Assembly: GCA_016193315.1 (NCBI GenBank)
Contig: JACPSJ010000001.1
Location: 791,478-855,477, forward strand
Direction: 5' to 3'
Origin: Candidatus Kerfeldbacteria bacterium
GTDB lineage: Bacteria; Patescibacteriota; Patescibacteriia; SBBC01; CAIJZX01
Length of the DNA stretch: 64,000 nucleotides
The translations under genes were made by a program, and so were the position numbers. The notes beneath the pieces were generated by a model that ran no database searches, was not told the DNA's origin, and saw only the letters and a list, made by a program, of their open reading frames with translations. Shown one piece after another: positions 1-64,000 of this stretch. The stretch's first letter is position 1. The number at the start of each line of letters is the position of its first letter.

Positions 1-1
1 T

Positions 2-1120
2 CACCAGCTTGACAAAACGGTGCGACTTAGCGTCGGCTTTCTCCTGCCAATGAGGCTCGAAGACGTGTACCTGGACTGGGAACGAATCGAGGGGAACGGG
101 CGCAATGAAGTCCTACTCGCGACCACACCCCGAGTCATAGTCGATGCCTACCGCCAAGCCGCGGACAAGGCTGGTGTGAATATCACCGCGGTGGAGTTTC
201 ACCCTCTCAGCTTGACCCGGGTGCTAGATGTACCAGACGTGCAAGCCCGGTTGTACATCATGCCGGACGCATCAACCACTACCTTCAGCATCATTCAGGG
301 ACGATCGCTCCGATTCTGCCGGGTGGTTCCAAACGAACGTCTAGCCGCCGGCAAGATCGGCGAGGAAATTCGCCGGTTAAGAGCCTTCTACGAATCGCAA
401 CGCGGCCCAGTGGCTGACGTCGTTGACCTAAGTCGAGCCCAAATCCTCGGACTCGTGGCCGCTCATCCACTGACCAGAGAGTCCAGTAACTCCTGGCTAG
501 TCAGCGTCGGCGCGGCGCTCCGTGGACTGATTCCCCGCCGACATGACGTCGCCATCAGTTTGATGGCGATTGGCACCGAGGAGGCGCATGCTCTCCAGAA
601 GGCCAAAGCGCTGGCTGGATTCTGGTCGAGCTTGACCGTCGGTCTGGTCTTCCTTTTCACCCTGGCGTACGTCGGCACCTGGGCGGTCACCGGCTCATTG
701 GCCCGAGCCGCTGCCAAGCAACGACCGCTGCTAACCGCCGCGGCCGGTCCGTCTGATCTCGCCAATCTTGAGCAACGGGCCAAGGATTTCAACGCCATCG
801 TCCGGGCTGCCGATCCCATCCTGCAATCAACGCCGCGGTGGGACGTGCTGCTCGACGACCTAAAGGCTCGCCTCAGCCCGGGAATCACCATTAGCGCGCT
901 AACCATCACTTCCATCCGCGACCCGATTACTCTCGCCGGCCTGGCCGTCACCCGCTCCGACCTCAACGCTTTTCGGCAGAAACTTGTGGACTCGGACTAC
1001 CTAACCGACGTCGCCTTGCCATTGACCAACCTCGAACTCACCGCCAGCATTCCGTTTCAGTTCACCTTTCGACTGACTGATTCCTTGCGCCTAACGCCGG
1101 GATCCCCCAAAAACCAATGA
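2..1120 (+). CDS. pilMN: Type IV pilus assembly protein, PilM-PilN fusion; 5' end lies outside the window
   Basis: Reading frame is open from base 2, so the gene starts upstream of the window. First ~170 aa resemble the C-terminal actin-like half of PilM (VNITAVEFHPLSL...). This is followed by one TM segment (FWSSLTVGLVFLFTLAYVGTWAV) and a PilN-like periplasmic region. A 4-nt overlap with the downstream pilO-like gene supports an operon. Confidence 0.6.
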   Translation, partial: HQLDKTVRLSVGFLLPMRLEDVYLDWERIEGNGRNEVLLATTPRVIVDAYRQAADKAGVNITAVEFHPLSLTRVLDVPDVQARLYIMPDASTTTFSIIQGRSLRFCRVVPNERLAAGKIGEEIRRLRAFYESQRGPVADVVDLSRAQILGLVAAHPLTRESSNSWLVSVGAALRGLIPRRHDVAISLMAIGTEEAHALQKAKALAGFWSSLTVGLVFLFTLAYVGTWAVTGSLARAAAKQRPLLTAAAGPSDLANLEQRAKDFNAIVRAADPILQSTPRWDVLLDDLKARLSPGITISALTITSIRDPITLAGLAVTRSDLNAFRQKLVDSDYLTDVALPLTNLELTASIPFQFTFRLTDSLRLTPGSPKNQ

Positions 1121-1677
1121 ACGGAGTTAGGATCCCGCCGGCGGTCCTTAGTTCGCTATCAAAGGCGGTGGTGGCCATGCTGATCGGTGCAGCCGTTATC
1201 TACGTAGCTAGCAACAACATCATCAAACAGGTCAGCCAGATCCAGCAACAACGAATCGCGTTGCGGGTGTTGGACAGACGGTACAACACCGCCGCCAGCT
1301 TGAGGCAGGAGTTATCCCAACTCGGCCCAAACGAAGACCGGATCAAGAAGGCCTTCCTGCCGGTTGAAAACATCCCTGATTTCATTTCGGCCCTCGAAAG
1401 CGTGGCTCGTCAAAGTTCGATCAACCAGACGGTCAAGTTTGGGACGCCAACTCCTTTCCCTCATCCTGAACTTCAACTCTCAACCATTGATTTTGATGTC
1501 GCCTTGGCGGGCACAGTGGACATGTTCCGAAACTATCTGAAAACCTACCAACAACTTCCCTATCTCACCGAAATTGTCTCCCTCACCCTAACCTCGACCA
1601 GTCGCCTCGGCTGGGATGAGTCCGCCACCATTTCTTTTCGGGCCAGGCTGTACACTGGCAGCCTGCAAGAAACATGA
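1117..1677 (+). CDS. pilO: PilO-like type IV pilus inner-membrane assembly protein
   Basis: 186 aa; N-terminal TM helix (AVVAMLIGAAVIYV) then a coiled-coil/periplasmic domain; sits immediately after pilMN with an ATGA-type overlap. Confidence 0.5.
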   Translation: MNGVRIPPAVLSSLSKAVVAMLIGAAVIYVASNNIIKQVSQIQQQRIALRVLDRRYNTAASLRQELSQLGPNEDRIKKAFLPVENIPDFISALESVARQSSINQTVKFGTPTPFPHPELQLSTIDFDVALAGTVDMFRNYLKTYQQLPYLTEIVSLTLTSTSRLGWDESATISFRARLYTGSLQET

Positions 1678-1925
1678 ACCAGCCAGATCCGATCCCTAAC
1701 CGCAGCCGTCTCCGACGGGTGATCTACCCGGTCGTCGTCATCACTTACCTAGTCGCGGCCATCATCTTGGCGCTGGTGGCGATACGCTTTCTTTCCACTA
1801 ACCTCGGTCGAGCCATTGCTATTGACCAAGACATCGGACCGTCCCAGACTACTCATCTCGACCTGGAAACCTATCGCCGCGTCGCCAGACGGCTCGGCAT
1901 CCCCCGGGAGCTACCGCCACTCTAG
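1674..1925 (+). CDS. Small single-TM membrane protein, last gene of the pilMNO unit
   Basis: 83 aa; one hydrophobic helix (VVVITYLVAAIILALVAI); start overlaps the pilO stop; no recognisable motif. Confidence 0.3.
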   Translation: MNQPDPIPNRSRLRRVIYPVVVITYLVAAIILALVAIRFLSTNLGRAIAIDQDIGPSQTTHLDLETYRRVARRLGIPRELPPL

Positions 1926-2371
1926 ATTTCACTCCAGGACGTGGCCGTAATCTCGCCGCTGGCGTCGAGCGGGTCGAGCGTAACCGACACTCTAATCGTT
2001 CGGATGTTTCGCTTCACCTGACCAACCGAGGTGATGGTCTTGTTGGTGTCGTCCCCTTCCACTGTCAGCCGCGCACAGCCGTCGTTATTCGAACAGCCGG
2101 TGCTGGGAACAAAATCGATAGCATAACACGGATTAGACACGTCACACAGGTACTTCTTGTTGCGGGCGATCCGTTGCAATGCATCGCGCGCTCCAGCTTC
2201 AGCAAAGAACAGCGCCTGTGAGGACTGAGCTGCCCCAGCACTGGTGCTGACCTGGATGAAGGTGCTCGAGGCCAGGCCCACCCCGACCGCCACCATAAAG
2301 ACCACCATGGCCAGGACGGCGGGGAGACTGGCAATGCCGCGGCGGCGGTTGTTTTGGAGAATCATGGCCAC
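1922..2371 (-). CDS. PilX-like minor pilin
   Basis: N-terminal hydrophobic segment after a basic stretch (RRRGIASLPAVLAMVVFMVAVGVGLA), followed by the FAEAGARDAL motif typical of the PilX N-domain. It is the last gene of the minus-strand minor-pilin operon. Confidence 0.45.
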   Translation of the reverse strand: MAMILQNNRRRGIASLPAVLAMVVFMVAVGVGLASSTFIQVSTSAGAAQSSQALFFAEAGARDALQRIARNKKYLCDVSNPCYAIDFVPSTGCSNNDGCARLTVEGDDTNKTITSVGQVKRNIRTIRVSVTLDPLDASGEITATSWSEI

Positions 2372-2386
2372 CGGCGTGGTTCGTAA

Positions 2387-2905
2387 CTATCGTAGTGAAG
2401 TGGTCGAAATTTTGCTTTGGGCATATTGATACTCGGGGTTGGCCGTACTGTACTGCTGGGTCAATACCGTCTGAATGGATACCACCGTCCGGTCGAGAGT
2501 CGTATTCTTATTCTCCAGCCGGGTGAAAGTGACATTGGTGACGGTAATAGTCGGTGGGGTGATTGGCTCGGCATTCCGCCTCAGCTGGCCGTCAACCACC
2601 TCATAGGTGACAGTTGGGCCCGCCAGGGTCATAGACAGGATTGACGATTGAGCTCCGGCCGACGGCGGATCAGATACGGCCGATGCCTGTCGGAGGTCAG
2701 TCTCAATACGCTCCATGGCAAACCGCAGTATTGAGTCAACTTCCGCCCGCGCTTCAGCCCGCGCCCGAGCCTGATTGATGGTCGCAAATATGCCGGACAA
2801 GGCGACCGTCACCAGCGATAGCACTGCCACGTAGATCAGCAATTCCAACAACGAAAACCCCGGTCTGCTGATGGCCAAGAATCGTCTGCCTGGCACTGTT
2901 CGCAT
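2387..2905 (-). CDS. Type IV pilin (PilE-like) with class III signal peptide
   Basis: Canonical prepilin N-terminus RPG|FSLLELLIYVAVLSLV, with Glu at +5. The ORF-track start (2974) is probably too far upstream; an in-frame Met at 2905 gives a 16-aa leader and abuts the stop of the giant gene at 2911. Confidence 0.7.
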   Translation of the reverse strand: MRTVPGRRFLAISRPGFSLLELLIYVAVLSLVTVALSGIFATINQARARAEARAEVDSILRFAMERIETDLRQASAVSDPPSAGAQSSILSMTLAGPTVTYEVVDGQLRRNAEPITPPTITVTNVTFTRLENKNTTLDRTVVSIQTVLTQQYSTANPEYQYAQSKISTTSLR

Positions 2906-2910
2906 GGCCG

Positions 2911-5900
2911 TTACGGGCTCCAATTTACGATAATATCGTCCACCCGTGGATAGTTTGAGCCCGAACTCGTACAATCATTTGAGCAGAGCTGTATTTTGTA
3001 CCGGAAGTAACGGTAATTATTGTGCTCGCTATACGATAATGTGACTGGTGTATTAGGGCTGGGGGCATTGTACCAGTCGGTTGAGACGCACGTCGGTCCA
3101 CTTGATACAGCGCAGAAGTTCCATGTACCAGCATCATCACAGGCGGGAGGATTGGTTTTCCCATTTGGACAGTTCGAAGTGGCCAGCTGGAATCGAACCG
3201 TGCCCGTTCCGGCTGCTCCCTGCCACATGACGCTGTTGTACGCCGCCCCGTCGGTCACTTGGGTATCAAAGACGGCTGATGTCAACGTCCCGTAGATCGT
3301 GCCCCCCGGACACGCATTGAAGGTCCAGCTCCCCTGATTTGTGCCAGGAACGTTCGTACCGCCGTTCACCGTGATCGGTACCGTGGCATTCATGTACGAC
3401 ACTGTGACGTCATAGAGTGTGAATGTTCCTGTTCCAGAGATCGAACGGGCCGGTTGCCCAGTGTCCGTCGTTGTCAACGTAATGTCATCGGAATCTGAGC
3501 ATCCATCGCTGTTTCCTCCGACGTCGAGCGTGAGGAGACCGCCACTGGCGACATCGAAGATGCCGCCGAGCATGATGTCGCCAATGGAGGTATTTGCCCA
3601 CTTGCCGTTCGCTCCGATCGTGACGGCGTTCGGCGAACCGTCGACCCTGATGTCTCCCGCTCCCTGCTGCAACTCACCCTGTGTGATGTTGAGGATGCCG
3701 TTCACGCGCAGTTCACTACCGATACCGACGCTCACCGCAGTCGTCGGTTGTGCTTTGCTGATAGTAACGGATGCGAAATCACTGGTGGAACACGAATCGG
3801 CATCGCCGCAGCCTGTGTTGAGCACCGTGGGGGTGGCGCCATCAAACGTAAGAGTCGCGGTACCTTCGTTGAACGTTCCGCTGTTAAACCAGTTCTCGCC
3901 AACGGTCAAGGATGCGGTGGGAGGAGCTGTCAACGTCGATCCATTTCCGATGACGACGTCACCATCGACGTCGACCGCCGTGTTGTTTGTCGCCGCTGTC
4001 ACAGTCACGGGATTCGCTCCACCGGCTGTAAGATCGGAAATTGTCCTGACCGTTCCCGTATCGAACGTGTAGGTTGGATTTCCGCTCGTCGGTCGCAACT
4101 CGAGGTTGTAATACGTTGTGGCGGTGATGTTTGTTGCCGTCGTGCCCGTGTAACGTATGGTTGAACTTGATGGGGTGAACACTTCGCCAGCACCGATGTT
4201 GAAAGGCTGGCCGCTTCCGGAGAGGGTGATGGTGTATGAAGAAGCATTGAACGTGTTCGTACCGCTTGACTGGTTAATCCAGAGCTTGCTTTGGACGGTG
4301 AAGTTTTGGGTGACATTTATGGTTGATGATTCGTCTGCTTTACCGATGTGCAGATTGCCGAACGTTGAGGCTCCTGAACCCCTGATGCTGCTTGGGGCGC
4401 CGGTGAGAGTCGTAACCCTATTCGCGTTCTGAGTTAGCGTGCCAAACGTCACGATTTCGGTGCCAGCAGTAAGATCGTAGTCGTTCAGGGCAAGCGTTCC
4501 AAGGGGGTCAGCGATTGTGACGCCGTCGAGCGCGGCCAGCACCGCCCCGCCCTGCCAGCTCTCAATTTGGCTCGTTGGCGCCGCACCGTTTCCGAACACG
4601 ACGATACCCGGTAAACCTGAAGCTATCGATGAATCAGTCGTTTGGAATTTGAGCTCGTTGTTGATATATAACTTCAGCGTGATGCCGATAACTTCAAGTT
4701 TTATTGTGTCACCAACTGTGGCGGCCGGTATTGTGTCGCCAGGTCCGGGATCGAGCGTCTGGTAAGCGCCACCTAACCATCGGTATACATCCGTCGGACC
4801 AGCGGTGGTATCTGTTGTATAGCAGTATCGATCTAAACCATCGCTGCTTACACGCACACAGACCTGCGCTTCGTTTCCTGGAGAAGCTGCCGCGATGACT
4901 GCCTCTGAATACTGATCAGCACCGACCGGGGATGCCCACGTGGCTGTATTATCTCCAGCCAGCGCGCCACCGAGATCCGAGCTGCTGTAAATCTGCGGGT
5001 CGCCCTGCACATTGTCCGTCCAGCCGGTGCCGAGTCCCGGTCCCGCCCTCTCGAAATCGTCCTGGGATGCGGTCAGGGAGTAGGTTCCGCCGCTGCCCGT
5101 CCAAAGATGGGAGTACGTAGTTGGCGCAACCGTTGCGCCCGTTGCATGGGAGTAGACGACCGTCGAGAAAACCGAATCGAAAACGCCCGGCGTGGTTAAG
5201 GAACCGTCAATAACGAACGGCGTTCCATTTCCTTCAATGGTCAGCACGTACGTATCGGCATCGAGCGTTCCGTCAACTTCGAGTGCAAAGGTGGTGACAT
5301 TGCCGTTGAGCGTGTAGGTATTTCCGGCCCTGATGTACAATTCCTCGCGCGCTGACGAGCCGTTATTATCAACAATCAGGTTGTTGCTTACATCAACGTC
5401 GTGGAACACGTCCGCATCCGGTGATACCGAGTCGTCATATGAACCGAGATTCGAACTGGAGAGCGACTGATTGTCATCACTCCCGATCGTCAGGTGTTCT
5501 TTGTACAAAGTAACGCCGGTGATATCCCCTGAACCGTCGTATTTCGTCACCGCAACCGCCCGATCGGTCGTCAAACCGGTCGAGATATCAATGAAGACGG
5601 TGACGACCGCTCCGCTTGCGGGTGCCGGAACGCTAGCGATGCTCCAGCTTCCTGCGACCGTTGGTTGGTTTTGGGATTGCAGCGTGTCATTGACAGCGAC
5701 GGCAATGGTCCCCACGTCTGCACAGGCAGTCGTTTGATCAAATGCGTTGCACGTTCCGGAGATATTCATGGTAGGTGGTGCTGCCGGCACGTACTCAACG
5801 AGCAGCCACATGGTTGTAACAGCAAGGATCGATCCACCGCGGGTCAGACGGACACCGATTTGTGTATTGTCAAGAACGCTCGGCGTCCAGGCAGAGGACG

Positions 5901-8900
5901 TGAATGGACGGTCGTACGCGGTAATGCTGTACAAACTCGGAATTGAGGTGTCGTTTGTCACCCACGCCGTTGAGGTAATGGCTTCAGTATCGCCTTCAAT
6001 GGCCGGTGCATTGGCACTGTCTTTAAGTCGGACAACGAGATCGGCTTGCGTGGAAGTCGTATTCGTGAACCGAATTCCGACCTGGGTCAGATTCACGAGT
6101 GCTCCGGCTGGTATCACCCCCGCAGTGTCTGTAACGTTTACATCGGCAGTTGCGTTGAGACTTGAGGCAGCCATGTAATGGCCACCAGTTCCGTCATTCG
6201 GAGTAATCTCGCTGGTACAGTCCCAGTTTGCCGTACATCCACCCTGATTGGTCCACTGTGAAAAATCTCCTGGTGGTGCATTGGGTCGTAGGTGGACAAC
6301 GCTGCCCGGCCCGGGGTAGCCGTTCTGCGTGGCACCGATCCCCTTGTTCACCGCGACGTCGTCGATGTACCAGTCACCGCCCTGCCCTCCATTAAACCCC
6401 GTGTTGCCGCCAACAGCAAGGTTCATTACACCATTGGCAATGTTCCGCGTTGAGCTCGTTGCAAAAACGGTGCCGTCGATCCGCGCTTCGACAATGTCGG
6501 TTGATCCCGATCCACGGGTGTCTAACTTCATCTCGATAAAGTACCACCTGTTGGTTGAGAGCACGCCCGAGGTGCCAATTGTTCCAACCTGGTCCCAGAG
6601 ATCGAGCAATCCAGTGGGTCTGATGGTAATTCCGGCTTGCCACGTTCCGCTGGAATCCTGAAAGTGCATGATCATACTGTCCTGCAAGCCGGTTGGAGGT
6701 GAGACAACGTAGAGGTACATCCGGGCGTAAAACGGTCCGTCATTATTCGCCGCCTCAAAATCATGTCCGATTCCCTTACGATCGAGTAAGGTTAATCCGT
6801 TGATCCGCATCGACGCGGCACCGGAGTGTTTCGTTGTGGTGTTGATGAGCGAGATGCCGTAGACTGTCTGGAACTCCACGCCGCTGGTCTCCGACTGCAG
6901 CTCGAACCCGGACGTCCACAGCCGTCCGCCCTCGGCCGGCACGTACTCTACCACGAGCCAGAGCGTGGTGACGAAGGTGTCCTCTGATGATGTAATGTCT
7001 CGAAGGCCGATCCGAGCGCTGTCGATGTCAGTCTTGGTTATCGGGTCTCCGTCCGCGGAGCCTGACTGATTAAAGAGGGTCAGCCGATAATTCTTCGGGT
7101 TGCTGACTGCGTTCGTCGTCCAGCCGGGAACGCTTTCGCCTGGACTGATGTATTCTTCTAAAGCATTCGTCCCTGGGATATTGATCCGAAGACCATACTG
7201 GGTGAGCGGGGTATCACCGTGAGAGTAACGAACGCCAACCTGCGCGAGCTTCACCTGATCGCCGTCGACGATACTCCACGTCGATGCATTTTGGACATCC
7301 ACCGTAATAATATCGCCTGTCGTGCACTCAGCAGAGTCAAGCTCATCATCGATCGGCGTCACCTCGTTGATAATGTCCCAGGCTGTGCTGCCGCCAGTGC
7401 AGGTATTCGAGACGTTGCCGTTCGGGAGCAGGTGGACGACCTTCCCCTCGCCCGGCCAATTCTGGTCATTGCCGCCGCTGTCGTCATTGATCGCGATGTC
7501 GTCAAAGTACATATCGCCCGTAACGCCGGTCGTGTAGTAGCCGAAGTAGAGATCGAGTGCTCCGCTGGTAAAATCTTGGTCAAGCCGAGACGCGAAAGAT
7601 GCGCCGTCAAGCCTGGCTTCAAGTTCGTCGTTGAGACCGGCGCCGTCAGTCGAGTCGAATCTCATCTCAAGCCGATACCACGTGTTGAGCAAGAGCGGCG
7701 ACGAAGATCCGATCAGAATGCCATCTTCTTCATTCCGAAGATCAAGGGTCAGGTTAGTGTTCAGTCGAATACTCGCCTTAGTGCTTGGCGCTGAATTGAC
7801 AAATGCCACAATGAGGGTTTGGGCTGAAGGAGCAGTGGTAATCCGAATGAATGTCCGGACGTAGATGTCGTCGGGGAGATTCGCCGCCGCGTAGCGATAG
7901 CGAATGTTTTCAACGGCAGCCGAGCTGGTTACTTGGGTTCGCAACGACGCCGCGCCTGATCTGACATAGCTGGGGCTGGTGTTGATCGCCGGTAATCCGT
8001 TGGTCGCGGTAATCTCCATGCCCGCAGACAGGCTCTGCAGCTCAAACCCGATGGTTGTCAGCCGACTTCCCGAGGCCGACCCGCCGACCGAGTCCAAGGC
8101 AACCTGCCACGGCCGTGACTCGCTGAACTCTCCCAGCGCGAGCGGACCGAGGAGGTACAGGGCCGGGGCAATGTCCGGAAAATCAATGGTGTACTCGAAC
8201 TCGTGCGTTTCGCCCGTTCTCCAGTCGACGTTCCAGGCAATTTCCTGCTCAAGATCGCTCACTGGTTGCACGGCACCTTCGTCAGACACCGATTTCAGTA
8301 TGAAGTCGGACGGAACACGTTCTCGAACGGTTCCGCGATAATTGCTGTTGGCTGTGATCGTCAGCTTCACGTTGTAATCAACCACCGGGAAGACGCGGGT
8401 GGGGAAGGTGGTGCGCTCGATATCGAAGGGAACCGTGTCGCGCACCTCAAAGAAGTCGTCAATTGACCGCGTTCCGTTGATGTTTGTGGCCGTGACCCGG
8501 AGCCGGTAAATTCCGCTTTGTCCGGCGCGGTACGAGGCGGCGTAGTCGGGGTTGATGGTGACGCCCTTGTCAACGCACTCGGGGTCCGGCCGAATGGTTC
8601 CATCCGATGTGGAGAAACGTTGGTTCCGACCTGCGGGGTCTGTGACGACCAGTTCGACGCCCGCGCTACACTGGGTGTGTCCGGTATCATCCAGTACGGT
8701 CATGCCGATCTCGGTGGTGGTGTCCGGCCGGATGATGGAGCGGCGGACGTTGACGCCGATCACCCCCCAGAAGAATGTTCTGTTCACAACCATGGTCTTG
8801 CCGTTCGGTGCGCGAAACTGAACGCGGGCGGTGTAGCGGCCGGGACGCAGGCCGGCGGTGGAAAACCGGAGAACGGTATCTGCATCGCGACCGCGTCGAC

Positions 8901-9219
8901 GAACTTCTTCTGTGAACGCCTGCTGCAAGATACTGTCATCTGGACTGACGAGCGTCACGTCATCGATCTTCCAGGGTCCGGTCGACGCTCTCAGCAACCG
9001 CGGCTGTAGTGCGTTCGATGAAATGGCGATCGTCGGTTGCTCGGTCACTCGGAATGCGCGATCTTCTGATCGGGCTGACGATCTGATTTGTTGCGTACTC
9101 GATGTCTGTCGGAAAACGACAACCGTCACTATGGCTGCCAGTGCTAGGAGCGTCGCTCCGACTGCGCCGGGGCTGATGATGGAAACATGTGACGATTGCT
9201 TTGTCCTTGATCGTCTCAT
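2911..9219 (-). CDS. Giant (~2,100 aa) membrane-anchored surface protein with two LamG/concanavalin-A-like lectin repeat modules and a Thr/Gly/Asn-rich C-terminal beta-rich region; putative pilus-associated adhesin
   Basis: Single long ORF (track 2911..9330). The likely start MRRSRTK at 9219 overlaps the stop of the upstream minor pilin. N-terminal TM anchor (AVGATLLALAAIVTVVVF). Two ~395-aa internal repeats (about 6933..8118 and 5778..6933), each with a LamG_3-like core (NTWYRLEMRFDSTDG..YFDDIAIND and NRWYFIEMKLDTRGSG..YIDDVAVNK) and ending in WLVVEYVP / WLLVEYVP. It is embedded between pilin genes. Confidence 0.75.
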   Translation of the reverse strand: MRRSRTKQSSHVSIISPGAVGATLLALAAIVTVVVFRQTSSTQQIRSSARSEDRAFRVTEQPTIAISSNALQPRLLRASTGPWKIDDVTLVSPDDSILQQAFTEEVRRRGRDADTVLRFSTAGLRPGRYTARVQFRAPNGKTMVVNRTFFWGVIGVNVRRSIIRPDTTTEIGMTVLDDTGHTQCSAGVELVVTDPAGRNQRFSTSDGTIRPDPECVDKGVTINPDYAASYRAGQSGIYRLRVTATNINGTRSIDDFFEVRDTVPFDIERTTFPTRVFPVVDYNVKLTITANSNYRGTVRERVPSDFILKSVSDEGAVQPVSDLEQEIAWNVDWRTGETHEFEYTIDFPDIAPALYLLGPLALGEFSESRPWQVALDSVGGSASGSRLTTIGFELQSLSAGMEITATNGLPAINTSPSYVRSGAASLRTQVTSSAAVENIRYRYAAANLPDDIYVRTFIRITTAPSAQTLIVAFVNSAPSTKASIRLNTNLTLDLRNEEDGILIGSSSPLLLNTWYRLEMRFDSTDGAGLNDELEARLDGASFASRLDQDFTSGALDLYFGYYTTGVTGDMYFDDIAINDDSGGNDQNWPGEGKVVHLLPNGNVSNTCTGGSTAWDIINEVTPIDDELDSAECTTGDIITVDVQNASTWSIVDGDQVKLAQVGVRYSHGDTPLTQYGLRINIPGTNALEEYISPGESVPGWTTNAVSNPKNYRLTLFNQSGSADGDPITKTDIDSARIGLRDITSSEDTFVTTLWLVVEYVPAEGGRLWTSGFELQSETSGVEFQTVYGISLINTTTKHSGAASMRINGLTLLDRKGIGHDFEAANNDGPFYARMYLYVVSPPTGLQDSMIMHFQDSSGTWQAGITIRPTGLLDLWDQVGTIGTSGVLSTNRWYFIEMKLDTRGSGSTDIVEARIDGTVFATSSTRNIANGVMNLAVGGNTGFNGGQGGDWYIDDVAVNKGIGATQNGYPGPGSVVHLRPNAPPGDFSQWTNQGGCTANWDCTSEITPNDGTGGHYMAASSLNATADVNVTDTAGVIPAGALVNLTQVGIRFTNTTSTQADLVVRLKDSANAPAIEGDTEAITSTAWVTNDTSIPSLYSITAYDRPFTSSAWTPSVLDNTQIGVRLTRGGSILAVTTMWLLVEYVPAAPPTMNISGTCNAFDQTTACADVGTIAVAVNDTLQSQNQPTVAGSWSIASVPAPASGAVVTVFIDISTGLTTDRAVAVTKYDGSGDITGVTLYKEHLTIGSDDNQSLSSSNLGSYDDSVSPDADVFHDVDVSNNLIVDNNGSSAREELYIRAGNTYTLNGNVTTFALEVDGTLDADTYVLTIEGNGTPFVIDGSLTTPGVFDSVFSTVVYSHATGATVAPTTYSHLWTGSGGTYSLTASQDDFERAGPGLGTGWTDNVQGDPQIYSSSDLGGALAGDNTATWASPVGADQYSEAVIAAASPGNEAQVCVRVSSDGLDRYCYTTDTTAGPTDVYRWLGGAYQTLDPGPGDTIPAATVGDTIKLEVIGITLKLYINNELKFQTTDSSIASGLPGIVVFGNGAAPTSQIESWQGGAVLAALDGVTIADPLGTLALNDYDLTAGTEIVTFGTLTQNANRVTTLTGAPSSIRGSGASTFGNLHIGKADESSTINVTQNFTVQSKLWINQSSGTNTFNASSYTITLSGSGQPFNIGAGEVFTPSSSTIRYTGTTATNITATTYYNLELRPTSGNPTYTFDTGTVRTISDLTAGGANPVTVTAATNNTAVDVDGDVVIGNGSTLTAPPTASLTVGENWFNSGTFNEGTATLTFDGATPTVLNTGCGDADSCSTSDFASVTISKAQPTTAVSVGIGSELRVNGILNITQGELQQGAGDIRVDGSPNAVTIGANGKWANTSIGDIMLGGIFDVASGGLLTLDVGGNSDGCSDSDDITLTTTDTGQPARSISGTGTFTLYDVTVSYMNATVPITVNGGTNVPGTNQGSWTFNACPGGTIYGTLTSAVFDTQVTDGAAYNSVMWQGAAGTGTVRFQLATSNCPNGKTNPPACDDAGTWNFCAVSSGPTCVSTDWYNAPSPNTPVTLSYSEHNNYRYFRYKIQLCSNDCTSSGSNYPRVDDIIVNWSP

Positions 9220-9926
9220 GGTGTGATCGTGATGCTCCCGGGAGTGGTAGTGTAGTCGATGTTTGTCCGCGTGTCGAAGCTGCCGCTGTTGATGTCGCGC
9301 AGGTTTGCACCATCCTCCTGCGTCGTCCATGTAGATTCGACACCCGCTCTATTGGGCCAACGCGTAACGTAGTCACTCGCGCTCAGCGCTGCCGCCCCAG
9401 GCCAGCTCACCGCGACAGAAATCTTTTGCGTTGACGGATCGTGTCGATTCGACGGCGGCGTGCACGTGACTCCCGTGCCATTGGAGTTGGTGACACCAAC
9501 AATTGCCCCGCTACCGTCTCGACACACGTTCTGCACCCGAAAAGAACGCGTGTAATCGACGCCGTTGATGGAAAGTATTTCAGACCCTTCATTCGACGGA
9601 TGAGAGATTACCCACGCTCCCGAGGGGTAGGTCGGTGGCAGTTGACCAGTATTCTTTATGGGATGATATGGAACATCCTTCTGACGATCAAAGATGTTTA
9701 TCCAGTTTTCGGTTGCGGCCGCATGCACCGCTTCAAAGGTTTCTTGCATCAGACCGTTGGCGACGTTTCTCTCGGTCGCAATCTTGTTCCCCCGCAGGCT
9801 GACGACTACAATCTGACCGCCCGCGCCAAGAATCACCATGGCCACGGCGATGGTAATGAGTATTTCTAGCAGGAGCTGACCGTTCCGGTGTCGATGGTCA
9901 TGCCTGATGGAGGTGCGTATGGCCAC
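9216..9926 (-). CDS. Minor pilin/pseudopilin (PilW/PilV-like)
   Basis: Prepilin-type N-terminus NG|QLLLEILITIAVAMVILG with Glu+5; 236 aa; stop overlaps the start of the giant gene. Confidence 0.55.
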   Translation of the reverse strand: MAIRTSIRHDHRHRNGQLLLEILITIAVAMVILGAGGQIVVVSLRGNKIATERNVANGLMQETFEAVHAAATENWINIFDRQKDVPYHPIKNTGQLPPTYPSGAWVISHPSNEGSEILSINGVDYTRSFRVQNVCRDGSGAIVGVTNSNGTGVTCTPPSNRHDPSTQKISVAVSWPGAAALSASDYVTRWPNRAGVESTWTTQEDGANLRDINSGSFDTRTNIDYTTTPGSITITP

Positions 9927-9938
9927 AGAACCTAGACG

Positions 9939-10466
9939 CTAGTATATATTTCCGTTCGTCGTCACGGTAATATCCTGAGCTCGTCCTTCAGATTGGATGG
10001 TAATAAGCCTGTTCGGATTGGTGGTCCCGTGAAGACGGTCAAAAATTACGTCCATGGTTGGGGCGGCGAATGTCATACTGCCCGGCAGGTAGATGGTTTC
10101 CTTGACTGTGCGGCCGATATAGTCCGTGGTTGAAAAGTTTTCATAGTAGTCGGAACCGGCCGCGTTGACAAAACGAATGCCCCAGTGGCTCGCATCTTCA
10201 CTGGCAATCGCTTTGGCCTGCGCCTGACGGAGATCGAAGATGATTGATTTTCTTGCTTCTTCCAGCTCCGAAGTTTTCGCATAGTTCCGGTAGTAAGCCA
10301 CACCGCCGACACCGATGACGGCGAGAACCGCAATGGTCAGCAGGGCTTCAACCAGGGAAAACCCGTGGCGTTGCCCCCCCTTGGCTAGCAGGGGGAAAGC
10401 CGGCGCAACACAGTCTGCGTCTGCTGCCTGCGACAGACCGACACGATCCGCCGGGATGAGACTCAT
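9939..10466 (-). CDS. Pseudopilin, FimU/GspH-like
   Basis: Prepilin N-terminus HG|FSLVEALLTIAVLAVIG. The leader is unusually long if the start is at 10466, so the true start may be internal. First gene of the minor-pilin operon downstream of pilC. Confidence 0.6.
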   Translation of the reverse strand: MSLIPADRVGLSQAADADCVAPAFPLLAKGGQRHGFSLVEALLTIAVLAVIGVGGVAYYRNYAKTSELEEARKSIIFDLRQAQAKAIASEDASHWGIRFVNAAGSDYYENFSTTDYIGRTVKETIYLPGSMTFAAPTMDVIFDRLHGTTNPNRLITIQSEGRAQDITVTTNGNIY

Positions 10467-10483
10467 TCGTAGATACGCTAGCC

Positions 10484-11689
10484 TCAGGTGAAGCTGCCGA
10501 TGAATTGGTAGATCGGCAAGAGAATCGACAACGCCACGATTCCCACCACCGCCCCCATGAACAGCAGCAAGGCCGGCTCCAGAAAGGTGGTCAAGTCCTT
10601 GATGGTCGTGTCGATCTCGGCATCATAGAATTCGGAAAAGGATCGGAGAACTTCCTCGGTGGTGCCCGACTTCTCGCCGGCCGCCACCAGGCTGGAAAAG
10701 AAGCGCGGGAACAGCTTCGGGTGCTCTTTGAGCGTTTGGGAGAGCGGCACGCCGTTGGCCACCCGTTCCGCCGCTTGGTCCAAGACCCGTTGATAAGTCT
10801 CGTTGCCCACGGCTTGACCGGCGAGCTGCACCGCCTCGGTGATTGACACCCCACTCCTGAGCATGCTGCCGAGGGAACGAGAGAATCTCACCAGGGCTAG
10901 TTTCTTCATAAGTTCGCGGGCCACTGGCAAGATCGAGATCAAGCGGATCAGAAACCTGCGCCCGGGACGGCGAAACTGGATGACCAACCACACTATGACC
11001 GCCAGCCCAAGCACATCCAGCAGCGGGTATTTGGTCACGGCCGTGCTGATAACCAACAACACCTTGGTCATGGCTGGCAACTCAACATTGGCCTGATAGA
11101 AAGCCTTGGTGATTCGCGGCAGGACAAAGGTCAGCAGCAACACCACCACCCCCAGCGTGCCCGCCAGCAGCAGCACCGGATACGAGAGCGCGGACTTGAT
11201 CCGATGGTTGATGAGGTGGATCTTCTCCGAGTACTGCGCTAGCTCGTCGAGCGTTTGCGCCAGCTGCCCCGACGCTTCCGCCGCTCTGAGCATCCCCACG
11301 TAGATTGGCGGGAAATAACGATGGTATCTCTGGAACGTGGTCGACAGCGGCAGGCCATTCTGAACGTTGGTCTTGGCATCCAGCAGTATGGCTCGCGCTG
11401 TCTGCTTGGTCGCGTCGGCGACCAAGATATCCAGCGATTCGGTCAGATTGACCCCGGCCTGGACAGTGGCGCCGAGGTTCCGCATCATCACGATGCGATC
11501 AATCGCGGTGAAACGCTCAAACGGGCGGACCCAAAAAGCAGGCCGCGACCCGCCAACTTCCTCGATAACCATCGGCGTCAAGTGGTGGCTCAACAGATAG
11601 CCAATCGCCTCCTGGCGATTAGCCGCGGCCAGTACTCCTTTGATCGCCTGGCCAGCCTGGTTGACTGCTTCGTAGGAGTAGGTGGCCAT
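10484..11689 (-). CDS. pilC: Type IV pilus platform protein PilC (GspF family)
   Basis: 401 aa with two T2SS-F repeats and three TM regions; positioned directly downstream of pilB. Confidence 0.85.
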   Translation of the reverse strand: MATYSYEAVNQAGQAIKGVLAAANRQEAIGYLLSHHLTPMVIEEVGGSRPAFWVRPFERFTAIDRIVMMRNLGATVQAGVNLTESLDILVADATKQTARAILLDAKTNVQNGLPLSTTFQRYHRYFPPIYVGMLRAAEASGQLAQTLDELAQYSEKIHLINHRIKSALSYPVLLLAGTLGVVVLLLTFVLPRITKAFYQANVELPAMTKVLLVISTAVTKYPLLDVLGLAVIVWLVIQFRRPGRRFLIRLISILPVARELMKKLALVRFSRSLGSMLRSGVSITEAVQLAGQAVGNETYQRVLDQAAERVANGVPLSQTLKEHPKLFPRFFSSLVAAGEKSGTTEEVLRSFSEFYDAEIDTTIKDLTTFLEPALLLFMGAVVGIVALSILLPIYQFIGSFT

Positions 11690-11691
11690 GG

Positions 11692-13404
11692 CTATTCTCG
11701 AACCACCCGGACTACCTCATCAAGTGTGGTCACGCCGCGCTCGATCTTCCGCAGCCCATCCTCGAACATAGTAACCATGCCATCCTGCATCGCCCGCTGT
11801 CTAATCTCGCTCGCCGGCGCTCGGCGGATGATCAGTTGGCGAATCGCTTCGGACACTGGCAGGACTTCGAAAATCCCGATCTGTCCTTGATAGCCGGAAT
11901 GACCGCAGACTGAACAACCAGTGCCGGCGAACAACTGGCTGGGTGGTCGAATTGCCACCGGACGACCAAACATTGACAGCTGGGCCGCCAACAAACGTTC
12001 AACTTCCGGCGTTCGTGGCAAGGTGGTGATGCACGAGCGGCAGATCTTCCGCACCAGACGTTGGGCGATGACGAGATTGACCGTTGACGAAACCAGAAAG
12101 GGCTGGGCGCTCATGTCGAGGAGCCGCGGGAATGTTGAGGGCGCATCATTGGTGTGAAGCGTAGTCAAAACCAGGTGCCCGGTCAGGGCGGCGTGAACTG
12201 AGATACCCACGGTCTCGTTATCGCGAATCTCCCCGACCATGAGGATGTCGGGGTTCTGGCGCAGGAGCGACCGCAGGCCGGTGGCAAAAGTAATGCCAGC
12301 TTTGGGGTTGACCTGGGTCTGGTTGACCCGCGCGATCTCGTACTCGATCGGATCTTCAATCGTTGTAATGTTGACCGTCGGGGTATTGAGAATATGCAGG
12401 ATGGCATAGAGCGTAGTTGTTTTCCCGGCGCCGGTCGGTCCAGTGGCCAGGATCATGCCGTGGGGCTTTTGGATTTCTTGCCGGATAGCGGCGGCTTGAT
12501 CGGGCGAGAGTCCCAGGTCCTCCAAGGTGAATGGCCGGTTCGCTGGTTTCAACAGTCGCATCTCGATTTTCTCGCCATGCAAGACCGGTAACACGCTGAC
12601 GCGAATGTCGATTTGCCCACTCCCCAAGTCAACACGAAAGCGGCCGTCTTGGGGTGTCCGGTGTTCATCGATCTGGAGGTTGGCCAAGACCTTCACCCGG
12701 GCGACCAGCGTCGGGGCGATGATTTTGTTCAGGCTAAGAATTTCATGGAGCACGCCGTCAATGCGGTAGCGCACCAGCACCTCCTGGTTCAGCGGTTCAA
12801 AGTGGATATCAGAAGCGTTGAGCACGACTGCGTTTTCGATGATGCTGTCGACGATACTGACAATCGGTACGGCCGCCGCCAGCTTTGATAGGTTGGCTTC
12901 GCCTGAGCTGGGGAGGAAGGTCTTGACTTGTTGTTGGATGACGTCATGAAACTGCTGCCCCATCGACCGCTGGTACTGGGCCAAGCCAAACCGAAGACTG
13001 CTCGGCTTGACGAGATACGGTTCCACCCAAGCATTCAGCTTGACCCGCAAGAACTCGATGGTTTCATAATCAAGCGGATCGACCATCGCCACCTTGACTA
13101 CGTGCCGTGACTGATCGGAGGAGAATGCCACCACCCCGCGGGCTTTGGCCAAAGCCTCAGGAACCAGTTCGAGCGTGGCCGCGGGGATAGTAATCGTCTT
13201 AAGATCAACAACTGGCACACCAAAATACGGCTCCAAAAGCTCAACTAGATACTCCTCAGTTATCGCCCCGCGCCCGATCAAGACCTCAGTGATCGGTTGG
13301 CCCAGCCGCTCAGACTCGGCTGCAGCCTGCTGAAACGTCTGGCGGTCAACCACCCCAGGGGCGGCGGTCAAGATGTTTTCCAGTGCCGGTCTTGAGATGT
13401 GCAC
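11692..13404 (-). CDS. pilB: Type IV pilus assembly ATPase PilB (GspE family)
   Basis: Walker A LATGPTGAGKTTTL, His box, and a C-terminal tetracysteine motif (CRSC...CSVCGHSGYQG); N-terminal GSPII_E-like domain. Confidence 0.9.
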   Translation of the reverse strand: MHISRPALENILTAAPGVVDRQTFQQAAAESERLGQPITEVLIGRGAITEEYLVELLEPYFGVPVVDLKTITIPAATLELVPEALAKARGVVAFSSDQSRHVVKVAMVDPLDYETIEFLRVKLNAWVEPYLVKPSSLRFGLAQYQRSMGQQFHDVIQQQVKTFLPSSGEANLSKLAAAVPIVSIVDSIIENAVVLNASDIHFEPLNQEVLVRYRIDGVLHEILSLNKIIAPTLVARVKVLANLQIDEHRTPQDGRFRVDLGSGQIDIRVSVLPVLHGEKIEMRLLKPANRPFTLEDLGLSPDQAAAIRQEIQKPHGMILATGPTGAGKTTTLYAILHILNTPTVNITTIEDPIEYEIARVNQTQVNPKAGITFATGLRSLLRQNPDILMVGEIRDNETVGISVHAALTGHLVLTTLHTNDAPSTFPRLLDMSAQPFLVSSTVNLVIAQRLVRKICRSCITTLPRTPEVERLLAAQLSMFGRPVAIRPPSQLFAGTGCSVCGHSGYQGQIGIFEVLPVSEAIRQLIIRRAPASEIRQRAMQDGMVTMFEDGLRKIERGVTTLDEVVRVVRE

Positions 13405-13577
13405 AACACCAGACTACCAAAAATGGCCCTAATTGTCAGGGTTTCACCAGCATCAGGTCGGTCTGGCCTGTCCGCCCAACCACTGTTTGCTTACCCTGAC
13501 CGGCGCCGGAGCGGGCGCGATCAATGGAGCCGGGTGCAGCGCGATCCCGAAGAGAATACTGTTCTTGCGGCCAAGCC

Positions 13578-14157
13578 CTAGACTCGAAGCGTGCCCAGAT
13601 CAAGCATCGTTACTAGTGGATCTCCGAGAAACATGGTTATTAGGGCGGACAGCAACAACGGCTCAGCGAGCGACGTGTAGGGCTGTTTCATGACCACCAG
13701 CCTGAAGACCGAGAACATCACCACCAGCAGTAATCCCAGCGGAATGAACACTACCACCTTCGGCCAGCCAACAGCCACCGCGGTTAGCAGTCCCAACTCG
13801 AGCTCGCCGGGATGGAAGAGCCTCCGGCGATATCGATGTATCAATCTCAAGACCGCGTAGAAACCGGCGGCTACCAGGATGCTGATTAGCGGGGCTCAGT
13901 GGAGCTTCAAGCAAGTACCTGGTAAACTCGCCGTTCGACCACACATAGTATTGGGCGGCAGTCAGGACCGCCGCAAAAATGACCCGCACCGCCATCGCCG
14001 CCAGACTGAGTCGACCGAGTATGGTGGGCAATGACAGCTGCCGGCGGGCGTAGAACAAGAACACCGCGGCCGCCAACAAGACTCCTAGCACGAGTTGAAG
14101 CAACCACGCTAAATCTGGAAGGCGAGCCCCGGCCGGAATCACTTCAGATAACGACAC
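13578..14157 (-). pseudogene. Polytopic membrane protein interrupted by a frameshift at a C4/G4 run (13891..13894); possibly a degenerate prepilin-peptidase-like protein
   Basis: Two hydrophobic ORFs in different frames (13663..14157 and 13578..13850). Deleting one C in AGCCCCGCT joins them into a 193-aa protein with 5-6 TM helices. The frame-B sequence beyond the C-run turns Arg-rich and non-protein-like. The peptidase assignment rests on position (between the major pilin and pilB) and a weak GELEL (GDVKL-like) segment only. Confidence 0.35.
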
Positions 14158-14225
14158 CGATGAATTGTATCAAGAACCACTCTGACTGTCAGCGCTCTGC
14201 CGAATGCGCCCAGTCCAACAACCGA

Positions 14226-14253
14226 AAGCAGCTTCCGCGATCAGAAGCTGCTT
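14226..14253 (-). terminator. Stem-loop (AAGCAGCTTC-N8-GAAGCTGCTT) downstream of the major pilin gene
   Basis: Perfect 10-bp inverted repeat 24 nt past the pilin stop codon. On the minus-strand RNA it is followed by the moderately U-rich ucgguuguugg. Confidence 0.35.
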
Positions 14254-14276
14254 TGACTGCTGACAATTCCCAGCGA

Positions 14277-15104
14277 CTAGTAATTGGTGTCGTTGCCCAT
14301 CAGGCGGACACTGGTCCCAACCTCATACAGCGTGCCCTGATCACCGCCGTCCTTAGCTGCTTTGTCATCCGCGCCATTCGGCCCAAACTCGGCACTCTCC
14401 AACCGCGCATTGAGCTCAAAGACGTTCTGTGGTTCGAGTGGGGGGGTGTCTGTAACTTTCTGACAGGCGTAACGATAGACATAGTCCGTATTCGCCGGTG
14501 CGGTCACGTTGGCCACTGTATTGGTCGGATCAACAGGTAGACTCGAGAGCGGTGAACCGCCAGTGATAGTGGTCAAGTCAACCGGAATCCAGCCGCTCCC
14601 ATCAACCTTGGCGTTGTTAGCCAACGCCACGGCGGTGCATGAATCTCCGGCCGCACCCGTCCCGCCAAAGGAGGATCCGCCCTCCACATCATCCCCTTCA
14701 GGGACGTTTGCTGTGCAGTCGGGCTCGGTCCCGGTGTGCGGCAGACTGTAGTAGATTACGGCACTGGTAACATCCCCCGGTAAAGTACTATCGTAACCGA
14801 GACAATTGGCTGTCGGTCCGAGCGACGGGTCGGTGACAGTGGTAGCGTAGATCGCCAGCACTGTCTTCAGCGTGGTCAAATCAGAAATTCGCTGCGAATC
14901 TCTCGATTTCTTCAGGGTTTCGGAAGGGTTCAGCACCAGGATCAGAACCACGGCTAGGACCGCCATTACCGCCACCACCAGCAGCAATTCAAGCAAGGTG
15001 AAACCGCCGCGATTGCGGCTGGTCGGGCTAACTTCGACCGTCGGTGGGGTAAGCGACGATCTCCTAAATGTTGATATCCGCCCCAGCAATTGTCTCAAAA
15101 CCAT
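14277..15104 (-). CDS. Type IV major pilin candidate (PilA-like), large (275 aa)
   Basis: Canonical N-terminus RNRGG|FTLLELLLVVAVMAVLAVV with Glu+5. It has its own sigma70-like promoter and a downstream hairpin, i.e. a monocistronic layout typical of major pilins. Long leader (~34 aa). Confidence 0.7.
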   Translation of the reverse strand: MVLRQLLGRISTFRRSSLTPPTVEVSPTSRNRGGFTLLELLLVVAVMAVLAVVLILVLNPSETLKKSRDSQRISDLTTLKTVLAIYATTVTDPSLGPTANCLGYDSTLPGDVTSAVIYYSLPHTGTEPDCTANVPEGDDVEGGSSFGGTGAAGDSCTAVALANNAKVDGSGWIPVDLTTITGGSPLSSLPVDPTNTVANVTAPANTDYVYRYACQKVTDTPPLEPQNVFELNARLESAEFGPNGADDKAAKDGGDQGTLYEVGTSVRLMGNDTNY

Positions 15105-15154
15105 AGGGGTCGTAGTTTTAGTTTGTGCTCGTAAGTTTAGCTATACTTATACAC

Positions 15155-15183
15155 AGCATACCACAATTCCGTGCGCAATTCAA
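15155..15183 (-). promoter_or_regulatory. Sigma70-like promoter TTGAAT-N17-TATGCT upstream of the major pilin gene
   Basis: Read on the minus strand: TTGAAT tgcgcacggaattgtgg TATGCT, about 50-80 nt upstream of the pilin start, inside the only AT-richer intergenic stretch here. Confidence 0.35.
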
Positions 15184-15211
15184 GAGCGAACGGGTAACCT
15201 TGACTGTCGTC

Positions 15212-15592
15212 CTAGGACTCAGATTGGGAGTAACTGCTGACCAGCCCGACCACATCGTGGAGTCTGACATTCGCCTTGATGATATAATCAGTCGCACCCA
15301 GCGCCATACCGCGATCGATTTCCTGCGATTGGCCAAGATTACTCATGATCACCACCGGGGTTTCCCGCCACCGCTCATTCGCCCGAATAGCGGCCAGCAC
15401 GTCAAAACCGCTGACTCCAGGCAACATCAAGTCAAGGAGCACCGCCTGCGGTGGGTCACCTGATAGCAAGTCCATCGCCTGACTACCATTCTCAGCGACC
15501 GCCACGTCATAGCCCTCTGCTCCAAACTTAAGCCGCAGGGCCTTGGCTAGAAACTGGTCGTCTTCGACCACCAGGACTTTCTTTCGAACCAT
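15212..15592 (-). CDS. Stand-alone response-regulator receiver domain (CheY-like; PilG/PilH-like by context)
   Basis: 126 aa. The acidic pocket DD, the phospho-acceptor Asp in LLDLMLPG, the Ser/Thr in MSNLG and the Lys in YIIKA are all present. No output domain. Confidence 0.8.
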   Translation of the reverse strand: MVRKKVLVVEDDQFLAKALRLKFGAEGYDVAVAENGSQAMDLLSGDPPQAVLLDLMLPGVSGFDVLAAIRANERWRETPVVIMSNLGQSQEIDRGMALGATDYIIKANVRLHDVVGLVSSYSQSES

Positions 15593-15597
15593 AACGT

Positions 15598-17472
15598 TCA
15601 GAGGGAATGTGAGGCTCGTGATTCGCCGTGCTCAAATAGGATATCTGCAGTATACCACGGGGCTGGTTGCCTGTTGAACCGTATCGGCTGCCCTTGGGCG
15701 GCTAATCTTGGATACAAAAAGAGCGAGACCTGGGTTGGTCTCGCTCGGGAAGAGGTTGAAAGAGCTGCCGTGCGGATGACTTTCATCCGCACCTTGATCG
15801 TCCCGCTCAGTCGAAAGTGCGGCGCTGCCCCGGGCCGGTCTTCGAGCTGCGGAACGTTGAGCCCGAAGTAGAGTTCCTTGCCCGACGGGTGGGCCGGTTT
15901 GAAAGTCCAGCCAGCGTACCCGACGTACATCGGGTCCGCCGAAAGCCCGTGTCTGAGAAGCAGGGCTCCGGCTGGCAGAGAAGCGCGGATACAGTTGGAG
16001 GCAAACCAGGCGTTGCTATTCTCGGGGGTCACCCGGCAATGCCTTACCGGGTCGATGATGCCGCCAGTGGAAACCTCACCTGGAGCGCCATGCCGGTCGT
16101 AACTGGTGTAGGTGCTGTCCGTCACCAGCCCGGAGACGTACTGGCCGGGTTGCAGGATGACGTGGCTTCGGTACCAACCGATGCCAGCCGGCATCTCCAC
16201 TTCCACCCAGCCGCCGGGGAGGCGACGGATGGGCAGCGGCTCCTGGGGCTCGGGGATGTAGCCGTCCCCGATCTTGCGAGGATTCGGCAACAGTTCGAAC
16301 CCGACCGCCTTGTCCACCGCCGCATTCAGATCATGAACGGGTGCCGTAGTGATTTTCGACCCCCACTCATAATGCTGAACCATCAGCCAGAACAGAGCGA
16401 TGACCAGGGCTAGCAACGCGACCCCGAACAACGTCTGTCCCCACGTCCGGCGACGGTAGTCGCGGATGGGGGGGAACTGGTAGGCCATTCTCCCCGCACC
16501 CGCCGCTGGCTGGCGCGAAAGACGTGCCAGATGGATCGTCCACCACAGCTGGACCACGAAAATCACTGTGGCCAGAGAGCGGATGACCCACGTCAGCCAA
16601 CTGTGAACCTTGGCCGGATCACTGGGCCAGAGCGCATCCTTGAACTCCGGCCACATCAGCCAGAGGGTGATGTCGCCGATCGTGAAGGCAGTGGCCCAGT
16701 TGGTCCACCACCAGAACGGTCCCCGTGCCGGACCCGGCCGGTAGGACACGTGGGTCCAGAACAGCACCGGGATGAGCAGCGCCGCCACGTACTTCATTGG
16801 CGGATGGTTGTGGAATGGCGCCAGAGCGTACCAGAAGGCTCCGATGGAGAAGAACATCGCGATGCGCGCCACGATCTTCCACCATCCGTCGAGCCACTGA
16901 AGGCCGGTCTTCCCGCCGGATAGCAGGAACGACGGAAGGGACCTCAGGTACCCCCACGACAGTTCCTTTTCCCCGATCGCGGTTAAAGCCCCAGCGCCAG
17001 CCCCGACAGCCGCAACCAACGGCGCCAGCTTGGCCCACCCGAACATCGCCAAGAGCGACACCGCCACCAGATCCCACATCATCCACCAGGCCCGGTCGTC
17101 GATCTGGTTGAACCTCGTGATCCACATGATACCGGCCATGCCCAGTCCCAGTAGCAGGACCAGGCCCCAGATCACGCACCGTCGCAGGAGGATGTACGAC
17201 CGCATCGACCAGTCGTAGACCCGAGCGGCGATCTGCTCGCCATACTGCATCCGCGCATAGTGGTAGAACTCGGTGATCAGGTCTCGCCCCTCGCGGGTCA
17301 AGACCAACGGGATCAGCGCGACGGCGCCGACTCCGTATGGCGCCAACTTCTTGATTGCCGCGATGACCTCATCCTTGATTTCATCGAAGAAGGCCCAGAA
17401 GCCGGTGGCCGTCCTGGCCGCCGTCCCTTCGGGCTGGTTACCCTGCGGGGTCCTCGGATTCTGATCAGCCAT
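15598..17472 (-). CDS. Hypothetical Trp-rich polytopic membrane protein (~12 TM) with a ~240-aa C-terminal extracytoplasmic domain
   Basis: 624 aa; many hydrophobic helices rich in Trp (GPFWWWTNWATAF, WWKIVARIAMFF); no recognisable catalytic motif. Start overlaps the stop of the upstream gene by 8 nt. Confidence 0.55.
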   Translation of the reverse strand: MADQNPRTPQGNQPEGTAARTATGFWAFFDEIKDEVIAAIKKLAPYGVGAVALIPLVLTREGRDLITEFYHYARMQYGEQIAARVYDWSMRSYILLRRCVIWGLVLLLGLGMAGIMWITRFNQIDDRAWWMMWDLVAVSLLAMFGWAKLAPLVAAVGAGAGALTAIGEKELSWGYLRSLPSFLLSGGKTGLQWLDGWWKIVARIAMFFSIGAFWYALAPFHNHPPMKYVAALLIPVLFWTHVSYRPGPARGPFWWWTNWATAFTIGDITLWLMWPEFKDALWPSDPAKVHSWLTWVIRSLATVIFVVQLWWTIHLARLSRQPAAGAGRMAYQFPPIRDYRRRTWGQTLFGVALLALVIALFWLMVQHYEWGSKITTAPVHDLNAAVDKAVGFELLPNPRKIGDGYIPEPQEPLPIRRLPGGWVEVEMPAGIGWYRSHVILQPGQYVSGLVTDSTYTSYDRHGAPGEVSTGGIIDPVRHCRVTPENSNAWFASNCIRASLPAGALLLRHGLSADPMYVGYAGWTFKPAHPSGKELYFGLNVPQLEDRPGAAPHFRLSGTIKVRMKVIRTAALSTSSRARPTQVSLFLYPRLAAQGQPIRFNRQPAPWYTADILFEHGESRASHSL

Positions 17473-18769
17473 TGACAGTTCTCCTTCCGCGCACGATCAG
17501 TGCCGCGGTGATGACGAGGGCCGCCGTCAGTACGACCCCGCCGATCCACCAGTAGTTTCCGCGAAGGATCTCCTGAATCGCCAGGGTTCCAACCGCGAAC
17601 GACCCGGCCGCGACGACTGCCAGGAACACCATCCATTGGTGCTTCCGAGAGCTCGACCGCTCGTGAGCGAGTCGAAGCGGGTCGTCCGGCTTGAGAAGGT
17701 TGCGACGATGCGGGTACTTCTTGAGGTTGGCCGGACTGAAGAACTCGACTTTCCAGTTCGGCCGGTCCAGGTAGCCCGGATCGAGCTCTTCGTTCCTCTC
17801 GGCCAGCCAATCCGTCATCTCGCCCACGGGATCGGAGAAATACTTCCTCCAAAGCACCCGCAGCTGCCGACGCTGACGACGAGTCAGCGGGAATCGCCAC
17901 TCATTCATGCTGTTGACTGCGCGCAAGAACGTCAAGCGCTCGTCCGTCTGCTCGGATGGATCGGTCTGTCCAGTCTCCGCCAGGCGGTTGGTAGGTTCGG
18001 GATCCGGATGACGAATCTCAACGACTTCGCCGCTGGCGTTGACCACCTGCGTCTCCGGCGCAAGTACTTCCTCGGCCGGCCTGATTCCCTGGGTCAGTCG
18101 GGGAGAACCGGGGTCGAGAAGCAGAAGCCGTCCCATCTCCCCGGCCTCGTTGACGGCCCGGAGCGCGGGTTGGAGTTCGTGACGGACACGCTGAGGCAGG
18201 CCCATCCACCACTGACTGAAGTCGATCATCGCTTCCGGCCCGAGCTCGGTCGTGGCCTTGGCCACTAGGAATCCTTGCCGGAATTCGAGGAAGTCCTTGA
18301 CGAATCCGCCCCGCATCCAGTTGCGGAACGTGTTCATCCCCTCTCTCAGGTACCTGTTCAGCCGACCCGCAATCCGCTCGAAGTCTCCTGGTTGCGGTCC
18401 GGGGTAGCCCGCCGGGAAAACGCTGTCCGGCTGCTCCTCGAAATACTCCCGCAGGGTGAACGGCAGGTCCTCCATGAGCGTGGTGACGCCTTCGTTCGTG
18501 ACGTGACCGATGGCGCCTGTCCGGGCGGCCAGCCAGTCGGCAAAGAATTCCGCCGCCGTCAGGCCCCCAAGCATCAAGTTCCGGAACGTCTCGGCGCGGT
18601 CGGGCTCGCGCTTGTGGTACCAGACCGCTGCCAGCCAGGCTGGCTCGTCAGTCTGACGTAGAAGGTCGAGCCGCCGGCGTAGGAACCGCTTAAACGGCCG
18701 CCGGATGATGTTGCCGGTGATGACCTCGAAGCCTTCGAGGAAACCTTTTTCTCCCCTAGCTTCAGCCAC
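17465..18769 (-). CDS. Hypothetical protein: ~370-aa cytoplasmic domain with two C-terminal TM helices
   Basis: ORF track gives 17465..18793 (GTG start). An internal GTG at 18769 is preceded by a strong SD (GAAAGGAG-N7-GTG) and is the more likely start. No recognisable domain; C-terminal WMVFLAVVAAGSFAVGTLAI and IGGVVLTAALVITAALIV helices. Confidence 0.5.
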   Translation of the reverse strand: MAEARGEKGFLEGFEVITGNIIRRPFKRFLRRRLDLLRQTDEPAWLAAVWYHKREPDRAETFRNLMLGGLTAAEFFADWLAARTGAIGHVTNEGVTTLMEDLPFTLREYFEEQPDSVFPAGYPGPQPGDFERIAGRLNRYLREGMNTFRNWMRGGFVKDFLEFRQGFLVAKATTELGPEAMIDFSQWWMGLPQRVRHELQPALRAVNEAGEMGRLLLLDPGSPRLTQGIRPAEEVLAPETQVVNASGEVVEIRHPDPEPTNRLAETGQTDPSEQTDERLTFLRAVNSMNEWRFPLTRRQRRQLRVLWRKYFSDPVGEMTDWLAERNEELDPGYLDRPNWKVEFFSPANLKKYPHRRNLLKPDDPLRLAHERSSSRKHQWMVFLAVVAAGSFAVGTLAIQEILRGNYWWIGGVVLTAALVITAALIVRGRRTVNG

Positions 18770-18923
18770 TTTCTTGCTCCTTTCACGCGACACCCGAATG
18801 ATCGGGTCGCAGTTGTGCGTGATCGATACAGCTCAGCGCCTTAGGTCGGCGCGTTTCTTCGATATTACTTCAATTGTCAAGTTGCGCTCGGAAACAACTA
18901 ATTCCAGATCGCAGTGACCCCTG

Positions 18924-18952
18924 ACGCTAGCACAAACTTACGTTTTTGTCAA
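18924..18952 (-). promoter_or_regulatory. Candidate promoter TTGACA-N17-TAGCGT for the unknown module/receiver operon
   Basis: Perfect -35 TTGACA overlapping the last codons of the comEC MBL ORF, with a 17-nt spacer and a weak -10 TAGCGT; about 150 nt upstream of the 18769 start. Confidence 0.25.
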
Positions 18953-19792
18953 GCGCCAATTTCCGCGTCCGTCAGTTTCAAATTCCAACGTCCCTTCCAA
19001 ATCCGTCCGGTGGACCTCAACCCGGAAGTATTCCAGCCGTCTTAGGGTCGTCGGATGCGGATGGTGATAGCGGTTTCTTGACCCAACCGAAATCACTGCT
19101 ATCCTCGGCTGCACTGCCCGCAACCAACTGTGGCTGGTCGAAAACCGCGATCCGTGATGACCGACTTTCAACAGCGACGCTCGCACGTTAACCCCGCTGG
19201 CGGTAATCCGTTCCTCGACCTCACTCGACGCGTCGCCGACCATCACCGTAGTACTGCCAGCACAGGTCAAACTAATACCAACTGACCACTCATTGGTCGC
19301 GGTGGTACGTGAATTCCGTACGGCGTCCAGAAACGGCCACAGTATTTCCAGTTTTAGGTACGAACCGAGCTGGAATTGTTCGCCTTGCTGTACAACGCGC
19401 TCGTCTACGCTTCGTTCCGCGAGCACTTTCCGCCAGGCGTGCCAGGTGGCAGTGTCGGTGCTGACGCCGGACGTCAAGAGGGTCATAATCTCAAACCGTT
19501 TTGCCACCGACACCAGGCCGGTCAGGTGATCGCTGTCAGGATGGGTCAGCACTATCAGTTCCAGGTTTCGGTTCCCCGAACCGAGGTAGTGGGGCAAGAG
19601 TTCGACAATCTTTGACGATGGTCCGCCATCAACGAGCATGTCTTGATGATCAGGTGTCTGAATGAGGATGGCGTCACCCTGGCCGACATCAAGAATGGTT
19701 AATCGACAAGCCGGACTGACATCAGTCGGCCAAAACTGAACCGCCAGCCACAGCCCGAAAACCAGACTAAGCCAGAGGACTTTCAGTCGCAT
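18938..19792 (-). CDS. comEC: ComEC/Rec2 C-terminal metallo-beta-lactamase domain protein, with its own N-terminal TM helix
   Basis: ILDVGQGDAILIQTP, HPDSDH and GHHGS motifs of the ComEC MBL domain; N-terminal hydrophobic helix VLWLSLVFGLWLAV. Confidence 0.75.
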   Translation of the reverse strand: MRLKVLWLSLVFGLWLAVQFWPTDVSPACRLTILDVGQGDAILIQTPDHQDMLVDGGPSSKIVELLPHYLGSGNRNLELIVLTHPDSDHLTGLVSVAKRFEIMTLLTSGVSTDTATWHAWRKVLAERSVDERVVQQGEQFQLGSYLKLEILWPFLDAVRNSRTTATNEWSVGISLTCAGSTTVMVGDASSEVEERITASGVNVRASLLKVGHHGSRFSTSHSWLRAVQPRIAVISVGSRNRYHHPHPTTLRRLEYFRVEVHRTDLEGTLEFETDGRGNWRLTKT

Positions 19793-21191
19793 GGTTTCGA
19801 GTCATCAGATGAAACGCAAACCAAACCGCTAGCGCCGCAGTCAAGGCGACCAGCCAACCGGACAACTGAACAGCGGCGTTCGGCAGTGTTGCACCCCAGT
19901 GAATGATGGATAAAATTCCGCGGACCACCGTATCCGTGGCCGGCCCCAGTAGACCAACAAACAGCGCGCCGAACCCCAACCCCATACCGAGTGGGATGAG
20001 CGGCAACACGCTGGTGTTGACCAGCGGCGCCACGAGTGACAGGCGGCCGAAGTGCCACAGCAGCAACGGCTCGGTCATCAGCATCGCCGCCAGTGTCGTG
20101 GCCAGGTTGTCGCGCAGACCAAAAGCTTCGGGCACCCACGGCAACCGTTCAGCTAAGGGTTTAGCCACGCCCACCAGCCCGATGGTCGCCAAGAATGAGA
20201 GTTGAAAGCCGAGATCATGAAGCAGGATGAGCGGATTGTTCCAGGTCATCACCAGCAGTGTGTAGCCGAGCAGCCTAGCCATGGCGATCGGCCGGCCGAG
20301 CCGGCTGGCCAACACTACCATCATGACCATCAGGCCAGCGCGGGTGACCGAAGCCGAAGCGCCGGTCATGATAACAAATCCGATGACCAAAAACACGGTT
20401 GGCAACCAGGCCCAGCGGCGGCCGATTATTCGAATCAGTACGGTTGAAGCGGCGGTCACGATGATGGTCACGTTGAAACCGGATAGCGCCACCAGGTGAG
20501 TCGTGCCGGTCAGTCGAAACTCTTGCCGCAGTGCGTAGGGCATGTCGGCTTGGGCGCCGAGAAGCAAACCGACCAGAAACGAAGCGGCGGGTTCGTTGAA
20601 ACTAGTCTCGATTCGCCGTCGGGCCCACTCCCTGACGTACGCCAAGACCAGCCGTGGACTGAGCCGAGCTCGTTCTTGATGTACGATCCTGGCTCCCAGA
20701 CACTCAGTCGTCAAACCGTGAACCATCTGGGACCACCGTCGATCGGATCTGATCGGAACTGGTTGACAACGCATCGTCACCCGATCGCCAACGGAAACCA
20801 TGGTCCCGGGCAGCAGGTCAACCGCTGTTTTGCCTGACCGACGCTCTCCGTCCATCCGTAGATCGCTCAGTTCAACCGTCATCTCGCGAGATTCGGTGGA
20901 CGGGCGTTCGAGTATGAGACCAGAAATAGCTACCGGCTGGTTGATTCTGGAGACCAGATTGTGTGGGCTTGGTGCTACCCAGCCAGCCCAGCGTCCCAAA
21001 CCAAAACTCATCCCAATTACCACGCAACTGACCAGACGCAGCCGAGACCACGGCCAGAATCCAAAACCGGTAACCAGCAGCCCGCCAGCCGGCCACCAAG
21101 TCAGGCCGGTTAACTCAGCCAGCATCAACCCGCCCAAGAAACCCGCCAGTGTCGATAACAAATAGGACCGAGGCATAGACGCTTCGGCCAC
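19767..21191 (-). CDS. comEC: ComEC/Rec2 membrane channel portion (competence domain)
   Basis: Polytopic membrane protein with the Competence-domain signature TGTTHLVALSGFNVTI. It ends 26 nt inside the start of the MBL ORF, in a different frame. Confidence 0.75.
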   Translation of the reverse strand: MAEASMPRSYLLSTLAGFLGGLMLAELTGLTWWPAGGLLVTGFGFWPWSRLRLVSCVVIGMSFGLGRWAGWVAPSPHNLVSRINQPVAISGLILERPSTESREMTVELSDLRMDGERRSGKTAVDLLPGTMVSVGDRVTMRCQPVPIRSDRRWSQMVHGLTTECLGARIVHQERARLSPRLVLAYVREWARRRIETSFNEPAASFLVGLLLGAQADMPYALRQEFRLTGTTHLVALSGFNVTIIVTAASTVLIRIIGRRWAWLPTVFLVIGFVIMTGASASVTRAGLMVMMVVLASRLGRPIAMARLLGYTLLVMTWNNPLILLHDLGFQLSFLATIGLVGVAKPLAERLPWVPEAFGLRDNLATTLAAMLMTEPLLLWHFGRLSLVAPLVNTSVLPLIPLGMGLGFGALFVGLLGPATDTVVRGILSIIHWGATLPNAAVQLSGWLVALTAALAVWFAFHLMTRNHATESPLA

Positions 21192-21275
21192 CAGACTTGT
21201 CGAGCTAAACCTAGACGATCACTGGACGAATGTCAAGCCTAACCACGATCCAAACGCCGGCACCGTGAGCACGGT

Positions 21276-23150
21276 TCATTCCACGGTCACCGACTTGGCC
21301 AGCCCGCGCGGCTGGTCAACGTCGCAACCGCGGAGCACGGCCACGTGGTACGCCAAGAGCTGACAGTAGACGCCGGCCAGAATGGGCGTGAACATGGCCC
21401 GGGTGTGCGGCATCCAGAGCACGTGATCGATCTTGCCCTCCGCTTGCAACGCCTGGGGATGCTCATCGCCCCGACTGGCAATCAGCGTCACGCGCCCGCG
21501 GCGGGCCGCCACTTCCTCCAGGTTGGCCATCACCTTCGGGTAGGTGACCTCGCTCTCCCCCTCCTGCGGGGCAATGACTACCACCGGCATGCGCTCGTCA
21601 ATCAAGGCAATCGGACCGTGTTTCATCTCCCCGGCCGGATAGCCCTCGGCGTGAATGTAACTGATCTCCTTGAGTTTCAGTGCTCCTTCTAAAGCGGTGG
21701 GGAAATTATAACCCCGACCGAGAAACAGGCAGTTGGTAGCCGACTTGAATTCCGGTGCCAATTGTCGAACGGCATCGTCAGCCGCCAAGATCTGGGCCAC
21801 CTGATCCGGCAACGCCTTCAGGGCCGTCTCAATGTCAGCGCGGCCTTGGTCCGTCAGGTTTGAGGGGCGCAGCTCGGCCAGACAGAGCGCAAACAGAGAC
21901 AGAGCGGCCACCTGGGCCGTAAAGGCTTTGGTTGATGCCACCCCGATTTCCGGTCCGACATGGAGATACATCCCGGCGTCGGCCACTCGCGTCAGCGACG
22001 CGCCAACGACATTGCCGATATTCCACACCACGGCACCCTGAGTCTTGGCCCGGCGGGCCGCGGCGATCGTATCTTTCGTCTCGCCGGATTGGGATATCGC
22101 GATGCACAGCGTCCGCCCGTCGATGTAGCTGAAACCGGTGGCCAGCTCGGAAGCGTACTCAACGCTGACTGGTAAACCGAGGATTTTTTCCAGCATCCGC
22201 TTACCGATCAGCCCGGCGTGCCAGGACGTGCCGCAGGCGGTAATGACTACCCGCTCCAGTTTCTCGACCAGGAACGGTCGGATCCGTTCGAGTCCTCCCA
22301 GCACGACCCGAGCGTTACCGTCGGCCGACAGCCGGCCGGCCAGGGTGCGTCGCAGCGCCTCTGGCTGTTCCATGATTTCTTTGAGCATGAAGTGGGGATA
22401 ACCGCCTTTCATGATCTGTTCGACCGTCCACTCCAGGCGCTCGACTTCCTTCGTAATAGACTGGTTCTCTAAAGTCAGCGGGGTGAACTCCCGTTCGTGC
22501 ATGACCGCCATCTCCCCGTCCTCGAGGTAGACCACCCGATCGGTTTGCGACCGGAAGGCGGTGGCATCTGAGGCCACGAACATCCCGTGGTCAGCCACAC
22601 CTAAGACCAGCGGGCTGCCGTGACGAGCCGCGACTAATCGGCCCGGTTCGCGATTAGTCATGACGACGATGCCGTAGGCGCCGGACACCACGGCGTGCAT
22701 TTTCTGAACGGCCTGTACCAGGCCGTCTCCCTGGTCGAGGAACCGTTCGATCAGGTGGACGAGCACCTCACTGTCGGTGTCAGAACGGAACGTGTGACCC
22801 TCGGCTTCGAGGGTAGTTCGTAGTTCGCGGAAATTGTCAATCGTACCGTTGTGGACCAGTACCACGTCGTGACGACAGGAGGCGTGGGGATGAGCATTGA
22901 CGTCGGACGGCACGCCGTGCGTGGCCCAGCGGGTGTGAGCGAGACCGACGGTGCTCGTGGTCGACTGCCCGCTCAACGCGGACACCAACTCCGCGACTTT
23001 GCCTTGGCGTTTACGGACGACAATCTGTCCGGGCGGCTCAAGCCAGGCCACGCCGGCTGAATCATAACCCCGATACTCGACCCGCTCCAACCCCTGGACT
23101 AGCAGCGGCAGCACCGGACGCTGACCAATGTACCCGACTATACCACACAT
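21276..23150 (-). CDS. glmS: Glutamine--fructose-6-phosphate aminotransferase (isomerising)
   Basis: The N-terminal nucleophile motif MCGIVGYIG appears 14 codons into the track ORF (21276..23192), so the true start is at 23150. Two SIS domains follow, and the protein ends ...VTVE. Confidence 0.9.
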   Translation of the reverse strand: MCGIVGYIGQRPVLPLLVQGLERVEYRGYDSAGVAWLEPPGQIVVRKRQGKVAELVSALSGQSTTSTVGLAHTRWATHGVPSDVNAHPHASCRHDVVLVHNGTIDNFRELRTTLEAEGHTFRSDTDSEVLVHLIERFLDQGDGLVQAVQKMHAVVSGAYGIVVMTNREPGRLVAARHGSPLVLGVADHGMFVASDATAFRSQTDRVVYLEDGEMAVMHEREFTPLTLENQSITKEVERLEWTVEQIMKGGYPHFMLKEIMEQPEALRRTLAGRLSADGNARVVLGGLERIRPFLVEKLERVVITACGTSWHAGLIGKRMLEKILGLPVSVEYASELATGFSYIDGRTLCIAISQSGETKDTIAAARRAKTQGAVVWNIGNVVGASLTRVADAGMYLHVGPEIGVASTKAFTAQVAALSLFALCLAELRPSNLTDQGRADIETALKALPDQVAQILAADDAVRQLAPEFKSATNCLFLGRGYNFPTALEGALKLKEISYIHAEGYPAGEMKHGPIALIDERMPVVVIAPQEGESEVTYPKVMANLEEVAARRGRVTLIASRGDEHPQALQAEGKIDHVLWMPHTRAMFTPILAGVYCQLLAYHVAVLRGCDVDQPRGLAKSVTVE

Positions 23151-23204
23151 ACGATTTTCATCGAGCCTACCAAAGCCAGCGTCGTAGGTCAACTAGAACC
23201 TATC

Positions 23205-24378
23205 CTAAAAATCCATTCCGGCGCTGCGGCTCGGAATTTCGGGCTGCGGGGCTTCGCCTCGGACGCAAAATATCTCGATATTCCTCGTCCTCCGGCTCGC
23301 CCCTCGCCCGCGAAATTCCGTTCCTCGGCTCGACAGCAGTTGGCCGTCCAGCACTGCGTCGACCTGAGCAGTCTCATGCTTGGTGCGGTGATCCTTGACT
23401 AAACGGTAGGGCTGGAGGACGTAGGAACGGATTTGATTACCCCAGGCCGCCTCGTGAAACTCGCCACGGAGCTGCTGTTTCTCGGCACTCTGTTTCTCCA
23501 GCTCAAGCCGATGCAGCTTGGCTTTCAGAATCTTTAACGCCGTTTCCTTGTTCTGCTGCTGCGAGCGCTCGTTCTGGACGGAGACCATGGTCTTGGTTGG
23601 CAGGTGGACGATCCGCACGGCCGAGTACGTAGTCTGCACGCTCTGACCACCGTGCCCCGAAGATAGAAAGGTGTCAATCCGCAGGTCTTTTGGATCAATC
23701 TTGATCTCTTCGACCGCTTCGAGTTCGGGTAACACTTCTACTAGCGCAAACGACGTGTGGCGCATCGCTTCGGCGTCGAACGGAGATATTCGGACCAAGC
23801 GGTGGACGCCGGCCTCGGACTTCAGATACCCGAAGGCATACCGACCCGCGACCTCGAAGGTAGTGCTCTTGATCCCGGCTTCTTGACCACGAGACTCATC
23901 AACCACTCGGGCCGGCCAGCCGCGGCGCTCGCAAAACCGGAGGTACATGCGGCGGAGCATCTCCACCCAATCTTGGGCGTCAGTGCCGCCGGCGCCGGCG
24001 TGGATGGCAACAATGGCGCTCCGCTCGTCATACCGATCAGCCAAGAGAAGTTGAAACTCGAGCTGTTGGAACCGCTCTTCCAGCTCAGCTACGTGCTGTT
24101 CGACCTCGGCCCGCTGGTCATTCTCAGCCACGCCGGCCAATTCAATCCACGCTCCAACATCCTTTTCGATCCGCTCCCAAGCATCAACTTCTTCCTTCAG
24201 TTCGCTCAGCCGCCGACTGTCAGCTTTGGCCCGAGGGCGGTTAACCCAAAAATCCGGCTGACTCATGGCCGCCTCGAGTTCAAGGATTATCTGTCGCCTT
24301 TGATCTAGGTCAAAGCAGCCTTCGCGAGGCAGCGGTTTTCTCGCGAAGGTGTTCCAAGCGTTTTACCAAGTCAGACAT
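23205..24378 (-). CDS. prfB: Peptide chain release factor 2 with programmed +1 frameshift
   Basis: SPF tripeptide and GGQ motif (SGHGGQSVQTT). The track ORF (23205..24266) starts at ..QPDFW. The upstream frame encodes MSDLVKRLEHLREKTAASRRLL, then CTT TGA C at 24309..24315, with the in-frame continuation DLDQRRQIILELEAAMSQPDFW. This is the classical RF2 autoregulatory shift site. Confidence 0.9.
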
Positions 24379-24393
24379 TAGACCCAGTCTAGC

Positions 24394-25164
24394 CTAACCC
24401 ACTGCCTTCGGCAAGGGACCGATAGCTCCCAAGCAGGACTGGAGTTTATCGGTAGCAGTCCATCCGCATTCCCCATTCTGCTGCCGTTCACATCGCGCCG
24501 TCCGATAGCAAGCGTACTCCTCGCGGTACTCGCACGTCGTCACCACTTCTTGATCGCTGCAGACCTGGCCGCTACAACCGGTGACCACACAACCTTCGCG
24601 GGTCCGACGATTCACGTTCGTGCCTGAGCGAGTCGCCCGGGAAAAGCGGAATGAGCCTAGCAGGCGCTCAAGCTGCTGGAGATGCCGACCACCAGCCATA
24701 ATAACCAGTGTCTGACCACGTAGATCAATCAGTACCTCCTGCAACCGGTCTTCAATGCCTTGAACGACATTCGACTTTTTCGCCGTCCGGCCGCCAACCA
24801 CCAAATCAGTGAAGGTCCGTGACGGCAAGAAACGCTTCTCGTCGGCCTCGACCTGGGTAAGTGATTCGGGTCTGACGGCCACGGTCAGTTCATCCTGACC
24901 AGCGACAATCGGTTCGCCGCGCTGATGTGGCGGAGACAGCACCAGCAACCGATCATCATTCTTATCCGTCGGCACGAATGGCTGCCACTCACCATGGTAC
25001 TGAAAACTGAACCCATAATCTTTGTTCCGATAATCAACAAACCGTAGCGACGAACTGCCCGGGCCAGGCTGGATCGCAAAATTCATGACCGCCAAGAACG
25101 CCGTCACCCCCAACAAGCCAATCAATACGGGGGTTAAGGGAGTGGTGGTACCTAGCGACGACAT
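24394..25164 (-). CDS. Membrane-anchored extracytoplasmic protein with a Cys-rich C-terminal domain (hypothetical)
   Basis: 256 aa; N-terminal signal-anchor LTPVLIGLLGVTAFLAVMNFAI; the C-terminal region carries 10 Cys (CVVTGCSGQVCSDQ..CEYREEYACYRTARC..CGW..C). Confidence 0.5.
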   Translation of the reverse strand: MSSLGTTTPLTPVLIGLLGVTAFLAVMNFAIQPGPGSSSLRFVDYRNKDYGFSFQYHGEWQPFVPTDKNDDRLLVLSPPHQRGEPIVAGQDELTVAVRPESLTQVEADEKRFLPSRTFTDLVVGGRTAKKSNVVQGIEDRLQEVLIDLRGQTLVIMAGGRHLQQLERLLGSFRFSRATRSGTNVNRRTREGCVVTGCSGQVCSDQEVVTTCEYREEYACYRTARCERQQNGECGWTATDKLQSCLGAIGPLPKAVG

Positions 25165-25785
25165 TTAAGGTCGGAGGTGAAAGGTGTCGAGCATTCCGTT
25201 TTCCTCCATTCGGCCGACAGTCACGACATACAGCCGGCCATTAGTCTTGATACCAATGTAGTCCGTTCCGAGGCCGGAGAAACGGACCCGTTTACCCGCC
25301 ACCCCGTCCAAAGTGAAGTCCGTCACCCGATAACCGGCTTCACCTTCATAGACGGTGGCCCATTGAGTAATGGTTTGGACCGTGCCGATTGATTTAATCG
25401 CCTCGCGGGTTTCGGTTGCGACCCCATCCCAAAAAACGATTTCTTCGGCCGCGGACCGCGACTGGTCGACCGACCAGCCCGGTGGTAACTTCAGGTCAAA
25501 CCCCAAATCGGAATTGCCGTAGTCCGTCCAGCCGGCGGTGGGGTTAATCACCGTATTCGTAACATTCGCATTTTCATTCCTCTCAATGGTGTTCACCACG
25601 ATCATCTCATTCACGTTCTCATAGCCTGGGACTGGGACGTAGGAAGACGTAATGCCCGCGTTGCGGTTCGTAGGACTACTATTCTTTGCCGTCGGGATGG
25701 AAAGATTCAAGACTACTAAAAACGCGGCCACCGCCAGGAGGCTGACAATGATCGGCGTCAGGACGACCGAGGCGCGACGGTCCAC
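25165..25785 (-). CDS. Membrane-anchored extracytoplasmic protein, paralog of the downstream gene (hypothetical)
   Basis: 206 aa; its signal-anchor LTPIIVSLLAVAAFLVVLNLSI closely resembles that of 24394..25164; stop and start are adjacent. Confidence 0.5.
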   Translation of the reverse strand: MDRRASVVLTPIIVSLLAVAAFLVVLNLSIPTAKNSSPTNRNAGITSSYVPVPGYENVNEMIVVNTIERNENANVTNTVINPTAGWTDYGNSDLGFDLKLPPGWSVDQSRSAAEEIVFWDGVATETREAIKSIGTVQTITQWATVYEGEAGYRVTDFTLDGVAGKRVRFSGLGTDYIGIKTNGRLYVVTVGRMEENGMLDTFHLRP

Positions 25786-25789
25786 AATC

Positions 25790-25900
25790 CTAGAACGCTA
25801 GGCTCATGACAATAATAAAAGCGCCGATGGCGATAAAGATGACCAGCGCCGGGACGAGCGAAAAGCTACTTTTTTTGCTCCCTTTTTGTGTTAGATCCAT
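25790..25900 (-). CDS. Possible 36-aa single-TM peptide (truncated third paralog?)
   Basis: ATG..TAG ORF encoding MDLTQKGSKKSSFSLVPALVIFIAIGAFIIVMSLAF. It ends 5 nt before the 25165..25785 gene start, and its TM mirrors the anchors of the two paralogs. Below the 60-aa ORF-track cutoff. Confidence 0.2.
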   Translation of the reverse strand: MDLTQKGSKKSSFSLVPALVIFIAIGAFIIVMSLAF

Positions 25901-25961
25901 CGTTCGATGGTAGTTACTAATCAATAATTCTTAGTATACCACTTCTGTGACGACGTTACGA

Positions 25962-26030
25962 TTTGTAGATAACCACCGGCGTCCCCCCCTCGGCCCAGTC
26001 AAATAACCAGGCCGCCGTGTCAGTGGGTCC
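25962..26030 (-). repeat. Degenerate duplicate of the 3' end of the L,D-transpeptidase gene
   Basis: ~70 nt similar to 26142..26210, including an identical 29-mer GCCCAGTCAAATAACCAGGCCGCCGTGTC at 25993..26021 and 26174..26202. The remnant would encode ..DTAAWLFDWAEGGTPVVIYKS*, against the gene end ..DTAAWLFDWADVGTPVVIYKS*. Confidence 0.45.
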
Positions 26031-26101
26031 GAGCCGCACCCGGCTGCGCCGGGTAGCAGGCAAACTGCTTTGCCTGCGGCGGCGAGGACGAGGGCGGCGA
26101 T

Positions 26102-26120
26102 CCCCCGACTTGATCGGGGG
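26102..26120 (-). terminator. GC-rich hairpin CCCCCGA-cttga-TCGGGGG just past the L,D-transpeptidase stop
   Basis: 7-bp perfect stem with a 5-nt loop, 17 nt downstream of the stop codon; no U-tract. Confidence 0.3.
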
Positions 26121-26136
26121 CGCCGCGCCCAGGAAA

Positions 26137-27549
26137 CTAGCTTTTGTAAATCACCACCGGAGTACCAACATCCGCCCAGTCAAATAACCAGGCCGCCGTG
26201 TCGAGTGGCTGCCCCACGCAGCCGTGGCTGCGCGGCCGAATGCCAAAATCATTGTGCCAGTACACGCCGTGCAGTGAGTAGTCGCCCTTGAACCATAAGA
26301 TATTCGGCACGTTCGGAACGTAATAATCCGGGCCGGACATCTTCTGTTTCTTAGTCTTGGCATAGACACGAAAACTGCCAGTCGGCGTCCAGTCATTAAT
26401 GCCAGTTGAAACCTTGGAAGAATAAACTAGCGTCCCATCCTGGTAGACAAATTCCATTTGCTTGCTAATGTCGACGGCGATGACTTTGCCGGTCGGCAGC
26501 GGTGCGGGCGGCGTAGTCGCATGCAGGGTCGGGGCTGGGACCTCATCCATTGGCAGTTCCGGGGCAGCCAGGGCCGGGTTGAGAACGGCCGTGCTAACCA
26601 AGGCCACAGATTGTGGCACATTCAACCGCCGTCCTGAGCTGCCAGGGGTGATGGTTTCGGTATTATTGGCGCTGACCAGCACCTGTTGCGGTTGCGGTTC
26701 AACATTCACCTTGGTGGCCAAAGAAAATATATAGCTGCCGATGGCCGCCTCATTAACGGCGATGGCTACCTGGCCTGGCTGTTCGACGGCGGTGTCGTAT
26801 TGAAACCATCCGGCTAACGTTCCGGTATCAATGGGGAAATCTTGCCCGTTTACCCGGAGCGTCAGTGGTTGGCCCAATCGCGCTTCCGCCTGGGCGATGG
26901 CCGGAACGAAATCTCCCGCCTCGACATCTGGCCACTCGATTTTTGGCTCGAGCGCCAGCGTCGCCGCTTGCCCCAGCCTAGCCGCCGCGTGCAGTTGTTC
27001 TTGAAACGCTTCATCATCGATCACCAGGCCGGCTCGCGCCAGGCTGACCACCAAGTGACCGTCCCGGAACGTGACTGCTGGTTCGACCGGCGGGGAACCG
27101 ACGGCAGCAATGATCTGAGACAAGTAACGAACCAGCCCATCGTTAGTCCAGGTGTAGCTGATGGGAATCGCTTGTCGTCGCACCTCAACCGCGAACCACC
27201 GTGGCAGCGGGCTGAAACGCCCAATGCCGTAGGCCTGATGAAGCGGCGGCACCAGATCGAAAACGAGACCGAGGTCGCGGTAGGATGGTTTCCAGGTACG
27301 ATCTTGGTAGACCAGCGTCACCTGGCGGCTGGCCAGTTCTTGTTCCAGCCGGTGTTTGGCCTCGGCTAAGGTCAACCCACCGACGGGTACGTTACCGATC
27401 CGGACACCAGGCAGAATGCGCGGTCCAAAGGCGTGACCAATCCCAACTAACCCGGTGGCCACCACCAGGCCGACTGCCAACCACCACCATCGCGCGTGAT
27501 CAGCGCTTGGCGATCGTGGCTGCAGCTGGGTTTTTCTTGGCCGCGGCAT
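26137..27549 (-). CDS. L,D-transpeptidase (YkuD/ErfK family) with N-terminal accessory domains
   Basis: C-terminal catalytic motif SHGCVGQPLDTAAW (His/Cys of the YkuD fold); N-terminal TM anchor; 470 aa. Confidence 0.8.
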   Translation of the reverse strand: MPRPRKTQLQPRSPSADHARWWWLAVGLVVATGLVGIGHAFGPRILPGVRIGNVPVGGLTLAEAKHRLEQELASRQVTLVYQDRTWKPSYRDLGLVFDLVPPLHQAYGIGRFSPLPRWFAVEVRRQAIPISYTWTNDGLVRYLSQIIAAVGSPPVEPAVTFRDGHLVVSLARAGLVIDDEAFQEQLHAAARLGQAATLALEPKIEWPDVEAGDFVPAIAQAEARLGQPLTLRVNGQDFPIDTGTLAGWFQYDTAVEQPGQVAIAVNEAAIGSYIFSLATKVNVEPQPQQVLVSANNTETITPGSSGRRLNVPQSVALVSTAVLNPALAAPELPMDEVPAPTLHATTPPAPLPTGKVIAVDISKQMEFVYQDGTLVYSSKVSTGINDWTPTGSFRVYAKTKKQKMSGPDYYVPNVPNILWFKGDYSLHGVYWHNDFGIRPRSHGCVGQPLDTAAWLFDWADVGTPVVIYKS

Positions 27550-27643
27550 ACCGAACTACTGGTCAAGTCGCCACCATGGTAACACACTGCCCCTCGGCTT
27601 CCAACCGCACGTGCGGCAGCCAGGAGAAGTTCGGAGTGACGAT

Positions 27644-28840
27644 CTATTCAGACCGTCGCTCGAGCGTGACCGGCAATTCTTTGGTTTGTCCGTCGTGGTG
27701 GACCTTGAGCGTAATGGACTGGCCAGGATTGTACTTGGCGAGTAGGCCAGCCAGGGAATGTTCGGTGGTAATCTTTTCGCCATTCACCTCCAGGATGATG
27801 TCGTTCTCCTTGAGACCGGCTTTGTCGGCTGGGCTACCAGCGATCACTGCTGGTTCGCCTTGCTCGCCCGGCTGGATGTAAGCGCCCTCCTTGACTGGTA
27901 ACTCGTTCTGTGCGGCCAAGGTTTCGGTAATGAGTACATACCGCACCCCCAGGAAGGGTCGAACGATCGTCCCAAATTCGCGAACTGATTCAAGATCGCG
28001 CTTGACCACACTGATTGGCACGGCGAACCCAATCAGCTGTCCTTCTTGGCTCACGGCCGTGTTGACGGCAATGACCTGCCCGGCCAAGTTGAGTAATGGG
28101 CCGCCCGAATTACCGGGGTTAATGGCGGCGTCAGTCTGGAAAACATCTTCCAGCGTCTCCGCCTGCCCACTGCCGTCGCTGGCGGTGATGGTACGCGATT
28201 TTCCGGAAATAATGCCTTTGGTCACCGAACTACGAAAACGAAGCGGGTCGCCGATGGCGATGACGGTCTGGCCGATCTTGACTGCGTCCGAATCGCCGAG
28301 GGGCAGGGCCTGAAGATTATCCGCCTCGATCTTCAGCACGGCGACGTCATTTGCAGGATCTTTGGCCAACACTTTGGCGCTGACCGTACGGTTATCGTTG
28401 AGCGTGACGGAATACTGGGCTTGGTCGTTGTCGACCACGTGTTTATTGGTGACGATCAAGCCACTCTGGTCGACAATGAAGCCGCTGGCTTGCGTCACTT
28501 CCTCGCGGTCCTGGGGTTGGGAGAAAGGAAAGTTGAAGAAGAAATCGTCGAAGGGCGAGGCTGGCCGGCTGTTGCTGGCCAACGTCGATCGGCCAATGAC
28601 GCTGACCACCGCCGGCAAGGCTTTATTGACCACCTCCACGGTGGCCGAGTCCTCTTCGACTCGTAGCGTGGAACCCGAACTGATCAGGCTCGAAGTATTC
28701 GTCCCGGGGGACCGCTTGGCCGCCAGGCTGTACCCAACCAGACCGCCCGACACCCCGCCCATGATCAGGCTGACGAGAACGACCGGGACGAGGACCGACG
28801 GCGGCCGCGGTGTGGATAACGACGGCGGCGGAGAACTCAT
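27644..28840 (-). CDS. htrA: HtrA/DegP-family serine protease with PDZ domain
   Basis: Catalytic triad context (TNKHVV ... DVAVLKI ... GNSGGPLLN), a C-terminal PDZ domain, and an N-terminal TM anchor. Confidence 0.9.
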   Translation of the reverse strand: MSSPPPSLSTPRPPSVLVPVVLVSLIMGGVSGGLVGYSLAAKRSPGTNTSSLISSGSTLRVEEDSATVEVVNKALPAVVSVIGRSTLASNSRPASPFDDFFFNFPFSQPQDREEVTQASGFIVDQSGLIVTNKHVVDNDQAQYSVTLNDNRTVSAKVLAKDPANDVAVLKIEADNLQALPLGDSDAVKIGQTVIAIGDPLRFRSSVTKGIISGKSRTITASDGSGQAETLEDVFQTDAAINPGNSGGPLLNLAGQVIAVNTAVSQEGQLIGFAVPISVVKRDLESVREFGTIVRPFLGVRYVLITETLAAQNELPVKEGAYIQPGEQGEPAVIAGSPADKAGLKENDIILEVNGEKITTEHSLAGLLAKYNPGQSITLKVHHDGQTKELPVTLERRSE

Positions 28841-28841
28841 G

Positions 28842-28861
28842 CTACTACATAATGTAGTAGA
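28842..28861 (-). promoter_or_regulatory. Perfect 9-bp inverted repeat CTACTACAT-a-ATGTAGTAG abutting the htrA start codon
   Basis: The palindrome begins 1 nt upstream of the htrA ATG (28840). It would sequester or overlap the ribosome-binding region, or serve as an operator. Confidence 0.3.
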
Positions 28862-28927
28862 CTGGTTTCGGTGTCAACCCCATCAGAAATTATTACGTGG
28901 GCAGTCAGCAATGAAGTGGACTGCCAA

Positions 28928-29494
28928 CTATTGCATAGTGAACTGGGGCGAGTAGACGTATCGGGCATCTGGGAGCAACCAATCGTGTTCGTCCACCTGT
29001 CGGCCACGGAGAAAGGGAACTGCTATCCGGTAGACACCTGTCGGGGCCTGGCCGTAAACTTCCCCCAGCTGATTTACGCGAATCAGTCCGTCCCACTGGG
29101 CCGTCTTGAGATCGTGGCGGGGAAATTCGGCCGACCCAAAGCTGGCCGCTTCACAGGTTTGGCCAGTCAGGTTGACGGCCGCCGAGGCATCATCCTCTAC
29201 CTGCTCCAATCGCCACCACGAGGTCGCACAGCCGTCGGCCCGCTCCGCCAGCCAAATCTTCACTGGGCTATTGTTGCGGAGCGAAATGAGCACCGGTTCA
29301 CCGGGCTGATAAACATCTTTGTCAACCCGCAGCAGAAGCCGGACTCCGCGCGGCAACGGCGGCGGCGCTGTTTCGTCGACCTGCGCACCGAGAATCTCGT
29401 TCGAGGCCTGAAAGATTAATAACAGCATGATCCCCCACCCCAGCAGCAGGGCGATGACCACCGCAAAGCTTACCCGTTGGGTGACTATCGCCAT
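28928..29494 (-). CDS. Hypothetical secreted/membrane-anchored beta-rich protein (possibly BsuPI-like protease-inhibitor fold)
   Basis: 188 aa; N-terminal signal-anchor; no strong motif. The fold guess is weak and is based on the pattern VKIWLAERADG..WRLEQ. Confidence 0.4.
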   Translation of the reverse strand: MAIVTQRVSFAVVIALLLGWGIMLLLIFQASNEILGAQVDETAPPPLPRGVRLLLRVDKDVYQPGEPVLISLRNNSPVKIWLAERADGCATSWWRLEQVEDDASAAVNLTGQTCEAASFGSAEFPRHDLKTAQWDGLIRVNQLGEVYGQAPTGVYRIAVPFLRGRQVDEHDWLLPDARYVYSPQFTMQ

Positions 29495-30382
29495 TTAGGA
29501 TGTTAATAAGTCGCTGAGACTGTGGAATTCGTAGCCCTTAGCCTTGAGATCCCGAATGATCAGACCAACTGCCTGGGGGGTGACATCGAACCCGGCGCTG
29601 AGCATAATGATGGCCCCCGGCTTCGCCTTATCGACTACCCGTTTCCGTACCTGGTCCGCGGTCATCCCCTCTTGCCAGTCGAAGGCATCAACCGTCCAAA
29701 GAATAGTGCAGTAGCCTTGGCTTTTGGCCGTGGCGACTACCGACTCATTACTGTCACCGTAGGGCGGCCGGAGGAACGGTTTTGAGGATCGGCCGGTCGC
29801 GGCGCTAATGGCTTGGTCGGCCTTGGCTAACTGGTCCACGACCTCGCCCTCGGTCAGCGACGTCAAGCGGGGGTTATCGTAGGTTCGATTGTAGATACCG
29901 AAACCGGCGCGGGCCAGGTTGGCCACAAAGTCCTGGTGTTGCTCAGCCACCCGGCCGCTGACGAAGAAAGTGCCGGCCGTATTCTGTTGAGTTAAGAGGT
30001 CAGCCACCTCGAGTGCCTGGTCGTTCGTCGCCACCAGGTTGAACGTCAGGCTGACCGCTGATGTGGTACCGGATTGTGAGATCGGACCGGCGCATCGATC
30101 AACGGAAAATGTGGCCACGTCAGGTGGGTTGATCGGGCCCGAGGCCGCGTTGGTGTTGGCCGCGGCATTCGTATTGCTGTTCGTATTCGTGTTGCCATTG
30201 GCCCGGTCTGAAAGTAGCGAGACTTCGTTGTCGTTGTTGGCATTTGGGGACGGACTACCGCTGAAGAGGGCCCGACCAAGAACGATAATCATCAAGGCGC
30301 CGATGGTCCATACTCCAATCCGACGCCAGCGAGAAGCGCTGGAGACTCCACGGCGCGGTTGATAGCGAAGGTAGTCAGCCAT
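29495..30382 (-). CDS. Polysaccharide deacetylase (NodB homology/CE4), membrane-anchored
   Basis: NodB motifs TFFVSG, RPPYGDS and LWTVDAFDW; a low-complexity Asn/Thr linker after the TM anchor. Confidence 0.8.
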   Translation of the reverse strand: MADYLRYQPRRGVSSASRWRRIGVWTIGALMIIVLGRALFSGSPSPNANNDNEVSLLSDRANGNTNTNSNTNAAANTNAASGPINPPDVATFSVDRCAGPISQSGTTSAVSLTFNLVATNDQALEVADLLTQQNTAGTFFVSGRVAEQHQDFVANLARAGFGIYNRTYDNPRLTSLTEGEVVDQLAKADQAISAATGRSSKPFLRPPYGDSNESVVATAKSQGYCTILWTVDAFDWQEGMTADQVRKRVVDKAKPGAIIMLSAGFDVTPQAVGLIIRDLKAKGYEFHSLSDLLTS

Positions 30383-30971
30383 TGATCAACGCCGAGTTGG
30401 CGGCCCGTTGACGTTGTCCTAAGTATAGCACAACCGTGTGGTGGAGACCAAAGAAGAGACCGCTGTAGAATAGATCGCCGAGGAGCGTGTAGCGGAAGAA
30501 CGGCCAGCCAGCGACATAGGCCGCGACCAAGCCCGGCCAGGTGTGCGGGTAGAGTGTCCCGAACCACCACACCGCCGCGTTCGTCACCAAGAAGAAAAAC
30601 GCCGCCCCAGCCAACGCCGCCCCAGCCAGGCGCCGCCACCCTCTCGGCCCCAGGCTCAGGCTTTCTGGCCGGTGCCGAACCCAGAACCCCAGGGCGCAGC
30701 TGACGAGAAAGCTGCCGTAGACCGAGATCATGATCGGCCACGAGTAGAAACCAATCGCCATATCGCTGATAAACATCAACCCGAGCGGGACAATAACCGC
30801 CAGACGCCGCGGGAGGTAAGCGCTGCTGAACATCGCTAAGGCGCTGACCGGCGCGAAATTCGGTGGCAAATCAATCAGCCCATAATGACGGAGCACTCGC
30901 AGGCTGGCCCCACCCAGGATCAGGAAGAGGACAAACCACCATCGCCAACGGTTGGCCTGCCGCGTGGTCAT
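30375..30971 (-). CDS. Small 6-TM integral membrane protein; candidate substrate-capture (BtuM/ECF-S-like) component of a cobalamin uptake module
   Basis: 198 aa, hydrophobic throughout. It lies in the operon downstream of the candidate B12 riboswitch and the DUF4430 genes. The function is by context only. Confidence 0.45.
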   Translation of the reverse strand: MTTRQANRWRWWFVLFLILGGASLRVLRHYGLIDLPPNFAPVSALAMFSSAYLPRRLAVIVPLGLMFISDMAIGFYSWPIMISVYGSFLVSCALGFWVRHRPESLSLGPRGWRRLAGAALAGAAFFFLVTNAAVWWFGTLYPHTWPGLVAAYVAGWPFFRYTLLGDLFYSGLFFGLHHTVVLYLGQRQRAANSALING

Positions 30972-31597
30972 GGTTTTGGACCAAGCACCCAGGAGACGAG
31001 CATCGTGTCGCCAGCCGTTAATTCCGCGGCGGCTAGATCAATAACCTCCTGCCCATTGAGTCTGATGTCCCAGTGCCCGCGGCCGGCATTCGGGAGACCA
31101 AGAAACTGATCCAGGTATGTGCTGTCCCCCCGACTGCGGTATGACATTTCTTGGCGTCGTTCCGCTGCGACCTGAGCTAGTGCTTCGAGGAGATGACCGG
31201 TCTTCGTCACCACCGTCCGGCGCTCGACAAGCCCAGGGGTCACGACCTCAACGCTGACCCCCAGCGGTTGCGTAGTGTGCGCGCCGAGCACGGATCCTGA
31301 CCAGCGATGATTTCTGACACCGGGACGCACCAAGGGCCCCAAGAAGGCGGTACTCATCCCCACCGCCAGCAGCGCCGACCAAGCCCAAACGCGCCAATCC
31401 CGTCCGGCCGTGACCGAACGACGCCCCTCACCGACGGTAACGACTGCCGCCAGCCTTGCTCGTGCCGGCGCCACCGCGGCCCGATGGTGGACCTGGTGAG
31501 CGACAACGGCCGTCGAAACGCGCGCTCGAGTCGGTCTAGAACTTCTCAAGTTTCCACTCGATCGTGTCGCGGCTCTTCGTTTGGTACTCTTTGGCAC
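30968..31597 (-). CDS. DUF4430-like (transcobalamin-like B12-binding family) protein
   Basis: C-terminal GHWDIRLNGQEVIDLAAAELTAGDTMLVSW fits the DUF4430 YW..VNG...GA....L..GD.I.W signature. The Arg-rich N-terminus of the track ORF overlaps the upstream gene by 60 nt, so the true start is probably internal, near 31441, just before the WAWSALLAVGMSTAFLG anchor. Confidence 0.45.
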   Translation of the reverse strand: MPKSTKRRAATRSSGNLRSSRPTRARVSTAVVAHQVHHRAAVAPARARLAAVVTVGEGRRSVTAGRDWRVWAWSALLAVGMSTAFLGPLVRPGVRNHRWSGSVLGAHTTQPLGVSVEVVTPGLVERRTVVTKTGHLLEALAQVAAERRQEMSYRSRGDSTYLDQFLGLPNAGRGHWDIRLNGQEVIDLAAAELTAGDTMLVSWVLGPKP

Positions 31598-31913
31598 CGA
31601 CGTCGGCTAGTTTGCCATTGACGTAAAAGGCCCAGTATTCACGATCGCCGGGCGGCCGGCTGTCAATGGCGTTGACGAATCCCTGGTCCGAAACATCGAC
31701 CTGGTGTTCGGCTTGGAGCAGTTCGAGGGCGTTCTTACCATCCTCCCCGGCGTAGCGGACCCCCTGGGCCTGGTTGGCCTTGGCATTCGCGGCGTTGACA
31801 TTGCTGTCACCTTGCGAGTTAGTGCTGACCTTGACAGTTTGGGTGAAGGAACAGCCGGCGCCGAGCAAGAAAATGCTCAGAACGACGGATGGGATGATTT
31901 TCTTCGTGTTCAC
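31536..31913 (-). CDS. DUF4430 family secreted/lipoprotein (B12-binding family)
   Basis: Signal peptide with Cys (LLGAGCS); strong DUF4430 signature EYWAFYVNGKLADVGAKEYQTKSRDTIEWK. GTG start at 31913. Confidence 0.65.
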   Translation of the reverse strand: MNTKKIIPSVVLSIFLLGAGCSFTQTVKVSTNSQGDSNVNAANAKANQAQGVRYAGEDGKNALELLQAEHQVDVSDQGFVNAIDSRPPGDREYWAFYVNGKLADVGAKEYQTKSRDTIEWKLEKF

Positions 31914-31939
31914 GGCATGATGAACAATGAATAAAGTTC

Positions 31940-32100
31940 CCGCCGTCGTAGAACTGCAGGGATCAATGAGATCCGTGCCTTTCCACGAAGGACTTGTCTT
32001 TAGGGCCGATCGACATTCGACCCAGGTGTCGGACTATACCGCGGCGGGACCGTTCCGGGATTCAACCGGATTACCTTGTGGATTGATTGTACGTGCTTCT
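31940..32100 (-). promoter_or_regulatory. Candidate cobalamin (AdoCbl) riboswitch in the 5' leader of the DUF4430 operon
   Basis: Minus-strand sequence ..AAGGTAAtccGGTTGAATCCcggAACGGTCCCGCCGCGGTATAG..(50 nt)..GGAAAGGC..GATCCCTGC.. matches the conserved cobalamin-riboswitch blocks AGGGAA / GGTGnAAnTCC / ACnGnCCCGCnACnGTnA / GGGAAGGC / B12-box GAgACCtGCC. It parallels the E. coli btuB leader (AATCCAGTGCGAATCTGGAGCTGACGCGCAGCGGTAAGG). It ends ~40 nt before the GTG start at 31913. Confidence 0.5.
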
Positions 32101-32181
32101 CATCAACTGGTCAATGCGATCCAGCAATAAACGGTCCAATAAAGAAGAATCGGGCTATGCCGAGCGTCAGGAATGCAAGCG

Positions 32182-32358
32182 TTAAGGTAAACACTTGGTA
32201 GACCTTTCCAATCCGATCGTCGTCAGGGCGATGGCAAAAGTAAAGAGAGCGAGCATTGCCACCCACCACATGCCCTCACCCGGACGCAGAGCAAACTGCC
32301 AGGTTAAAATGATACCGATCGCACTCACTAGGAGTATGTATATATTAGAGTTTTTCAT
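32182..32358 (-). CDS. Possible 58-aa two-TM small membrane protein
   Basis: ATG..TAA ORF MKNSNIYILLVSAIGIILTWQFALRPGEGMWWVAMLALFTFAIALTTIGLERSTKCLP in the intergenic region between the metalloprotease and the riboswitch. No obvious SD; AT-rich start region. Confidence 0.2.
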   Translation of the reverse strand: MKNSNIYILLVSAIGIILTWQFALRPGEGMWWVAMLALFTFAIALTTIGLERSTKCLP

Positions 32359-32391
32359 TTTATCGTCGAATCCGGCTCGTGGCGCTCCGTG

Positions 32392-34434
32392 TTATTCTTC
32401 GATTGTTTGCTTACCCGGGGCGGCGGAACGGTAGGTCAACCTAAGATTCGCGGATGATGTCAGCGCCGGGTCGAATGTATTCTGTGCGGTAAAGCTGTAC
32501 GCAGCCGAACCTTCCGGCGACCCTTCCTTCGGCGTCAGTGTATACCAGACCGCATCCGTCTGCCCGGCGGCGATCGATAACTGTGTGGCATTCGATCGGA
32601 CCGTCCAACCAGCGGTCAATGCCGGGTCCGGTTGAACGACGACGCTTGAAGCCGGGCAGGCGCCTGTATCATGATTGGTAACCAGCATTTGCACTGAAAC
32701 CGACGTCTGGCCGGTGCTCCGATCCAGCCCGGCGCTAGCCGGCTGGAAAATCGCGGTTGGTGCTTGCTCGACACACGGAGTTCCGCTGAATTGAATCTCA
32801 ATATCCGTGCCTTCGGGCGAAACCGCCACCGTCCGAAGCGTAGCCAGGCCGAATGTCCGAGATTGCCCGGCCGGTAGCGGTGCGTTATACAAATCGGAAT
32901 AGTCGTTCGGTCCGATGCTCGGTTGCCCGTTCCACAGAAGGTTAGGAGTAAAATCCAGCAGGTACGACGAGTCATCCGGCGGGGCGAACTGATTCCGAAC
33001 TTCGTGGTGGATGAGCGGTCCGGTCGCCCCGCCGTAGTTCCGCAAAAAGCCAAAAGCATCATTGTCGAATCCAATCGGCTGGCGAAATTCGAGATACAGA
33101 TATTCGTGCGTGTTAGCTCCCACCGGAACGCGGAGAAGTTTGACGCCGGACGAGGCCGTTTCAAGGGGTTCGATGTGATACGTACCGCTTTGCGTGATCG
33201 TCTGAACCCGGTCGTTCTGAAGCCACCCCAGCCGCCGCTTGTGCGGGCCGGTGTGGTGGAAGTACCCGGCGAACGGGCTGTACGGCTCGAATTTCTTCAA
33301 ACATCCAAACGGCGCATAGATTTCGGTGTGGCATTCCCACGCCCAGGCATGATCCAGTCCAAGATTATGGCTTAGCTCGTGGATCATCGTGTAATTCCCG
33401 GTTTGCATCGCTTGCGTCGTCACGACGTACGCAACGGTCAGAGATACGTCCCCATCTTGCGTCTGGAACGGTTGCGGCACGAATGATGAGTTGCCAGTGT
33501 AACCGCATGACAAGGTGTGTGGAGCCAAAACAAGGACATCCGTGTACGCGCCGTAGTCGATTGATGCATCGGCCGCGGCAATCGCCGCTAGCTCGACTGT
33601 GTGTTCGTTACACGTCGCGTTGAGATTGAGCGGAAACCAGCCGAACACATCTCCAGACAGCTCAAGACGGGCATAGGAGCTTTCACCGAACTGGGAAGCG
33701 ACGGACGCCGGGCCGGTCAGGACGAATGCATTGACTTGAGCCGGAGTCCATGATTGCTCGAGCATATCCGAGAAACGACCCATAATCACCGCCAGCTTTC
33801 TGGACGTCGCGGCTTGCGGCTGGATCGTGACCGACTGCGTTTCGTCGATACTGACCGCCAAAAAGCGATCGTCAACCAGAAATCCTTCGACGGTCACGCT
33901 TTCGGCTGGCTTGATCGCTTGCAACACCGCATCATCCCCGACCACCCGGACGTTTTTATTATCGGCGACGATATATTGCCGGCGTCCACTCGTGTGGCGC
34001 GCGGTATCATCCCAATGGCGGAATGCCCAGGTTCCGGTCATTGATGTCCGCTGGTCTATCCGGGTGCCCAGACTTTGCGCCAGTTTTTGTTCTTGCGCGG
34101 CCGTCAACAATCCCCGGAGCGCATCCTGCGGTTTAGTCCTGACCAGCGATCGGAACACGGCTCGCCGGCGTTCAGCCGCCTGCTGCAATTGTTTTTCTGC
34201 TTCGGCCCGGCTGGCACCGGAACTCACATTCCATTGAGTATACGCGGCCAGTAATGCTACGTTTTGTTGTCGCAATCCCTCCTCAGAATTACGAAGGGTC
34301 GGCGAAGTACGAAACTGCAACCAGGCGACGTAGCCGGCCGCAGCCGAACCGAAAATCCCCAGTGTGATCAGTAAGATCGGCACAACGAGACGAAGTTTAA
34401 TTTTTTCACGAATCGTTGGCACGGGCTGGAACAT
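32392..34434 (-). CDS. Membrane-anchored zinc metalloprotease, metzincin-type (HExxHxxGxxH)
   Basis: Motif MIHELSHNLGLDHAW, an N-terminal TM anchor, 680 aa, and a C-terminal beta-rich domain. Confidence 0.7.
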   Translation of the reverse strand: MFQPVPTIREKIKLRLVVPILLITLGIFGSAAAGYVAWLQFRTSPTLRNSEEGLRQQNVALLAAYTQWNVSSGASRAEAEKQLQQAAERRRAVFRSLVRTKPQDALRGLLTAAQEQKLAQSLGTRIDQRTSMTGTWAFRHWDDTARHTSGRRQYIVADNKNVRVVGDDAVLQAIKPAESVTVEGFLVDDRFLAVSIDETQSVTIQPQAATSRKLAVIMGRFSDMLEQSWTPAQVNAFVLTGPASVASQFGESSYARLELSGDVFGWFPLNLNATCNEHTVELAAIAAADASIDYGAYTDVLVLAPHTLSCGYTGNSSFVPQPFQTQDGDVSLTVAYVVTTQAMQTGNYTMIHELSHNLGLDHAWAWECHTEIYAPFGCLKKFEPYSPFAGYFHHTGPHKRRLGWLQNDRVQTITQSGTYHIEPLETASSGVKLLRVPVGANTHEYLYLEFRQPIGFDNDAFGFLRNYGGATGPLIHHEVRNQFAPPDDSSYLLDFTPNLLWNGQPSIGPNDYSDLYNAPLPAGQSRTFGLATLRTVAVSPEGTDIEIQFSGTPCVEQAPTAIFQPASAGLDRSTGQTSVSVQMLVTNHDTGACPASSVVVQPDPALTAGWTVRSNATQLSIAAGQTDAVWYTLTPKEGSPEGSAAYSFTAQNTFDPALTSSANLRLTYRSAAPGKQTIEE

Positions 34435-34440
34435 GCGGCA

Positions 34441-35019
34441 TTAGTAGTCTAATCCCCTCGTCGCAATAATTCCCTTGTAATACGGATGCTTGATCATTTT
34501 CATCTCCGTCACCAAGTCAGCATATTTCAACATCCATTTGATTTTCTGGTGGCCGGTCCAAATGAGGTGAACCATTTTCGCTTTCTTGTCCTGAGCTCGG
34601 TCTTTCAAGAACTTTTCCACCGGTTGTCGATCCAGGATTTGTTCTTCCACTGCCGACCCGAGTTCGTCAGCCACAACGAGTTGGTATTGTCCGGAAAAAA
34701 CTTTTTTCCGCAGCACAGCTAAGGCTTTCAACGCGGCGGCCTGATGCTGCTCTTCCGGTTTGCGGTCATTAAGAATCTTGTAGAACCCTTCGCCGAGCAC
34801 CAGAACTTCAACCCCCAGTTTCCGCAGACTCTGCCGTTCCCCGCTCGGCCATGGCGGTGATTTCATGAATTGGATGAAACTCACCCGCCAGCCGTAGCCG
34901 GCGGCACGCACTGCTACGCCGACTGCGGCCGTTGTCTTCCCTTTTCCATCACCAATGTAAGCGTGCGTTAGACCCCTGTCGGCCGGCCGGAGTTTCTTTG
35001 GGGCTTTATGTACGGGCAT
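34441..35019 (-). CDS. cobO: Cob(I)yrinic acid a,c-diamide/cob(I)alamin adenosyltransferase (CobO/BtuR family)
   Basis: P-loop GDGKGKTTAAVGVAVRAAGYGWRV and FIQFMK motifs. The track ORF (34441..35163) has a 48-codon non-conserved leader, so the true start is MPVHKAPKK at 35019. Confidence 0.8.
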   Translation of the reverse strand: MPVHKAPKKLRPADRGLTHAYIGDGKGKTTAAVGVAVRAAGYGWRVSFIQFMKSPPWPSGERQSLRKLGVEVLVLGEGFYKILNDRKPEEQHQAAALKALAVLRKKVFSGQYQLVVADELGSAVEEQILDRQPVEKFLKDRAQDKKAKMVHLIWTGHQKIKWMLKYADLVTEMKMIKHPYYKGIIATRGLDY

Positions 35020-35500
35020 GATGCACAAATAAACGAATGGCCGCCCGCCCATGCGGCGTGGTTTTCGCGTCCGGCATCCGTTGGATATCATCAACCGATA
35101 ACCAGCTTCCGCCGGCCGAATGAACAGTGTTGATTCGCGGTATCGTGTCACCCTGGCCAACATAGAATGTCACCAGCTCGTTCTCAGTCTCGTCTTCAAT
35201 GTGTTCTTCGCCAAGGAATTCTAGTTTCACATCCAGTCCTAAAAAATCTTTTAGCGCCTCGGTCGCCGCCGGCTCGGGACTTTGCCCGGCGAACACATGT
35301 TGTCCAACCGAGCTCGACCACCTGCCGGGAGAGAGTTCTTTGTCGCCCGCGCGTTGGCGTAAGAAAACTCGGCCGGCTTGATCGAAAATCAAAATATGCA
35401 CGGCGCGGTGCAAGAGATGCTGGGCATGAACCTGGCTTCCCGACCGGGTGCGTGGAATCGCTTCCCCGATGACCACCAGCGGTTTCTCAAAATCGGACAT
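35006..35500 (-). CDS. NUDIX hydrolase
   Basis: 164 aa with a Nudix-box-like segment GQHVFAGQSPEPAATEALKDFLG; overlaps cobO by 14 nt. Confidence 0.6.
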   Translation of the reverse strand: MSDFEKPLVVIGEAIPRTRSGSQVHAQHLLHRAVHILIFDQAGRVFLRQRAGDKELSPGRWSSSVGQHVFAGQSPEPAATEALKDFLGLDVKLEFLGEEHIEDETENELVTFYVGQGDTIPRINTVHSAGGSWLSVDDIQRMPDAKTTPHGRAAIRLFVHHART

Positions 35501-35545
35501 CTGGGATGTTAGAATTCTCCCTGATGACGAAGTTGGCGGCTCGGG

Positions 35546-35914
35546 TTATAGTTTTATTTTCTCACTCAACCGATACACCAAAGGAATCTCATACCGCCGA
35601 CCGCGCCAGGCGTTGAGAAACCCAACGATCATCGCCACCCAGACCAGGAAACCGAGGATCCAGCCTAAGATGGGGATGATCCAGACGAGGTGGGCGATAA
35701 GAAGTACTAGTCCCTGCTTGGCGTGAAATTTTACAAAGTCGTCTTTTGGCCTGGCCAAAAGCATAACCAAGCTGACGATCCAAGCGTACGACAAGGCGGC
35801 CAGCAGATTTTGATCGCTGGTGGGCGGAATTTTGTCTACTTCTTTCTTGATTTCTTCCTTCACCTTTTGGGTTTTTGATGGTTTTGGGTCGGGCATATTG
35901 GTACTATACCACAA
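35546..35914 (-). CDS. Small membrane protein, DUF4870-like
   Basis: 122 aa; Lys-rich N-terminus, FHAKQ motif, and two TM helices. Confidence 0.5.
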   Translation of the reverse strand: MWYSTNMPDPKPSKTQKVKEEIKKEVDKIPPTSDQNLLAALSYAWIVSLVMLLARPKDDFVKFHAKQGLVLLIAHLVWIIPILGWILGFLVWVAMIVGFLNAWRGRRYEIPLVYRLSEKIKL

Positions 35915-35925
35915 CCCTCCCCCTG

Positions 35926-35964
35926 TGGCCCCCTCCCCATGCCGCAGGCATGGGGAGGGGGCTG
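35926..35964 (-). terminator. Long GC-rich stem-loop (CCCTCCCCATGCC-gca-GGCATGGGGAGGG, extendable to ~18 bp) just past the nrdJ stop, flanked by G-tracts
   Basis: Perfect 13-bp inverted repeat at 35931..35959 with additional flanking pairs. The plus strand continues with GGGGG CTGGGGG TGGGGG TGTTTT. It lies between the nrdJ stop (35995) and the next gene start (35914). Confidence 0.4.
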
Positions 35965-35994
35965 GGGGTGGGGGTGTTTTGGTTCAAATGCGCG

Positions 35995-38900
35995 CTAGCT
36001 ACAACCAGTCGTGGTGCCACACTCCATACAGATCTGGCACGAACCGTTGCGTTTCATCTTCATCGAGCCGCAGCTGGCGCAGGTGTCGCCGGTGTAGCCC
36101 TGGGCTTTGGCCGTCAGCGCTTGGTTGGCCGCCTGGCTTGGTTCGATCGGGATTGAGGCCGCTACGACGGTCGGTGCAACTGCCGTTTCTGTCTTGGCCG
36201 TCTCGGTGGTCAGCGCGGTGGGGCTGGCTAGCTCCTGGTTCTGCCCGCTCCCTGGCTTGATCTGAACAAGATCTTCGCGATTGAGGTACTCATAACCGAG
36301 CATCCGGAAGACGAAGTCGAGAATCGAGGTAGCCATTTTCACGTTGGGGTGGCCGATGACCGGGCCAGCCGGCTCGAAACGGGTGAAGGTGAAGGTATCG
36401 ACGAACTCTTCGAGCGGTACGCCGCGCTGGAGACTCTTCGAAATGGCAATGGCGAAGCAATTGATAAGCGAACGATAGGCCGCGCCTTCTTTGTACATGT
36501 CGATGAAGATTTCGCCCAGCCGGCCATCGTGATACTCGCCGGTGCGCAAGAAGACTTTGTGGCCGCCGACGATCGCTTCTTGCGTCCAGCCCACCCGCTT
36601 GGCCGGCAGTTTTTCCTTGGCCCCGCGGACGGCGACGATGTCGTTCATCATTTGCGGTGTCGGCTCGGCGACATTATCGTCGGCGGCCCCCAGGGCGGCA
36701 ATTTCATCGTCAGCGTTGACGCTGTTGAGTGGTTGGGATAGCTTTGAGCCGTCGCGGTAGAGGGCGATGGCTTTGAGCATGAATTTCCAAGCGTCCCCGT
36801 GGACTTTCTTGACATCTTCAAGCGTTGCCTCGTTCGGCATGTTGATCGTTTTCGAAATGGCGCCGGACAGGAACGGCTGAACAGCCGCCATCATTTTGAT
36901 GTGGGCCGGGTAGGGAATGTAGCGTTTGCCTTTGACGCCGCACTTGTTGGCGCAATCGAAAATCGGGTAATGTTCTTCCTTTAGGTGCGGTGCGCCTTCG
37001 ATGGTCATCGTTCCGACCACGTACTCGTTGGCGGCCTCAATCTCCTCCTGGCTGAACCCTAGCGCCTCGAGCACTTGAAAAGCGGGCTTGCCCGCCGCCG
37101 CACCCAACCCAATCCGCTCCATCGTCTCGGGACCGAGGGTGGTCGGGTTGATGACGAAGCGGATGTCAAAGGTTCCCTCCAGCGCCAGTTCAATCTTGGC
37201 CAGATCGTCGCCGGTAAAGCCTTTGGTCTTCAGCGCGGCGTGGTTGATGTGTGGCGCATCGGCCAGCGTCCCATGGCCTTGGCAGTAATCCTCGATGTCC
37301 TTGATTTGTTCATCCGAGTAGCCGAGCCGCTTCAATGACTTACTGACCGAGGCGTTGACGATCTTGAAGTATCCACCGCCGGCCAGTTTTTTGAACTTGA
37401 CAATGGCAAAATCCGGTTCGACGCCCGTCGTATCACAATCCATCACCAGCCCGATCGTCCCGGTGGGCGCAATCAGCGTGGCTTGGGCGTTGCGGAAGCC
37501 ATGCTCCTTCCCCCATTGCAGGGCTTTGTCCCACGCTTCGCGGGCAGCCTTGATCAGCGGTTCCGGTGCTTGTTTCGGATCCAGCCCCAGGGGCGTGATG
37601 GTCAAGCCTTCATATTCGCCGGGCGGAGCATTATAGGCTGCGCGACGATGATTCCGGATGACCCGCAGCATCTGCTCACGATTACGTTCATAGGCTGGAA
37701 ATGGACCGAGCAGACTGGCCAACTCGGCACTCGTGGCGTAGCTTTCGCCGGACATGATGGCCGTCAACGCCCCGGCAATCGCCAGGGCCGGCGGCGAATC
37801 GTATGGCACGCCCATGGTCATCAGCACCGTCCCCAGGTTGGCGTACCCGAGTCCGAGCGTGCGGTACAGGTACGACAAGCGGGCAATCTCTCTGCTTGGG
37901 AACTGAGCCATCAGCACGGAAATTTCCAAGACGATCGTCCATAGCCGCGTGGCGTGCTTGAAGGCCTCGAGCGAGAACGTCCCACTGTCGGCATTGTAGA
38001 AGTGCGCCAGGTTGATGGACGCTAGATTGCAGGCCGTATCGTCGAGGAACATATACTCGGAACACGGATTCGAGGCGGTAATCCGCCCGTCAGCCGGACA
38101 GGTGTGCCACTCGTTGACAGTCGTGTCGAACTGGAGACCAGGATCGGCGGACATCCAGGCCGCCTGGGCGATGTCATCCCACAGTCGCCGAGCCTTGTAG
38201 GTGGCGGCTGGCTGGCCGTTCGTTCGCCACCGCGTCTGCCAATCTTCGTTCCGCTCAACGGCCCGCATGAATTCGTTCGGGACCCGAATCGAATTATTGG
38301 AATTCTGGCCGGAGACGGTCAAATACGCTTCGCCTTCGAAGTGGGTGTCGAAGACTGGGAAATCGATCGACGATTGGCCCTGGGCGACCAGCGCCAAGCA
38401 ACGCAAGATGTAATTCAGCGGCACCCGACGCTGGAGGGCGTGGCGAACGGCTGTTTTCAGGGCCGCGTTGGTGTGGTAATCGGTGGTATTCTGTTCAGTC
38501 GCCACTCGCATGATGCCATTCAAGGCCTGGGCGTTGATCATGCTGCCGGTCACCAAGTCGGCCACCTTCTGCTCTTCCTTTGCTTTCCACCAAATGAAGT
38601 CCGTTACATCCGGATGATCGATATTAACCACCACCATTTTGGCCGCCCGGCGCGTGGTCCCGCCGGACTGAATGGCGCCGGCCGAACGGTCAAAAATCTT
38701 CAAGAACGACATCAGGCCTGAGCTATACCCCCCGCCGGACAGCTTTTCATGACGGCTGCGGAGCGAGGAAAAATTACTGCCCGTGCCGGAGCCATACTTG
38801 AACAGCCGCGCTTCCCGCGTCACCAAATCAAAAATGCCTCCTTCGTTGACCAAATCGTCTTCCAGTCGCTGAATGAAGCAGGCGTGCGGTTGCGGATGGG

Positions 38901-39519
38901 TATAGGCGTCCGCGGATCGTTTCAACACCGCCGTCCCCGGGTCGACGTAGTAATGGCCTTGCGGTGTACCGGTAATTCCGTAGGCCCAATTGAGTCCGGT
39001 GTTAAACCACTGCGGTGAATTCGGCGCGCCCATCTGTCGGATAAGCATGTGTTCCATCTCGTCCTGAAAGGCCTGCGCGTCCTCCGGCGAAAAAAAATAA
39101 CCGTGCTGCTCCCCCCACCAGCGCCAGGCCCCGGCCATCCGTCGGACCACCTCCTTGACGCTTCGCTCCGAGCCGAGGATGGGCTGACCGTCCGGGCCCA
39201 GCCGGGGCTGGCCATGTCGATCTCGCTGCGGAACCCCGGCTTTGCGGAAATACTTTTGGGCCACGATGTCCGTCGCCACCTGACTCCAGCCGACCGGCAC
39301 CTCGACGTCACGGATTTCTTTGATCACCGAGCCGTCCGGATTCTTGATCACCGAATGCCGACGCTCGTACTGCACCTGTTCGAGCGGATCCTGGCCGGCC
39401 ACAGTGAACAGGCGCTCGATTTTCAGCCCGGCCCCTCGGCGTGGCGGGGGCGGAGCCACCCGTTGGCCGGGCGCCGTTGAAATTGGCGTACGCTCGCTGG
39501 TGAGTGTCTTGGTGGTCAT
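35995..39519 (-). CDS. nrdJ: Class II (adenosylcobalamin-dependent) ribonucleotide reductase
   Basis: 1174-aa single-chain RNR with class II features, a C-terminal CxxC...CxxC Zn-ribbon tail ([22 protein letters not shown]) and an N-terminal ATP-cone-like region. Confidence 0.9.
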
Positions 39520-39533
39520 GGACAGCGCATGGT

Positions 39534-40034
39534 TTACGACTGTTTTTGTGGCTTCGGGCGGGCCGGAGATGGACGTCGTCGACGCTTGCGGAGCAGCCGG
39601 TTGAGCTCCTGGCGGAAGGTCTCGACGTCTTGAAATTGACGGTAAACGGAAGCGAACCGAATGTAGGCGATCTGGTCAATCCGCTGCAGCCGTTTGATCA
39701 CGATGGCGCCGATATCTTGCGAGGTGATCTCGGCCCGGCCCCGGAGTTGAATATCGCGCTCGATTTGGCCGACCAAGCGTTTGAACGTCTGGACCGTAAT
39801 GGGCCGTTTTTCGAGCGCCTTCCGCAGACCACCCTCCAGTTTCTCGCGGCTATAAGGCTCGCGCCGACCGTCTCGCTTGACCACGGTTAGGTTGAGAATC
39901 TCCACTTCCTCGATGGTTGAGAAACGGAACCCACAGCGATCACAGACCCGCCGGCGTCGGATGGCCAGGCCCTCATCGGTTACTCGGGAATCCATGACGC
40001 TCGTGTCAGCGTGGTGGCAAGAGGGGCATTTCAT
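39534..40034 (-). CDS. nrdR: Transcriptional repressor NrdR
   Basis: N-terminal Zn ribbon [16 protein letters not shown] plus an ATP-cone; ends 14 nt upstream of nrdJ. Confidence 0.9.
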
Positions 40035-40361
40035 GAACTAAACCTCAACAAAACAAGGGTTGGCGACCAAACATGAGCGGCCGGAACAGCCGATCACGAG
40101 CTCACGGCTGCTGAGGAAGGATGTTTTTCAATGTTCTTGTGGGTTTTGTTTTTCCGGTCGGTCTGGACGCTGGTCAGCACTGGTCAGAAATCTAGCGAAC
40201 CTCAAGATCTAGTAGTCAACCTGGGTAGTATACCACTAGATGTTGGGTGCGGTCAAGATGGCAGAATCTCCTTCGCTCGGCTCGCCACGACCGGAAATAC
40301 TAAGGAATTCCGATCAACTCGGTCAGCCGTCGCGTCCAAGGTGTGGAAAACCAACAGTTTT

Positions 40362-41912
40362 TTAGCGCCCCAGGATATTGGTCGGCCAAACCGGCTCTGG
40401 TTCAATGACCGCACCAACGCGTTCGAACAGCCAGACCCGCTCGGCGTGGTAGCGCTGCCGATACCCCCTGGAATCCCGGAGCCAAGGAATAAGTTGTTCG
40501 AGCATGATACGTTCGTTGCGCCGATGAGCGTCTGTTTTAGTGTTTGGGCCGAACTTGCGCTCCAGAATCGCCACGTATTCCACCTGTTGAAGCCCGTTGG
40601 GGACGATTTGGACGACTGGATGCTCGTTGATATGGGCGCCGAGGTTTTGGGTGATAGCAACTGCCTTGGCTTGAGACGGAATCATGGCCAGCGCTTCAGC
40701 CACCTGCGGGGCCAGCTCTTCCTTCCAGGCTACCTGTGGCCAACGTGTTTGTGGGCTCCAAGGCCAGGGACTGAATTTCCACAGACTCAGTAGACTACCA
40801 ACGAGCACCGCTGCCACCCACATCGCTCGACCCCAACGCCAACCTGACGGCCACCGCCACTCAAACCAGCGTCTGAGGACTCGCCAGCTGAACACTAGAC
40901 CGAGGAATAAAAAAGGAATGAATAGGGCGTGGTAGTGGAAGAATAGGGTCTGGGGGTTTGGACTGTCCCACCACCAATAGAGCAGCAGTTCCGGCAACAA
41001 GAGCGCCGTGATTGGCGCCAGGAGCGGCCAGACGATGCCGAGTGGGAGTAAGAGTTGCGCCACCGCCTGAAGATGGACTCGGGTGGCCAGCAGCTCCCAA
41101 GCCCGCCGGGGGTGGAAAAGCGTGTTCAGGATCGTCCCCGGACTGGATTCCGCCTCGACGTATTTCTCAAAGATGAAATGGCTGGTCTGACCTGGTCGCG
41201 AGAGTGGGATGAAGAAAAATATTTGCGACGCCGTCCACAGCCAGGGGACCACCAGCGCCCATCCGGCCCGGCCACGATTGCCCCGCCACCAGTAGAGACC
41301 GCTGCCGAGCAAACCGAGGGTAATACCAACCTGTTCTTTCGTGATCACCGCCAACGCCACCCATAGCCAAAACATCCGATCGCGGCGATGAACGACCGCG
41401 TCGGCGGCCGCCAAAAAGAACGTTATCGCTAGCGTGACCGAGTGAAAATCAAAAAGGTTGGCGAACTGTAAGGGTGGGTAGGCGAGATAGACGAGCCCCA
41501 AGAAGACACCCAGCCAGGCTGACTTGGTCAACATTTTCGTTAACCGAAAGACAATCCACGCACCCGCGGCGAGCACCAGGGTTTGAAAAACCAGCAGGTT
41601 ATCGGCGGTCCGCCCGAACCAACTCAGCGGCGCCAAGAGAACGAGCAAGTAGTCAGCGTGAATGGCGGAACGAAGCATATTCGTTCCATGGACGCCACCC
41701 GGGCCGATTTCAGGGTTGGTAAAGGTAAAACCGCGTCCGTGGCCGACATTCCAGACCGTCTGTGACATGATCCCCAGATCGTACCAGCCGGCGTTGAAAT
41801 TGTGGGCGCGGCCGAGGGAAAACCACGAGATGATGACGATGTAGAAGACGAGACCCAGCCAGAGGATAATCTCCGGCCACGGCCACCGACGCCCGGGGGC
41901 AGTGTTCATCAT
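40362..41912 (-). CDS. DUF2079-like polytopic membrane protein (putative GT-C-type glycosyl/arabinosyl-transferase-like), paralog 3 of 3
   Basis: Shares SQTVWNVGHGRGFTFT and IHADYLLVLLAPLSW motifs with the two upstream genes. The track start (42056) overlaps the upstream paralog by 148 nt; the start MMNTAPG at 41912 forms an ATGATGA overlap with the upstream stop. Confidence 0.6.
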   Translation of the reverse strand: MMNTAPGRRWPWPEIILWLGLVFYIVIISWFSLGRAHNFNAGWYDLGIMSQTVWNVGHGRGFTFTNPEIGPGGVHGTNMLRSAIHADYLLVLLAPLSWFGRTADNLLVFQTLVLAAGAWIVFRLTKMLTKSAWLGVFLGLVYLAYPPLQFANLFDFHSVTLAITFFLAAADAVVHRRDRMFWLWVALAVITKEQVGITLGLLGSGLYWWRGNRGRAGWALVVPWLWTASQIFFFIPLSRPGQTSHFIFEKYVEAESSPGTILNTLFHPRRAWELLATRVHLQAVAQLLLPLGIVWPLLAPITALLLPELLLYWWWDSPNPQTLFFHYHALFIPFLFLGLVFSWRVLRRWFEWRWPSGWRWGRAMWVAAVLVGSLLSLWKFSPWPWSPQTRWPQVAWKEELAPQVAEALAMIPSQAKAVAITQNLGAHINEHPVVQIVPNGLQQVEYVAILERKFGPNTKTDAHRRNERIMLEQLIPWLRDSRGYRQRYHAERVWLFERVGAVIEPEPVWPTNILGR

Positions 41913-43435
41913 ATAGTCCGTGGTCCGTTGAGGTAATCGGCAAAGATCGGTGGCAGGGGTTCTGGTTGGCGGTGGCGCAATCGTTGGAAGACCGTTCCGC
42001 GCTCGTGGCGAGCGACCGCCACAAACGCCGCCGACCGGGCGAAATAGTCCTGCCACACCAACAGGTTTTGCTGCTGGTTTACCATTGGTGGGTCGGCTGG
42101 CCGAGGTTCAGCCGGCCAATAGAGGACCGCGTAATCTGAGCTCGTCAAGCCGTCTGGCAGGAGATAGGCGGTCTGGCGGCTGCGCACATATTGACCAATC
42201 CCCAAACTGTAGCTAACGACCGCCGCTGTTGGCAGCCCTTCGACCAGCTGGGCGAAGGAAGTCAATTTGGGATCGTCATCAAGTGAATGTGGCTTGAAAT
42301 ACAGACTCCAGGGATTAGGACTGACCAAAACTGATCCGAAAATAGTCATCGCCGCCAAGGCCGCGGCCAGCGCCGTGCGCCCGACCGGCCGACGCCGCAG
42401 CCGTTGCTGCCACCACCGCCAGCCAAAGACCAACCCGAGGAACAAGAAGGGGATGGCCAGGACGTGGTTATGGAACTCAACCGAACGAGCTTCGGCCACC
42501 GACGACAACCAGTGGGGCAGGAGGGCGACTACGGCCAGCCAGATCCAGCGACTGAAGACGGGAAGCGCGGCCAGCGGCACAAGCAAGAGCGCGGTCGTGG
42601 TTAACATCGCCGGCCGCCACAGGCGAGCCATGAGGATTGACGGGTTAAGTAGGGAGCTTAGCTGCGCGACCGGGCTGTGGCCGAGTGTGCCGAAGTAATA
42701 GTTCATCAACAAGCCCTTCGCGCCGGCCGGTTGGAAGGTAGGGATGACCCACCAGAAATGAACAAGCGAGTAGCTGATGCCCACCAGCAAGCTCGCCCAG
42801 GCCACCGATGGTGACCGCCGTAACCACCACAACAGGAAACTCGCTGGGCCAATCAGCAAACCTATTTGCTCTTTGCTGATCAGTGCTAGACCAAACCAGA
42901 GCCAAAAAATGCCTGACCGGCGACCGGCGATGATGGCCTCAGCCGAGGCGAGGATAAATGTTGACGCCAAGGTCACGGCGTGGAACTGCCAGACCACGGC
43001 CAACTGGAGCGGGCCGTAGGTTAGATAGGCTAGCCCGGCCAGGACGGCGAACGGCCGCTGACGGACGACCAGCCAAGCCAAGCGGTAGACAAACCATCCG
43101 CCGGCCGCCACCACGGCGGCCTGAACGATTAGCAGGCTGCTGGCCGAGCGGGTGATCCAACTTAGTGGCGCCAGTAGAATCAGCAGGTAATCGGCGTGGA
43201 CGGCCAGACGGGAAACGTTCTGGCCCAAGCCGGTACTGGTGAAGGTAAAACCGTGGCCATGTCCGACATTCCAAACCGTCTGCCACATATTGCCGAGATC
43301 ACTCGAGTACCAATCGAAGACCGCCGCCTTACGAATACTGAACCAGGAGAAATAGAGGCTAAACAATCCCATCGCTAGGACCATCAACCCGGCTGATATC
43401 GTCGGTCTGTGACGAGGGGTGCCTGGTTCAGTCAT
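41909..43435 (-). CDS. DUF2079-like polytopic membrane protein, paralog 2 of 3
   Basis: 508 aa; motifs MWQTVWNVGHGHGFTFT and LAVHADYLLILLAPLSW; >10 TM helices. Confidence 0.6.
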   Translation of the reverse strand: MTEPGTPRHRPTISAGLMVLAMGLFSLYFSWFSIRKAAVFDWYSSDLGNMWQTVWNVGHGHGFTFTSTGLGQNVSRLAVHADYLLILLAPLSWITRSASSLLIVQAAVVAAGGWFVYRLAWLVVRQRPFAVLAGLAYLTYGPLQLAVVWQFHAVTLASTFILASAEAIIAGRRSGIFWLWFGLALISKEQIGLLIGPASFLLWWLRRSPSVAWASLLVGISYSLVHFWWVIPTFQPAGAKGLLMNYYFGTLGHSPVAQLSSLLNPSILMARLWRPAMLTTTALLLVPLAALPVFSRWIWLAVVALLPHWLSSVAEARSVEFHNHVLAIPFLFLGLVFGWRWWQQRLRRRPVGRTALAAALAAMTIFGSVLVSPNPWSLYFKPHSLDDDPKLTSFAQLVEGLPTAAVVSYSLGIGQYVRSRQTAYLLPDGLTSSDYAVLYWPAEPRPADPPMVNQQQNLLVWQDYFARSAAFVAVARHERGTVFQRLRHRQPEPLPPIFADYLNGPRTI

Positions 43436-43528
43436 TCTCGCCCATTATCATGGCGACGAAATTCATACTTGACAAGCCGCTTGGTCAAACCAGATGGTCA
43501 TCGATGGCGAAACTTATTTCGGCCGTGT

Positions 43529-45058
43529 TCATGGCGGTTTGAGTTCAACCGGCCAATCCCCTGGCCACGCGCCCGGGCTTTTTCGATACAGTTGAAAATG
43601 TTCGTCAGCGTAGACGGCGGCGTAGGCCGGGGAAGTCTGGAGAAATTTCCGCAGCCGGTCAAGAAAAAGTTCCTCCTGACGCGGCCAGGAAAAGATTGGT
43701 TTGTAGAGGGCGACGACGTCAGCCTGCTGAGCGCCGCGCGGCAAGAACCAGGCAGTTTGCCGATCCTTCATCAACAGGGCTAGCCCCCGGCTGTAGGCGA
43801 CGCGGTCGGTGGGACGGATGAACTCCTCTTTTTTCCGTCGGACGACTGCCAGTTCGGGATCTCGAAGCAGGTAGGCGCTATCAAAAGTCCGCGACCAAGG
43901 AAGCAAGCCGATCAGCGTTGAACCGACGACCACCCACAGCACCAGATAACCGGTCACCACCGGGGGACGATGTCGGAACATAGCTGGCCACCAACGCTGA
44001 ATTCGCTCCCATCCGTGCATCGCCCCAAGCCATAGAAAGGGAATCGCCAGCACGTGATTGTGATAGAGCACGCTGCTCGGCGTCCAGCCTTGGGCTAACC
44101 AGTGAGGCACGAGAGCCAGAAAAGCGAAGACCATCCACGGGCTGAACAGCGGCAGAAACCCGATCGGAACGAGCAGGTAGAGGGCACTCGCAAATTCCCT
44201 GGGGCCGAAACGATCAAGCCACGTGGCCGGGTTAAAGATACTAGTCATCTGAGCGATGAGTCCTGATCCGAGGTCGCCGTAGTAAAATTGGAGGACGAAG
44301 TGTTGGCCATTCGGTGCCTGGCTGGGGATAATGAAGAAAAAATGGGCGGCGGAATATACCCAAGCCAAACCGAGGCTGGTCCAGGCCAACGCCCGACGCC
44401 CGCGGCGCCACCATAGCCACCAGCTGAGCGGCCCGACGATGAATCCGACCTGCTCCTTCGTGATCAGCAGCAGGACCAACCACAGCCAAAATACCCAGAC
44501 CCGTCGCCCGGATACCACCGCCTCGACCAGCCCGAGAATGAATGTCGGAGCCAGAGTGATTGCGTGGAATTGGTAGGTCACGGCCGTCTGCAGTGGACCA
44601 TAGAATAAATAACTGATCGCCAGGATGACCGCTGTGGTAGGCCGACCTAGGCGGCGACGCGCTAGTCGATAGACGAACCAGGCACCAGCGCCAGCAACCG
44701 CCGCCTGACTGACCAGCAACAATTCCGGGCGCGGCCAGATTCGAACCAGCGGCGCAAACGCCATCAGAAGGTAGTCGGCGTGAACAGCTAAACGGGGGGT
44801 GTTTATCCCCCATTCCTGGTGGGTGAAACTGAAGCCCTGGCCATGAGCCACGTTCCAGACCGTCTGCCACATGTTGGCCAAGTCATGCGACTGGGCATCG
44901 TACACCGCGGCGCGCCGGATGCTGAGCCAGGAAAAATAGAGTGCGAAAAGACCGATCGCCGTAATGACGGCCGCCACGGCCAGTTGGTCGACGCCCGGGC
45001 GACGGGTCAGAAGTGAGCCGGATTGTGACAGCGGGCGCCCATGGTCCGTTGAGACCAT
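43529..45058 (-). CDS. DUF2079-like polytopic membrane protein, paralog 1 of 3
   Basis: 509 aa; motifs MWQTVWNVAHGQGFSFT and LAVHADYLLMAFAPL; begins 6 nt after the ftsZ stop. Confidence 0.6.
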   Translation of the reverse strand: MVSTDHGRPLSQSGSLLTRRPGVDQLAVAAVITAIGLFALYFSWLSIRRAAVYDAQSHDLANMWQTVWNVAHGQGFSFTHQEWGINTPRLAVHADYLLMAFAPLVRIWPRPELLLVSQAAVAGAGAWFVYRLARRRLGRPTTAVILAISYLFYGPLQTAVTYQFHAITLAPTFILGLVEAVVSGRRVWVFWLWLVLLLITKEQVGFIVGPLSWWLWWRRGRRALAWTSLGLAWVYSAAHFFFIIPSQAPNGQHFVLQFYYGDLGSGLIAQMTSIFNPATWLDRFGPREFASALYLLVPIGFLPLFSPWMVFAFLALVPHWLAQGWTPSSVLYHNHVLAIPFLWLGAMHGWERIQRWWPAMFRHRPPVVTGYLVLWVVVGSTLIGLLPWSRTFDSAYLLRDPELAVVRRKKEEFIRPTDRVAYSRGLALLMKDRQTAWFLPRGAQQADVVALYKPIFSWPRQEELFLDRLRKFLQTSPAYAAVYADEHFQLYRKSPGAWPGDWPVELKPP

Positions 45059-45064
45059 GGTCGA

Positions 45065-46225
45065 CTACATCATTTTCTTCCGGATGAAGGCGGGAATCTC
45101 GAGGTCCTCTTCCTCTTTTTGTTTGGGGGTAGTTTTCGGTGCCGTCAATGGCGTCATCGGTTTTGGGCTGGGGCTGACCGGTGCGGCCATCGGTCGCTCT
45201 TGAATCGGGCGGGCTTCAAATGTTCCGCTGAGGTTGGCTTTCTTGGCTGGCCGAGATGTACCCTTGCCAAAGCCAGTGGCAATGACGGTGATTTTTAGTT
45301 CGTCTTTCAACGATTCGTCAATCACGGCACCGAAGATAATCTTGGCGTTGCTATCGGCTGATTGGGTAATGACCCGGGCCGCTTCGTTGACTTCGTACAT
45401 GCTGAGCGAGGGCCCGCCGGTGACCGTGAAGAGGATGCCGCGCGCACCGTCAATCGGCATTTCCAATAACGGGGAGTCAATCGCCGCCTTGGCTGCTTCC
45501 ACGGCCCGATTCTCGCCGGTCGCCTTGCCGATCCCCATCAGGGCCGTGCCCTGATCCTTCATGATCGACTTAACGTCGGCGAAATCAACGTTGATCAACC
45601 CCGGTACCGTGATCAACTCGGCAATCCCTTGAATCCCCTGCCGGAGCACATCATCAACCACGCTGAAGGCCTCCAGCAACGAGGTCTTCTTGTCAATAAT
45701 CTGCAGCAGGCGGTCATTCGGAATGGTAATAATCGTGTCCACCTTGTCCGCCAGTTCGGTATGACCCTGGTCAGCAATATTCTTCCGCTGGGCGCCCTCG
45801 AAGCTGAATGGTTTGGTCACCACCGCCACGGTCAAGGCCCCGACGTCCCTGGCCATGTCGGCGATCAGCGGCATGGCGCCGGTGCCGGTTCCGCCACCGA
45901 GACCGCAGGTTAGAAAAACCATGTCACTCCCCTTGACGAGTTCGTGAATCTCTTCTTGGTCTTCTTCGGCCGCTTTGCGCCCTAGCTCCGGGTCCATGCC
46001 CGCCCCCAAGCCTCGGGTGGTCGACTTGCCAATGTGGATTTTTGTCGGGGCGGCATTGTGATGCAAGGCCTGGGCGTCGGTGTTGATGGCTACGAAGTCA
46101 ATGCCGCGGATACGGTGCAGCATCATGCGGTTGACGGCCGAGCCGCCCGACCCGCCGACGCCAACCACCTTGATTTTAGCAAAGGTTTCGATCTCCGGCT
46201 TCACTTCCATACGATTGCGTGGCAT
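45065..46225 (-). CDS. ftsZ: Cell division GTPase FtsZ
   Basis: Tubulin signature GGGTGTG, the T7 loop, and a C-terminal linker plus conserved tail. Confidence 0.95.
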
Positions 46226-46276
46226 GATGCGATTAGTCTATCAGACGAAATCGTCAGGTGCAATGGCCGTTGTTTC

Positions 46277-46299
46277 AGTGAACACCTAGGGTGTTCACT
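46277..46299 (-). promoter_or_regulatory. Palindrome AGTGAACACC-ta-GGTGTTCACT between ftsA and ftsZ (core TGAACAC-N5-GTGTTCA)
   Basis: Perfect 10-bp arms, 5 nt past the ftsA stop. The same core recurs at the dgkA/ftsA junction. Confidence 0.4.
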
Positions 46300-46303
46300 T
46301 GGC

Positions 46304-47560
46304 CTACGGTAAGAAGCTCTTAAACCAGCGTCGCATCCGGTCGATGGTGTCATTGACGGCCGTCAGTCGGAGCGGCAAGTGACTTAGCACTCCTCCCTTG
46401 GCATGCATCTCGGCACTCCAGCTAGCCAAACCGAGAGCGGTGGTAAAATCGGGATCTTGAATTTTGTCAATCGCGCTGGTGTAGCCGGTGGGAACTCCAA
46501 TCGTCACCGGCAACCGGAACTCCCGTTTCCCGACCTCGACCAAACCCGACAGTTTCGCGCCGCCGCCGGTGATGATGACGCCGGCCGGCAACAACCCGGA
46601 GCGATCGATGTGTTGCAATTCTCGATCGACCATTTTGAAAATCTCCTCGACCCGGGCCTCAATAATCTCAGCGATGTGGCGACGTGAGACGGCCGTGGCT
46701 TCCCCGCCGATCTCACCGAGGTTAACTTCCTCGCGCTTCTGCACTTCTTCCGACCAGGCGGTTCCGAATTCAAGCTTCACCCGCTCGGCCAGGTCGATCC
46801 CAATCCGCAAACCAATGGCCACATCGTTGGTAATGTGGCTGGCGCCAACCGGGAGAATCTTCGTGTGCATCACCTCGCCTTCCTCGAAGACCATCAGACT
46901 GGCTGTGGTCGCCCCGAGGTTCAGCACGGCCACGCCCAGCTCTTTCTGTCGCTTGCTGGCACAGGCCAGTGACGAGGCCAGGACGGCTAAAACGAGATCA
47001 TCAATGTTGACGCCGGTTCGATAGATCGCTTTTTGGAGATTTTTCATCTGGGCGCTCAGGCCTTGAATGATTTGCGCGTCGACCTCGAGCCGCATCCCAG
47101 ACATGCCGATCGGGTCTTTCACCCCATGATGGTTGTCGACCGTAAAGGACCGCGGAACGACGTGGAGAATCTCGTAGTTCGGCGGCGTGGCCACGGCTTG
47201 GGCGGCTTCGATCACTCGGTCGACATCGTTCTGCCGAATCTCTCCGTCCGCCTTAGCCACCGCCACGATGCCGTGGCTCTCTTGTGAAACGATGTGGGTG
47301 CCATTGATGGAGACGGCCGCCTGTTCAACCGGAACGCCGGTCATCCGTTCGACTTTCTCCAGGGTGGAGGAAATCGAAGACACCGCATCTTCGATGCTCG
47401 TGATGGTCCCCTTGGAAATACCTTCGGCCGGCCCTTCGGCCGCGCCGAGAATCTGCAGCCCTTCTTCGGTTGGGTGGCGTTGACCGACGACCACTCGAAC
47501 CATCGCGCTTCCAACGTCCAGTCCCGTGTGTAAATCAGCCCGTGCCATGCGACCAATCAA
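46304..47560 (-). CDS. ftsA: Cell division protein FtsA
   Basis: Actin-like ATPase fold motifs (LDVGSAMVRVVVG, ITGGGAKL); 418 aa; upstream of ftsZ. Confidence 0.9.
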   Translation of the reverse strand: MIGRMARADLHTGLDVGSAMVRVVVGQRHPTEEGLQILGAAEGPAEGISKGTITSIEDAVSSISSTLEKVERMTGVPVEQAAVSINGTHIVSQESHGIVAVAKADGEIRQNDVDRVIEAAQAVATPPNYEILHVVPRSFTVDNHHGVKDPIGMSGMRLEVDAQIIQGLSAQMKNLQKAIYRTGVNIDDLVLAVLASSLACASKRQKELGVAVLNLGATTASLMVFEEGEVMHTKILPVGASHITNDVAIGLRIGIDLAERVKLEFGTAWSEEVQKREEVNLGEIGGEATAVSRRHIAEIIEARVEEIFKMVDRELQHIDRSGLLPAGVIITGGGAKLSGLVEVGKREFRLPVTIGVPTGYTSAIDKIQDPDFTTALGLASWSAEMHAKGGVLSHLPLRLTAVNDTIDRMRRWFKSFLP

Positions 47561-47631
47561 TTAGCTGAAGACGCGTCATGGCTGTAGTATAGGATACCGA
47601 AGATAAAAATGCGAGGGCTGTGGATAACACA

Positions 47632-47652
47632 CTGAACACTTCAAGTGTTCAG
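47632..47652 (-). promoter_or_regulatory. Palindrome CTGAACACTT-c-AAGTGTTCAG overlapping the dgkA stop codon (core TGAACAC-N5-GTGTTCA)
   Basis: Perfect 10-bp arms; second copy of the core shared with 46277..46299. Confidence 0.4.
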
Positions 47653-48011
47653 AATAATTGCACCAGTTGGGGACCAAGAATCAGCAGCCCAATGGCGATC
47701 GCGGCCACGGCGGTGATGAGGACGGCGGCCGCCAGCAGATCTTTGATCAAGCCAGCGTAGGGGTGGATACGCGGCTCCAGGAGATCAACAAACCGTTCGA
47801 CCACTGTATTCACCAATTCTAGGGTCAGGATGCTGCTGATGAGGAAGATAATCAGAGCCGCTTGAACCCGGTCGAGCCCGGTGGCCAGGAGCAGGACCAC
47901 CACCACAATCGCCACCGCCAGGTGCAGGCGGAAGTTGTTTTCGCTGTCGAGCGCCCAGCGCAGTCCACGACCGGCGTGACGGAGGCTGGAAAAGAATTGT
48001 TTGAGACTCAT
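47649..48011 (-). CDS. dgkA: Diacylglycerol/undecaprenol kinase (DgkA family)
   Basis: 120 aa, 3 TM; NFRLHL and E..NTVVE motifs. Confidence 0.75.
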   Translation of the reverse strand: MSLKQFFSSLRHAGRGLRWALDSENNFRLHLAVAIVVVVLLLATGLDRVQAALIIFLISSILTLELVNTVVERFVDLLEPRIHPYAGLIKDLLAAAVLITAVAAIAIGLLILGPQLVQLF

Positions 48012-48472
48012 GACTGAACGGTGATCGCTTCCTCTCGCTGTCGCCAGCGCTCGGCCGCCGCCGGCGTGTGGTGGTCAAAACCGCAGAGATGCATCAGGCC
48101 ATGGACCAGCAGGGAACGAAAATGCTGGGCGTAGGTCCGCCGGTATCGACGGTACTCACGACGCACCATCGCCGGACACAACACGATTTCACCCCACTGG
48201 CGTTCCGCCGGCGACGGGCGAAAAACATCGGGCGTAGACAGTCGCCAACTCAACACGTTGGTTGGCCGATCGATGCCCCGCCAGCGTCGATTGAGCCGGC
48301 GGCTGGCAGTGGGCTTCACGACGGCGATCGAGAGTTCGCCAGCCGGGCTGGCCAAGCGGCGACGGACCGTCTGCGCCCAGCGGCGGATAGCGGTCGTTGG
48401 GAGACCGGCCGAAACCTGACAATGAATGGCAACCGGGTATCGCCCAGGGCGGTTAGCTCGTGGCCGCGACAA
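48008..48472 (-). CDS. ybeY: rRNA maturation endoribonuclease YbeY
   Basis: Zinc-binding motif HGLMHLCGFDHH; the start is uncertain because the upstream gene overlaps by 20 nt. Confidence 0.8.
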   Translation of the reverse strand: MSRPRANRPGRYPVAIHCQVSAGLPTTAIRRWAQTVRRRLASPAGELSIAVVKPTASRRLNRRWRGIDRPTNVLSWRLSTPDVFRPSPAERQWGEIVLCPAMVRREYRRYRRTYAQHFRSLLVHGLMHLCGFDHHTPAAAERWRQREEAITVQS

Positions 48473-49634
48473 GCTTGAAGCTCCGAACCATCATCTCAAA
48501 GGTAGTCCAGTAGTTGACTTGGGTCAACGAACCAGTGGTGTACTGGAGACTGTACACCTTCGTGTCGCGGAAGAGGTAGACGGCGCTTTCGTCTTCGCTA
48601 TAGATCCCTTCGAAGCCACCGAAGGTAATGGTCTTCAGACTGTTGACGTTAGCGTTTGGGTTAGCGCTTTGATACCAAGCCTCGGGGGTTTGACGCGTGG
48701 CATTGTCATGAATCCGCACTTGGAAGAACTCTCCCGTGGCTTGCGACGGGTTGATGAGGATGCCACCGGACTGATCCTGAACGCCAGTCCAGGTGCTGGG
48801 GATGAGCAGGCTGTAGGTATTGGTACCGTTCAGCTGCCGCTTGACGAGGGTCGAATCTTCGAGGCGACCGGAACCTTTGGGGTTGTAGCCATTATAGACC
48901 TCGCCGATCACGGTGCCATCGGACCGTTCCTGCTTACCGTCGATGAAACTGTCCTGATCGCTGTCCGGCTTGCTCGAGTCGGTGCCGTAGACGACCTCTT
49001 CGATATCGGTCAAGCCGTCACGATCACCGTCAGCCGACGATGGCAGCGGCGTCAAGCGCGGGGTGTTGGTGTTGGCATTGCCGTTAGCATTGGCATTCGT
49101 GTTCGCATTTGCGGCGTTAGTGTTGGCGTTGGCGTTGGCGTTGGCATTCCCGTTGACGTTGAGGTTGCCGTTCGTCGCACCGTTGACATTACCATTGGCG
49201 TTTCCATTGGCATTCCCGTTGATGTTTCCATTGGCCGGGCTATTGGTGTTGAAGTTCTGGTTTCGGTTTTGATTGACGACCGAGCCGTTGGTGTTATCAT
49301 TGGCCGGCTGGTTAAACACGTTTTGGAAAACGTACAGGCCCGCTACCCCCAGACCGGCCAAGACCAGAACCACGATGAGGATGATCAGGAGGCGTTTTGT
49401 TTTCCGTCCGCCGCCGGTGGGGCCAGGGGTGACCGACCGGAACTTTTCGGGCATGGTAAAAACTTTGGGCTGAGCCGCGCTGGGCTGGCTGGGTGGGGTC
49501 ATTGGCGAAGGTGGTGGGGGGGGAGGTGGCGGGTTGAAGGTCGGCGGAGGCGGTGGTGGGGGGGTGAAACTTGGTGGCGGTGGCGTCATTGGTCCCACTG
49601 GCGGGACAGTCGGGTTGTCAAACATAGGCTCCAA
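48453..49634 (-). CDS. Membrane-anchored protein with a Pro-rich cytoplasmic N-terminus, an NG/NA low-complexity linker, an Asp-rich Ca-binding (thrombospondin type 3-like) motif, and a C-terminal globular domain
   Basis: N-terminal PPPPPPP tracts, one TM helix (LLIILIVVLVLAGLGVAGLYVF), (NG/NA)n repeats, then DGDRDGLTDIEEV..DSSKPDSDQDSF. Confidence 0.5.
   Translation of the reverse strand: MEPMFDNPTVPPVGPMTPPPPSFTPPPPPPPTFNPPPPPPPPSPMTPPSQPSAAQPKVFTMPEKFRSVTPGPTGGGRKTKRLLIILIVVLVLAGLGVAGLYVFQNVFNQPANDNTNGSVVNQNRNQNFNTNSPANGNINGNANGNANGNVNGATNGNLNVNGNANANANANTNAANANTNANANGNANTNTPRLTPLPSSADGDRDGLTDIEEVVYGTDSSKPDSDQDSFIDGKQERSDGTVIGEVYNGYNPKGSGRLEDSTLVKRQLNGTNTYSLLIPSTWTGVQDQSGGILINPSQATGEFFQVRIHDNATRQTPEAWYQSANPNANVNSLKTITFGGFEGIYSEDESAVYLFRDTKVYSLQYTTGSLTQVNYWTTFEMMVRSFKLVAATS
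49060..49260 (-). repeat. Tandem GTTGGC/ATTGGC-type hexanucleotide repeats encoding an (Asn-Ala/Asn-Gly)n linker
   Basis: Directly visible repeat gttggcgttggcgttggcgttggcattcccgttgacgttgaggttgcc...; within the CDS 48453..49634. Confidence 0.6.
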
Positions 49635-49637
49635 AGT

Positions 49638-50150
49638 TTATTGGTTTGATAGTTGTTGAATGGCTTCGTTCAAATTGCGGAGACTGCCGCTGCCAAGTGG
49701 GTTATCACCACGGGCAATTTCTTGACCGTCGGTCCCTCCGTCCCCGTCGGAGTCCTGAAGACGAGGGTTGGTCTGGTAGACGCTGGTTTCCTCGCGGTCG
49801 CTCAAGCCGTCGCCATCGCTGTCCGCCAAATCCGGATCTGTTCCCAAACGTTGTTCTTCGTCGTCCGCCAGCCCGTCACCGTCGCCGTCGTTGAGTATGA
49901 CTACTGGAAATCGTTCAAAGGTTGGGCGGGTGGTTCGATTCGTGGCGTTTGTTTGGTCGGTCGATGCGGCCGGGCGATCATTGACCTCCGTGGATGGCCG
50001 CCGTGACCACCATTGCTGAACTAGCAGTCCGCCCAGACCAACCAGGATCGCTACCCCCAGTATAAAGAATATTCTGGACCTTGCCAACCAGGACCTGCCC
50101 TCCCCGCCTGGGGACGGTGGCGTGGGTAGAGATAGCGACGGGTCAGGCAT
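49638..50150 (-). CDS. Small membrane-anchored protein with thrombospondin-type-3-like Asp-rich Ca-binding repeats
   Basis: 170 aa; TM helix IFFILGVAILVGLGGLLV; repeats DGDGDGLADDEE, DSDGDGLSDREE and DSDGDGGTDGQE. Confidence 0.5.
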   Translation of the reverse strand: MPDPSLSLPTPPSPGGEGRSWLARSRIFFILGVAILVGLGGLLVQQWWSRRPSTEVNDRPAASTDQTNATNRTTRPTFERFPVVILNDGDGDGLADDEEQRLGTDPDLADSDGDGLSDREETSVYQTNPRLQDSDGDGGTDGQEIARGDNPLGSGSLRNLNEAIQQLSNQ

Positions 50151-50152
50151 GG

Positions 50153-53100
50153 CTAGGGCCGGAGGGCATAATTAAAGCAGGAGCAGTTGCTGCCAGGAAT
50201 GCCGCTGCACGGGTTCGACCCCGGGGCATTGATAAAGTTGCCGGGACGGGTGTACTGCATGTTGGCGTAGAGAGTGTACGTGCGGCCGTCGGATTGGTAA
50301 GCATAAATGGTTGAACCGGACGGGCATTGAAAGGCCTTCCGCAGCTCCGACCAACAGCTGTCGGCTTCATAGCGGTCGTCAACCGAGACCTCCGGCGGCT
50401 TGCATTCCGGAATGAAAACATTGGCCGGATCTTCGGGCAGCGCCCGTCCCAGGGCGTTCCCCAGCGTCTGTTGCCAGGATGGCCAGCGCGAGGTCGACAT
50501 CCCGATCAGGAACGACCCGGCGGTTAGCTTCGGATATTCGTCGTTCTCCTCGTGGTAGTCTTTCAGGGCGGCCTTTATTGCTGCCAGGTCTTGAACGCGC
50601 CTGGTGTCGTCGCGGAGAATCGGGCGCCAACCGGCTCCCGGCAAGTTGGTGTTAAATACCACGGAGTTGATCATCTGATTGAAAATGTTCTTCGTTTCCG
50701 GTGCGGCCGCGTTGGAGTTGTAGTCGATAACGAAGATGAAGCCTTCGAGCGGTCCGCCGTCAGTGATATCGGTCACCCCGATGTAGGCGGTGGTGCCAGT
50801 CCGAAACGCCGGGTAGCCGCCGATGGTGGTCGAACTGCCACCGCTGTCGAGCGGAAAACGTTGACGAAACCACTCGTACGGCGGGAGCAAGTCCGGGTTG
50901 CGATAGATAAGCAACCCGATGACGTCACGGCTGGTGGCCGATTCTTTAAAGAACATGCTCTTGACCCGATTAGGGTCGGCGGCATTCTGACCTTCGATGA
51001 CGCCGAGCCGACCATTTGAACCGGTGTAAATGAAATCGGGGAGCAGCGGCCCGCCGCTTTTCCCCCGGCAGTAGGACATGGTGAAATGGTAATCCGGACA
51101 CGGTGCCCGGCTGTCGCAATTGCCGACGGCGTCGGTAAAGCCGCTCTGGTCGGCATCGACGTAGGCCCATGGGTTCTCACAGAAATCAACAATAGCATCG
51201 GCGTCACCGCAAATCTTTTTACCCTCGTCGCTGCCAACGCTGTCCTCCGTCACATTGGCGCAGGCCTGAATCGTCGTCGCACCATTGGCGCGGGCGGTAA
51301 CGTTGGCAAACGTGAAGTTCCGGTCATCGGGCCCGGCCATCGATGCGCTGGCCACGCCCTCATTGCTGCTCTTCCAGCCCCACTTCCAGGCGTAGACGCC
51401 GGGCACATTGCTGACTCCCTCACCGCGCTCCGATAGGGCCCCGGCCCAAAAAAAATGGACTTCATCCTGGGCGGAAAATCGCCAAAAGTTCGGGCTCACT
51501 TGGATGTCGGCCACCCGACAAATGCTATCGCCGGTTGTATAGGTTATCGGACTGGTGATCGCGCTCGTGGTAACGTTGGCCCGAACGCCGTTCGTCCCGC
51601 GGATGAGCGTATCCCCACCGTAAGTGATTTTTTCGACTTTGATATCATCGCACCAGGTCTTGGCGCCCCACCAAGCGTAGCAGTCAATATGCAATTTCGA
51701 GGCCGGGAAAGCGCGATTCGTTTTGGCCACCACGACTTCAATGAATTTCCATCCACCCGAGGGACCGGAGAACACTCCTGGGGCGGCGTCAACGAGATCG
51801 AAACCGCAGTTATTGAAATCGTGACAGACGACAATGAGCCCATTTTTTTTGCCTGGCGTCGACCCCTCAACTTTGACCCAGCCGGTGACGCGGTAGAGCA
51901 CATCAAAGTCTTCCGTCCCATCAATCGTTTGCGCCTCCCATGATTGATCCCCGGCCGGGCAACCGCTGCAGTCCGCAAAGCCGGAAAATCCGGTGTGGTC
52001 GGGTGGAACGTCTCGGGACTGCTTCCCGTTTCGGTTACCCCAGATGGTCGGGACGCCATTGACATCGGCCTCCTCAAAGCTGGGATTGCCGAACGCAAGG
52101 ACCGTTGTCGTGCTGCGGGTCGTCAGGTGGAACGTTTGGAGCGCGCTCGGGGACAGGATGCCGGGGCTGTAGAGTAACCGCCCACTCGAACCGTCATTGA
52201 GAACACGGGATGAGCCGAACACAACGCGACCCTTATCGAGGTACTGAACCGTCTCGCCGGTGACTGAGGCTTCATCGATCGGCTGGTCGAACGTCACCTC
52301 GAGGCGGGTGTTGCGACAGATGCCCGTCGCCCCGTCGGCCGGACTGGTACCACTGATCGTTGGCCGGGGCCGGCAGCAGAAGTCGCGAGCGCAGCCATAA
52401 TCTTCGGTGGAGTATTCCGGCGCGCAGTGGTCGTCGATGGCGCAGCGCTTGGTGGTGCAGCTCAACGCGCCGGGATCGCTGACTTCGAACGGCCAGGGGT
52501 TTGAGCCGACGTCTTCGTTCTTCACTCGTACCTCGCTCGGACCGACGGCCGCGTCGGTCGGGATCTGGGTGCCAATCTTGGTGTCTTCCCAGCTAGCGTA
52601 GGTTGACATGATCGCCAGGGAGCCCGAGCCAAGGTGAATAATATTGGCCTGGTCATGATCGGTCCGCTTCGCCGGTTCGTCGTCGCCGAAGCGGGCGCCG
52701 CTCGCGGTCACGCCGGTCAAGATCGGGCCCCGCGTTGGGTTGAGGCGACAAAGGCCAGGCGTGAGGGCGTCACTGTTGACCGTGAAATCCGGCCCGTCAG
52801 CCTGCCGGTCGTCGAAACGGTTCACCCTGACCGGGCCGCTGACGGCGTCGTCGCCGCCATCGGGCGTGCTGCGGTTCGGGACCTCGCGAACGATCCGCTC
52901 GTTGGTCCACGTTGCCGCCGGTGAGAGACAAATATCAGAATCGGGGGCAATTCCTTCGCGATCGTCGGCATCACCGGCGGCCCCGAGGAAGATGACCTTG
53001 CTCTTGGCGCCGTCGTAGCCACCGAACCAGCAGCCTTTGACCGTTGTCCAGGTACCAATCGGGCCGGCGGTGGGGTCAAGTCCGTTGACCACCGGCGTGC

Positions 53101-56100
53101 ATCGATTATCCTCGCAGGTGGATCCTGGACAAGCTTCCCCGAAGCGGTTCGTCCGGCAGTCATCGCTCGATCGACACGAGGTCGGATCATAAAGAATGCG
53201 CACCGCGCGGGAGGTTTTTCCCTCCGTAGCCACGGTCGTGTCCGTTGATCCGCCCGCCACCGGATCCGCCGGATTAAACGCTAGCACGCTCCGACCAGAG
53301 CGGCCACTCAGTTCGGCGGCATCGCTATTATTGGTATCCCAGGCATAAGTCAAGCTGCCGGCATCCAGCAGGCGGCATTCCGCATCCAGCGGCTGGGCGC
53401 TCATGTTGACACCATACGGCGTCTCCCGGAAAGTGTAGCTGATCGGACTGGCCGCCACCGCGGTGCCAAAGGCGACCGAGGAATTGATGACTACGCTGGC
53501 GATCGGGCACGGTGCGCCGTCGGCCTTGGTGGTAAACTGCCATACATACGGACCGGCCAGTGGGATGTCGGTTGCGCTTTTGACCCCGGTGGTAATCGAG
53601 GCTTGGTAGTTCGTGGAGGCGGACAGGCCGCCGGTCGGATGGAGGCTGCAGCCTGGATCGCATTTCTCCAAGTAGATGTTGCCGGTAGTGAAGGTGGTGG
53701 TATTCATGTCGACCGTGAAACGGGCCGTGACGTCGCTGTTCAAACAGACGTCGACATCTGACCGGCGGGGGCTCGGGCTCGGCAAGATGCCACCCTCAAG
53801 ATCGCAACTTGCTTCTTCCGCCACTCGCGGCGTCGTGTCTCCTGGTCCGGCCGGAGCGGTGACTGAGTAGGGCAAAGCATTACTCACGGCACCATCGCCT
53901 CGCCGGACGGTCAGGAGCGCGCTCAGCGGCGCCGGCGTAGTGGCTGGGATCTGAGCATTTCGAATCTGTTCTTCTGACCAGGTCGCCGCGCTGACGTTAC
54001 CGAGTTTCGGTGGTGGCGCCGGCGAGAATAAGACGGCACTGTTGCCGGGGTCGTAGCTGCCAAAACGTTTACCGCCCAAGGTGGTGTAAGACTCCGGGGG
54101 ACCGCTATTGGGAGTAACGGACAGCAAGCACACCCCGTCGCTACCATCGCCGGCCTGGAGAAAGAGGTTTTCCTCGTTGCTTTCCAACGGACCGATCGGA
54201 TCATCATACTTGACGGTCACCTTGTATGGATGCGTTTTGTCGAACTCACCGGCGTCGAACGGCGGGTCCGGCGTTGTCACCTCGGACACGATAACGTTAT
54301 TCTGCCAGCCCAGCACCGGCTGATCGGTCCCCTCGAGTTGAACAATGTCGCCGGGGTTCTGCCCATCGCTCTCTCGCACGGCCGCTCCCGGCGGCTTCTT
54401 CTCGAAGTAATTGCCGACCACGGAGACGCAAGCTCCAGTTTGTCCGCTACTGGGGTCTAGGCGATCAATGTATGGCGGCTGGACGCAGCTTTCGGCCGTA
54501 CCGGTGGTAAAGCTCCAGGTGCGGCTGAGTTTCGTGCCTTCACGATCGATGACCAGATCGGTATTGACCGTGGCCGTATGTGGCGTCTCCGGGCTAAGCA
54601 GCAGCGTCTCTGGCACAAAGCCGTACTTCGTACAACTCCGTTCTGGATGTTCTGAATCGAGCGGGTCGAGCACCCGAAAGCCGCGGCCCGGATTCGGGGA
54701 CAAGGTCCCGTCGCGAACCAGGCTGCCACCGCCAGGTTCGCAGTCTGGTTCGCCGATCTTCCACATCGAAGTGGCGAACTTGACGAACACTTCGCTGGCA
54801 GGACAGATGGTCCCGGCCAAGGGGTAAACGAATTTAATGCCAGCCACGACATCGTTCGTTTCAAACACCCATTCGTACGGTGTCGCCTGTTTCGTGCCGC
54901 ACAGGGAATAGAAATCCTTAGCCACAATCTTGTACCACGTAAACGGCTCGAGGCGGACGCCGTCTTTGAGCTGCAGCCAGGCGCCGGTGCCGAACGGCTC
55001 GACCGTGTAATCACTAGACGGGAGCGGCGTCGGATCAACCGTCCCGCCGGTACCATCATCCGGATCCGGCGCCGTGGTAAACTTGAATAGTTGAATATTG
55101 TCATTCGTCACCAGGTTCGTGTCAATGGCGTTGTTGAATTCAACCTTGAACGGATATCGCTCGCGGTCGACGTTGCGGTCCGGTTTGCCGACCCCGGTGA
55201 GGTAGGTCGAGCTTGGCAGCGTTGACGATGCTTCTAGCGCTGGACCGGACACATCGGTGCCCACGCTGAAGGTCCAGTAAATCAAGTTGTTTGTCTCGTC
55301 CACCTTGCAATTTTCGCCTGGCACAGCATCCCCCTCGATCGGTTCACCAGCGCTGTTGCGCTGACACTTCTGCAGCGTTCGGCCCGGATCAGTCGTGTCT
55401 TTGATGGCGGTGGGGGCGTCGCGGGCCGGAACGATCAACCGGTAGGTGGTGTTGGTGGCGAACCAGCGGTTGTCCGGGCTGGCTTCATCCTCGCTGAACG
55501 AACGATGGTAAAAAGTGATAGCTTTGCCCTTGGCTACCCACTCGGCTTTGGTGTCGCCAGCCGCGCCAGTCGGCCGGTCGCCGGAGAAAACCTGGGGGCT
55601 GATCTTGCTGCCAGCTGGCAGACTAAACTCGCCGTCTTCGCAAATGTCATCGCCTACGCCGTCGCCTCTGACATCACTACACTCCAAAATCACCAGATTG
55701 GGATCGCCATCGGCCAAGTCGTCCTCCACCGCCGCTCTGACGGTGTCGATATCCAGATCGTGGTTGAAGTACAAGGCCGCGGCGCTCGAGCGCGGCACGT
55801 TGGTGTCGTAATCCGGACGGACGGCACAGGTGGTGACGCCGGTCAGGTCGAACGTCCGTTCGCCCGACCCCAGACAGCCGAAACCGACGCAGCCACCGCC
55901 GCGATCGCTATTGCTGCTGGTCGTCACCCGCTGGAACGTCCGGACGACAAAGAAGACGATCGCCCAGGCCAGGAGAATAATCACTAGGCCGATGAGCGCC
56001 TGCAGAATGACTTCTTTCGCCTTCTCCACCCGCTGCTCGTTGCCGCCGGCGGTCAGCCACAAGTAGCCACCATAGATGAGATAGGCCACCGCCACCAGGG

Positions 56101-56320
56101 TCACCAAGCCGAGCAGGATGCGGATGAGATTGATGATGACCTGCCGCAGGTCGGCGCTGCCCAAACCGATCCGGCTGCCGATCGACTCGACGCTAAAGGT
56201 GGTCGCCGTTTGGGCCGAGACCGTGCCGCTGGCAAAGGCCCACCAGCCGAGCAGCAGGCCGGCCACGAGCACCCCAGTCACGAGCAGGGCGCGTCGGTTC
56301 ATCCCAGGCAAGGCGGACAT
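50153..56320 (-). CDS. Giant (2,055 aa) Cys-rich surface protein with an N-terminal TrbC/VirB2-like (T4SS-pilin-like) two-helix domain and multiple Ig/IPT-like extracellular domains
   Basis: After a signal peptide, the segment VIINLIRILLGLVTLVAVAYLIYGGYLWLTAGGNEQRVEKAKEVILQALIGLVIILLAWAIVFFVV has the helix-loop(GN..AK)-helix layout of conjugative pilins. About 1,900 aa follow, with many Cys pairs and repeated IPT-like starts (DRLDPSSGQTGAC.., VNGLDPTAGPIG..). The C-terminal ~150 aa are Cys-paired and globular. Confidence 0.7.
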   Translation of the reverse strand: MSALPGMNRRALLVTGVLVAGLLLGWWAFASGTVSAQTATTFSVESIGSRIGLGSADLRQVIINLIRILLGLVTLVAVAYLIYGGYLWLTAGGNEQRVEKAKEVILQALIGLVIILLAWAIVFFVVRTFQRVTTSSNSDRGGGCVGFGCLGSGERTFDLTGVTTCAVRPDYDTNVPRSSAAALYFNHDLDIDTVRAAVEDDLADGDPNLVILECSDVRGDGVGDDICEDGEFSLPAGSKISPQVFSGDRPTGAAGDTKAEWVAKGKAITFYHRSFSEDEASPDNRWFATNTTYRLIVPARDAPTAIKDTTDPGRTLQKCQRNSAGEPIEGDAVPGENCKVDETNNLIYWTFSVGTDVSGPALEASSTLPSSTYLTGVGKPDRNVDRERYPFKVEFNNAIDTNLVTNDNIQLFKFTTAPDPDDGTGGTVDPTPLPSSDYTVEPFGTGAWLQLKDGVRLEPFTWYKIVAKDFYSLCGTKQATPYEWVFETNDVVAGIKFVYPLAGTICPASEVFVKFATSMWKIGEPDCEPGGGSLVRDGTLSPNPGRGFRVLDPLDSEHPERSCTKYGFVPETLLLSPETPHTATVNTDLVIDREGTKLSRTWSFTTGTAESCVQPPYIDRLDPSSGQTGACVSVVGNYFEKKPPGAAVRESDGQNPGDIVQLEGTDQPVLGWQNNVIVSEVTTPDPPFDAGEFDKTHPYKVTVKYDDPIGPLESNEENLFLQAGDGSDGVCLLSVTPNSGPPESYTTLGGKRFGSYDPGNSAVLFSPAPPPKLGNVSAATWSEEQIRNAQIPATTPAPLSALLTVRRGDGAVSNALPYSVTAPAGPGDTTPRVAEEASCDLEGGILPSPSPRRSDVDVCLNSDVTARFTVDMNTTTFTTGNIYLEKCDPGCSLHPTGGLSASTNYQASITTGVKSATDIPLAGPYVWQFTTKADGAPCPIASVVINSSVAFGTAVAASPISYTFRETPYGVNMSAQPLDAECRLLDAGSLTYAWDTNNSDAAELSGRSGRSVLAFNPADPVAGGSTDTTVATEGKTSRAVRILYDPTSCRSSDDCRTNRFGEACPGSTCEDNRCTPVVNGLDPTAGPIGTWTTVKGCWFGGYDGAKSKVIFLGAAGDADDREGIAPDSDICLSPAATWTNERIVREVPNRSTPDGGDDAVSGPVRVNRFDDRQADGPDFTVNSDALTPGLCRLNPTRGPILTGVTASGARFGDDEPAKRTDHDQANIIHLGSGSLAIMSTYASWEDTKIGTQIPTDAAVGPSEVRVKNEDVGSNPWPFEVSDPGALSCTTKRCAIDDHCAPEYSTEDYGCARDFCCRPRPTISGTSPADGATGICRNTRLEVTFDQPIDEASVTGETVQYLDKGRVVFGSSRVLNDGSSGRLLYSPGILSPSALQTFHLTTRSTTTVLAFGNPSFEEADVNGVPTIWGNRNGKQSRDVPPDHTGFSGFADCSGCPAGDQSWEAQTIDGTEDFDVLYRVTGWVKVEGSTPGKKNGLIVVCHDFNNCGFDLVDAAPGVFSGPSGGWKFIEVVVAKTNRAFPASKLHIDCYAWWGAKTWCDDIKVEKITYGGDTLIRGTNGVRANVTTSAITSPITYTTGDSICRVADIQVSPNFWRFSAQDEVHFFWAGALSERGEGVSNVPGVYAWKWGWKSSNEGVASASMAGPDDRNFTFANVTARANGATTIQACANVTEDSVGSDEGKKICGDADAIVDFCENPWAYVDADQSGFTDAVGNCDSRAPCPDYHFTMSYCRGKSGGPLLPDFIYTGSNGRLGVIEGQNAADPNRVKSMFFKESATSRDVIGLLIYRNPDLLPPYEWFRQRFPLDSGGSSTTIGGYPAFRTGTTAYIGVTDITDGGPLEGFIFVIDYNSNAAAPETKNIFNQMINSVVFNTNLPGAGWRPILRDDTRRVQDLAAIKAALKDYHEENDEYPKLTAGSFLIGMSTSRWPSWQQTLGNALGRALPEDPANVFIPECKPPEVSVDDRYEADSCWSELRKAFQCPSGSTIYAYQSDGRTYTLYANMQYTRPGNFINAPGSNPCSGIPGSNCSCFNYALRP

Positions 56321-56354
56321 GGTTCTGGTGTTTGGTCTTTGGTCGTCGGGCTGG

Positions 56355-56795
56355 TTAGCGCAAAAGGGTTTTGACGGTCGCCGATACTCGCTCGCCTTCG
56401 GCCTGGCCCTTAATTTTTTTCATCACCGATCCCATGACGCGACCGAAATCACCCGGTCTAGCCTTCAGTTCAGCGATCGTTTCTTTTACCACCGTCTCGA
56501 GTTCCTGGTCGCTGTACTGAGTCGGCAAGTAGTACATCAGTTCTTGAAGTTCGGCTTGCTCTTTGGCGGCCAGGTCGGCCCGCCCCCCCTGCTGGTAGAG
56601 AGCTAAGGCTTCGCGTCGGCGTTTGGCCTCAGTGGTCAGAACGGCGATGATTTCCTCATCATTGAGGTTGTGCCGGGCGGCGATCTCGGCGTTCTTGATG
56701 GCCGATTTTAAGAGCCGTAGCACGTCAATCTTGACCCGCTGGTGGGCTTTGAACGCTTGCTTGTAGTCGTGTTCAATTTTTTCCATCAAAGCCAT
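56355..56795 (-). CDS. yqeY: GatB/YqeY domain protein
   Basis: 146 aa; typical YqeY N-terminal pattern (AFKAHQRVKIDVLRLLKSAIKNAEI) and a C-terminal GatB_Yqey helix bundle. Confidence 0.75.
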   Translation of the reverse strand: MALMEKIEHDYKQAFKAHQRVKIDVLRLLKSAIKNAEIAARHNLNDEEIIAVLTTEAKRRREALALYQQGGRADLAAKEQAELQELMYYLPTQYSDQELETVVKETIAELKARPGDFGRVMGSVMKKIKGQAEGERVSATVKTLLR

Positions 56796-56806
56796 CGCAC
56801 GGGCGG

Positions 56807-57082
56807 TTAGCTGACGGGGATGGTCGGTAATCGCTTGCGCCGACGGGGACGATTTTTCAAATCAAATTCTTCCAGCTTGCCGAGTTTGCGTAGTAACTCC
56901 CGCTCTTGGCGGATGGATTGGCGCCGCAGCGCATCCACGCGAATTGCCCGTTTGTTCTTCGGCGGCTCGTAGAACCGCCGCTTCTTGGCTCGCAGGAGAA
57001 CGCCACTCTGCTGGATACGTTTTGAGAACCGCCGGAGTAGGCTTTCGCTTGATTCATTGTTTCGTCGCCGGACTTCGATCAT
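56807..57082 (-). CDS. rpsU: 30S ribosomal protein bS21
   Basis: MIEVRRRNNESSESLLRRFSKR... and a highly basic C-terminus; 91 aa. Confidence 0.85.
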   Translation of the reverse strand: MIEVRRRNNESSESLLRRFSKRIQQSGVLLRAKKRRFYEPPKNKRAIRVDALRRQSIRQERELLRKLGKLEEFDLKNRPRRRKRLPTIPVS

Positions 57083-57322
57083 GCGCTTACAAGCTTGGAG
57101 TTCAGATGGGAGTGAAGTTGATGTCCGGGGTACCTTTTTCGAGGGCCGCCGGCGTCGCTACTCTACCACCTTCGGCGTCGAAAGTCAAACTCCATAATCC
57201 CGTTAGAAGCAGCCGAGAAAAATCAAAGACCAAAAGCTAATTCCCCGAATCCATCCGCTTCATCCACAATGCCACCACCCGGACCGATTCTACTGGGAAA
57301 CCTCTGACCACGGTCAACCTCT

Positions 57323-57673
57323 TCAAGCCATCGGGCCGAGCCGCCGGCCACCCAACAAATGAAGGTGGAGGTGATCGACCTCTTGACCACCGTGGCGACG
57401 GACATTAAATACCAGTCGGTAACCAGCCTCCGCTATCCCCTGCCCTTCGGCCAGTAGTTTCGCCCGCCAGAGCATCTGTCCGAGGAGACGCTGGTTGGCT
57501 TCGCTCATCGCGGCGATTGAGGTCACCACGTGGTCTTTCGGGATGATCAAGATGTGGGTTGGCGCTTTGGGGTGAATGTCCGGAAAAGCCAGCAACTCGT
57601 CGTCCTCATAGATTTTCGTCATCGGCAGCTGGCCGCTAGCCAAGCGGCAAAAAATGCAGTCTTGGTTACGCAT
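57323..57673 (-). CDS. HIT-family (histidine triad) nucleotide hydrolase
   Basis: The track ORF (57323..57850) has an Arg/Trp-rich leader. The true start MRNQDCIFC is at 57673, an 8-nt overlap with the hisS stop. Histidine triad HLHLHLLGG. Confidence 0.75.
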   Translation of the reverse strand: MRNQDCIFCRLASGQLPMTKIYEDDELLAFPDIHPKAPTHILIIPKDHVVTSIAAMSEANQRLLGQMLWRAKLLAEGQGIAEAGYRLVFNVRRHGGQEVDHLHLHLLGGRRLGPMA

Positions 57674-59054
57674 CGTCGGCCGTTGATTCGTCCGTCGAGT
57701 CGGCGACCTGGCGGGGGTCAAACCGTTCCGGTTTGACCAGCCCCGGCATGGGCTTGGTGCCGTTGGCCTTTGCTTTGGCCAGTCGCTTCTCCATCTCGAC
57801 CACCGCTTTCCCGTAGGCCACCACCTCTTGCATGCCGTTTTCCATGTCACGAATGAGGACGGTGTCGTCCATCAATTCTTTCTGGCCAATAATGAGCGTG
57901 TAGTGCGCGCCGAGTTTGCCGGCCACTTCCAGTTGCTGTTTTAAGCCGTCCTTGGTCATGCTTTCCGCCACCCGCAGGCCGGCTCGCCGCAAGTCCTCAA
58001 ACAACCGTAACATTTTCTTCCGCGCTGGTTCACCGAGCTGCGCCACGTACAGTTGGGGTGGTTCCGCTCGCGGCGGTTGAATCTGTCGCTCTTTCAGTTT
58101 CAGCAGCAGGCGATCGACGCCGCCGGCGAACCCGACGGCCGGGGTTGGTCGGCCACCGAGCTCTTCGACCAAGGTGTCATATCGACCGCCGCCGCCGAGG
58201 CTGGCCTGTCCGCTTTCATCATCAGTCGGCCAGAATTCCCACACCGTTCGACGATAGTAGTCGAGGCCGCGAACGAGACGGGGGTTCAAGACAAACGGAA
58301 TGTCGAGCTCATCGAGGTACTCAACCACCGCGGCGAAGTGCTGCTTAGAAGGTTCGTCGAGGTAGTCAAGGATTTGCGGCGCGCCGTCGAGCAGGGTGTG
58401 GAGGTGCGGATCGTGACTGTCTAGCAAACGGAGCGGGTTACGCTGCAGCTGTAGGCGCTGGTCCTCAGATAATTCTGATTTCCGCGTTTTGAACCAGGCT
58501 TGGAACGCTTTAATATACTGCTCGCGCACCGTCGGATCGCCGAGGCTGTTGAGCTGGAGTGACGTCTCCAAACCAAGGGTGCTGAAGAGGGCGCGGGCCA
58601 TCAGGATGAGCTGGCACTCCATTACCGGTTGTGGCGCCCCAAAGACTTCGAACCCGAACTGCCAAAACTGCCGGTACCGGCCGGACTGTGGCCGATCGTG
58701 GCGGAAGAAAGGACCAAAGTACCACAGCTTGACCGGCTGCGGCTGGTTGAGCATGCCGTGTTCGATGTAAGCCCGAACCACACCAGTCGTCCCCTCTGGC
58801 CGGAGGGCGACGCTTTCACCGTTCTTGTCGGGAAAACTGTACATTTCCTTCTGCACAATGTCCGTGGTCTCGCCGACCGACCGCGTAAAGAGGCTGGTCG
58901 ACTCGAGAATTGGCGTTTCAATTCGTTCGAAACTAAAATCGGTGGCCAAGCGCCGCAGCGTATCAAACAACCACCACCAATACGGCTGATCGAGTGGCAG
59001 GATATCTTTCATCCCGCGCAGGAGCTGAGGCGGAGCAGTTGGATCTTTCGACAT
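57666..59054 (-). CDS. hisS: Histidine--tRNA ligase
   Basis: Class II aaRS motifs (..FRHDRPQSGRYRQFWQ.., GGGRYD) and a C-terminal anticodon-binding domain; 462 aa. Confidence 0.9.
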   Translation of the reverse strand: MSKDPTAPPQLLRGMKDILPLDQPYWWWLFDTLRRLATDFSFERIETPILESTSLFTRSVGETTDIVQKEMYSFPDKNGESVALRPEGTTGVVRAYIEHGMLNQPQPVKLWYFGPFFRHDRPQSGRYRQFWQFGFEVFGAPQPVMECQLILMARALFSTLGLETSLQLNSLGDPTVREQYIKAFQAWFKTRKSELSEDQRLQLQRNPLRLLDSHDPHLHTLLDGAPQILDYLDEPSKQHFAAVVEYLDELDIPFVLNPRLVRGLDYYRRTVWEFWPTDDESGQASLGGGGRYDTLVEELGGRPTPAVGFAGGVDRLLLKLKERQIQPPRAEPPQLYVAQLGEPARKKMLRLFEDLRRAGLRVAESMTKDGLKQQLEVAGKLGAHYTLIIGQKELMDDTVLIRDMENGMQEVVAYGKAVVEMEKRLAKAKANGTKPMPGLVKPERFDPRQVADSTDESTADDA

Positions 59055-59066
59055 CGTGACCGATCC

Positions 59067-59789
59067 TTAAGTCGCCGCGGGCGACGGTAACGGATAGGTC
59101 GGCGTCTGGAACGTTTGGGCGCGATAGATCGGCCAGGCCCGGACGGCTGTTCGGCCGACGATGGCCCGTCGCTCAATCGGACCGAACGTCCGTGAGTCGA
59201 GGCTGGCGGTCCGATTGTCGCCGAGGACGTAATATTCTTCCACCCCCAAAGTCACCTCGGTGTGCCCGGGCGTGAACGACCCGGACGACAGGTAGGCGGA
59301 CTCATCGAGCGCCTGCCCGTCCGGATGGACCGCATCGAAAACCGTGATTCGCCCGTCGGCAATCAGCAGTCGGTCAGCCGGCAAGCCAATAATCCGCTTG
59401 ATGAAGAACTCATCTGGTTGAAACGGGTTGCGGATGACGACTACGTCCCCCCGACGTGGGTCATGGAGCCGGTACGACAGTTGATCGACGATCAGGTATT
59501 CGTTGTTCCGAAAGGTCGGTTCCATCGACGCCCCCTTGACATAGAACGGTTGCAGCAGAAAAGCATGGATGGGTTTGATGATCAGCAGGGCAATGATGAT
59601 AATCTTGGCCACCTCGATCACAAAGCCGCCGAATGAACGACTAAAGCTCGGCAGGAATTCTGATTTCTTGGTTGACTCGGCTAGTTTCTGAAGGTTGGTG
59701 CGGTAGCCGCGAAAGGCACGGGGGTCACCGAGCGGATTGTCCTGAGCGCCGTGCGTTTCTTGTTCTTCTTCTTTCTTCCGGATAGGCAT
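59067..59789 (-). CDS. lepB: Signal peptidase I (S26)
   Basis: Catalytic Ser box KGASMEPT and Lys box (VLGDNRTASLDSR). The track start (59843) overlaps the tRNA; the internal start MPIRKK at 59789 is preferred. Confidence 0.8.
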   Translation of the reverse strand: MPIRKKEEEQETHGAQDNPLGDPRAFRGYRTNLQKLAESTKKSEFLPSFSRSFGGFVIEVAKIIIIALLIIKPIHAFLLQPFYVKGASMEPTFRNNEYLIVDQLSYRLHDPRRGDVVVIRNPFQPDEFFIKRIIGLPADRLLIADGRITVFDAVHPDGQALDESAYLSSGSFTPGHTEVTLGVEEYYVLGDNRTASLDSRTFGPIERRAIVGRTAVRAWPIYRAQTFQTPTYPLPSPAAT

Positions 59790-59831
59790 GCGGATGGAAA
59801 CTTCTAGCCATGGTGTCGTTGATCTGCCCGC

Positions 59832-59908
59832 TGGTGGTCGCACCTGGACTCGGACCAGGGACCTTACGGATGTGAACCGTACGCTCTAACCAACTGAGCT
59901 ATGCGACC
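59832..59908 (-). tRNA. tRNA-Val (anticodon CAC), CCA encoded
   Basis: Manual fold of the minus strand: GGTCGCA-TA-GCTC-AGTTGGTTA-GAGC-G-TACGG-TTCACAT-CCGTA-AGGTC-CCTGG-TCCGAGT-CCAGG-TGCGACC-A-CCA. All four stems are perfect Watson-Crick, with U8, U33, A37 and GG in the D-loop. Confidence 0.8.
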
Positions 59909-60821
59909 GCCGACAGGCGGGTATGCCCAGTGGCGGCGGACTGCTGACCGAACTTATCTGACTGCCCGCCACGCTCCGGTGGCAGCGACGATGGTGAGAA
60001 TAGACAGATCTAGAACTCATTTCAAAACCTGCTTTCAGGGCGAAATGGCAGATTTCGCGGGCGCGGCGCCGCGGCGGAGGGTGAAATGTATTGGAGATAC
60101 ATTGAACCCGAGCCGCCAGCCGGAGCCCGAAATCGGGCCTGGCAGCCGAACGCAGGTCTTCCCACATGATCGGCCAGGAGAACTTCGATTGCCCATGTTG
60201 ACGATCGCGGAACATGAGCGGAACTTCAACCATCCTGGCTAGCAACCGCTTCGCCTGCCACTTCATCTCGATCAGGCAGGCGTACCCGACTGTCTGCGCC
60301 GGTTGCGCCAATACCTGACGAAGTATCCCCGCCCGCCAAGCGCAGTAACCAGAGCTCCAGTCGTGGAGCTCTGGTCCGAGCAGCCGACGGAGGTACCAAT
60401 TGCCGACCAGGCTGATGACTTGCCGGTACCAAGGGATGCGGATGGCTCCGCCGGGCACGTAGCGCGAGGCTACCACCAGCTCGGTCGTGCCGAGCTGGTT
60501 GATCATCGCCGGGATCAATTCCGGATCATGCGATTGGTCAGCATCGAGATGGATGATCTTCGTCGCCCCACGGTCTAGGGCCAGCGACAGGCCCTGACGG
60601 TAGGCCGGACCAAGCCCTGTTTTCTCGGGTCGGTGGAGAACCGCCAGTCGCGGCCAGCGCGACCGTAGCGTCTCAGCCAGTTGTCCGGTGCCGTCGGGTG
60701 AATGATCGTCGACCACGAGCACAAAAAGATCGGGGTGCTGAAAAAGTTTTGTCACCATCGGTTCGAGATTTGGCCGCTCGTTGTACGTCGGCAGAACTAC
60801 CCAGGTCGGCATTGGTCTCAA
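59886..60821 (-). CDS. Family 2 glycosyltransferase, polyprenol-phosphate sugar transferase type (DPM1/GtrB-like)
   Basis: VVLPTYNERPNL, VVDDHSPDGT and DADQSHDPE motifs. The last ~70 aa are Arg/Ser-rich, and the 3' end overlaps tRNA-Val by 23 nt, so the true C-terminus may be earlier (a frameshift or an annotation artefact). Confidence 0.7.
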   Translation of the reverse strand: MRPMPTWVVLPTYNERPNLEPMVTKLFQHPDLFVLVVDDHSPDGTGQLAETLRSRWPRLAVLHRPEKTGLGPAYRQGLSLALDRGATKIIHLDADQSHDPELIPAMINQLGTTELVVASRYVPGGAIRIPWYRQVISLVGNWYLRRLLGPELHDWSSGYCAWRAGILRQVLAQPAQTVGYACLIEMKWQAKRLLARMVEVPLMFRDRQHGQSKFSWPIMWEDLRSAARPDFGLRLAARVQCISNTFHPPPRRRAREICHFALKAGFEMSSRSVYSHHRRCHRSVAGSQISSVSSPPPLGIPACRRSHSSVG

Positions 60822-60863
60822 CTCAGACTAACCTCAGGATCGGGGACTCAGTGCAGGATTTGA

Positions 60864-62264
60864 TCAGGAAGCGAGCGGCGGCGGGCTAGGCGCGGTCGGT
60901 GGCGGGCTGAACGGGCCGGTGGCCGCGTCGTGGCCGAGATTCTGATGAATCAGCTTTTCGGCCCGGCGAATTTCTTCCATTTCTCGTTGCAAGGCGGCGG
61001 CCTTCTTCCGCGCGTCCCGTTCCAGCGTCTCCAAGTCGCGGCGGAAGGTGGTTCGAATCCGCACCCGTCGCAAGACCCAGTAGCCGGTACTCGCCGCCAC
61101 CAGAACGCCCAGCCCGATAATCATGGCGTTGGCAACGGCAGGATTATTGAGTAAGGGGATCCGCGCCAGGAACGGTAAGGCGCCGGCGACGACCCGTAAT
61201 GTGACTGCCCCCTCAGTGGCATTACCGGCGCGGTCAACGGCTCGGACAATGAACGTGTATTTGCCGGCTGGATGCGGCTGAATGGTGTAGGGGCTGATGG
61301 CCTCGACGAACAGTGTGTCCCCGCCCCGACCATCGCCTGGTACCTCCTTGACTTCGTAATGATCCAGCCCGGAGGCGGCGTCACTGGTCAGGAAGCTGAG
61401 GAGAACCGTGTCTTCCTTGGTCGCCACCTCGTGATCGAGATGGGGAGAAAATTCGGCCGGCGGGCTAGTATCGATCCGGACGGTGTAGGTCGTCACCCCG
61501 CCCCAGATTTCGGCCTCGGCCCGGAGATGGAAGTACCAAATGCCGTCGGACTTCGTCTTGACCGTCGTCGCCGTGGAGGTGGTATCGACTTCTTCATCAG
61601 GTATGCCTTTCGGGTTTTGGTCGAAAGAAAAACTGTAACCGGTGATGCCGGACAGACCTTCCCAGGTGAACTGAATGCTTGGGTTATTGTACCACTGGTT
61701 GCTGTCCGGGTGGGATGGGCTGTTGACCACCGGGCCGGCTGGCGGCGGGTTCTTGAGGGTGTATTCGGCGCTGCTGGTGGCGGTCAGAATATTAGTCCCC
61801 TCGGCGTCATTGCGCAGCACCTGCGACGTCGGGGCGTACTTGATAATGGCCTTGCCAGCCGACTTGACACGGAAGGTAACGGTGCTGACAACGCCGGCGT
61901 TGGTTCGGATGCCGGGGTTCGGCAGGCCGCCTTGAAAACTGATGGTGCCGTCAGTGTTTGAGTAGGTCGGTGAGGTTACCCAGACGGTCACAAAGGAGGT
62001 GCTGGCCACCGGATTAACCACCTGGAGCTTGTCCGGCGGGAACAAAACGTCGGCGCTGATGGCGTTGACCGCATCACCGCCGGTATCGAGCACGAACGAC
62101 ACGTCGACCAGACTGCCGACTTCAAAGATACCAGAGCTGGGGGAGACTTTCAGGCTGGCCGCCGACTCTTGCGCCCACAAACGTACTGGCACCAGCCACC
62201 AGGCCAGGCCGAACACGGAGATGAACGAAATGGTGGCCCATGATCTTCTATCCATTGCCGTCAC
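60864..62264 (-). CDS. Membrane-anchored surface protein with an N-terminal cohesin-like domain, Ig/FN3-like domains, a C-terminal TM helix and a charged cytoplasmic tail
   Basis: Signal peptide; SLKVSPSSGIFEVGSLVDVSFVLDTGGDAVNAISADVLFPPDKLQVVN fits the cohesin beta-sandwich pattern; C-terminal TM AMIIGLGVLVAASTGYWVL then RRVRIRTTFRRDLE... The cohesin call is moderate. Confidence 0.5.
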   Translation of the reverse strand: MTAMDRRSWATISFISVFGLAWWLVPVRLWAQESAASLKVSPSSGIFEVGSLVDVSFVLDTGGDAVNAISADVLFPPDKLQVVNPVASTSFVTVWVTSPTYSNTDGTISFQGGLPNPGIRTNAGVVSTVTFRVKSAGKAIIKYAPTSQVLRNDAEGTNILTATSSAEYTLKNPPPAGPVVNSPSHPDSNQWYNNPSIQFTWEGLSGITGYSFSFDQNPKGIPDEEVDTTSTATTVKTKSDGIWYFHLRAEAEIWGGVTTYTVRIDTSPPAEFSPHLDHEVATKEDTVLLSFLTSDAASGLDHYEVKEVPGDGRGGDTLFVEAISPYTIQPHPAGKYTFIVRAVDRAGNATEGAVTLRVVAGALPFLARIPLLNNPAVANAMIIGLGVLVAASTGYWVLRRVRIRTTFRRDLETLERDARKKAAALQREMEEIRRAEKLIHQNLGHDAATGPFSPPPTAPSPPPLAS

Positions 62265-62300
62265 GGTACGAACGACTGTCAGTATACCAGGATTCCGTTC

Positions 62301-63527
62301 CTATGGCGACGAGCGCCGTGCGACGCGGACGATGAACCACCCGGCCGCGGCCATGATCGCGGCCAGTCCAGTTATCCAGATGGCTACCGAAAAAAATGCC
62401 GGGCCGCGCCGGGGCGGTAACCAGCTGGCCACCCGCATATTGCCCGCGCCGTCGACGGCGGTGATGGTAATCGTCTGGTCTTGCCACTCGGGTCGGATTC
62501 GGAGCGGACTCGCCACACGACCGGCCGGCTGACGGTTGACGGTCAGGAGCTGCGCCTCAACTCCGGACATTGCATCGGACACCTGCCAGGCCAGCACGGC
62601 CTGCTGGCCGACGGTGTCCGGATCGAGCAGCCGGAGACTGAAGGCTGTCGGTGGCGTACTGTCGAGGAGAAATCGACGCTGGGTTAAGTCAGTCCACAAC
62701 CCCCCGCTGGTGCGGCGCTTGATGGAAAAGTAGTAGACCCCATCCGCCAGGGCCGGGTACGATCGTTGCCCGATTTGAGATTCGGGGACGTCATCTGGGA
62801 CACCAGTCATATCGGAATCGAAGACATAACTGTACTCGGTTTCGGCGGCCACGGCCCAGTGCACTTCCACTGCCTGTCCGGTCGACCAGGTCCGTGGATC
62901 AGGATGAGTGGTCGACTCGAGCGGAATGCCGGTCACGAAATCACTGGCCAGGTCAAGTTCGAGCGGCGCCGAGCCGACGCTCAGTGGGCTGGCCGCTTCA
63001 TCGTGCCGATAGACTCGAGATCGGTCCAGGTCGAGCATGAAAACTACGTGGCCGCTCTGCCGCGCGCGAAAATACAGCGTCGCCACGGTCGCGTCGACGG
63101 CATAGATTCCCCCCGGACGACCGGCCACCAGCGTCATGGTGCCGACCGGATTGGTCCACTGCGGTTCCTCCGGCCAGAGGGTGAAGATTGATTGCTCGCG
63201 CCCCACCCGCAGGACTTCCAGGCTGTCGGCTGGGTAGGCGATGAACAGGTCGGCGGCATTAACACTCTGCCCTTGGCTGTTGAGACGAACTTCAACGGTG
63301 AACACCTGTCCGAGTTTGACCAGGCCGCGCGGACCGACGAGCTGGATCTCCGGCCGCGGCGCTTGGGCCGCGACTAACGGTGGCCAGAGGCCGATGACCA
63401 AGCCGGCCCCCACCACGAATGAGGAATATCGAGATATTTTACGGCCGCGGCGAAGCCCGGCAGCCCGAAATTCCGAGCCGCCGCGCCGGAATGGATTTTT
63501 AGGATGGGTTCTAATCAGTCGGTCCAT
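62301..63527 (-). CDS. Paralogous membrane-anchored surface protein with a cohesin-like domain
   Basis: EIQLVGPRGLVKLGQVFTVEVRLNSQGQSVNAADLFIAYPADSLEVLRV parallels the N-domain of 60864..62264; same architecture with a C-terminal TM (FFSVAIWITGLAAIMAAAGWFIV). Confidence 0.5.
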   Translation of the reverse strand: MDRLIRTHPKNPFRRGGSEFRAAGLRRGRKISRYSSFVVGAGLVIGLWPPLVAAQAPRPEIQLVGPRGLVKLGQVFTVEVRLNSQGQSVNAADLFIAYPADSLEVLRVGREQSIFTLWPEEPQWTNPVGTMTLVAGRPGGIYAVDATVATLYFRARQSGHVVFMLDLDRSRVYRHDEAASPLSVGSAPLELDLASDFVTGIPLESTTHPDPRTWSTGQAVEVHWAVAAETEYSYVFDSDMTGVPDDVPESQIGQRSYPALADGVYYFSIKRRTSGGLWTDLTQRRFLLDSTPPTAFSLRLLDPDTVGQQAVLAWQVSDAMSGVEAQLLTVNRQPAGRVASPLRIRPEWQDQTITITAVDGAGNMRVASWLPPRRGPAFFSVAIWITGLAAIMAAAGWFIVRVARRSSP

Positions 63528-64000
63528 TGGAAAAGCATAATGCTGAAATCAACAATCGCCACTCGACCATCCTGGTTAATGTCCGCTCGCGGATTCTCTG
63601 GGCTGGTGTCTTGCCAGAAGTACAGCAGGATGCTGAAGTCAGTGAGATCTACTCGTCCATCTCGGTTCAGGTCTGACGCGGCCAACTCGGCCGGTCGTCC
63701 ACCCGGGCTGACCGTCAGCGTGGCGGTCCGACTTGGTTTGGACTGACCGCCATCGGGGGCGACGGCCACCGCTACGAACGTGTGGCTGCCGACACCGAGG
63801 CTGGCGGTGTTGAGGGACATGGTCCAGTGCCCAAGATCGTTCGCCGCGGCCGTGAATTTCCTGGCCCCAGGGGCGGCGGTCACGGTTATCAGGCTGCGCG
63901 GTACGGTCCGGCCATTAACCGTGACCAACGCGCCGAGCCGCTTGGCCCCCTGATCCAGACTGATGGTCGGACCGAGGAATATTCCCGACACGAGGGTGGT
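63515..64000 (-). CDS. Dockerin-domain protein (C-terminal part; N-terminus beyond the window end)
   Basis: Two canonical type-I dockerin Ca-binding repeats at the C-terminus: DLNRDGRVDLTDFSILLYFW and DINQDGRVAIVDFSIMLFQW. The ORF continues past position 64000. Confidence 0.65.
   Translation of the reverse strand, partial: TTLVSGIFLGPTISLDQGAKRLGALVTVNGRTVPRSLITVTAAPGARKFTAAANDLGHWTMSLNTASLGVGSHTFVAVAVAPDGGQSKPSRTATLTVSPGGRPAELAASDLNRDGRVDLTDFSILLYFWQDTSPENPRADINQDGRVAIVDFSIMLFQWTD

Follow-up and report, generated by a model that had tools for sequence, protein, structure and literature searches.

The hairpins of VirB2 and TraA have an established topology in which both termini lie outside, and in the modular type IV pilins, such as PilB/PilC of Streptococcus sanguinis, C-terminal functional modules are grafted onto a pilin. 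For the PF18895 pilin family, we know of no filament that has been visualised so far. VirB2-like pilins are widespread in the Patescibacteria, in which a PrgB-type adhesin was not found (Quinonero-Coronel et al. 2025, PMC12102498), and a cultivated Saccharibacterium, Southlakia epibionticum, cannot do without its arrays of VirB2-like pilins (Wang et al. 2023, PMC10633639). In the part of Table S1 of PMC12102498 that covers four Kerfeldbacteria assemblies, VirB4 is entered as 'Yes' for two and as 'No' for the other two. Enrichment in the >2.5 µm size fraction was seen for two lineages, the Kerfeldbacteria among them, and was read as strong host attachment (PMC7906910); the MdbA/VKOR disulfide machinery is enriched in CPR genomes (bioRxiv 10.1101/335083).

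A giant protein with a VirB2-type pilin module

The window analysed here is a 64-kb stretch of a Candidatus Kerfeldbacteria MAG (CPR, ultrasmall; contig of 857,372 bp). As the original prediction had it, the window encodes a Cys-rich protein of 2,055 aa, termed the giant in what follows, in a single reading frame that is uninterrupted from end to end in the list of window ORFs (Table 1). The NCBI entry, MBI2984848.1, has 2,049 aa, starting at Met7, and is named 'Ig-like domain-containing protein'. The giant contains 54 Cys (2.6%; four further large ORFs of the window have 0.9-1.4%), every one of them C-terminal to residue 143, within the ectodomain, and for 46 of these the conservation extends to 80% or more of 45 family members. 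The second protein of more than 2,000 aa that had been noted in the 64 kb is likewise present.

Table 1. Features of the giant gene, its product and other genes of the window (aa, amino acids)
Feature	Coordinates	Strand	Basis or description
Whole gene, 2,055-aa modular pilin / giant surface protein	50153..56320	-	ATG-started ORF; stop codon 50153-50155; 100% match to MBI2984848.1
Sec-type signal peptide, residues 1-36 (n-region RR, hydrophobic core, VSA|QT motif)	56213..56320	-	Hydropathy, AF2, alignment
VirB2-type pilin module, residues 37-135: mature N-segment TATTFSVESIGSRIGLGSADL, helix 1, loop TAGGNEQRVEKAKE, helix 2	55916..56212	-	PF18895 match, pilin identity, AF2
Flexible linker, residues 136-152 (TSSNSDRGGGCVGFGC...), end point of stand-alone pilins	55865..55915	-	AF2 pLDDT <50 at 131-152; pilin alignment
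Stalk, residues 153-1713, Ig-like beta-domain array with conserved Cys	51182..55864	-	Pfam, AF2
Optional insert, residues ~1407-1556, in about half of the family	51653..52102	-	Alignment occupancy ~0.5 over residues 1401-1550
Alpha/beta domain, residues 1714-1890, first half of terminal cassette	50651..51181	-	AF2 pLDDT ~90
C-terminal head, residues 1891-2055: long helix (RRVQDLAAIKAALKDYHEENDEYP) and small beta sheet, 6 conserved Cys	50156..50650	-	AF2, weak GspG / type IV pilin-head likeness
Downstream partner, 170-aa membrane protein with TSP3 (Ca-binding) repeats	49638..50150	-	PF18884 at 43.8 bits
Second downstream partner, 393-aa membrane protein	48453..49634	-	Pro-rich N-terminus, TM, Asn-rich spacer, TSP3 motif, C-terminal domain
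Other >2,000-aa ORF, 2,139 aa	2911..9330	-	Window ORF list

Hydropathy analysis places three hydrophobic segments in the giant, at residues 10-35, 58-91 and 98-133. The first belongs to the signal peptide, which AF2 models as a helix at 9-31 followed by disorder and which can be aligned to those of stand-alone pilins, including their A-x-A|Q site; VSA|QT is the predicted cleavage site. AF2 also models a helical hairpin, with helices at 55-90 and 95-132, and the two-helix stretch quoted in the original prediction, VTLVAVAYLIYGGYLWLTAGGNEQRVEKAKEVILQALIGLVIILLAWAIVFFVV, is found at residues ~73-126. The proposal that this N-terminus is conjugative-pilin-like was borne out by the HMM search that had been suggested for it, in which PF18895 (T4SS_pilin) matched residues 61-123 over profile positions 7-69 of 71, scoring 37.2 bits against the full-length protein and 41.6 bits against residues 1-150. 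Both scores exceed the Pfam gathering cutoff of 26.6 bits, so that this is no mere generic signal-anchor; the NF045849 score of the module, 26.8 bits, is under the cutoff of 40.

Residues 37-135 are 55-66% identical, end to end, to Kerfeldbacteria stand-alone pilins of 115-130 aa, and the homology to the small pilins spans the signal peptide, the N-segment, both helices and the tail. The stand-alone pilins end ~9 residues past helix 2, where the giant carries on into a conserved junction linker whose Cys residues 144 and 149 are both invariant. Two stand-alone pilins in a related genome share 65.7% and 53% identity with the giant's module but just 37-39% with the remaining pilin genes of their array. 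The pilin module is moreover the best-conserved 50-residue block of the giant, with a mean identity of 68% compared with 18-55% elsewhere. Compared by hhalign, the profile of the module gave a weak, in-register match to A. tumefaciens VirB2 (E 0.0017, probability 15%) and no match to F-pilin TraA. A Pfam scan of the giant gave no match to PF04956 (TrbC/VirB2) at E <= 1, a PDB profile search with the module gave no match, fold searches with the hairpin returned nothing specific, and a six-frame search found no second pilin module in the window.

Stalk and terminal cassette

The remainder of the giant is Ig/IPT-like and disulfide-rich, as had been predicted. The stalk, of ~1,560 aa, is made up of Big_5, IPT/TIG and SbsC-like Ig domains, with IPT/TIG at ~616-694, Big_5 at ~850-931 and 1319-1367, and an Ig domain at ~1590-1713. 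Big_5 (PF13205) scored 75.4 bits against a cutoff of 23.6 in the whole giant, and scans of separate segments gave 37.3 and 34.9 bits for Big_5 and 22.0 bits for TIG (PF01833; cutoff 20.9). Fold searches found the stalk Ig domains to resemble those of S-layer proteins (SbsC, SbsB, Sap) and adhesins, a generic Ig fold for which adhesins, glycosidase accessory domains and phage proteins were matched equally. Pfam scans of the giant detected neither an SLH domain nor any other domain for S-layer anchoring or lattice formation, and no binding domain of known specificity was identified in it. The optional insert has no Pfam match; one homolog, P0041, carries PF02018 somewhere along its length.

The alpha/beta domain that opens the terminal cassette has a mean identity of 49-55% across the family, gave no sequence match in Pfam or PDB, and weakly resembles the domain with which the downstream 393-aa protein ends. 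In the head that follows it, AF2 places a helix at fragment residues 309-337 and then strands. The original prediction of a pilin-like C-terminal domain is weakly supported: PF08334 (T2SSG) is weakly matched by 7 of 13 family members, with a best E of 3.7e-4, hhalign pairs the head with the alpha1-C segment of a type IV pilin that the window itself encodes (E 0.002), and GspG in the PDB comes up at E 1.1-1.5; the fold searches were dominated by the Ig domain. Against it, the giant itself reaches 12.8 bits where the T2SSG cutoff is 21, the PF07963 prepilin cleavage/methylation motif is absent from the giant, in which the head sits at the C-terminus, and the cassette is also found stand-alone with an ordinary Sec signal peptide. 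We regard the head as weakly GspG- or type IV pilin-head-like.

A recurrent fusion in a fixed chromosomal slot

The fusion is present in 57 homologous clusters with both PF18895 and PF13205, with lengths of 1.3-3.5 kaa, nearly all 1.9-3.5 kaa, which were drawn from independent NCBI, JGI, ENA and Logan assemblies and include one complete chromosome (CP181398.1). Judged from these sequences, the fusion of pilin and giant ectodomain is real and old. The original prediction held that this was not a described architecture, and indeed no description was found in the T4SS and Patescibacteria literature searched, but as a sequence the architecture recurs in the databases.

The giant gene occupies one chromosomal slot, signal peptidase-HisRS-YqeY-giant-TSP3-YbeY-FtsA-FtsZ, with housekeeping and cell-division genes surrounding it in all five relatives checked (in the window, ybeY-dgkA-ftsA-ftsZ), and the slot is retained even for relatives that have just the pilin module in common. 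The gene as a whole is vertically inherited in this slot. The ectodomains vary between relatives (LamG, VWA, TIG, fn3) while the slot and the pilin module stay fixed. The PF18895 hairpin is also joined to unrelated ectodomains, containing PG_binding_1, Beta_helix, Big_5, LamG or VWA, and is concatenated 2-13 times within single polypeptides.

The gene for the 170-aa TSP3 protein begins 2 nt past the stop codon of the giant (TAG-CC-ATG). A small gene lies downstream of the giant in every relative checked, with a Pfam TSP3 match for most; none was recorded for the 113-aa gene at locus L004. Orthologs of the 393-aa gene, of 367-391 aa, are found at the matching position in relatives. A Pfam scan of the ~50 genes of the 64-kb window found no VirB4, VirB6, VirB3, VirD4 or relaxase. 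There is also no VirB4 within 10 kb of five related stand-alone pilin arrays, the closest to the giant's module, so that the link to a T4SS is a putative one even for the stand-alone pilins.

Discussion

Our preferred reading, which we hold tentatively and at a little under an even chance, is that the giant is a modular VirB2-type (PF18895) pilin, a hairpin bearing a giant adhesin-like ectodomain, for host-cell attachment. On the sequence evidence it is a candidate host-attachment fibre, a ~60-nm adhesin displayed by the pilin module, and we infer the adhesin function from the domain types only. In the mechanism we propose, the giant would be inserted by Sec and cleaved by signal peptidase I at VSA|QT, and the hairpin would lie in the cytoplasmic membrane, its charged TAGGNEQRVEKAKE loop on the inside and its two ends on the outside, the VirB2/TraA topology making the C-terminal extension extracellular. 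The extension would fold and oxidise outside to give a rod of ~55-70 nm, which might be long enough to cross the wall and the surface layer and show the terminal cassette to a host cell. Because the hairpin and the mature N-segment are almost identical to free pilins, we propose that they use the same assembly pathway or lattice, and that the giant may enter a VirB2-like filament, or a membrane pilin pool, sparsely or as the first (tip) subunit. A load of ~1,900 aa on a pilin is sterically compatible with sparse or tip incorporation alone. The hairpin would then do more than anchor passively, and the 68% conservation of the module counts for this, since a mere anchor would not need it; likewise, a fixed slot and module with diversifying ectodomains is as expected of host-contact proteins. 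Also in its favour are the PF18895 match and the identity to one group of stand-alone pilins, the AF2 succession of hairpin, disordered linker and beta domains, the weak VirB2 match, the conserved ectodomain Cys, the Ig-type domains, and the published findings on pilin arrays, size fractions and disulfide machinery cited above. Counted against the preferred reading are the lack of T4SS genes in the window and of VirB4 near the closest stand-alone arrays, the housekeeping slot, the steric limit that so large a load imposes, the want of any filament known to have been visualised for this family, the nonspecific fold searches and the empty PDB profile search.

A different possibility is that a pilin-derived hairpin was co-opted as a T4SS-independent membrane anchor. 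The giant would then be an envelope-spanning fibre or adhesin that is rooted for good in the cytoplasmic membrane and takes no part in any filament. The absence of T4SS genes both here and near the related stand-alone arrays fits this, as does the conserved synteny with housekeeping and division genes; the attachment of the hairpin to many unrelated ectodomains and its concatenation suggest a general-purpose membrane module, and the stalk could probably reach the surface from the membrane. However, the hairpin and the extracellular N-segment are the most conserved part of the protein, which simple anchors seldom are, and they follow one particular stand-alone pilin subfamily. Stand-alone members of 120 aa carry no load to be anchored and must have a different role, presumably polymerisation, and in the Saccharibacteria the pilin family lies within an essential T4SS cluster (PMC10633639). 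We consider a purely anchoring role a serious possibility that is nevertheless somewhat doubtful.

It seems improbable that the giant is instead an S-layer-like block of a regular outer layer, with the hairpin as a tether and the TSP3 proteins as calcium-dependent partners. The giant is a core syntenic gene beside the division cluster, Ca-binding TSP3 partners lie downstream at most loci, and periodic surface layers are present on ultrasmall groundwater cells (PMC7906910); but the resemblance to S-layer Ig domains is generic, a lattice-forming or SLH domain was absent in the Pfam scans, the ectodomain composition varies among relatives more widely than is usual for a lattice protein, and 2,055 aa with ~27 possible disulfides would make a costly bulk coat for a genome of ~0.9 Mb. 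An artefact, in which mis-assembly, a frameshift or a gene-calling error joined a small pilin gene to a large surface-protein gene that is in fact separate, was considered only since near-identical stand-alone pilins exist; nothing was found in its favour, and it is effectively refuted by the single unbroken frame, by the recurrence of the fusion in 57 clusters from four data sources, and by the conserved linker with its invariant Cys.

The modular-pilin reading can be widened to a picture that we think unlikely, if far from negligible, in which the PF18895 hairpin is a general display and polymerisation scaffold of the Patescibacteria, the stand-alone, concatenated and giant-fused forms co-assemble into one filament or membrane array, and the giant is the tip or host-recognition subunit that sets host specificity. 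If this were true, the giant would be the 'missing adhesin' of the essential T4SS-like apparatus of the Patescibacteria and the first modular pilin of the VirB2 class.

Relation to described pilins and surface proteins

The closest comparators are the stand-alone PF18895 pilins of the Patescibacteria, which share with the giant an A-x-A|Q signal peptide, a conserved N-segment, two hydrophobic helices and a TAGGNE(E/Q)-K/R loop. Those proteins, of ~100-150 aa, consist of the hairpin only, whereas the giant adds ~1,920 residues past helix 2, lacks the conserved N-x-T motif with which most small pilins continue after that helix, and is encoded in a housekeeping slot outside any pilin array or T4SS cluster. 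VirB2/TrbC (PF04956) and TraA resemble the giant in having a long leader followed by a helical hairpin, and some close stand-alone relatives of its module carry weak PF04956 matches, though the giant has none; it differs from them in having no adjacent VirB3, VirB4 or VirB6 and in its C-terminal extension, which is without counterpart.

The modular type IV pilins share the design of a polymerisation module joined to an adhesive module that is shown on the filament or its tip, but they are an unrelated class, with a single N-terminal helix processed by prepilin peptidase in place of a Sec-processed VirB2-type hairpin, and the load of the giant is 10-20 times larger. The VirB5 tip protein and the Enterococcus PrgB have the role proposed for the giant, contact with the target cell for a T4SS-type structure, but both are separate non-pilin proteins (PrgB being LPXTG-anchored) with no detected homology to it. 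Finally, in comparison with the giant Ig-repeat and S-layer proteins SbsC, SbsB, Sap and the LigB/Big-domain adhesins, the giant is rooted by a pilin hairpin and not by an SLH, LPXTG or T1SS retention module, its density of conserved disulfides is very high, and the terminal cassette of an alpha/beta domain and a weakly GspG-like head is specific to its group.

A giant protein that begins with a VirB2-like pilin module

The giant ORF is present as the original prediction had it, with an ATG start and an intact reading frame of 2,055 aa, in a window whose G+C content is 58.6%. Its product is identical to NCBI MBI2984848.1, which is 2,049 aa long because the record begins at Met7, and which comes from an 857,372-bp contig of a Candidatus Kerfeldbacteria metagenome-assembled genome and carries just the generic annotation "Ig-like domain-containing protein." Three hydrophobic segments were detected, all within the first 133 residues, and the 54 cysteines (2.6%) that justify its description as Cys-rich do not start before residue 144. 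A promoter and terminator scan was uninformative, with terminator-like sites being no commoner than in shuffled sequences.

The proposal that the N terminus is a T4SS pilin is upheld by the HMM check, in which PF18895 (T4SS_pilin) matches residues 61-123 above its curated cutoff of 26.6 bits, scoring 37.2 bits in the full giant and 41.6 bits in residues 1-150; the NCBIfam Mycoplasma ICE pilin-like model NF045849 scores 26.8 bits, under its cutoff of 40. When residues 1-140 were used as the query, 52 clusters were recovered, all containing PF18895 and several from Kerfeldbacteria, mostly of 106-160 aa with a few up to 231 aa, and with 34-66% identity to the giant (55-66% for the closest). The giant and the small pilins align end to end through a shared order of signal peptide, A-x-A|Q cleavage motif, mature segment (TATTFSVESVGxQIGLGxADLK), helix 1, loop (TAGGNE(E/Q)(K/R)VxKAK), helix 2, and short tail, and the giant runs on from the point, about nine residues past helix 2, at which the small pilins end. 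An AlphaFold2 model of residues 1-480 (29-sequence alignment, mean pLDDT 79) contains a signal-peptide helix (9-31), disorder (32-54), a helical hairpin (55-90 and 95-132), and a disordered linker (131-152) followed by confident beta domains. A profile of the module gave a weak, in-register alignment with Agrobacterium VirB2 (hhalign E 0.0017, probability 15%; the VirB2 sequence was checked against annotated Ti plasmids) and no match with F-pilin TraA, and a profile search of PDB sequences found nothing.

In VirB2 and TraA, the leader is cleaved, both termini lie outside, and the loop lies inside. If this topology is applied to the giant, everything after helix 2 would be extracellular, a placement that agrees with the distribution of the cysteines.

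The ectodomain and its terminal cassette

The predicted Ig/IPT-like character of the ectodomain was recovered by Pfam, with Big_5 at 75.4 bits in the whole giant, and scans of individual segments located IPT/TIG at ~616-694 and Big_5 at ~850-931 and 1319-1367, together with weak PKD and Big_2 signals. Some 16-18 beta domains would add up to a rod about 55-70 nm long. Among 45 family members, 46 of the 54 cysteines are kept in at least 80%, as would suit disulfides with a structural role in an extracellular protein; an enrichment of MdbA-like oxidoreductase and VKOR has been reported for CPR genomes (bioRxiv 10.1101/335083). An insert of ~150 aa (residues 1401-1550 of P0001, the database copy of the giant) is found in half of these 45 members. 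Assignment of this insert (~1407-1556) to CBM4_9 was rejected, there being no Pfam match in the giant and PF02018 in one homolog only.

AlphaFold2 modeled residues 1590-2055 (pLDDT 88.5, pTM 0.87) as three parts: an Ig-like domain comes first, an alpha/beta domain next, and the terminal unit is a 29-residue helix leading into a small sheet. The C-terminal domain had been called pilin-like, and what stands of this is a weak likeness of the terminal 167 residues to the GspG/type IV pilin head. PF08334 matched the terminal domain in 7 of 13 family members (best E 3.7e-4) and reached 12.8 bits in the window giant against a cutoff of 21, PDB GspG sequences aligned with the head in a profile search at an E of about 1, and the head motif RDTKRxQDLxxIxxxLxxY could be aligned to alpha1-C of the type IV pilin that the window itself encodes (E 0.002). 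For the alpha/beta domain, the profile search of PDB sequences gave nothing. The alpha/beta-plus-head cassette also occurs in other Patescibacteria as Sec-secreted stand-alone proteins of ~300 aa, which marks it as a module that can exist by itself rather than as a true pilin. Such proteins (P0118, P0120, P0126, P0131, P0135) comprise the alpha/beta domain, a Cys-rich spacer, and the GspG-like head, and carry no Pfam annotation. The cassette is an uncharacterized, CPR-specific and putatively extracellular module.

Family, distribution, and other fusions

With the full-length giant as query, 58 clusters were found, 57 of which carry PF18895 and span 1.3-3.5 kaa (nearly all 1.9-3.5 kaa); this recurrence of the architecture excludes a gene-fusion artefact. 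Big_5 is present in nearly all of the 57, joined in distant members by TIG, VWA, LamG, and fn3. The pilin module is the best conserved part, with a mean identity of 68% across 45 members compared with 18-55% for other 50-residue blocks, and the terminal cassette is second at ~50%. Among GTDB species representatives the family is encoded at 17 loci, one of them on a complete Kerfeldbacteria chromosome, which carries two adjacent paralogs, likewise starting with the pilin module.

An exhaustive search of 1.84 billion representative proteins with the module profile gave 78,997 clusters at E <= 1e-3, and the best 150 of these comprise 24 giants (1.27-3.1 kaa, with one N-terminal module), 21 stand-alone pilins, three mid-sized proteins, and 102 proteins that string 2-13 PF18895 hairpins together in one chain and that rank high partly because their scores are summed. 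These "polypilins," found among P0138-P0273 (e.g., P0146, P0139, P0147), include chains of 364 aa with four hairpins, 555 aa with six, and 1,775 aa with 13, and no mention of them was found in the literature searched. Other fusions join the module to PG_binding_1 (396-418 aa), Beta_helix (635 aa), or Big_5 (600-700 aa), and those with Big_5 share the chromosomal slot of distant giants, lying immediately upstream of them.

Chromosomal context

The giant occupies a conserved position, in the order GT2, signal peptidase I, HisRS, HIT, (S21), YqeY, giant, small TSP3 protein, ~380-aa protein, YbeY, DAGK, FtsA, FtsZ, NrdR, RNR, found in the window as well as in relatives with as little as 29% identity, and the same slot holds giants of 3,457 and 3,462 aa that have little beyond the pilin module in common. 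Just two nucleotides separate the stop codon of the window giant from the start of the 170-aa TSP3 gene. Cohesin- and dockerin-domain proteins are encoded a few genes upstream, recur at the corresponding place in a related genome (L003), and also lie upstream of a stand-alone pilin array (L007), a pattern suggestive of another surface-assembly system here. A plus-strand ORF antisense to a TSP3-motif gene is probably no real gene but a spurious shadow ORF arising from the high GC. The second giant ORF predicted in the window was confirmed; it lies within a type IV pilus cluster and may be an adhesin associated with that other pilus system.

Coordinates of features in the window and at loci of related genomes (L numbers)
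Sequence	Feature	Position	Strand	Description
Window	Giant	50153-56320	-	2,055 aa
Window	Other giant	2911-9330	-	2,139 aa; no Pfam domain; N-terminal signal-anchor helix; Cys-rich C-terminal end
Window	Prepilin-motif genes	2387-2974, 9939-10466, 14277-15104		Type IV pilus cluster
Window	PilC	10484-11689		Type IV pilus cluster
Window	PilB	11692-13404		Type IV pilus cluster
Window	PilN-like gene	20-1120		Type IV pilus cluster
Window	Three DUF2079 paralogs	40362-45058		5-10 kb downstream of giant
Window	Plus-strand ORF	48426-49649	+	407 aa; Gly/Val/Arg-rich; fully antisense to 393-aa TSP3-motif gene
Window	Cohesin-/dockerin-domain proteins	60864-63991	-	
L003	Cohesin-/dockerin-domain proteins	220-5790		
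L007	Cohesin-/dockerin-domain proteins	624-2633		
L001	Module-ectodomain fusion	8219-9475		
L028	Module-ectodomain fusions	5899-7089, 7540-9447		
L030	Module-ectodomain fusion	7898-9988		
L032	Module-ectodomain fusion	8206-10014		

Pfam scans of ~50 window genes identified the type IV pilus cluster (PilB, PilC, prepilins), ComEC, and housekeeping genes, and found no VirB4, VirB6, VirB3, VirD4, or relaxase; a six-frame HMM search found no second pilin module in the window. In a related genome with a 53% identical giant, an array lies ~180 kb from the giant and contains a 418-aa pilin-PG_binding_1 fusion along with three small pilins. Two of these small pilins share 65.7% and 53% identity with the giant's module and just 37-39% with the remaining array members. 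No VirB4 was found within 10 kb of related stand-alone arrays (five array contexts, four loci) or near giants (five contexts, including distant giants). NTP_transferase and SBP_bac_1 genes precede the arrays at three of the four loci (L001, L007, L026), L028 having neither, and DUF2079 and GT-C/GT87-type membrane glycosyltransferase genes follow them at three of four (not L026), or in four of the five contexts. Most small pilins and most giants have an N-x-T motif right after helix 2, suggesting that they may be glycosylated; the window giant lacks the motif (RTFQRVTTS there).

Discussion

We conclude that the giant is a pilin hairpin with a long Ig-domain stalk and a conserved cassette at its tip, and its most probable role is host-cell attachment. 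Two lineages, Kerfeldbacteria among them, were enriched in the >2.5-um size fraction, a result that its authors took as a sign of strong attachment to hosts (PMC7906910). The hairpin and the extracellular N-terminal segment are unusually conserved and track one stand-alone pilin subfamily, which argues for a lattice or assembly pathway shared with the small pilins, and we tentatively favor the giant acting there as a tip or sparse subunit. It is only slightly less likely that the pilin-derived hairpin serves as a membrane anchor with no role in a filament, and the lack of T4SS linkage and the variety of pilin-module fusions keep this reading in contention. A surface-layer role, which is weakly supported, is improbable.

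A 2025 survey, with PF18895 among its profiles, describes VirB2-like pilins as nearly ubiquitous in Patescibacteria, reporting them from 1,948 VirB4-containing assemblies in arrays of 2-11 genes; it detected no PrgB-like adhesin and does not mention pilin fusions, and its table lists Kerfeldbacteria (class ABY1) assemblies with and without VirB4 (PMC12102498). In Southlakia epibionticum the pilin array is essential and lies inside a T4SS cluster (PMC10633639; PMC12857230). Two questions about ultrasmall CPR/Patescibacteria cells are how they hold their hosts and what purpose their unusual, essential T4SS-like pilin arrays serve. At the locus described here, a position conserved in the core genome, this VirB2-like module comes built into giant ectodomains that diversify fast and are rich in disulfides, and the giants bear on the biology both of CPR-host attachment and of T4SS pilins. 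They provide concrete candidate attachment proteins in Kerfeldbacteria and a natural experiment on whether VirB2-type pilins can carry cargo, and they raise the question of whether the "T4SS pilin" genes of Patescibacteria always belong to a T4SS.

No description of a giant pilin-fusion architecture was found in the literature on T4SS and Patescibacteria, databases annotate it generically, and combining "modular pilin" with T4SS returned general T4SS papers only. By sequence the giant is a member of PF18895, but it is not small and hairpin-only like the usual members, and it falls outside the functional VirB2 pilins as these are defined by gene cluster. Its design is analogous to that of the modular type IV pilins, from which it differs in belonging to the unrelated VirB2 class and in carrying a far larger load.

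Follow-up and report, generated by a model that had tools for sequence, protein, structure and literature searches.

A cohesin–dockerin gene trio in Candidatus Kerfeldbacteria and its possible role in pilus anchoring

What might a cohesin and a dockerin be doing together in an ultrasmall bacterium? To our knowledge, these modules are known almost only from cellulosomes, and their role outside them has been a question since 2009; Peer et al. are said to have described, in that year, non-cellulosomal pairs from many lineages. The question is raised here by a 64-kb stretch of DNA (the window) from a metagenome-assembled genome of Candidatus Kerfeldbacteria, one of the ultrasmall bacteria of the Patescibacteria or CPR. 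The radiation is very large and mostly uncultured, its members living in attachment to other microbes, and the study of how they build and hold their surface filaments is at an early stage.

The last three genes of the window, all on the minus strand, encode a dockerin protein, Dock (63515–64000; C-terminal part, 161 codons and a stop, the gene running past the end of the window), and two cohesin proteins, CohB (62301–63527; 408 aa, MBI2984856.1, HYY50_04505) and CohA (60864–62255; 463 aa, MBI2984855.1, HYY50_04500). The annotation of this genome calls CohB and CohA hypothetical proteins, and the exact CohA protein is on record as such. The stop of Dock and the start of CohB overlap by 13 nucleotides, an overlap that is kept in the related loci L005, L008 and L010. 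Searching the whole 64 kb with our own HMMs gave exactly one dockerin and two cohesins, and that they lie side by side is beyond chance. As the genes are adjacent and, with this overlap, apparently translationally coupled, the most economical reading would be that they encode a surface docking pair.

Downstream of CohA, and also on the minus strand, lie a GT2-family glycosyltransferase gene resembling polyprenyl-phosphate sugar synthases (59886–60812; NCBIfam and Pfam GT2 matches), a tRNA-Val (CAC) gene (59832–59908) and a signal peptidase I gene (59067–59789; TIGR02227, 127 bits), the last a conserved neighbour. The GT2 gene and the tRNA had been named as neighbours in the first-pass annotation and both are present, the tRNA in a conserved position between the GT2 and signal peptidase genes. 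The GT2 reading frame in the window is over-long and extends into the tRNA gene. A scan of 59–64 kb for promoters and terminators gave nothing informative.

The dockerin and cohesin domains

Within the window Dock comprises the second of its Ig-like domains followed by the dockerin module (63518–63685, minus strand), its translation terminating in ...ASDLNRDGRVDLTDFSILLYFWQDTSPENPRADINQDGRVAIVDFSIMLFQWTD at the stop codon. The module is formed by two 22-residue repeats, each a Ca-loop and a helix (DLNRDGRVDLTDFSILLYFW and DINQDGRVAIVDFSIMLFQW), which start 30 residues apart and whose loops, DLNRDGRVDLTD and DINQDGRVAIVD, both match the consensus D-x-[ND]-x-D-G-x-[VI]-x-x-x-D. The first-pass annotation had read two type I Ca-binding repeats at the end of this gene and had named Pfam Dockerin_1 (PF00404) as the model to search with. 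Both points hold: the model matches in two stretches at residues 106–152 with 42.0 bits (E 1.1e-10), well above the cut-off of 22.9, alongside weak matches to Big_13/Big_6, and the dockerin domain is genuine. Amongst 31 orthologues the D, S, I and W columns of the module, including the loop aspartates, are invariant. A profile of the Dock family matches the solved type I dockerins 4fl4, 2y3n, 1daq and 5nrm_B in the PDB, where a single-sequence phmmer search with the fragment gave no match.

The fragment shares 45–52% identity with the C-terminal halves of its orthologues in L005, L006, L008 and L010, and no 100% match that would supply the full-length Dock of this genome was found by exhaustive phmmer or by word-indexed homology search. 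Exact look-ups gave Logan contigs of 2–3.5 kb only, and a scan of genome contigs gave one match, a spurious one of 26 residues in an unrelated MAG. In the orthologues, which have 280–444 aa, the signal peptide is followed by an N-terminal strand or a pilin N-domain, then by a pair of Ig-like domains and the dockerin; enzyme and CBM domains are absent from Dock and from all of these. A phmmer search with Dock retrieves 777 cluster representatives (E ≤ 1e-10); of the best 145, about 135 have a C-terminal dockerin.

That the two genes next to Dock encode paralogous, membrane-anchored proteins, as had been proposed, is borne out by a BLASTP alignment of 27% identity over 395 aa (E 1e-32) and by the hydrophobic N-terminal segment and C-terminal membrane segment found in each. 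CohA is composed of a signal peptide, a cohesin domain at residues 33–168 (nucleotides 61752–62159), two Ig-like domains at 190–356 and a membrane helix at about 373–395, beyond which is a tail of about 68 residues whose first 45 or so form a charged, Arg/Glu-rich helix that is conserved, followed by a proline-rich end. CohB follows the same plan, with a signal peptide, a divergent cohesin domain at about 67–186, two Ig-like domains and a membrane helix at about 377–399. Since its tail has only eight residues, the charged cytoplasmic tails attributed to both proteins are true in full for CohA alone.

The N-terminal domains had likewise been taken for cohesins, a view that the Pfam Cohesin model (PF00963) upholds marginally for CohA (24.8 bits against a cut-off of 24.1) but not for CohB, which has no Pfam match of its own, to cohesin or otherwise. 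CohB is, however, retrieved by an HMM of the CohA N-domain at E 1e-16. The L005 orthologues of CohB, CohA and CohC score 26.1, 30.1 and 29.0 bits with the Pfam model, and PF00963 is preassigned in many of the 120 homologues. Because a sequence-only search of the PDB with the CohA family profile gave just a sub-threshold cohesin match (5g5d, E 0.12), a fold search was needed. In the same profile search, matches of antibody V-domains to the middle domain of CohA were put down to chance. The AlphaFold2 model of CohA (pLDDT 87) was matched by Foldseek to the PDB entries 6kge, 6kgf, 5nrm, 4dh2, 2vn6 and 1g1k, with TM scores normalised to the target of 0.69–0.79, rmsd values of 2.4–3.7 Å and E values of 1e-9 to 1e-7. 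For the first five of these, all type I cohesins, the TM scores are 0.71–0.79 and the rmsd values 2.4–3.2 Å, so that the model superposes on the nine-stranded beta-sandwich of solved cohesins. The N-terminal cohesin domain is judged to be genuine. CohA orthologues are 57–66% identical across genomes; against the protein of the window the value is 65% for L008 and, in the best tblastn segment, 66% for L012.

The gene cluster in related genomes

As the trio is cut off at position 64000, the upstream part of the Kerfeldbacteria locus was read from relatives (79 metagenome loci and L005, L006, L008 and L010, 83 in all), and it is by synteny with these that pilus genes are predicted for the present genome. 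The giant, pilin-like, Y, Dock and cohesin genes keep a fixed order over about 80 related Patescibacteria loci. In four long contigs the order is a giant gene, X1/X2, Y, Dock, CohB, CohA, sometimes CohC, GT2, tRNA-Val, signal peptidase I and HisRS, and the downstream genes of the window agree with it. In the relatives' sequences the trio closes a conserved gene cluster for a putative pilus of the Pam type, which the first-pass annotation missed because the pilus genes would lie beyond position 64000. Of the 50 loci with room for it, 43 have the dockerin gene at most 900 nucleotides upstream of the first cohesin; Y is found upstream of the dockerin, at a distance of no more than 2.6 kb, in 23 of 26 loci, and a Pam C-terminal domain further upstream than Y in 13 of 20. 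There is one dockerin gene per locus and a single cohesin per anchor protein, the cohesin genes forming arrays of two to seven, all on the same strand, whose paralogues are just 25–35% identical to each other. The GT2 gene directly downstream of the array is conserved in loci of the Kerfeldbacteria type; in L006 the genes downstream of Dock and Coh differ from those elsewhere.

The pilin-like proteins X1/X2 match the NCBIfam model CPR_Pam_pilin_C (NF058581) with E values of 1e-11 to 1e-19. Against its cut-off of 55 bits, X of L006 scores 71.1, and those of L005 and L008, the closest relatives, score 43.6–47.5, below it (E 1e-11 to 1e-12). The giant proteins, of 2,900–4,400 aa, have a C-terminal domain in common with the X pilins (52–66% identity). 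The L005 model of Y (pLDDT 92) shows a pair of beta domains and, at 289–323, a C-terminal membrane helix; in fold it comes nearest to WxLIP (9i1y) and to CfaA, CsuC, Caf1M, DraB and FimC, the chaperones of chaperone-usher systems. Several members of the Y family match PF06030, and NCBI names one a DUF916 protein. An NCBIfam search of the Coh, Y and Dock proteins for further Pam components (PamR, PamC/D or an N-domain model) gave no match, and no hidden dockerins or cohesins were found in the giant, X or Y proteins by regular expression or HMM. The pilin N-domain had been considered as a cohesin-like partner for the dockerin, a candidate dropped when hhalign showed no relation.

A link between Dock and the pilins is seen in the linker of X, which has the sequence DDQVSVTATVD. 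The mature N-terminus of the 280-aa Dock proteins is VSVTATVP, with a family consensus of VxVTATV. Of 40 Dock proteins, 14 carry the motif in its strict form, always within residues 10–60 and never beyond them, while the remainder, about two thirds, carry looser variants; in the 97,674 residues of the Coh and Y proteins the strict form occurs once, and the motif is absent before the C-terminal domain of the giants. In L008, L012 and L027 Dock contains a whole pilin N-domain that ends in the linker motif, as do 13 of the best 145 of the 777 library representatives. Dock has no Pam acceptor domain.

A candidate anchor for the pilus

On balance, we favour the reading that Dock terminates a donor-strand pilus of the Pam type which the membrane cohesins then anchor, and that Coh and Dock most likely fasten the base of this pilus, not enzymes, to the cell membrane. 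The tip would be formed by the giant, a putative adhesin with an acceptor domain of the Pam-pilin kind at its end, and the shaft by X1/X2, each with an N-domain, a linker strand and an acceptor domain, assembled with the aid of Y as a membrane-tethered, PapD/WxLIP-like chaperone. Signal peptidase I would free the N-terminal strand of Dock and cleave the remaining secreted proteins of the cluster, and the strand would be donated into the last pilin. As a donor strand without an acceptor domain, Dock would stop growth upon incorporation, and its C-terminal Ca-binding dockerin may then plug into the N-terminal cohesins of CohB and CohA, predicted type I membrane proteins in which each cohesin would stand on two Ig-like stalk domains above the membrane helix. 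Counting against the anchor are the two to seven cohesin paralogues for a single dockerin, the X1/X2 scores of the closest relatives, under the NCBIfam cut-off, the strict motif being confined to about one third of Dock proteins and the want of a Pfam cohesin match in CohB.

The number of cohesins would be easier to understand if the cohesin-fold proteins were not dockerin receptors, acting rather as a membrane assembly platform in place of an usher or as variable host-binding adhesins, with the dockerin as a Ca-dependent stabilising module or one that binds glycan or cell wall. Such an arrangement seems unlikely to us. It would account for paralogues as divergent as those in the arrays and for the conserved cytoplasmic helix of CohA, for which a passive anchor has no obvious need, and host-glycan targeting has been speculated for an essential dockerin-domain envelope protein of a Saccharibacterium (PMC10633639). 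However, the identity amongst CohA orthologues does not fit an adhesin that sets host range and evolves rapidly, the best fold matches of the N-domain are cohesins crystallised with dockerins, and the sole dockerin gene lies immediately upstream of the cohesins, to which it appears to be translationally coupled. We consider it improbable that the membrane cohesins simply hold a small Ig-Ig-dockerin decoration or adhesin independently of the pilus genes, an idea near that of the first-pass annotation and one in which the adjacency reflects a mere common envelope neighbourhood. The identities of the two domains, the tight gene coupling, the reported spread of non-cellulosomal pairs and the differing downstream genes of L006 are all consistent with it, but Y is directly upstream of Dock and Coh in most loci, and a pilin linker motif, or an entire pilin N-domain, on Dock is hard to square with an independent decoration.

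A minimal cellulosome-like complex for degrading polysaccharides, for which nothing speaks but the names of the domains and a GT2 gene close by, can hardly be credited. Neither Dock nor its orthologues have a catalytic or CBM domain, each Coh protein has one cohesin and the 64 kb one dockerin, GT2 is a biosynthetic enzyme and not a hydrolase, and the host is a CPR bacterium with a small genome. The multi-cohesin scaffoldin, the many dockerin-tagged CAZymes and the CBM of a cellulosome were not found within the window. The earlier description of a cellulosome-style scaffold with catalytic or adhesive cargo finds no support, the Dock orthologues consisting of Ig-like domains and a dockerin with no enzyme, and each anchor having one cohesin and each locus one dockerin; its placing of the system outside the cellulolytic context stands.

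Comparison with known systems

For the anchor reading the closest comparison is the Pam pilus itself, described in one cultured Saccharibacterium, Ca. Mycosynbacter amalyticus, as a CPR-specific system. Its pilins combine an N-domain and a linker donor strand with a C-terminal acceptor domain that is Ig-like and truncated; of these parts the tip subunit has the acceptor domain only, and the PapD-like chaperones of the system are tethered by a C-terminal membrane helix (bioRxiv 10.64898/2026.03.03.709456; NCBIfam NF058581, NF058579). PamR, with two FnIII domains and a membrane helix, is proposed to be terminator and anchor in one, the terminator inserting its N-terminal strand and tying the filament to the membrane (bioRxiv 10.64898/2026.03.03.709456). 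The relatives' loci likewise have candidate pilins of the Pam type, a tip candidate ending in an acceptor domain, a tethered PapD-like chaperone and a strand-bearing candidate terminator. They differ in that this terminator, Dock, ends in a dockerin, with the membrane helix on separate cohesin proteins in two to seven paralogues, and in that the tip candidate is a giant. Together Dock and CohA/CohB would do the job of PamR, and it is rather probable that they split between them the role that the preprint proposes for it. No PamR-like single protein was found, and the arrangement of Dock and Coh would fit the function of PamR and not membership of a PamR family. Cohesin and dockerin are not mentioned in the preprint (bioRxiv 10.64898/2026.03.03.709456), and no paper tying either to CPR pili was found in the literature.

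A related comparison can be made with chaperone-usher pili. PapH of the Pap pilus donates a strand and cannot accept one, so that it ends growth and marks the base, much as is proposed here for Dock. Unlike the PapH system, the present one has no outer membrane and no usher, and anchoring would be by a separate docking pair.

We know of no cohesin or dockerin in the WxL clusters of Firmicutes. The relatives' loci resemble these WxL/WxLIP (DUF916-DUF3324) clusters (PMC10599100; PDB 9i1y, 9i25) in that the fold of Y is closest to WxLIP and in having small and large secreted proteins with a common C-terminal domain, paired with a partner of two domains that is anchored in the membrane. A WxL motif was not found, and the WxL proteins are described as bound to peptidoglycan and not as forming filaments (PMC10599100).

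By this locus, further classes of the CPR may have a pilus related to that of Pam, with a cohesin–dockerin plug as its fastener. A bolder generalisation, possible if doubtful, is that Coh–Dock is the standard coupling of pilus to cytoplasmic membrane in much of the Patescibacteria, with a cohesin platform replacing both usher and PamR; the two to seven tandem cohesins would then form a hetero-oligomeric basal platform, and the Ig-Ig-dockerin cassette would serve as an anchor tag that can be carried by several unrelated pilin N-domains. Were this generalisation to hold, it would give the first cohesin–dockerin pair in the anchoring of an organelle, and CPR Pam pili and Firmicute WxL/WxLIP clusters would belong to one superfamily. 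By the anchor reading, two large protein families now labelled hypothetical gain a concrete proposed function. The reading can be tested at little cost, the two modules being small, soluble and putatively Ca-dependent, and it may also provide natural, putatively orthogonal cohesin–dockerin pairs for protein engineering.

Compared with the type I cohesin–dockerin complexes of C. acetobutylicum (CohA2–Doc0917, 6kge), A. cellulolyticus (ScaB–Cel5, 5nrm) and C. thermocellum (OlpC, 4dh2), CohA has the same beta-sandwich fold and Dock the same duplicated 22-residue Ca-loop and helix, at a low sequence identity of 12–22%. In contrast to cellulosomes there are no enzymes here, no CBM and no multi-cohesin scaffoldin, and anchoring is by a membrane helix as opposed to SLH domains or sortase. 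The two Dock repeats are nearly symmetric, like those of dockerins with a dual binding mode, and, unlike cellulosomal dockerins, they carry the helix signature D-F-S-I-[LM]-[LM]-x-x-W, in which the tryptophan is invariant.

The dockerin and cohesin proteins at the end of the window

The 59-64 kb region of the window is a single run of minus-strand genes. The ORF of the dockerin protein (Dock) enters from beyond position 64000, ends in DLNRDGRVDLTDFSILLYFW...DINQDGRVAIVDFSIMLFQWTD and stops at 63515, and is followed by the genes for the cohesin proteins CohB (63527..62301, minus, 408 codons) and CohA (62255..60864, minus, 463 codons). Dock scores 42 bits against the Pfam Dockerin_1 profile (cut-off 22.9) and CohA 24.8 bits against Cohesin (cut-off 24.1). 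CohB, which had no match of its own in the Pfam search, aligns to CohA with 27% identity over 395 residues (E 1e-32). Each of the two carries a hydrophobic segment at the N-terminus and a membrane segment towards the C-terminus. HMMs built from homologues detect exactly one dockerin and two cohesins across the 64 kb. Given these domain scores, the alignment, the membrane segments and the HMM counts, the first-pass annotation was therefore correct in observing a cohesin and dockerin gene trio here. The charged cytoplasmic tails that it described on both cohesin proteins are present in CohA, where a charged helix and then a proline-rich terminus follow the membrane segment, but not in CohB, which has only eight residues beyond the membrane. 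The long cytoplasmic helix of the CohA tail (residues 396-463; window 60867-61070, minus), with the consensus RRxRxRxxFxHDLxxLExDAxxK...L..EL, is conserved throughout the family and has no equivalent in CohB; oligomerisation or binding of a cytoplasmic partner are possible roles. CohA and CohB are identical to MBI2984855.1 (HYY50_04500) and MBI2984856.1 (HYY50_04505), both labelled 'hypothetical protein' in a MAG of Candidatus Kerfeldbacteria (contig of 857 kb), and all homologues come from Patescibacteria or unlabelled metagenomes.

In an AlphaFold2 model of CohA, calculated from a 49-sequence alignment (mean pLDDT 87), a signal helix precedes a beta-sandwich (residues 33-168). Two more beta domains cover 190-356, and the membrane span is part of a long helix that starts at 361. 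A Foldseek search of the PDB with this model gave two kinds of match, generic multi-Ig structures and single-domain type I cohesins aligned over ~150 columns. The latter (6kge/6kgf, 5nrm, 4dh2, 2vn6, 4uyp and 1g1k), most of them crystallised with their own dockerins, superpose with target-normalised TM scores of 0.69-0.79 and rmsd values of 2.4-3.7 Å. The Dock family profile likewise picks up PDB entries for dockerins that belong to cellulosomal enzymes (4fl4, 2y3n, 1daq and 5nrm_B). Both the cohesin and the dockerin assignments hold under tests of domain membership.

A conserved gene cluster in related genomes

Four long contigs that derive from relatives (L005, L006, L008 and L010) share one gene order, with all genes on a single strand. 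The first gene encodes a giant protein (2,889-4,380 aa) with Laminin_G_3 or beta-helix domains. Next are the secreted, pilin-like X1 and X2 (about 330-400 aa each) and Y (about 325-356 aa), which bears a signal peptide and, at its C-terminus, a membrane helix. Dock (280-444 aa), CohB and CohA come after these, often together with CohC, a third cohesin protein. In Kerfeldbacteria-type loci there follow GT2, tRNA-Val(CAC), SPase I, HisRS, HIT, S21, YqeY and a T4SS_pilin/Big_5 protein of ~2,000 aa. Downstream of CohA the window carries a GT2 glycosyltransferase, tRNA-Val(CAC) (59908..59832, minus), signal peptidase I and HisRS, and its downstream genes are identical in set and order to those of the Kerfeldbacteria-type loci, which makes it very likely that the upstream pilus genes would be found just past position 64000. 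The Dock stop and the CohB start overlap by 13 nt, and L005, L008, L010 and the window all have this overlap at the same place.

The arrangement was counted with HMMs built for this analysis in 79 loci from a metagenome scan together with the four long contigs. Of the 50 loci with room for it, 43 have a dockerin module no more than 900 nt ahead of the first cohesin that could be detected. Y precedes the dockerin by at most 2.6 kb in 23 of 26 loci, and in 13 of 20 the C-terminal domain common to X and the giant lies upstream of Y. Complete arrays have 2-7 cohesin genes for one dockerin.

The tRNA-Val(CAC) gene is flanked by those for GT2 and signal peptidase I in every Kerfeldbacteria-type locus examined (L005, L008, L010, L014, L016 and the window). 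The GT2 ORF of the window (59886-60812, minus, 309 codons) extends into it, while orthologues have 229-237 aa. A Logan contig from the same population (L002, 99.94% identity over 3360 nt) departs from the window at the GT2 3' end and its GT2 stops at 230 aa, a discrepancy that may reflect strain variation or a difference in assembly. The T4SS_pilin/Big_5 protein of the window (50153-56320, minus, 2055 aa) has an N-terminal T4SS_pilin domain and Big_5 repeats, and L005, L008 and L010 have it at the corresponding place, after S21/YqeY.

Probable pilus components and a shared linker-strand motif

The Pam pilus of Ca. Mycosynbacter amalyticus, described in June 2026, has pilins in which an N-domain is joined through a linker donor strand to a truncated Ig acceptor domain; its tip subunit has the acceptor domain only and its PapD-like chaperones are tethered by a membrane helix (bioRxiv 10.64898/2026.03.03.709456). 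The cluster of the relatives reads as a parts list of such a pilus. X1 and X2 match NCBIfam NF058581 'CPR_Pam_pilin_C' with E values of 1e-11 to 1e-19, one above the curated cut-off and three below it, and one X protein also weakly matches PamT. Over their last ~150 residues the giants share 52-66% identity with the X1/X2 C-termini. In the giants of L005 (1-6669), L008 (1-4274), L014, L016 and L022 a conserved Cys-containing segment, C...DASDGTNxDxGNxPCW[LF][IV]N, directly precedes the Pam-type C-terminal domain, where the pilins have the linker strand. The model of Y (pLDDT 92) has two beta domains and a C-terminal helix; in structure it is best matched by E. faecium WxLIP and by CfaA, CsuC, Caf1M, DraB and FimC, chaperones of chaperone-usher systems. 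Y (L005:9002-9991, homologues P0241-P0360; expected just past position 64000 of the window) is closest in fold to WxLIP (PDB 9i1y, 9i25) and several family members match PF06030 (DUF916/WxLIP_PGBD); a single superfamily may therefore unite the WxL surface-protein clusters of Firmicutes with the Pam-type pili of CPR bacteria.

In Dock orthologues the signal peptide is followed by a short conserved strand and a spacer rich in Pro, then by two Ig-like domains and finally the dockerin. The strand directly after the signal peptide, VSVTATVP (family consensus VxVTATV), resembles the linker right before the acceptor domain of X1/X2, which reads DDQVSVTATVD, DDQVVVSAVVD or DDSVAVSATVD. Searched as the regex V.[VI][ST]A.[VI], the motif is found at residues 10-60 in 14 of 40 full-length ~280-aa Dock proteins and beyond residue 60 in none of them, and occurs a single time in the 97,674 residues of Coh and Y proteins searched. 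The Dock proteins of L008, L012 and L027 begin with a complete pilin N-domain ending in the same motif, with Ig-Ig-dockerin in place of the acceptor domain; the L008 N-domain is 46-51% identical to X1/X2. The CohA proteins of L008 and L012 are 65% and 66% identical to that of the window, the latter over the best tblastn segment. The motif is absent before the acceptor domain of the giants. With the linker motif present in Dock and the pilins but not the giants, and the acceptor domain present in the giants and X but not Dock, the cluster is predicted to encode three kinds of subunit, an accept-only giant, accept-and-donate X1/X2 and a donate-only Dock, which, as read from these sequences, is the logic of tip, shaft and terminator.

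A 161-residue Dock fragment, used as query in an exhaustive phmmer search, gave 777 cluster representatives at E<=1e-10. Among the best 145 of these, about 135 end with the dockerin, preceded by several types of N-terminal domain, and 13 have the pilin N-domain, motif and Ig-Ig-dockerin layout. In the library representatives P0362-P0506 the Ig-Ig-dockerin cassette is joined to at least two unrelated N-terminal families, the X-type pilin N-domain and a 'SDxLSTSxP..NHTIxF..IPxSGKIxITP' type. Some representatives have Cys-rich EGF-like inserts and a few (P0364, P0368, P0386, P0433 and P0503) have 7-14 tandem dockerin-like repeats.

Possible assembly and alternative explanations

The best explanation, and one we consider reasonably probable, would be a dockerin-capped Pam-type pilus held by membrane cohesins. 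After Sec export and signal-peptide cleavage, membrane-tethered Y would hold the pilin acceptor domains, the giant would nucleate the filament and X1/X2 would extend it. Incorporation of Dock would cap the proximal end, and its dockerin would then bind the putative cohesin partner atop the CohB or CohA stalk, itself presumably fixed in the membrane by the single helix. Pilin glycosylation is a possible role for the conserved GT2 gene; a serine of the Pam pilin carries a modification (bioRxiv 10.64898/2026.03.03.709456).

Alternatively, the Coh proteins and Dock could be an independent display pair, a less likely reading that is hard to square with the linker motif or whole pilin N-domain carried by Dock and with the position of its gene after Y. 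The cohesin-fold proteins could also be an assembly platform or adhesins, with the dockerin binding something else. The trio had been interpreted as a cellulosome-style docking module, which is supported as far as the cohesin and dockerin domains and the membrane segments go. A cellulosome-like degradative complex is effectively excluded, and none of the Dock orthologues has a catalytic domain.

Cohesin and dockerin domains outside cellulosomes have long been known, and the Pam pilus has recently become known. The searchable literature yielded no report of the two combined, with a terminator pilin that ends in a dockerin and, in the same pilus cluster, single-cohesin receptors anchored in the membrane. 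The Pam preprint makes no mention of cohesin, dockerin or Kerfeldbacteria, and proposes that the filament is both terminated and anchored by PamR, which has an N-terminal strand, two FnIII domains and a membrane helix (bioRxiv 10.64898/2026.03.03.709456). In contrast to PamR, terminator and anchor would here be separate polypeptides with a cohesin-dockerin plug between them.

Elsewhere in the window, a PilB-like T2SSE ATPase (11692-13404) lies near ORFs of 2139 aa (2911-9330, minus) and 624 aa (15598-17472, minus), neither with a Pfam match at E<=1e-3, and suggests a type IV pilus region.
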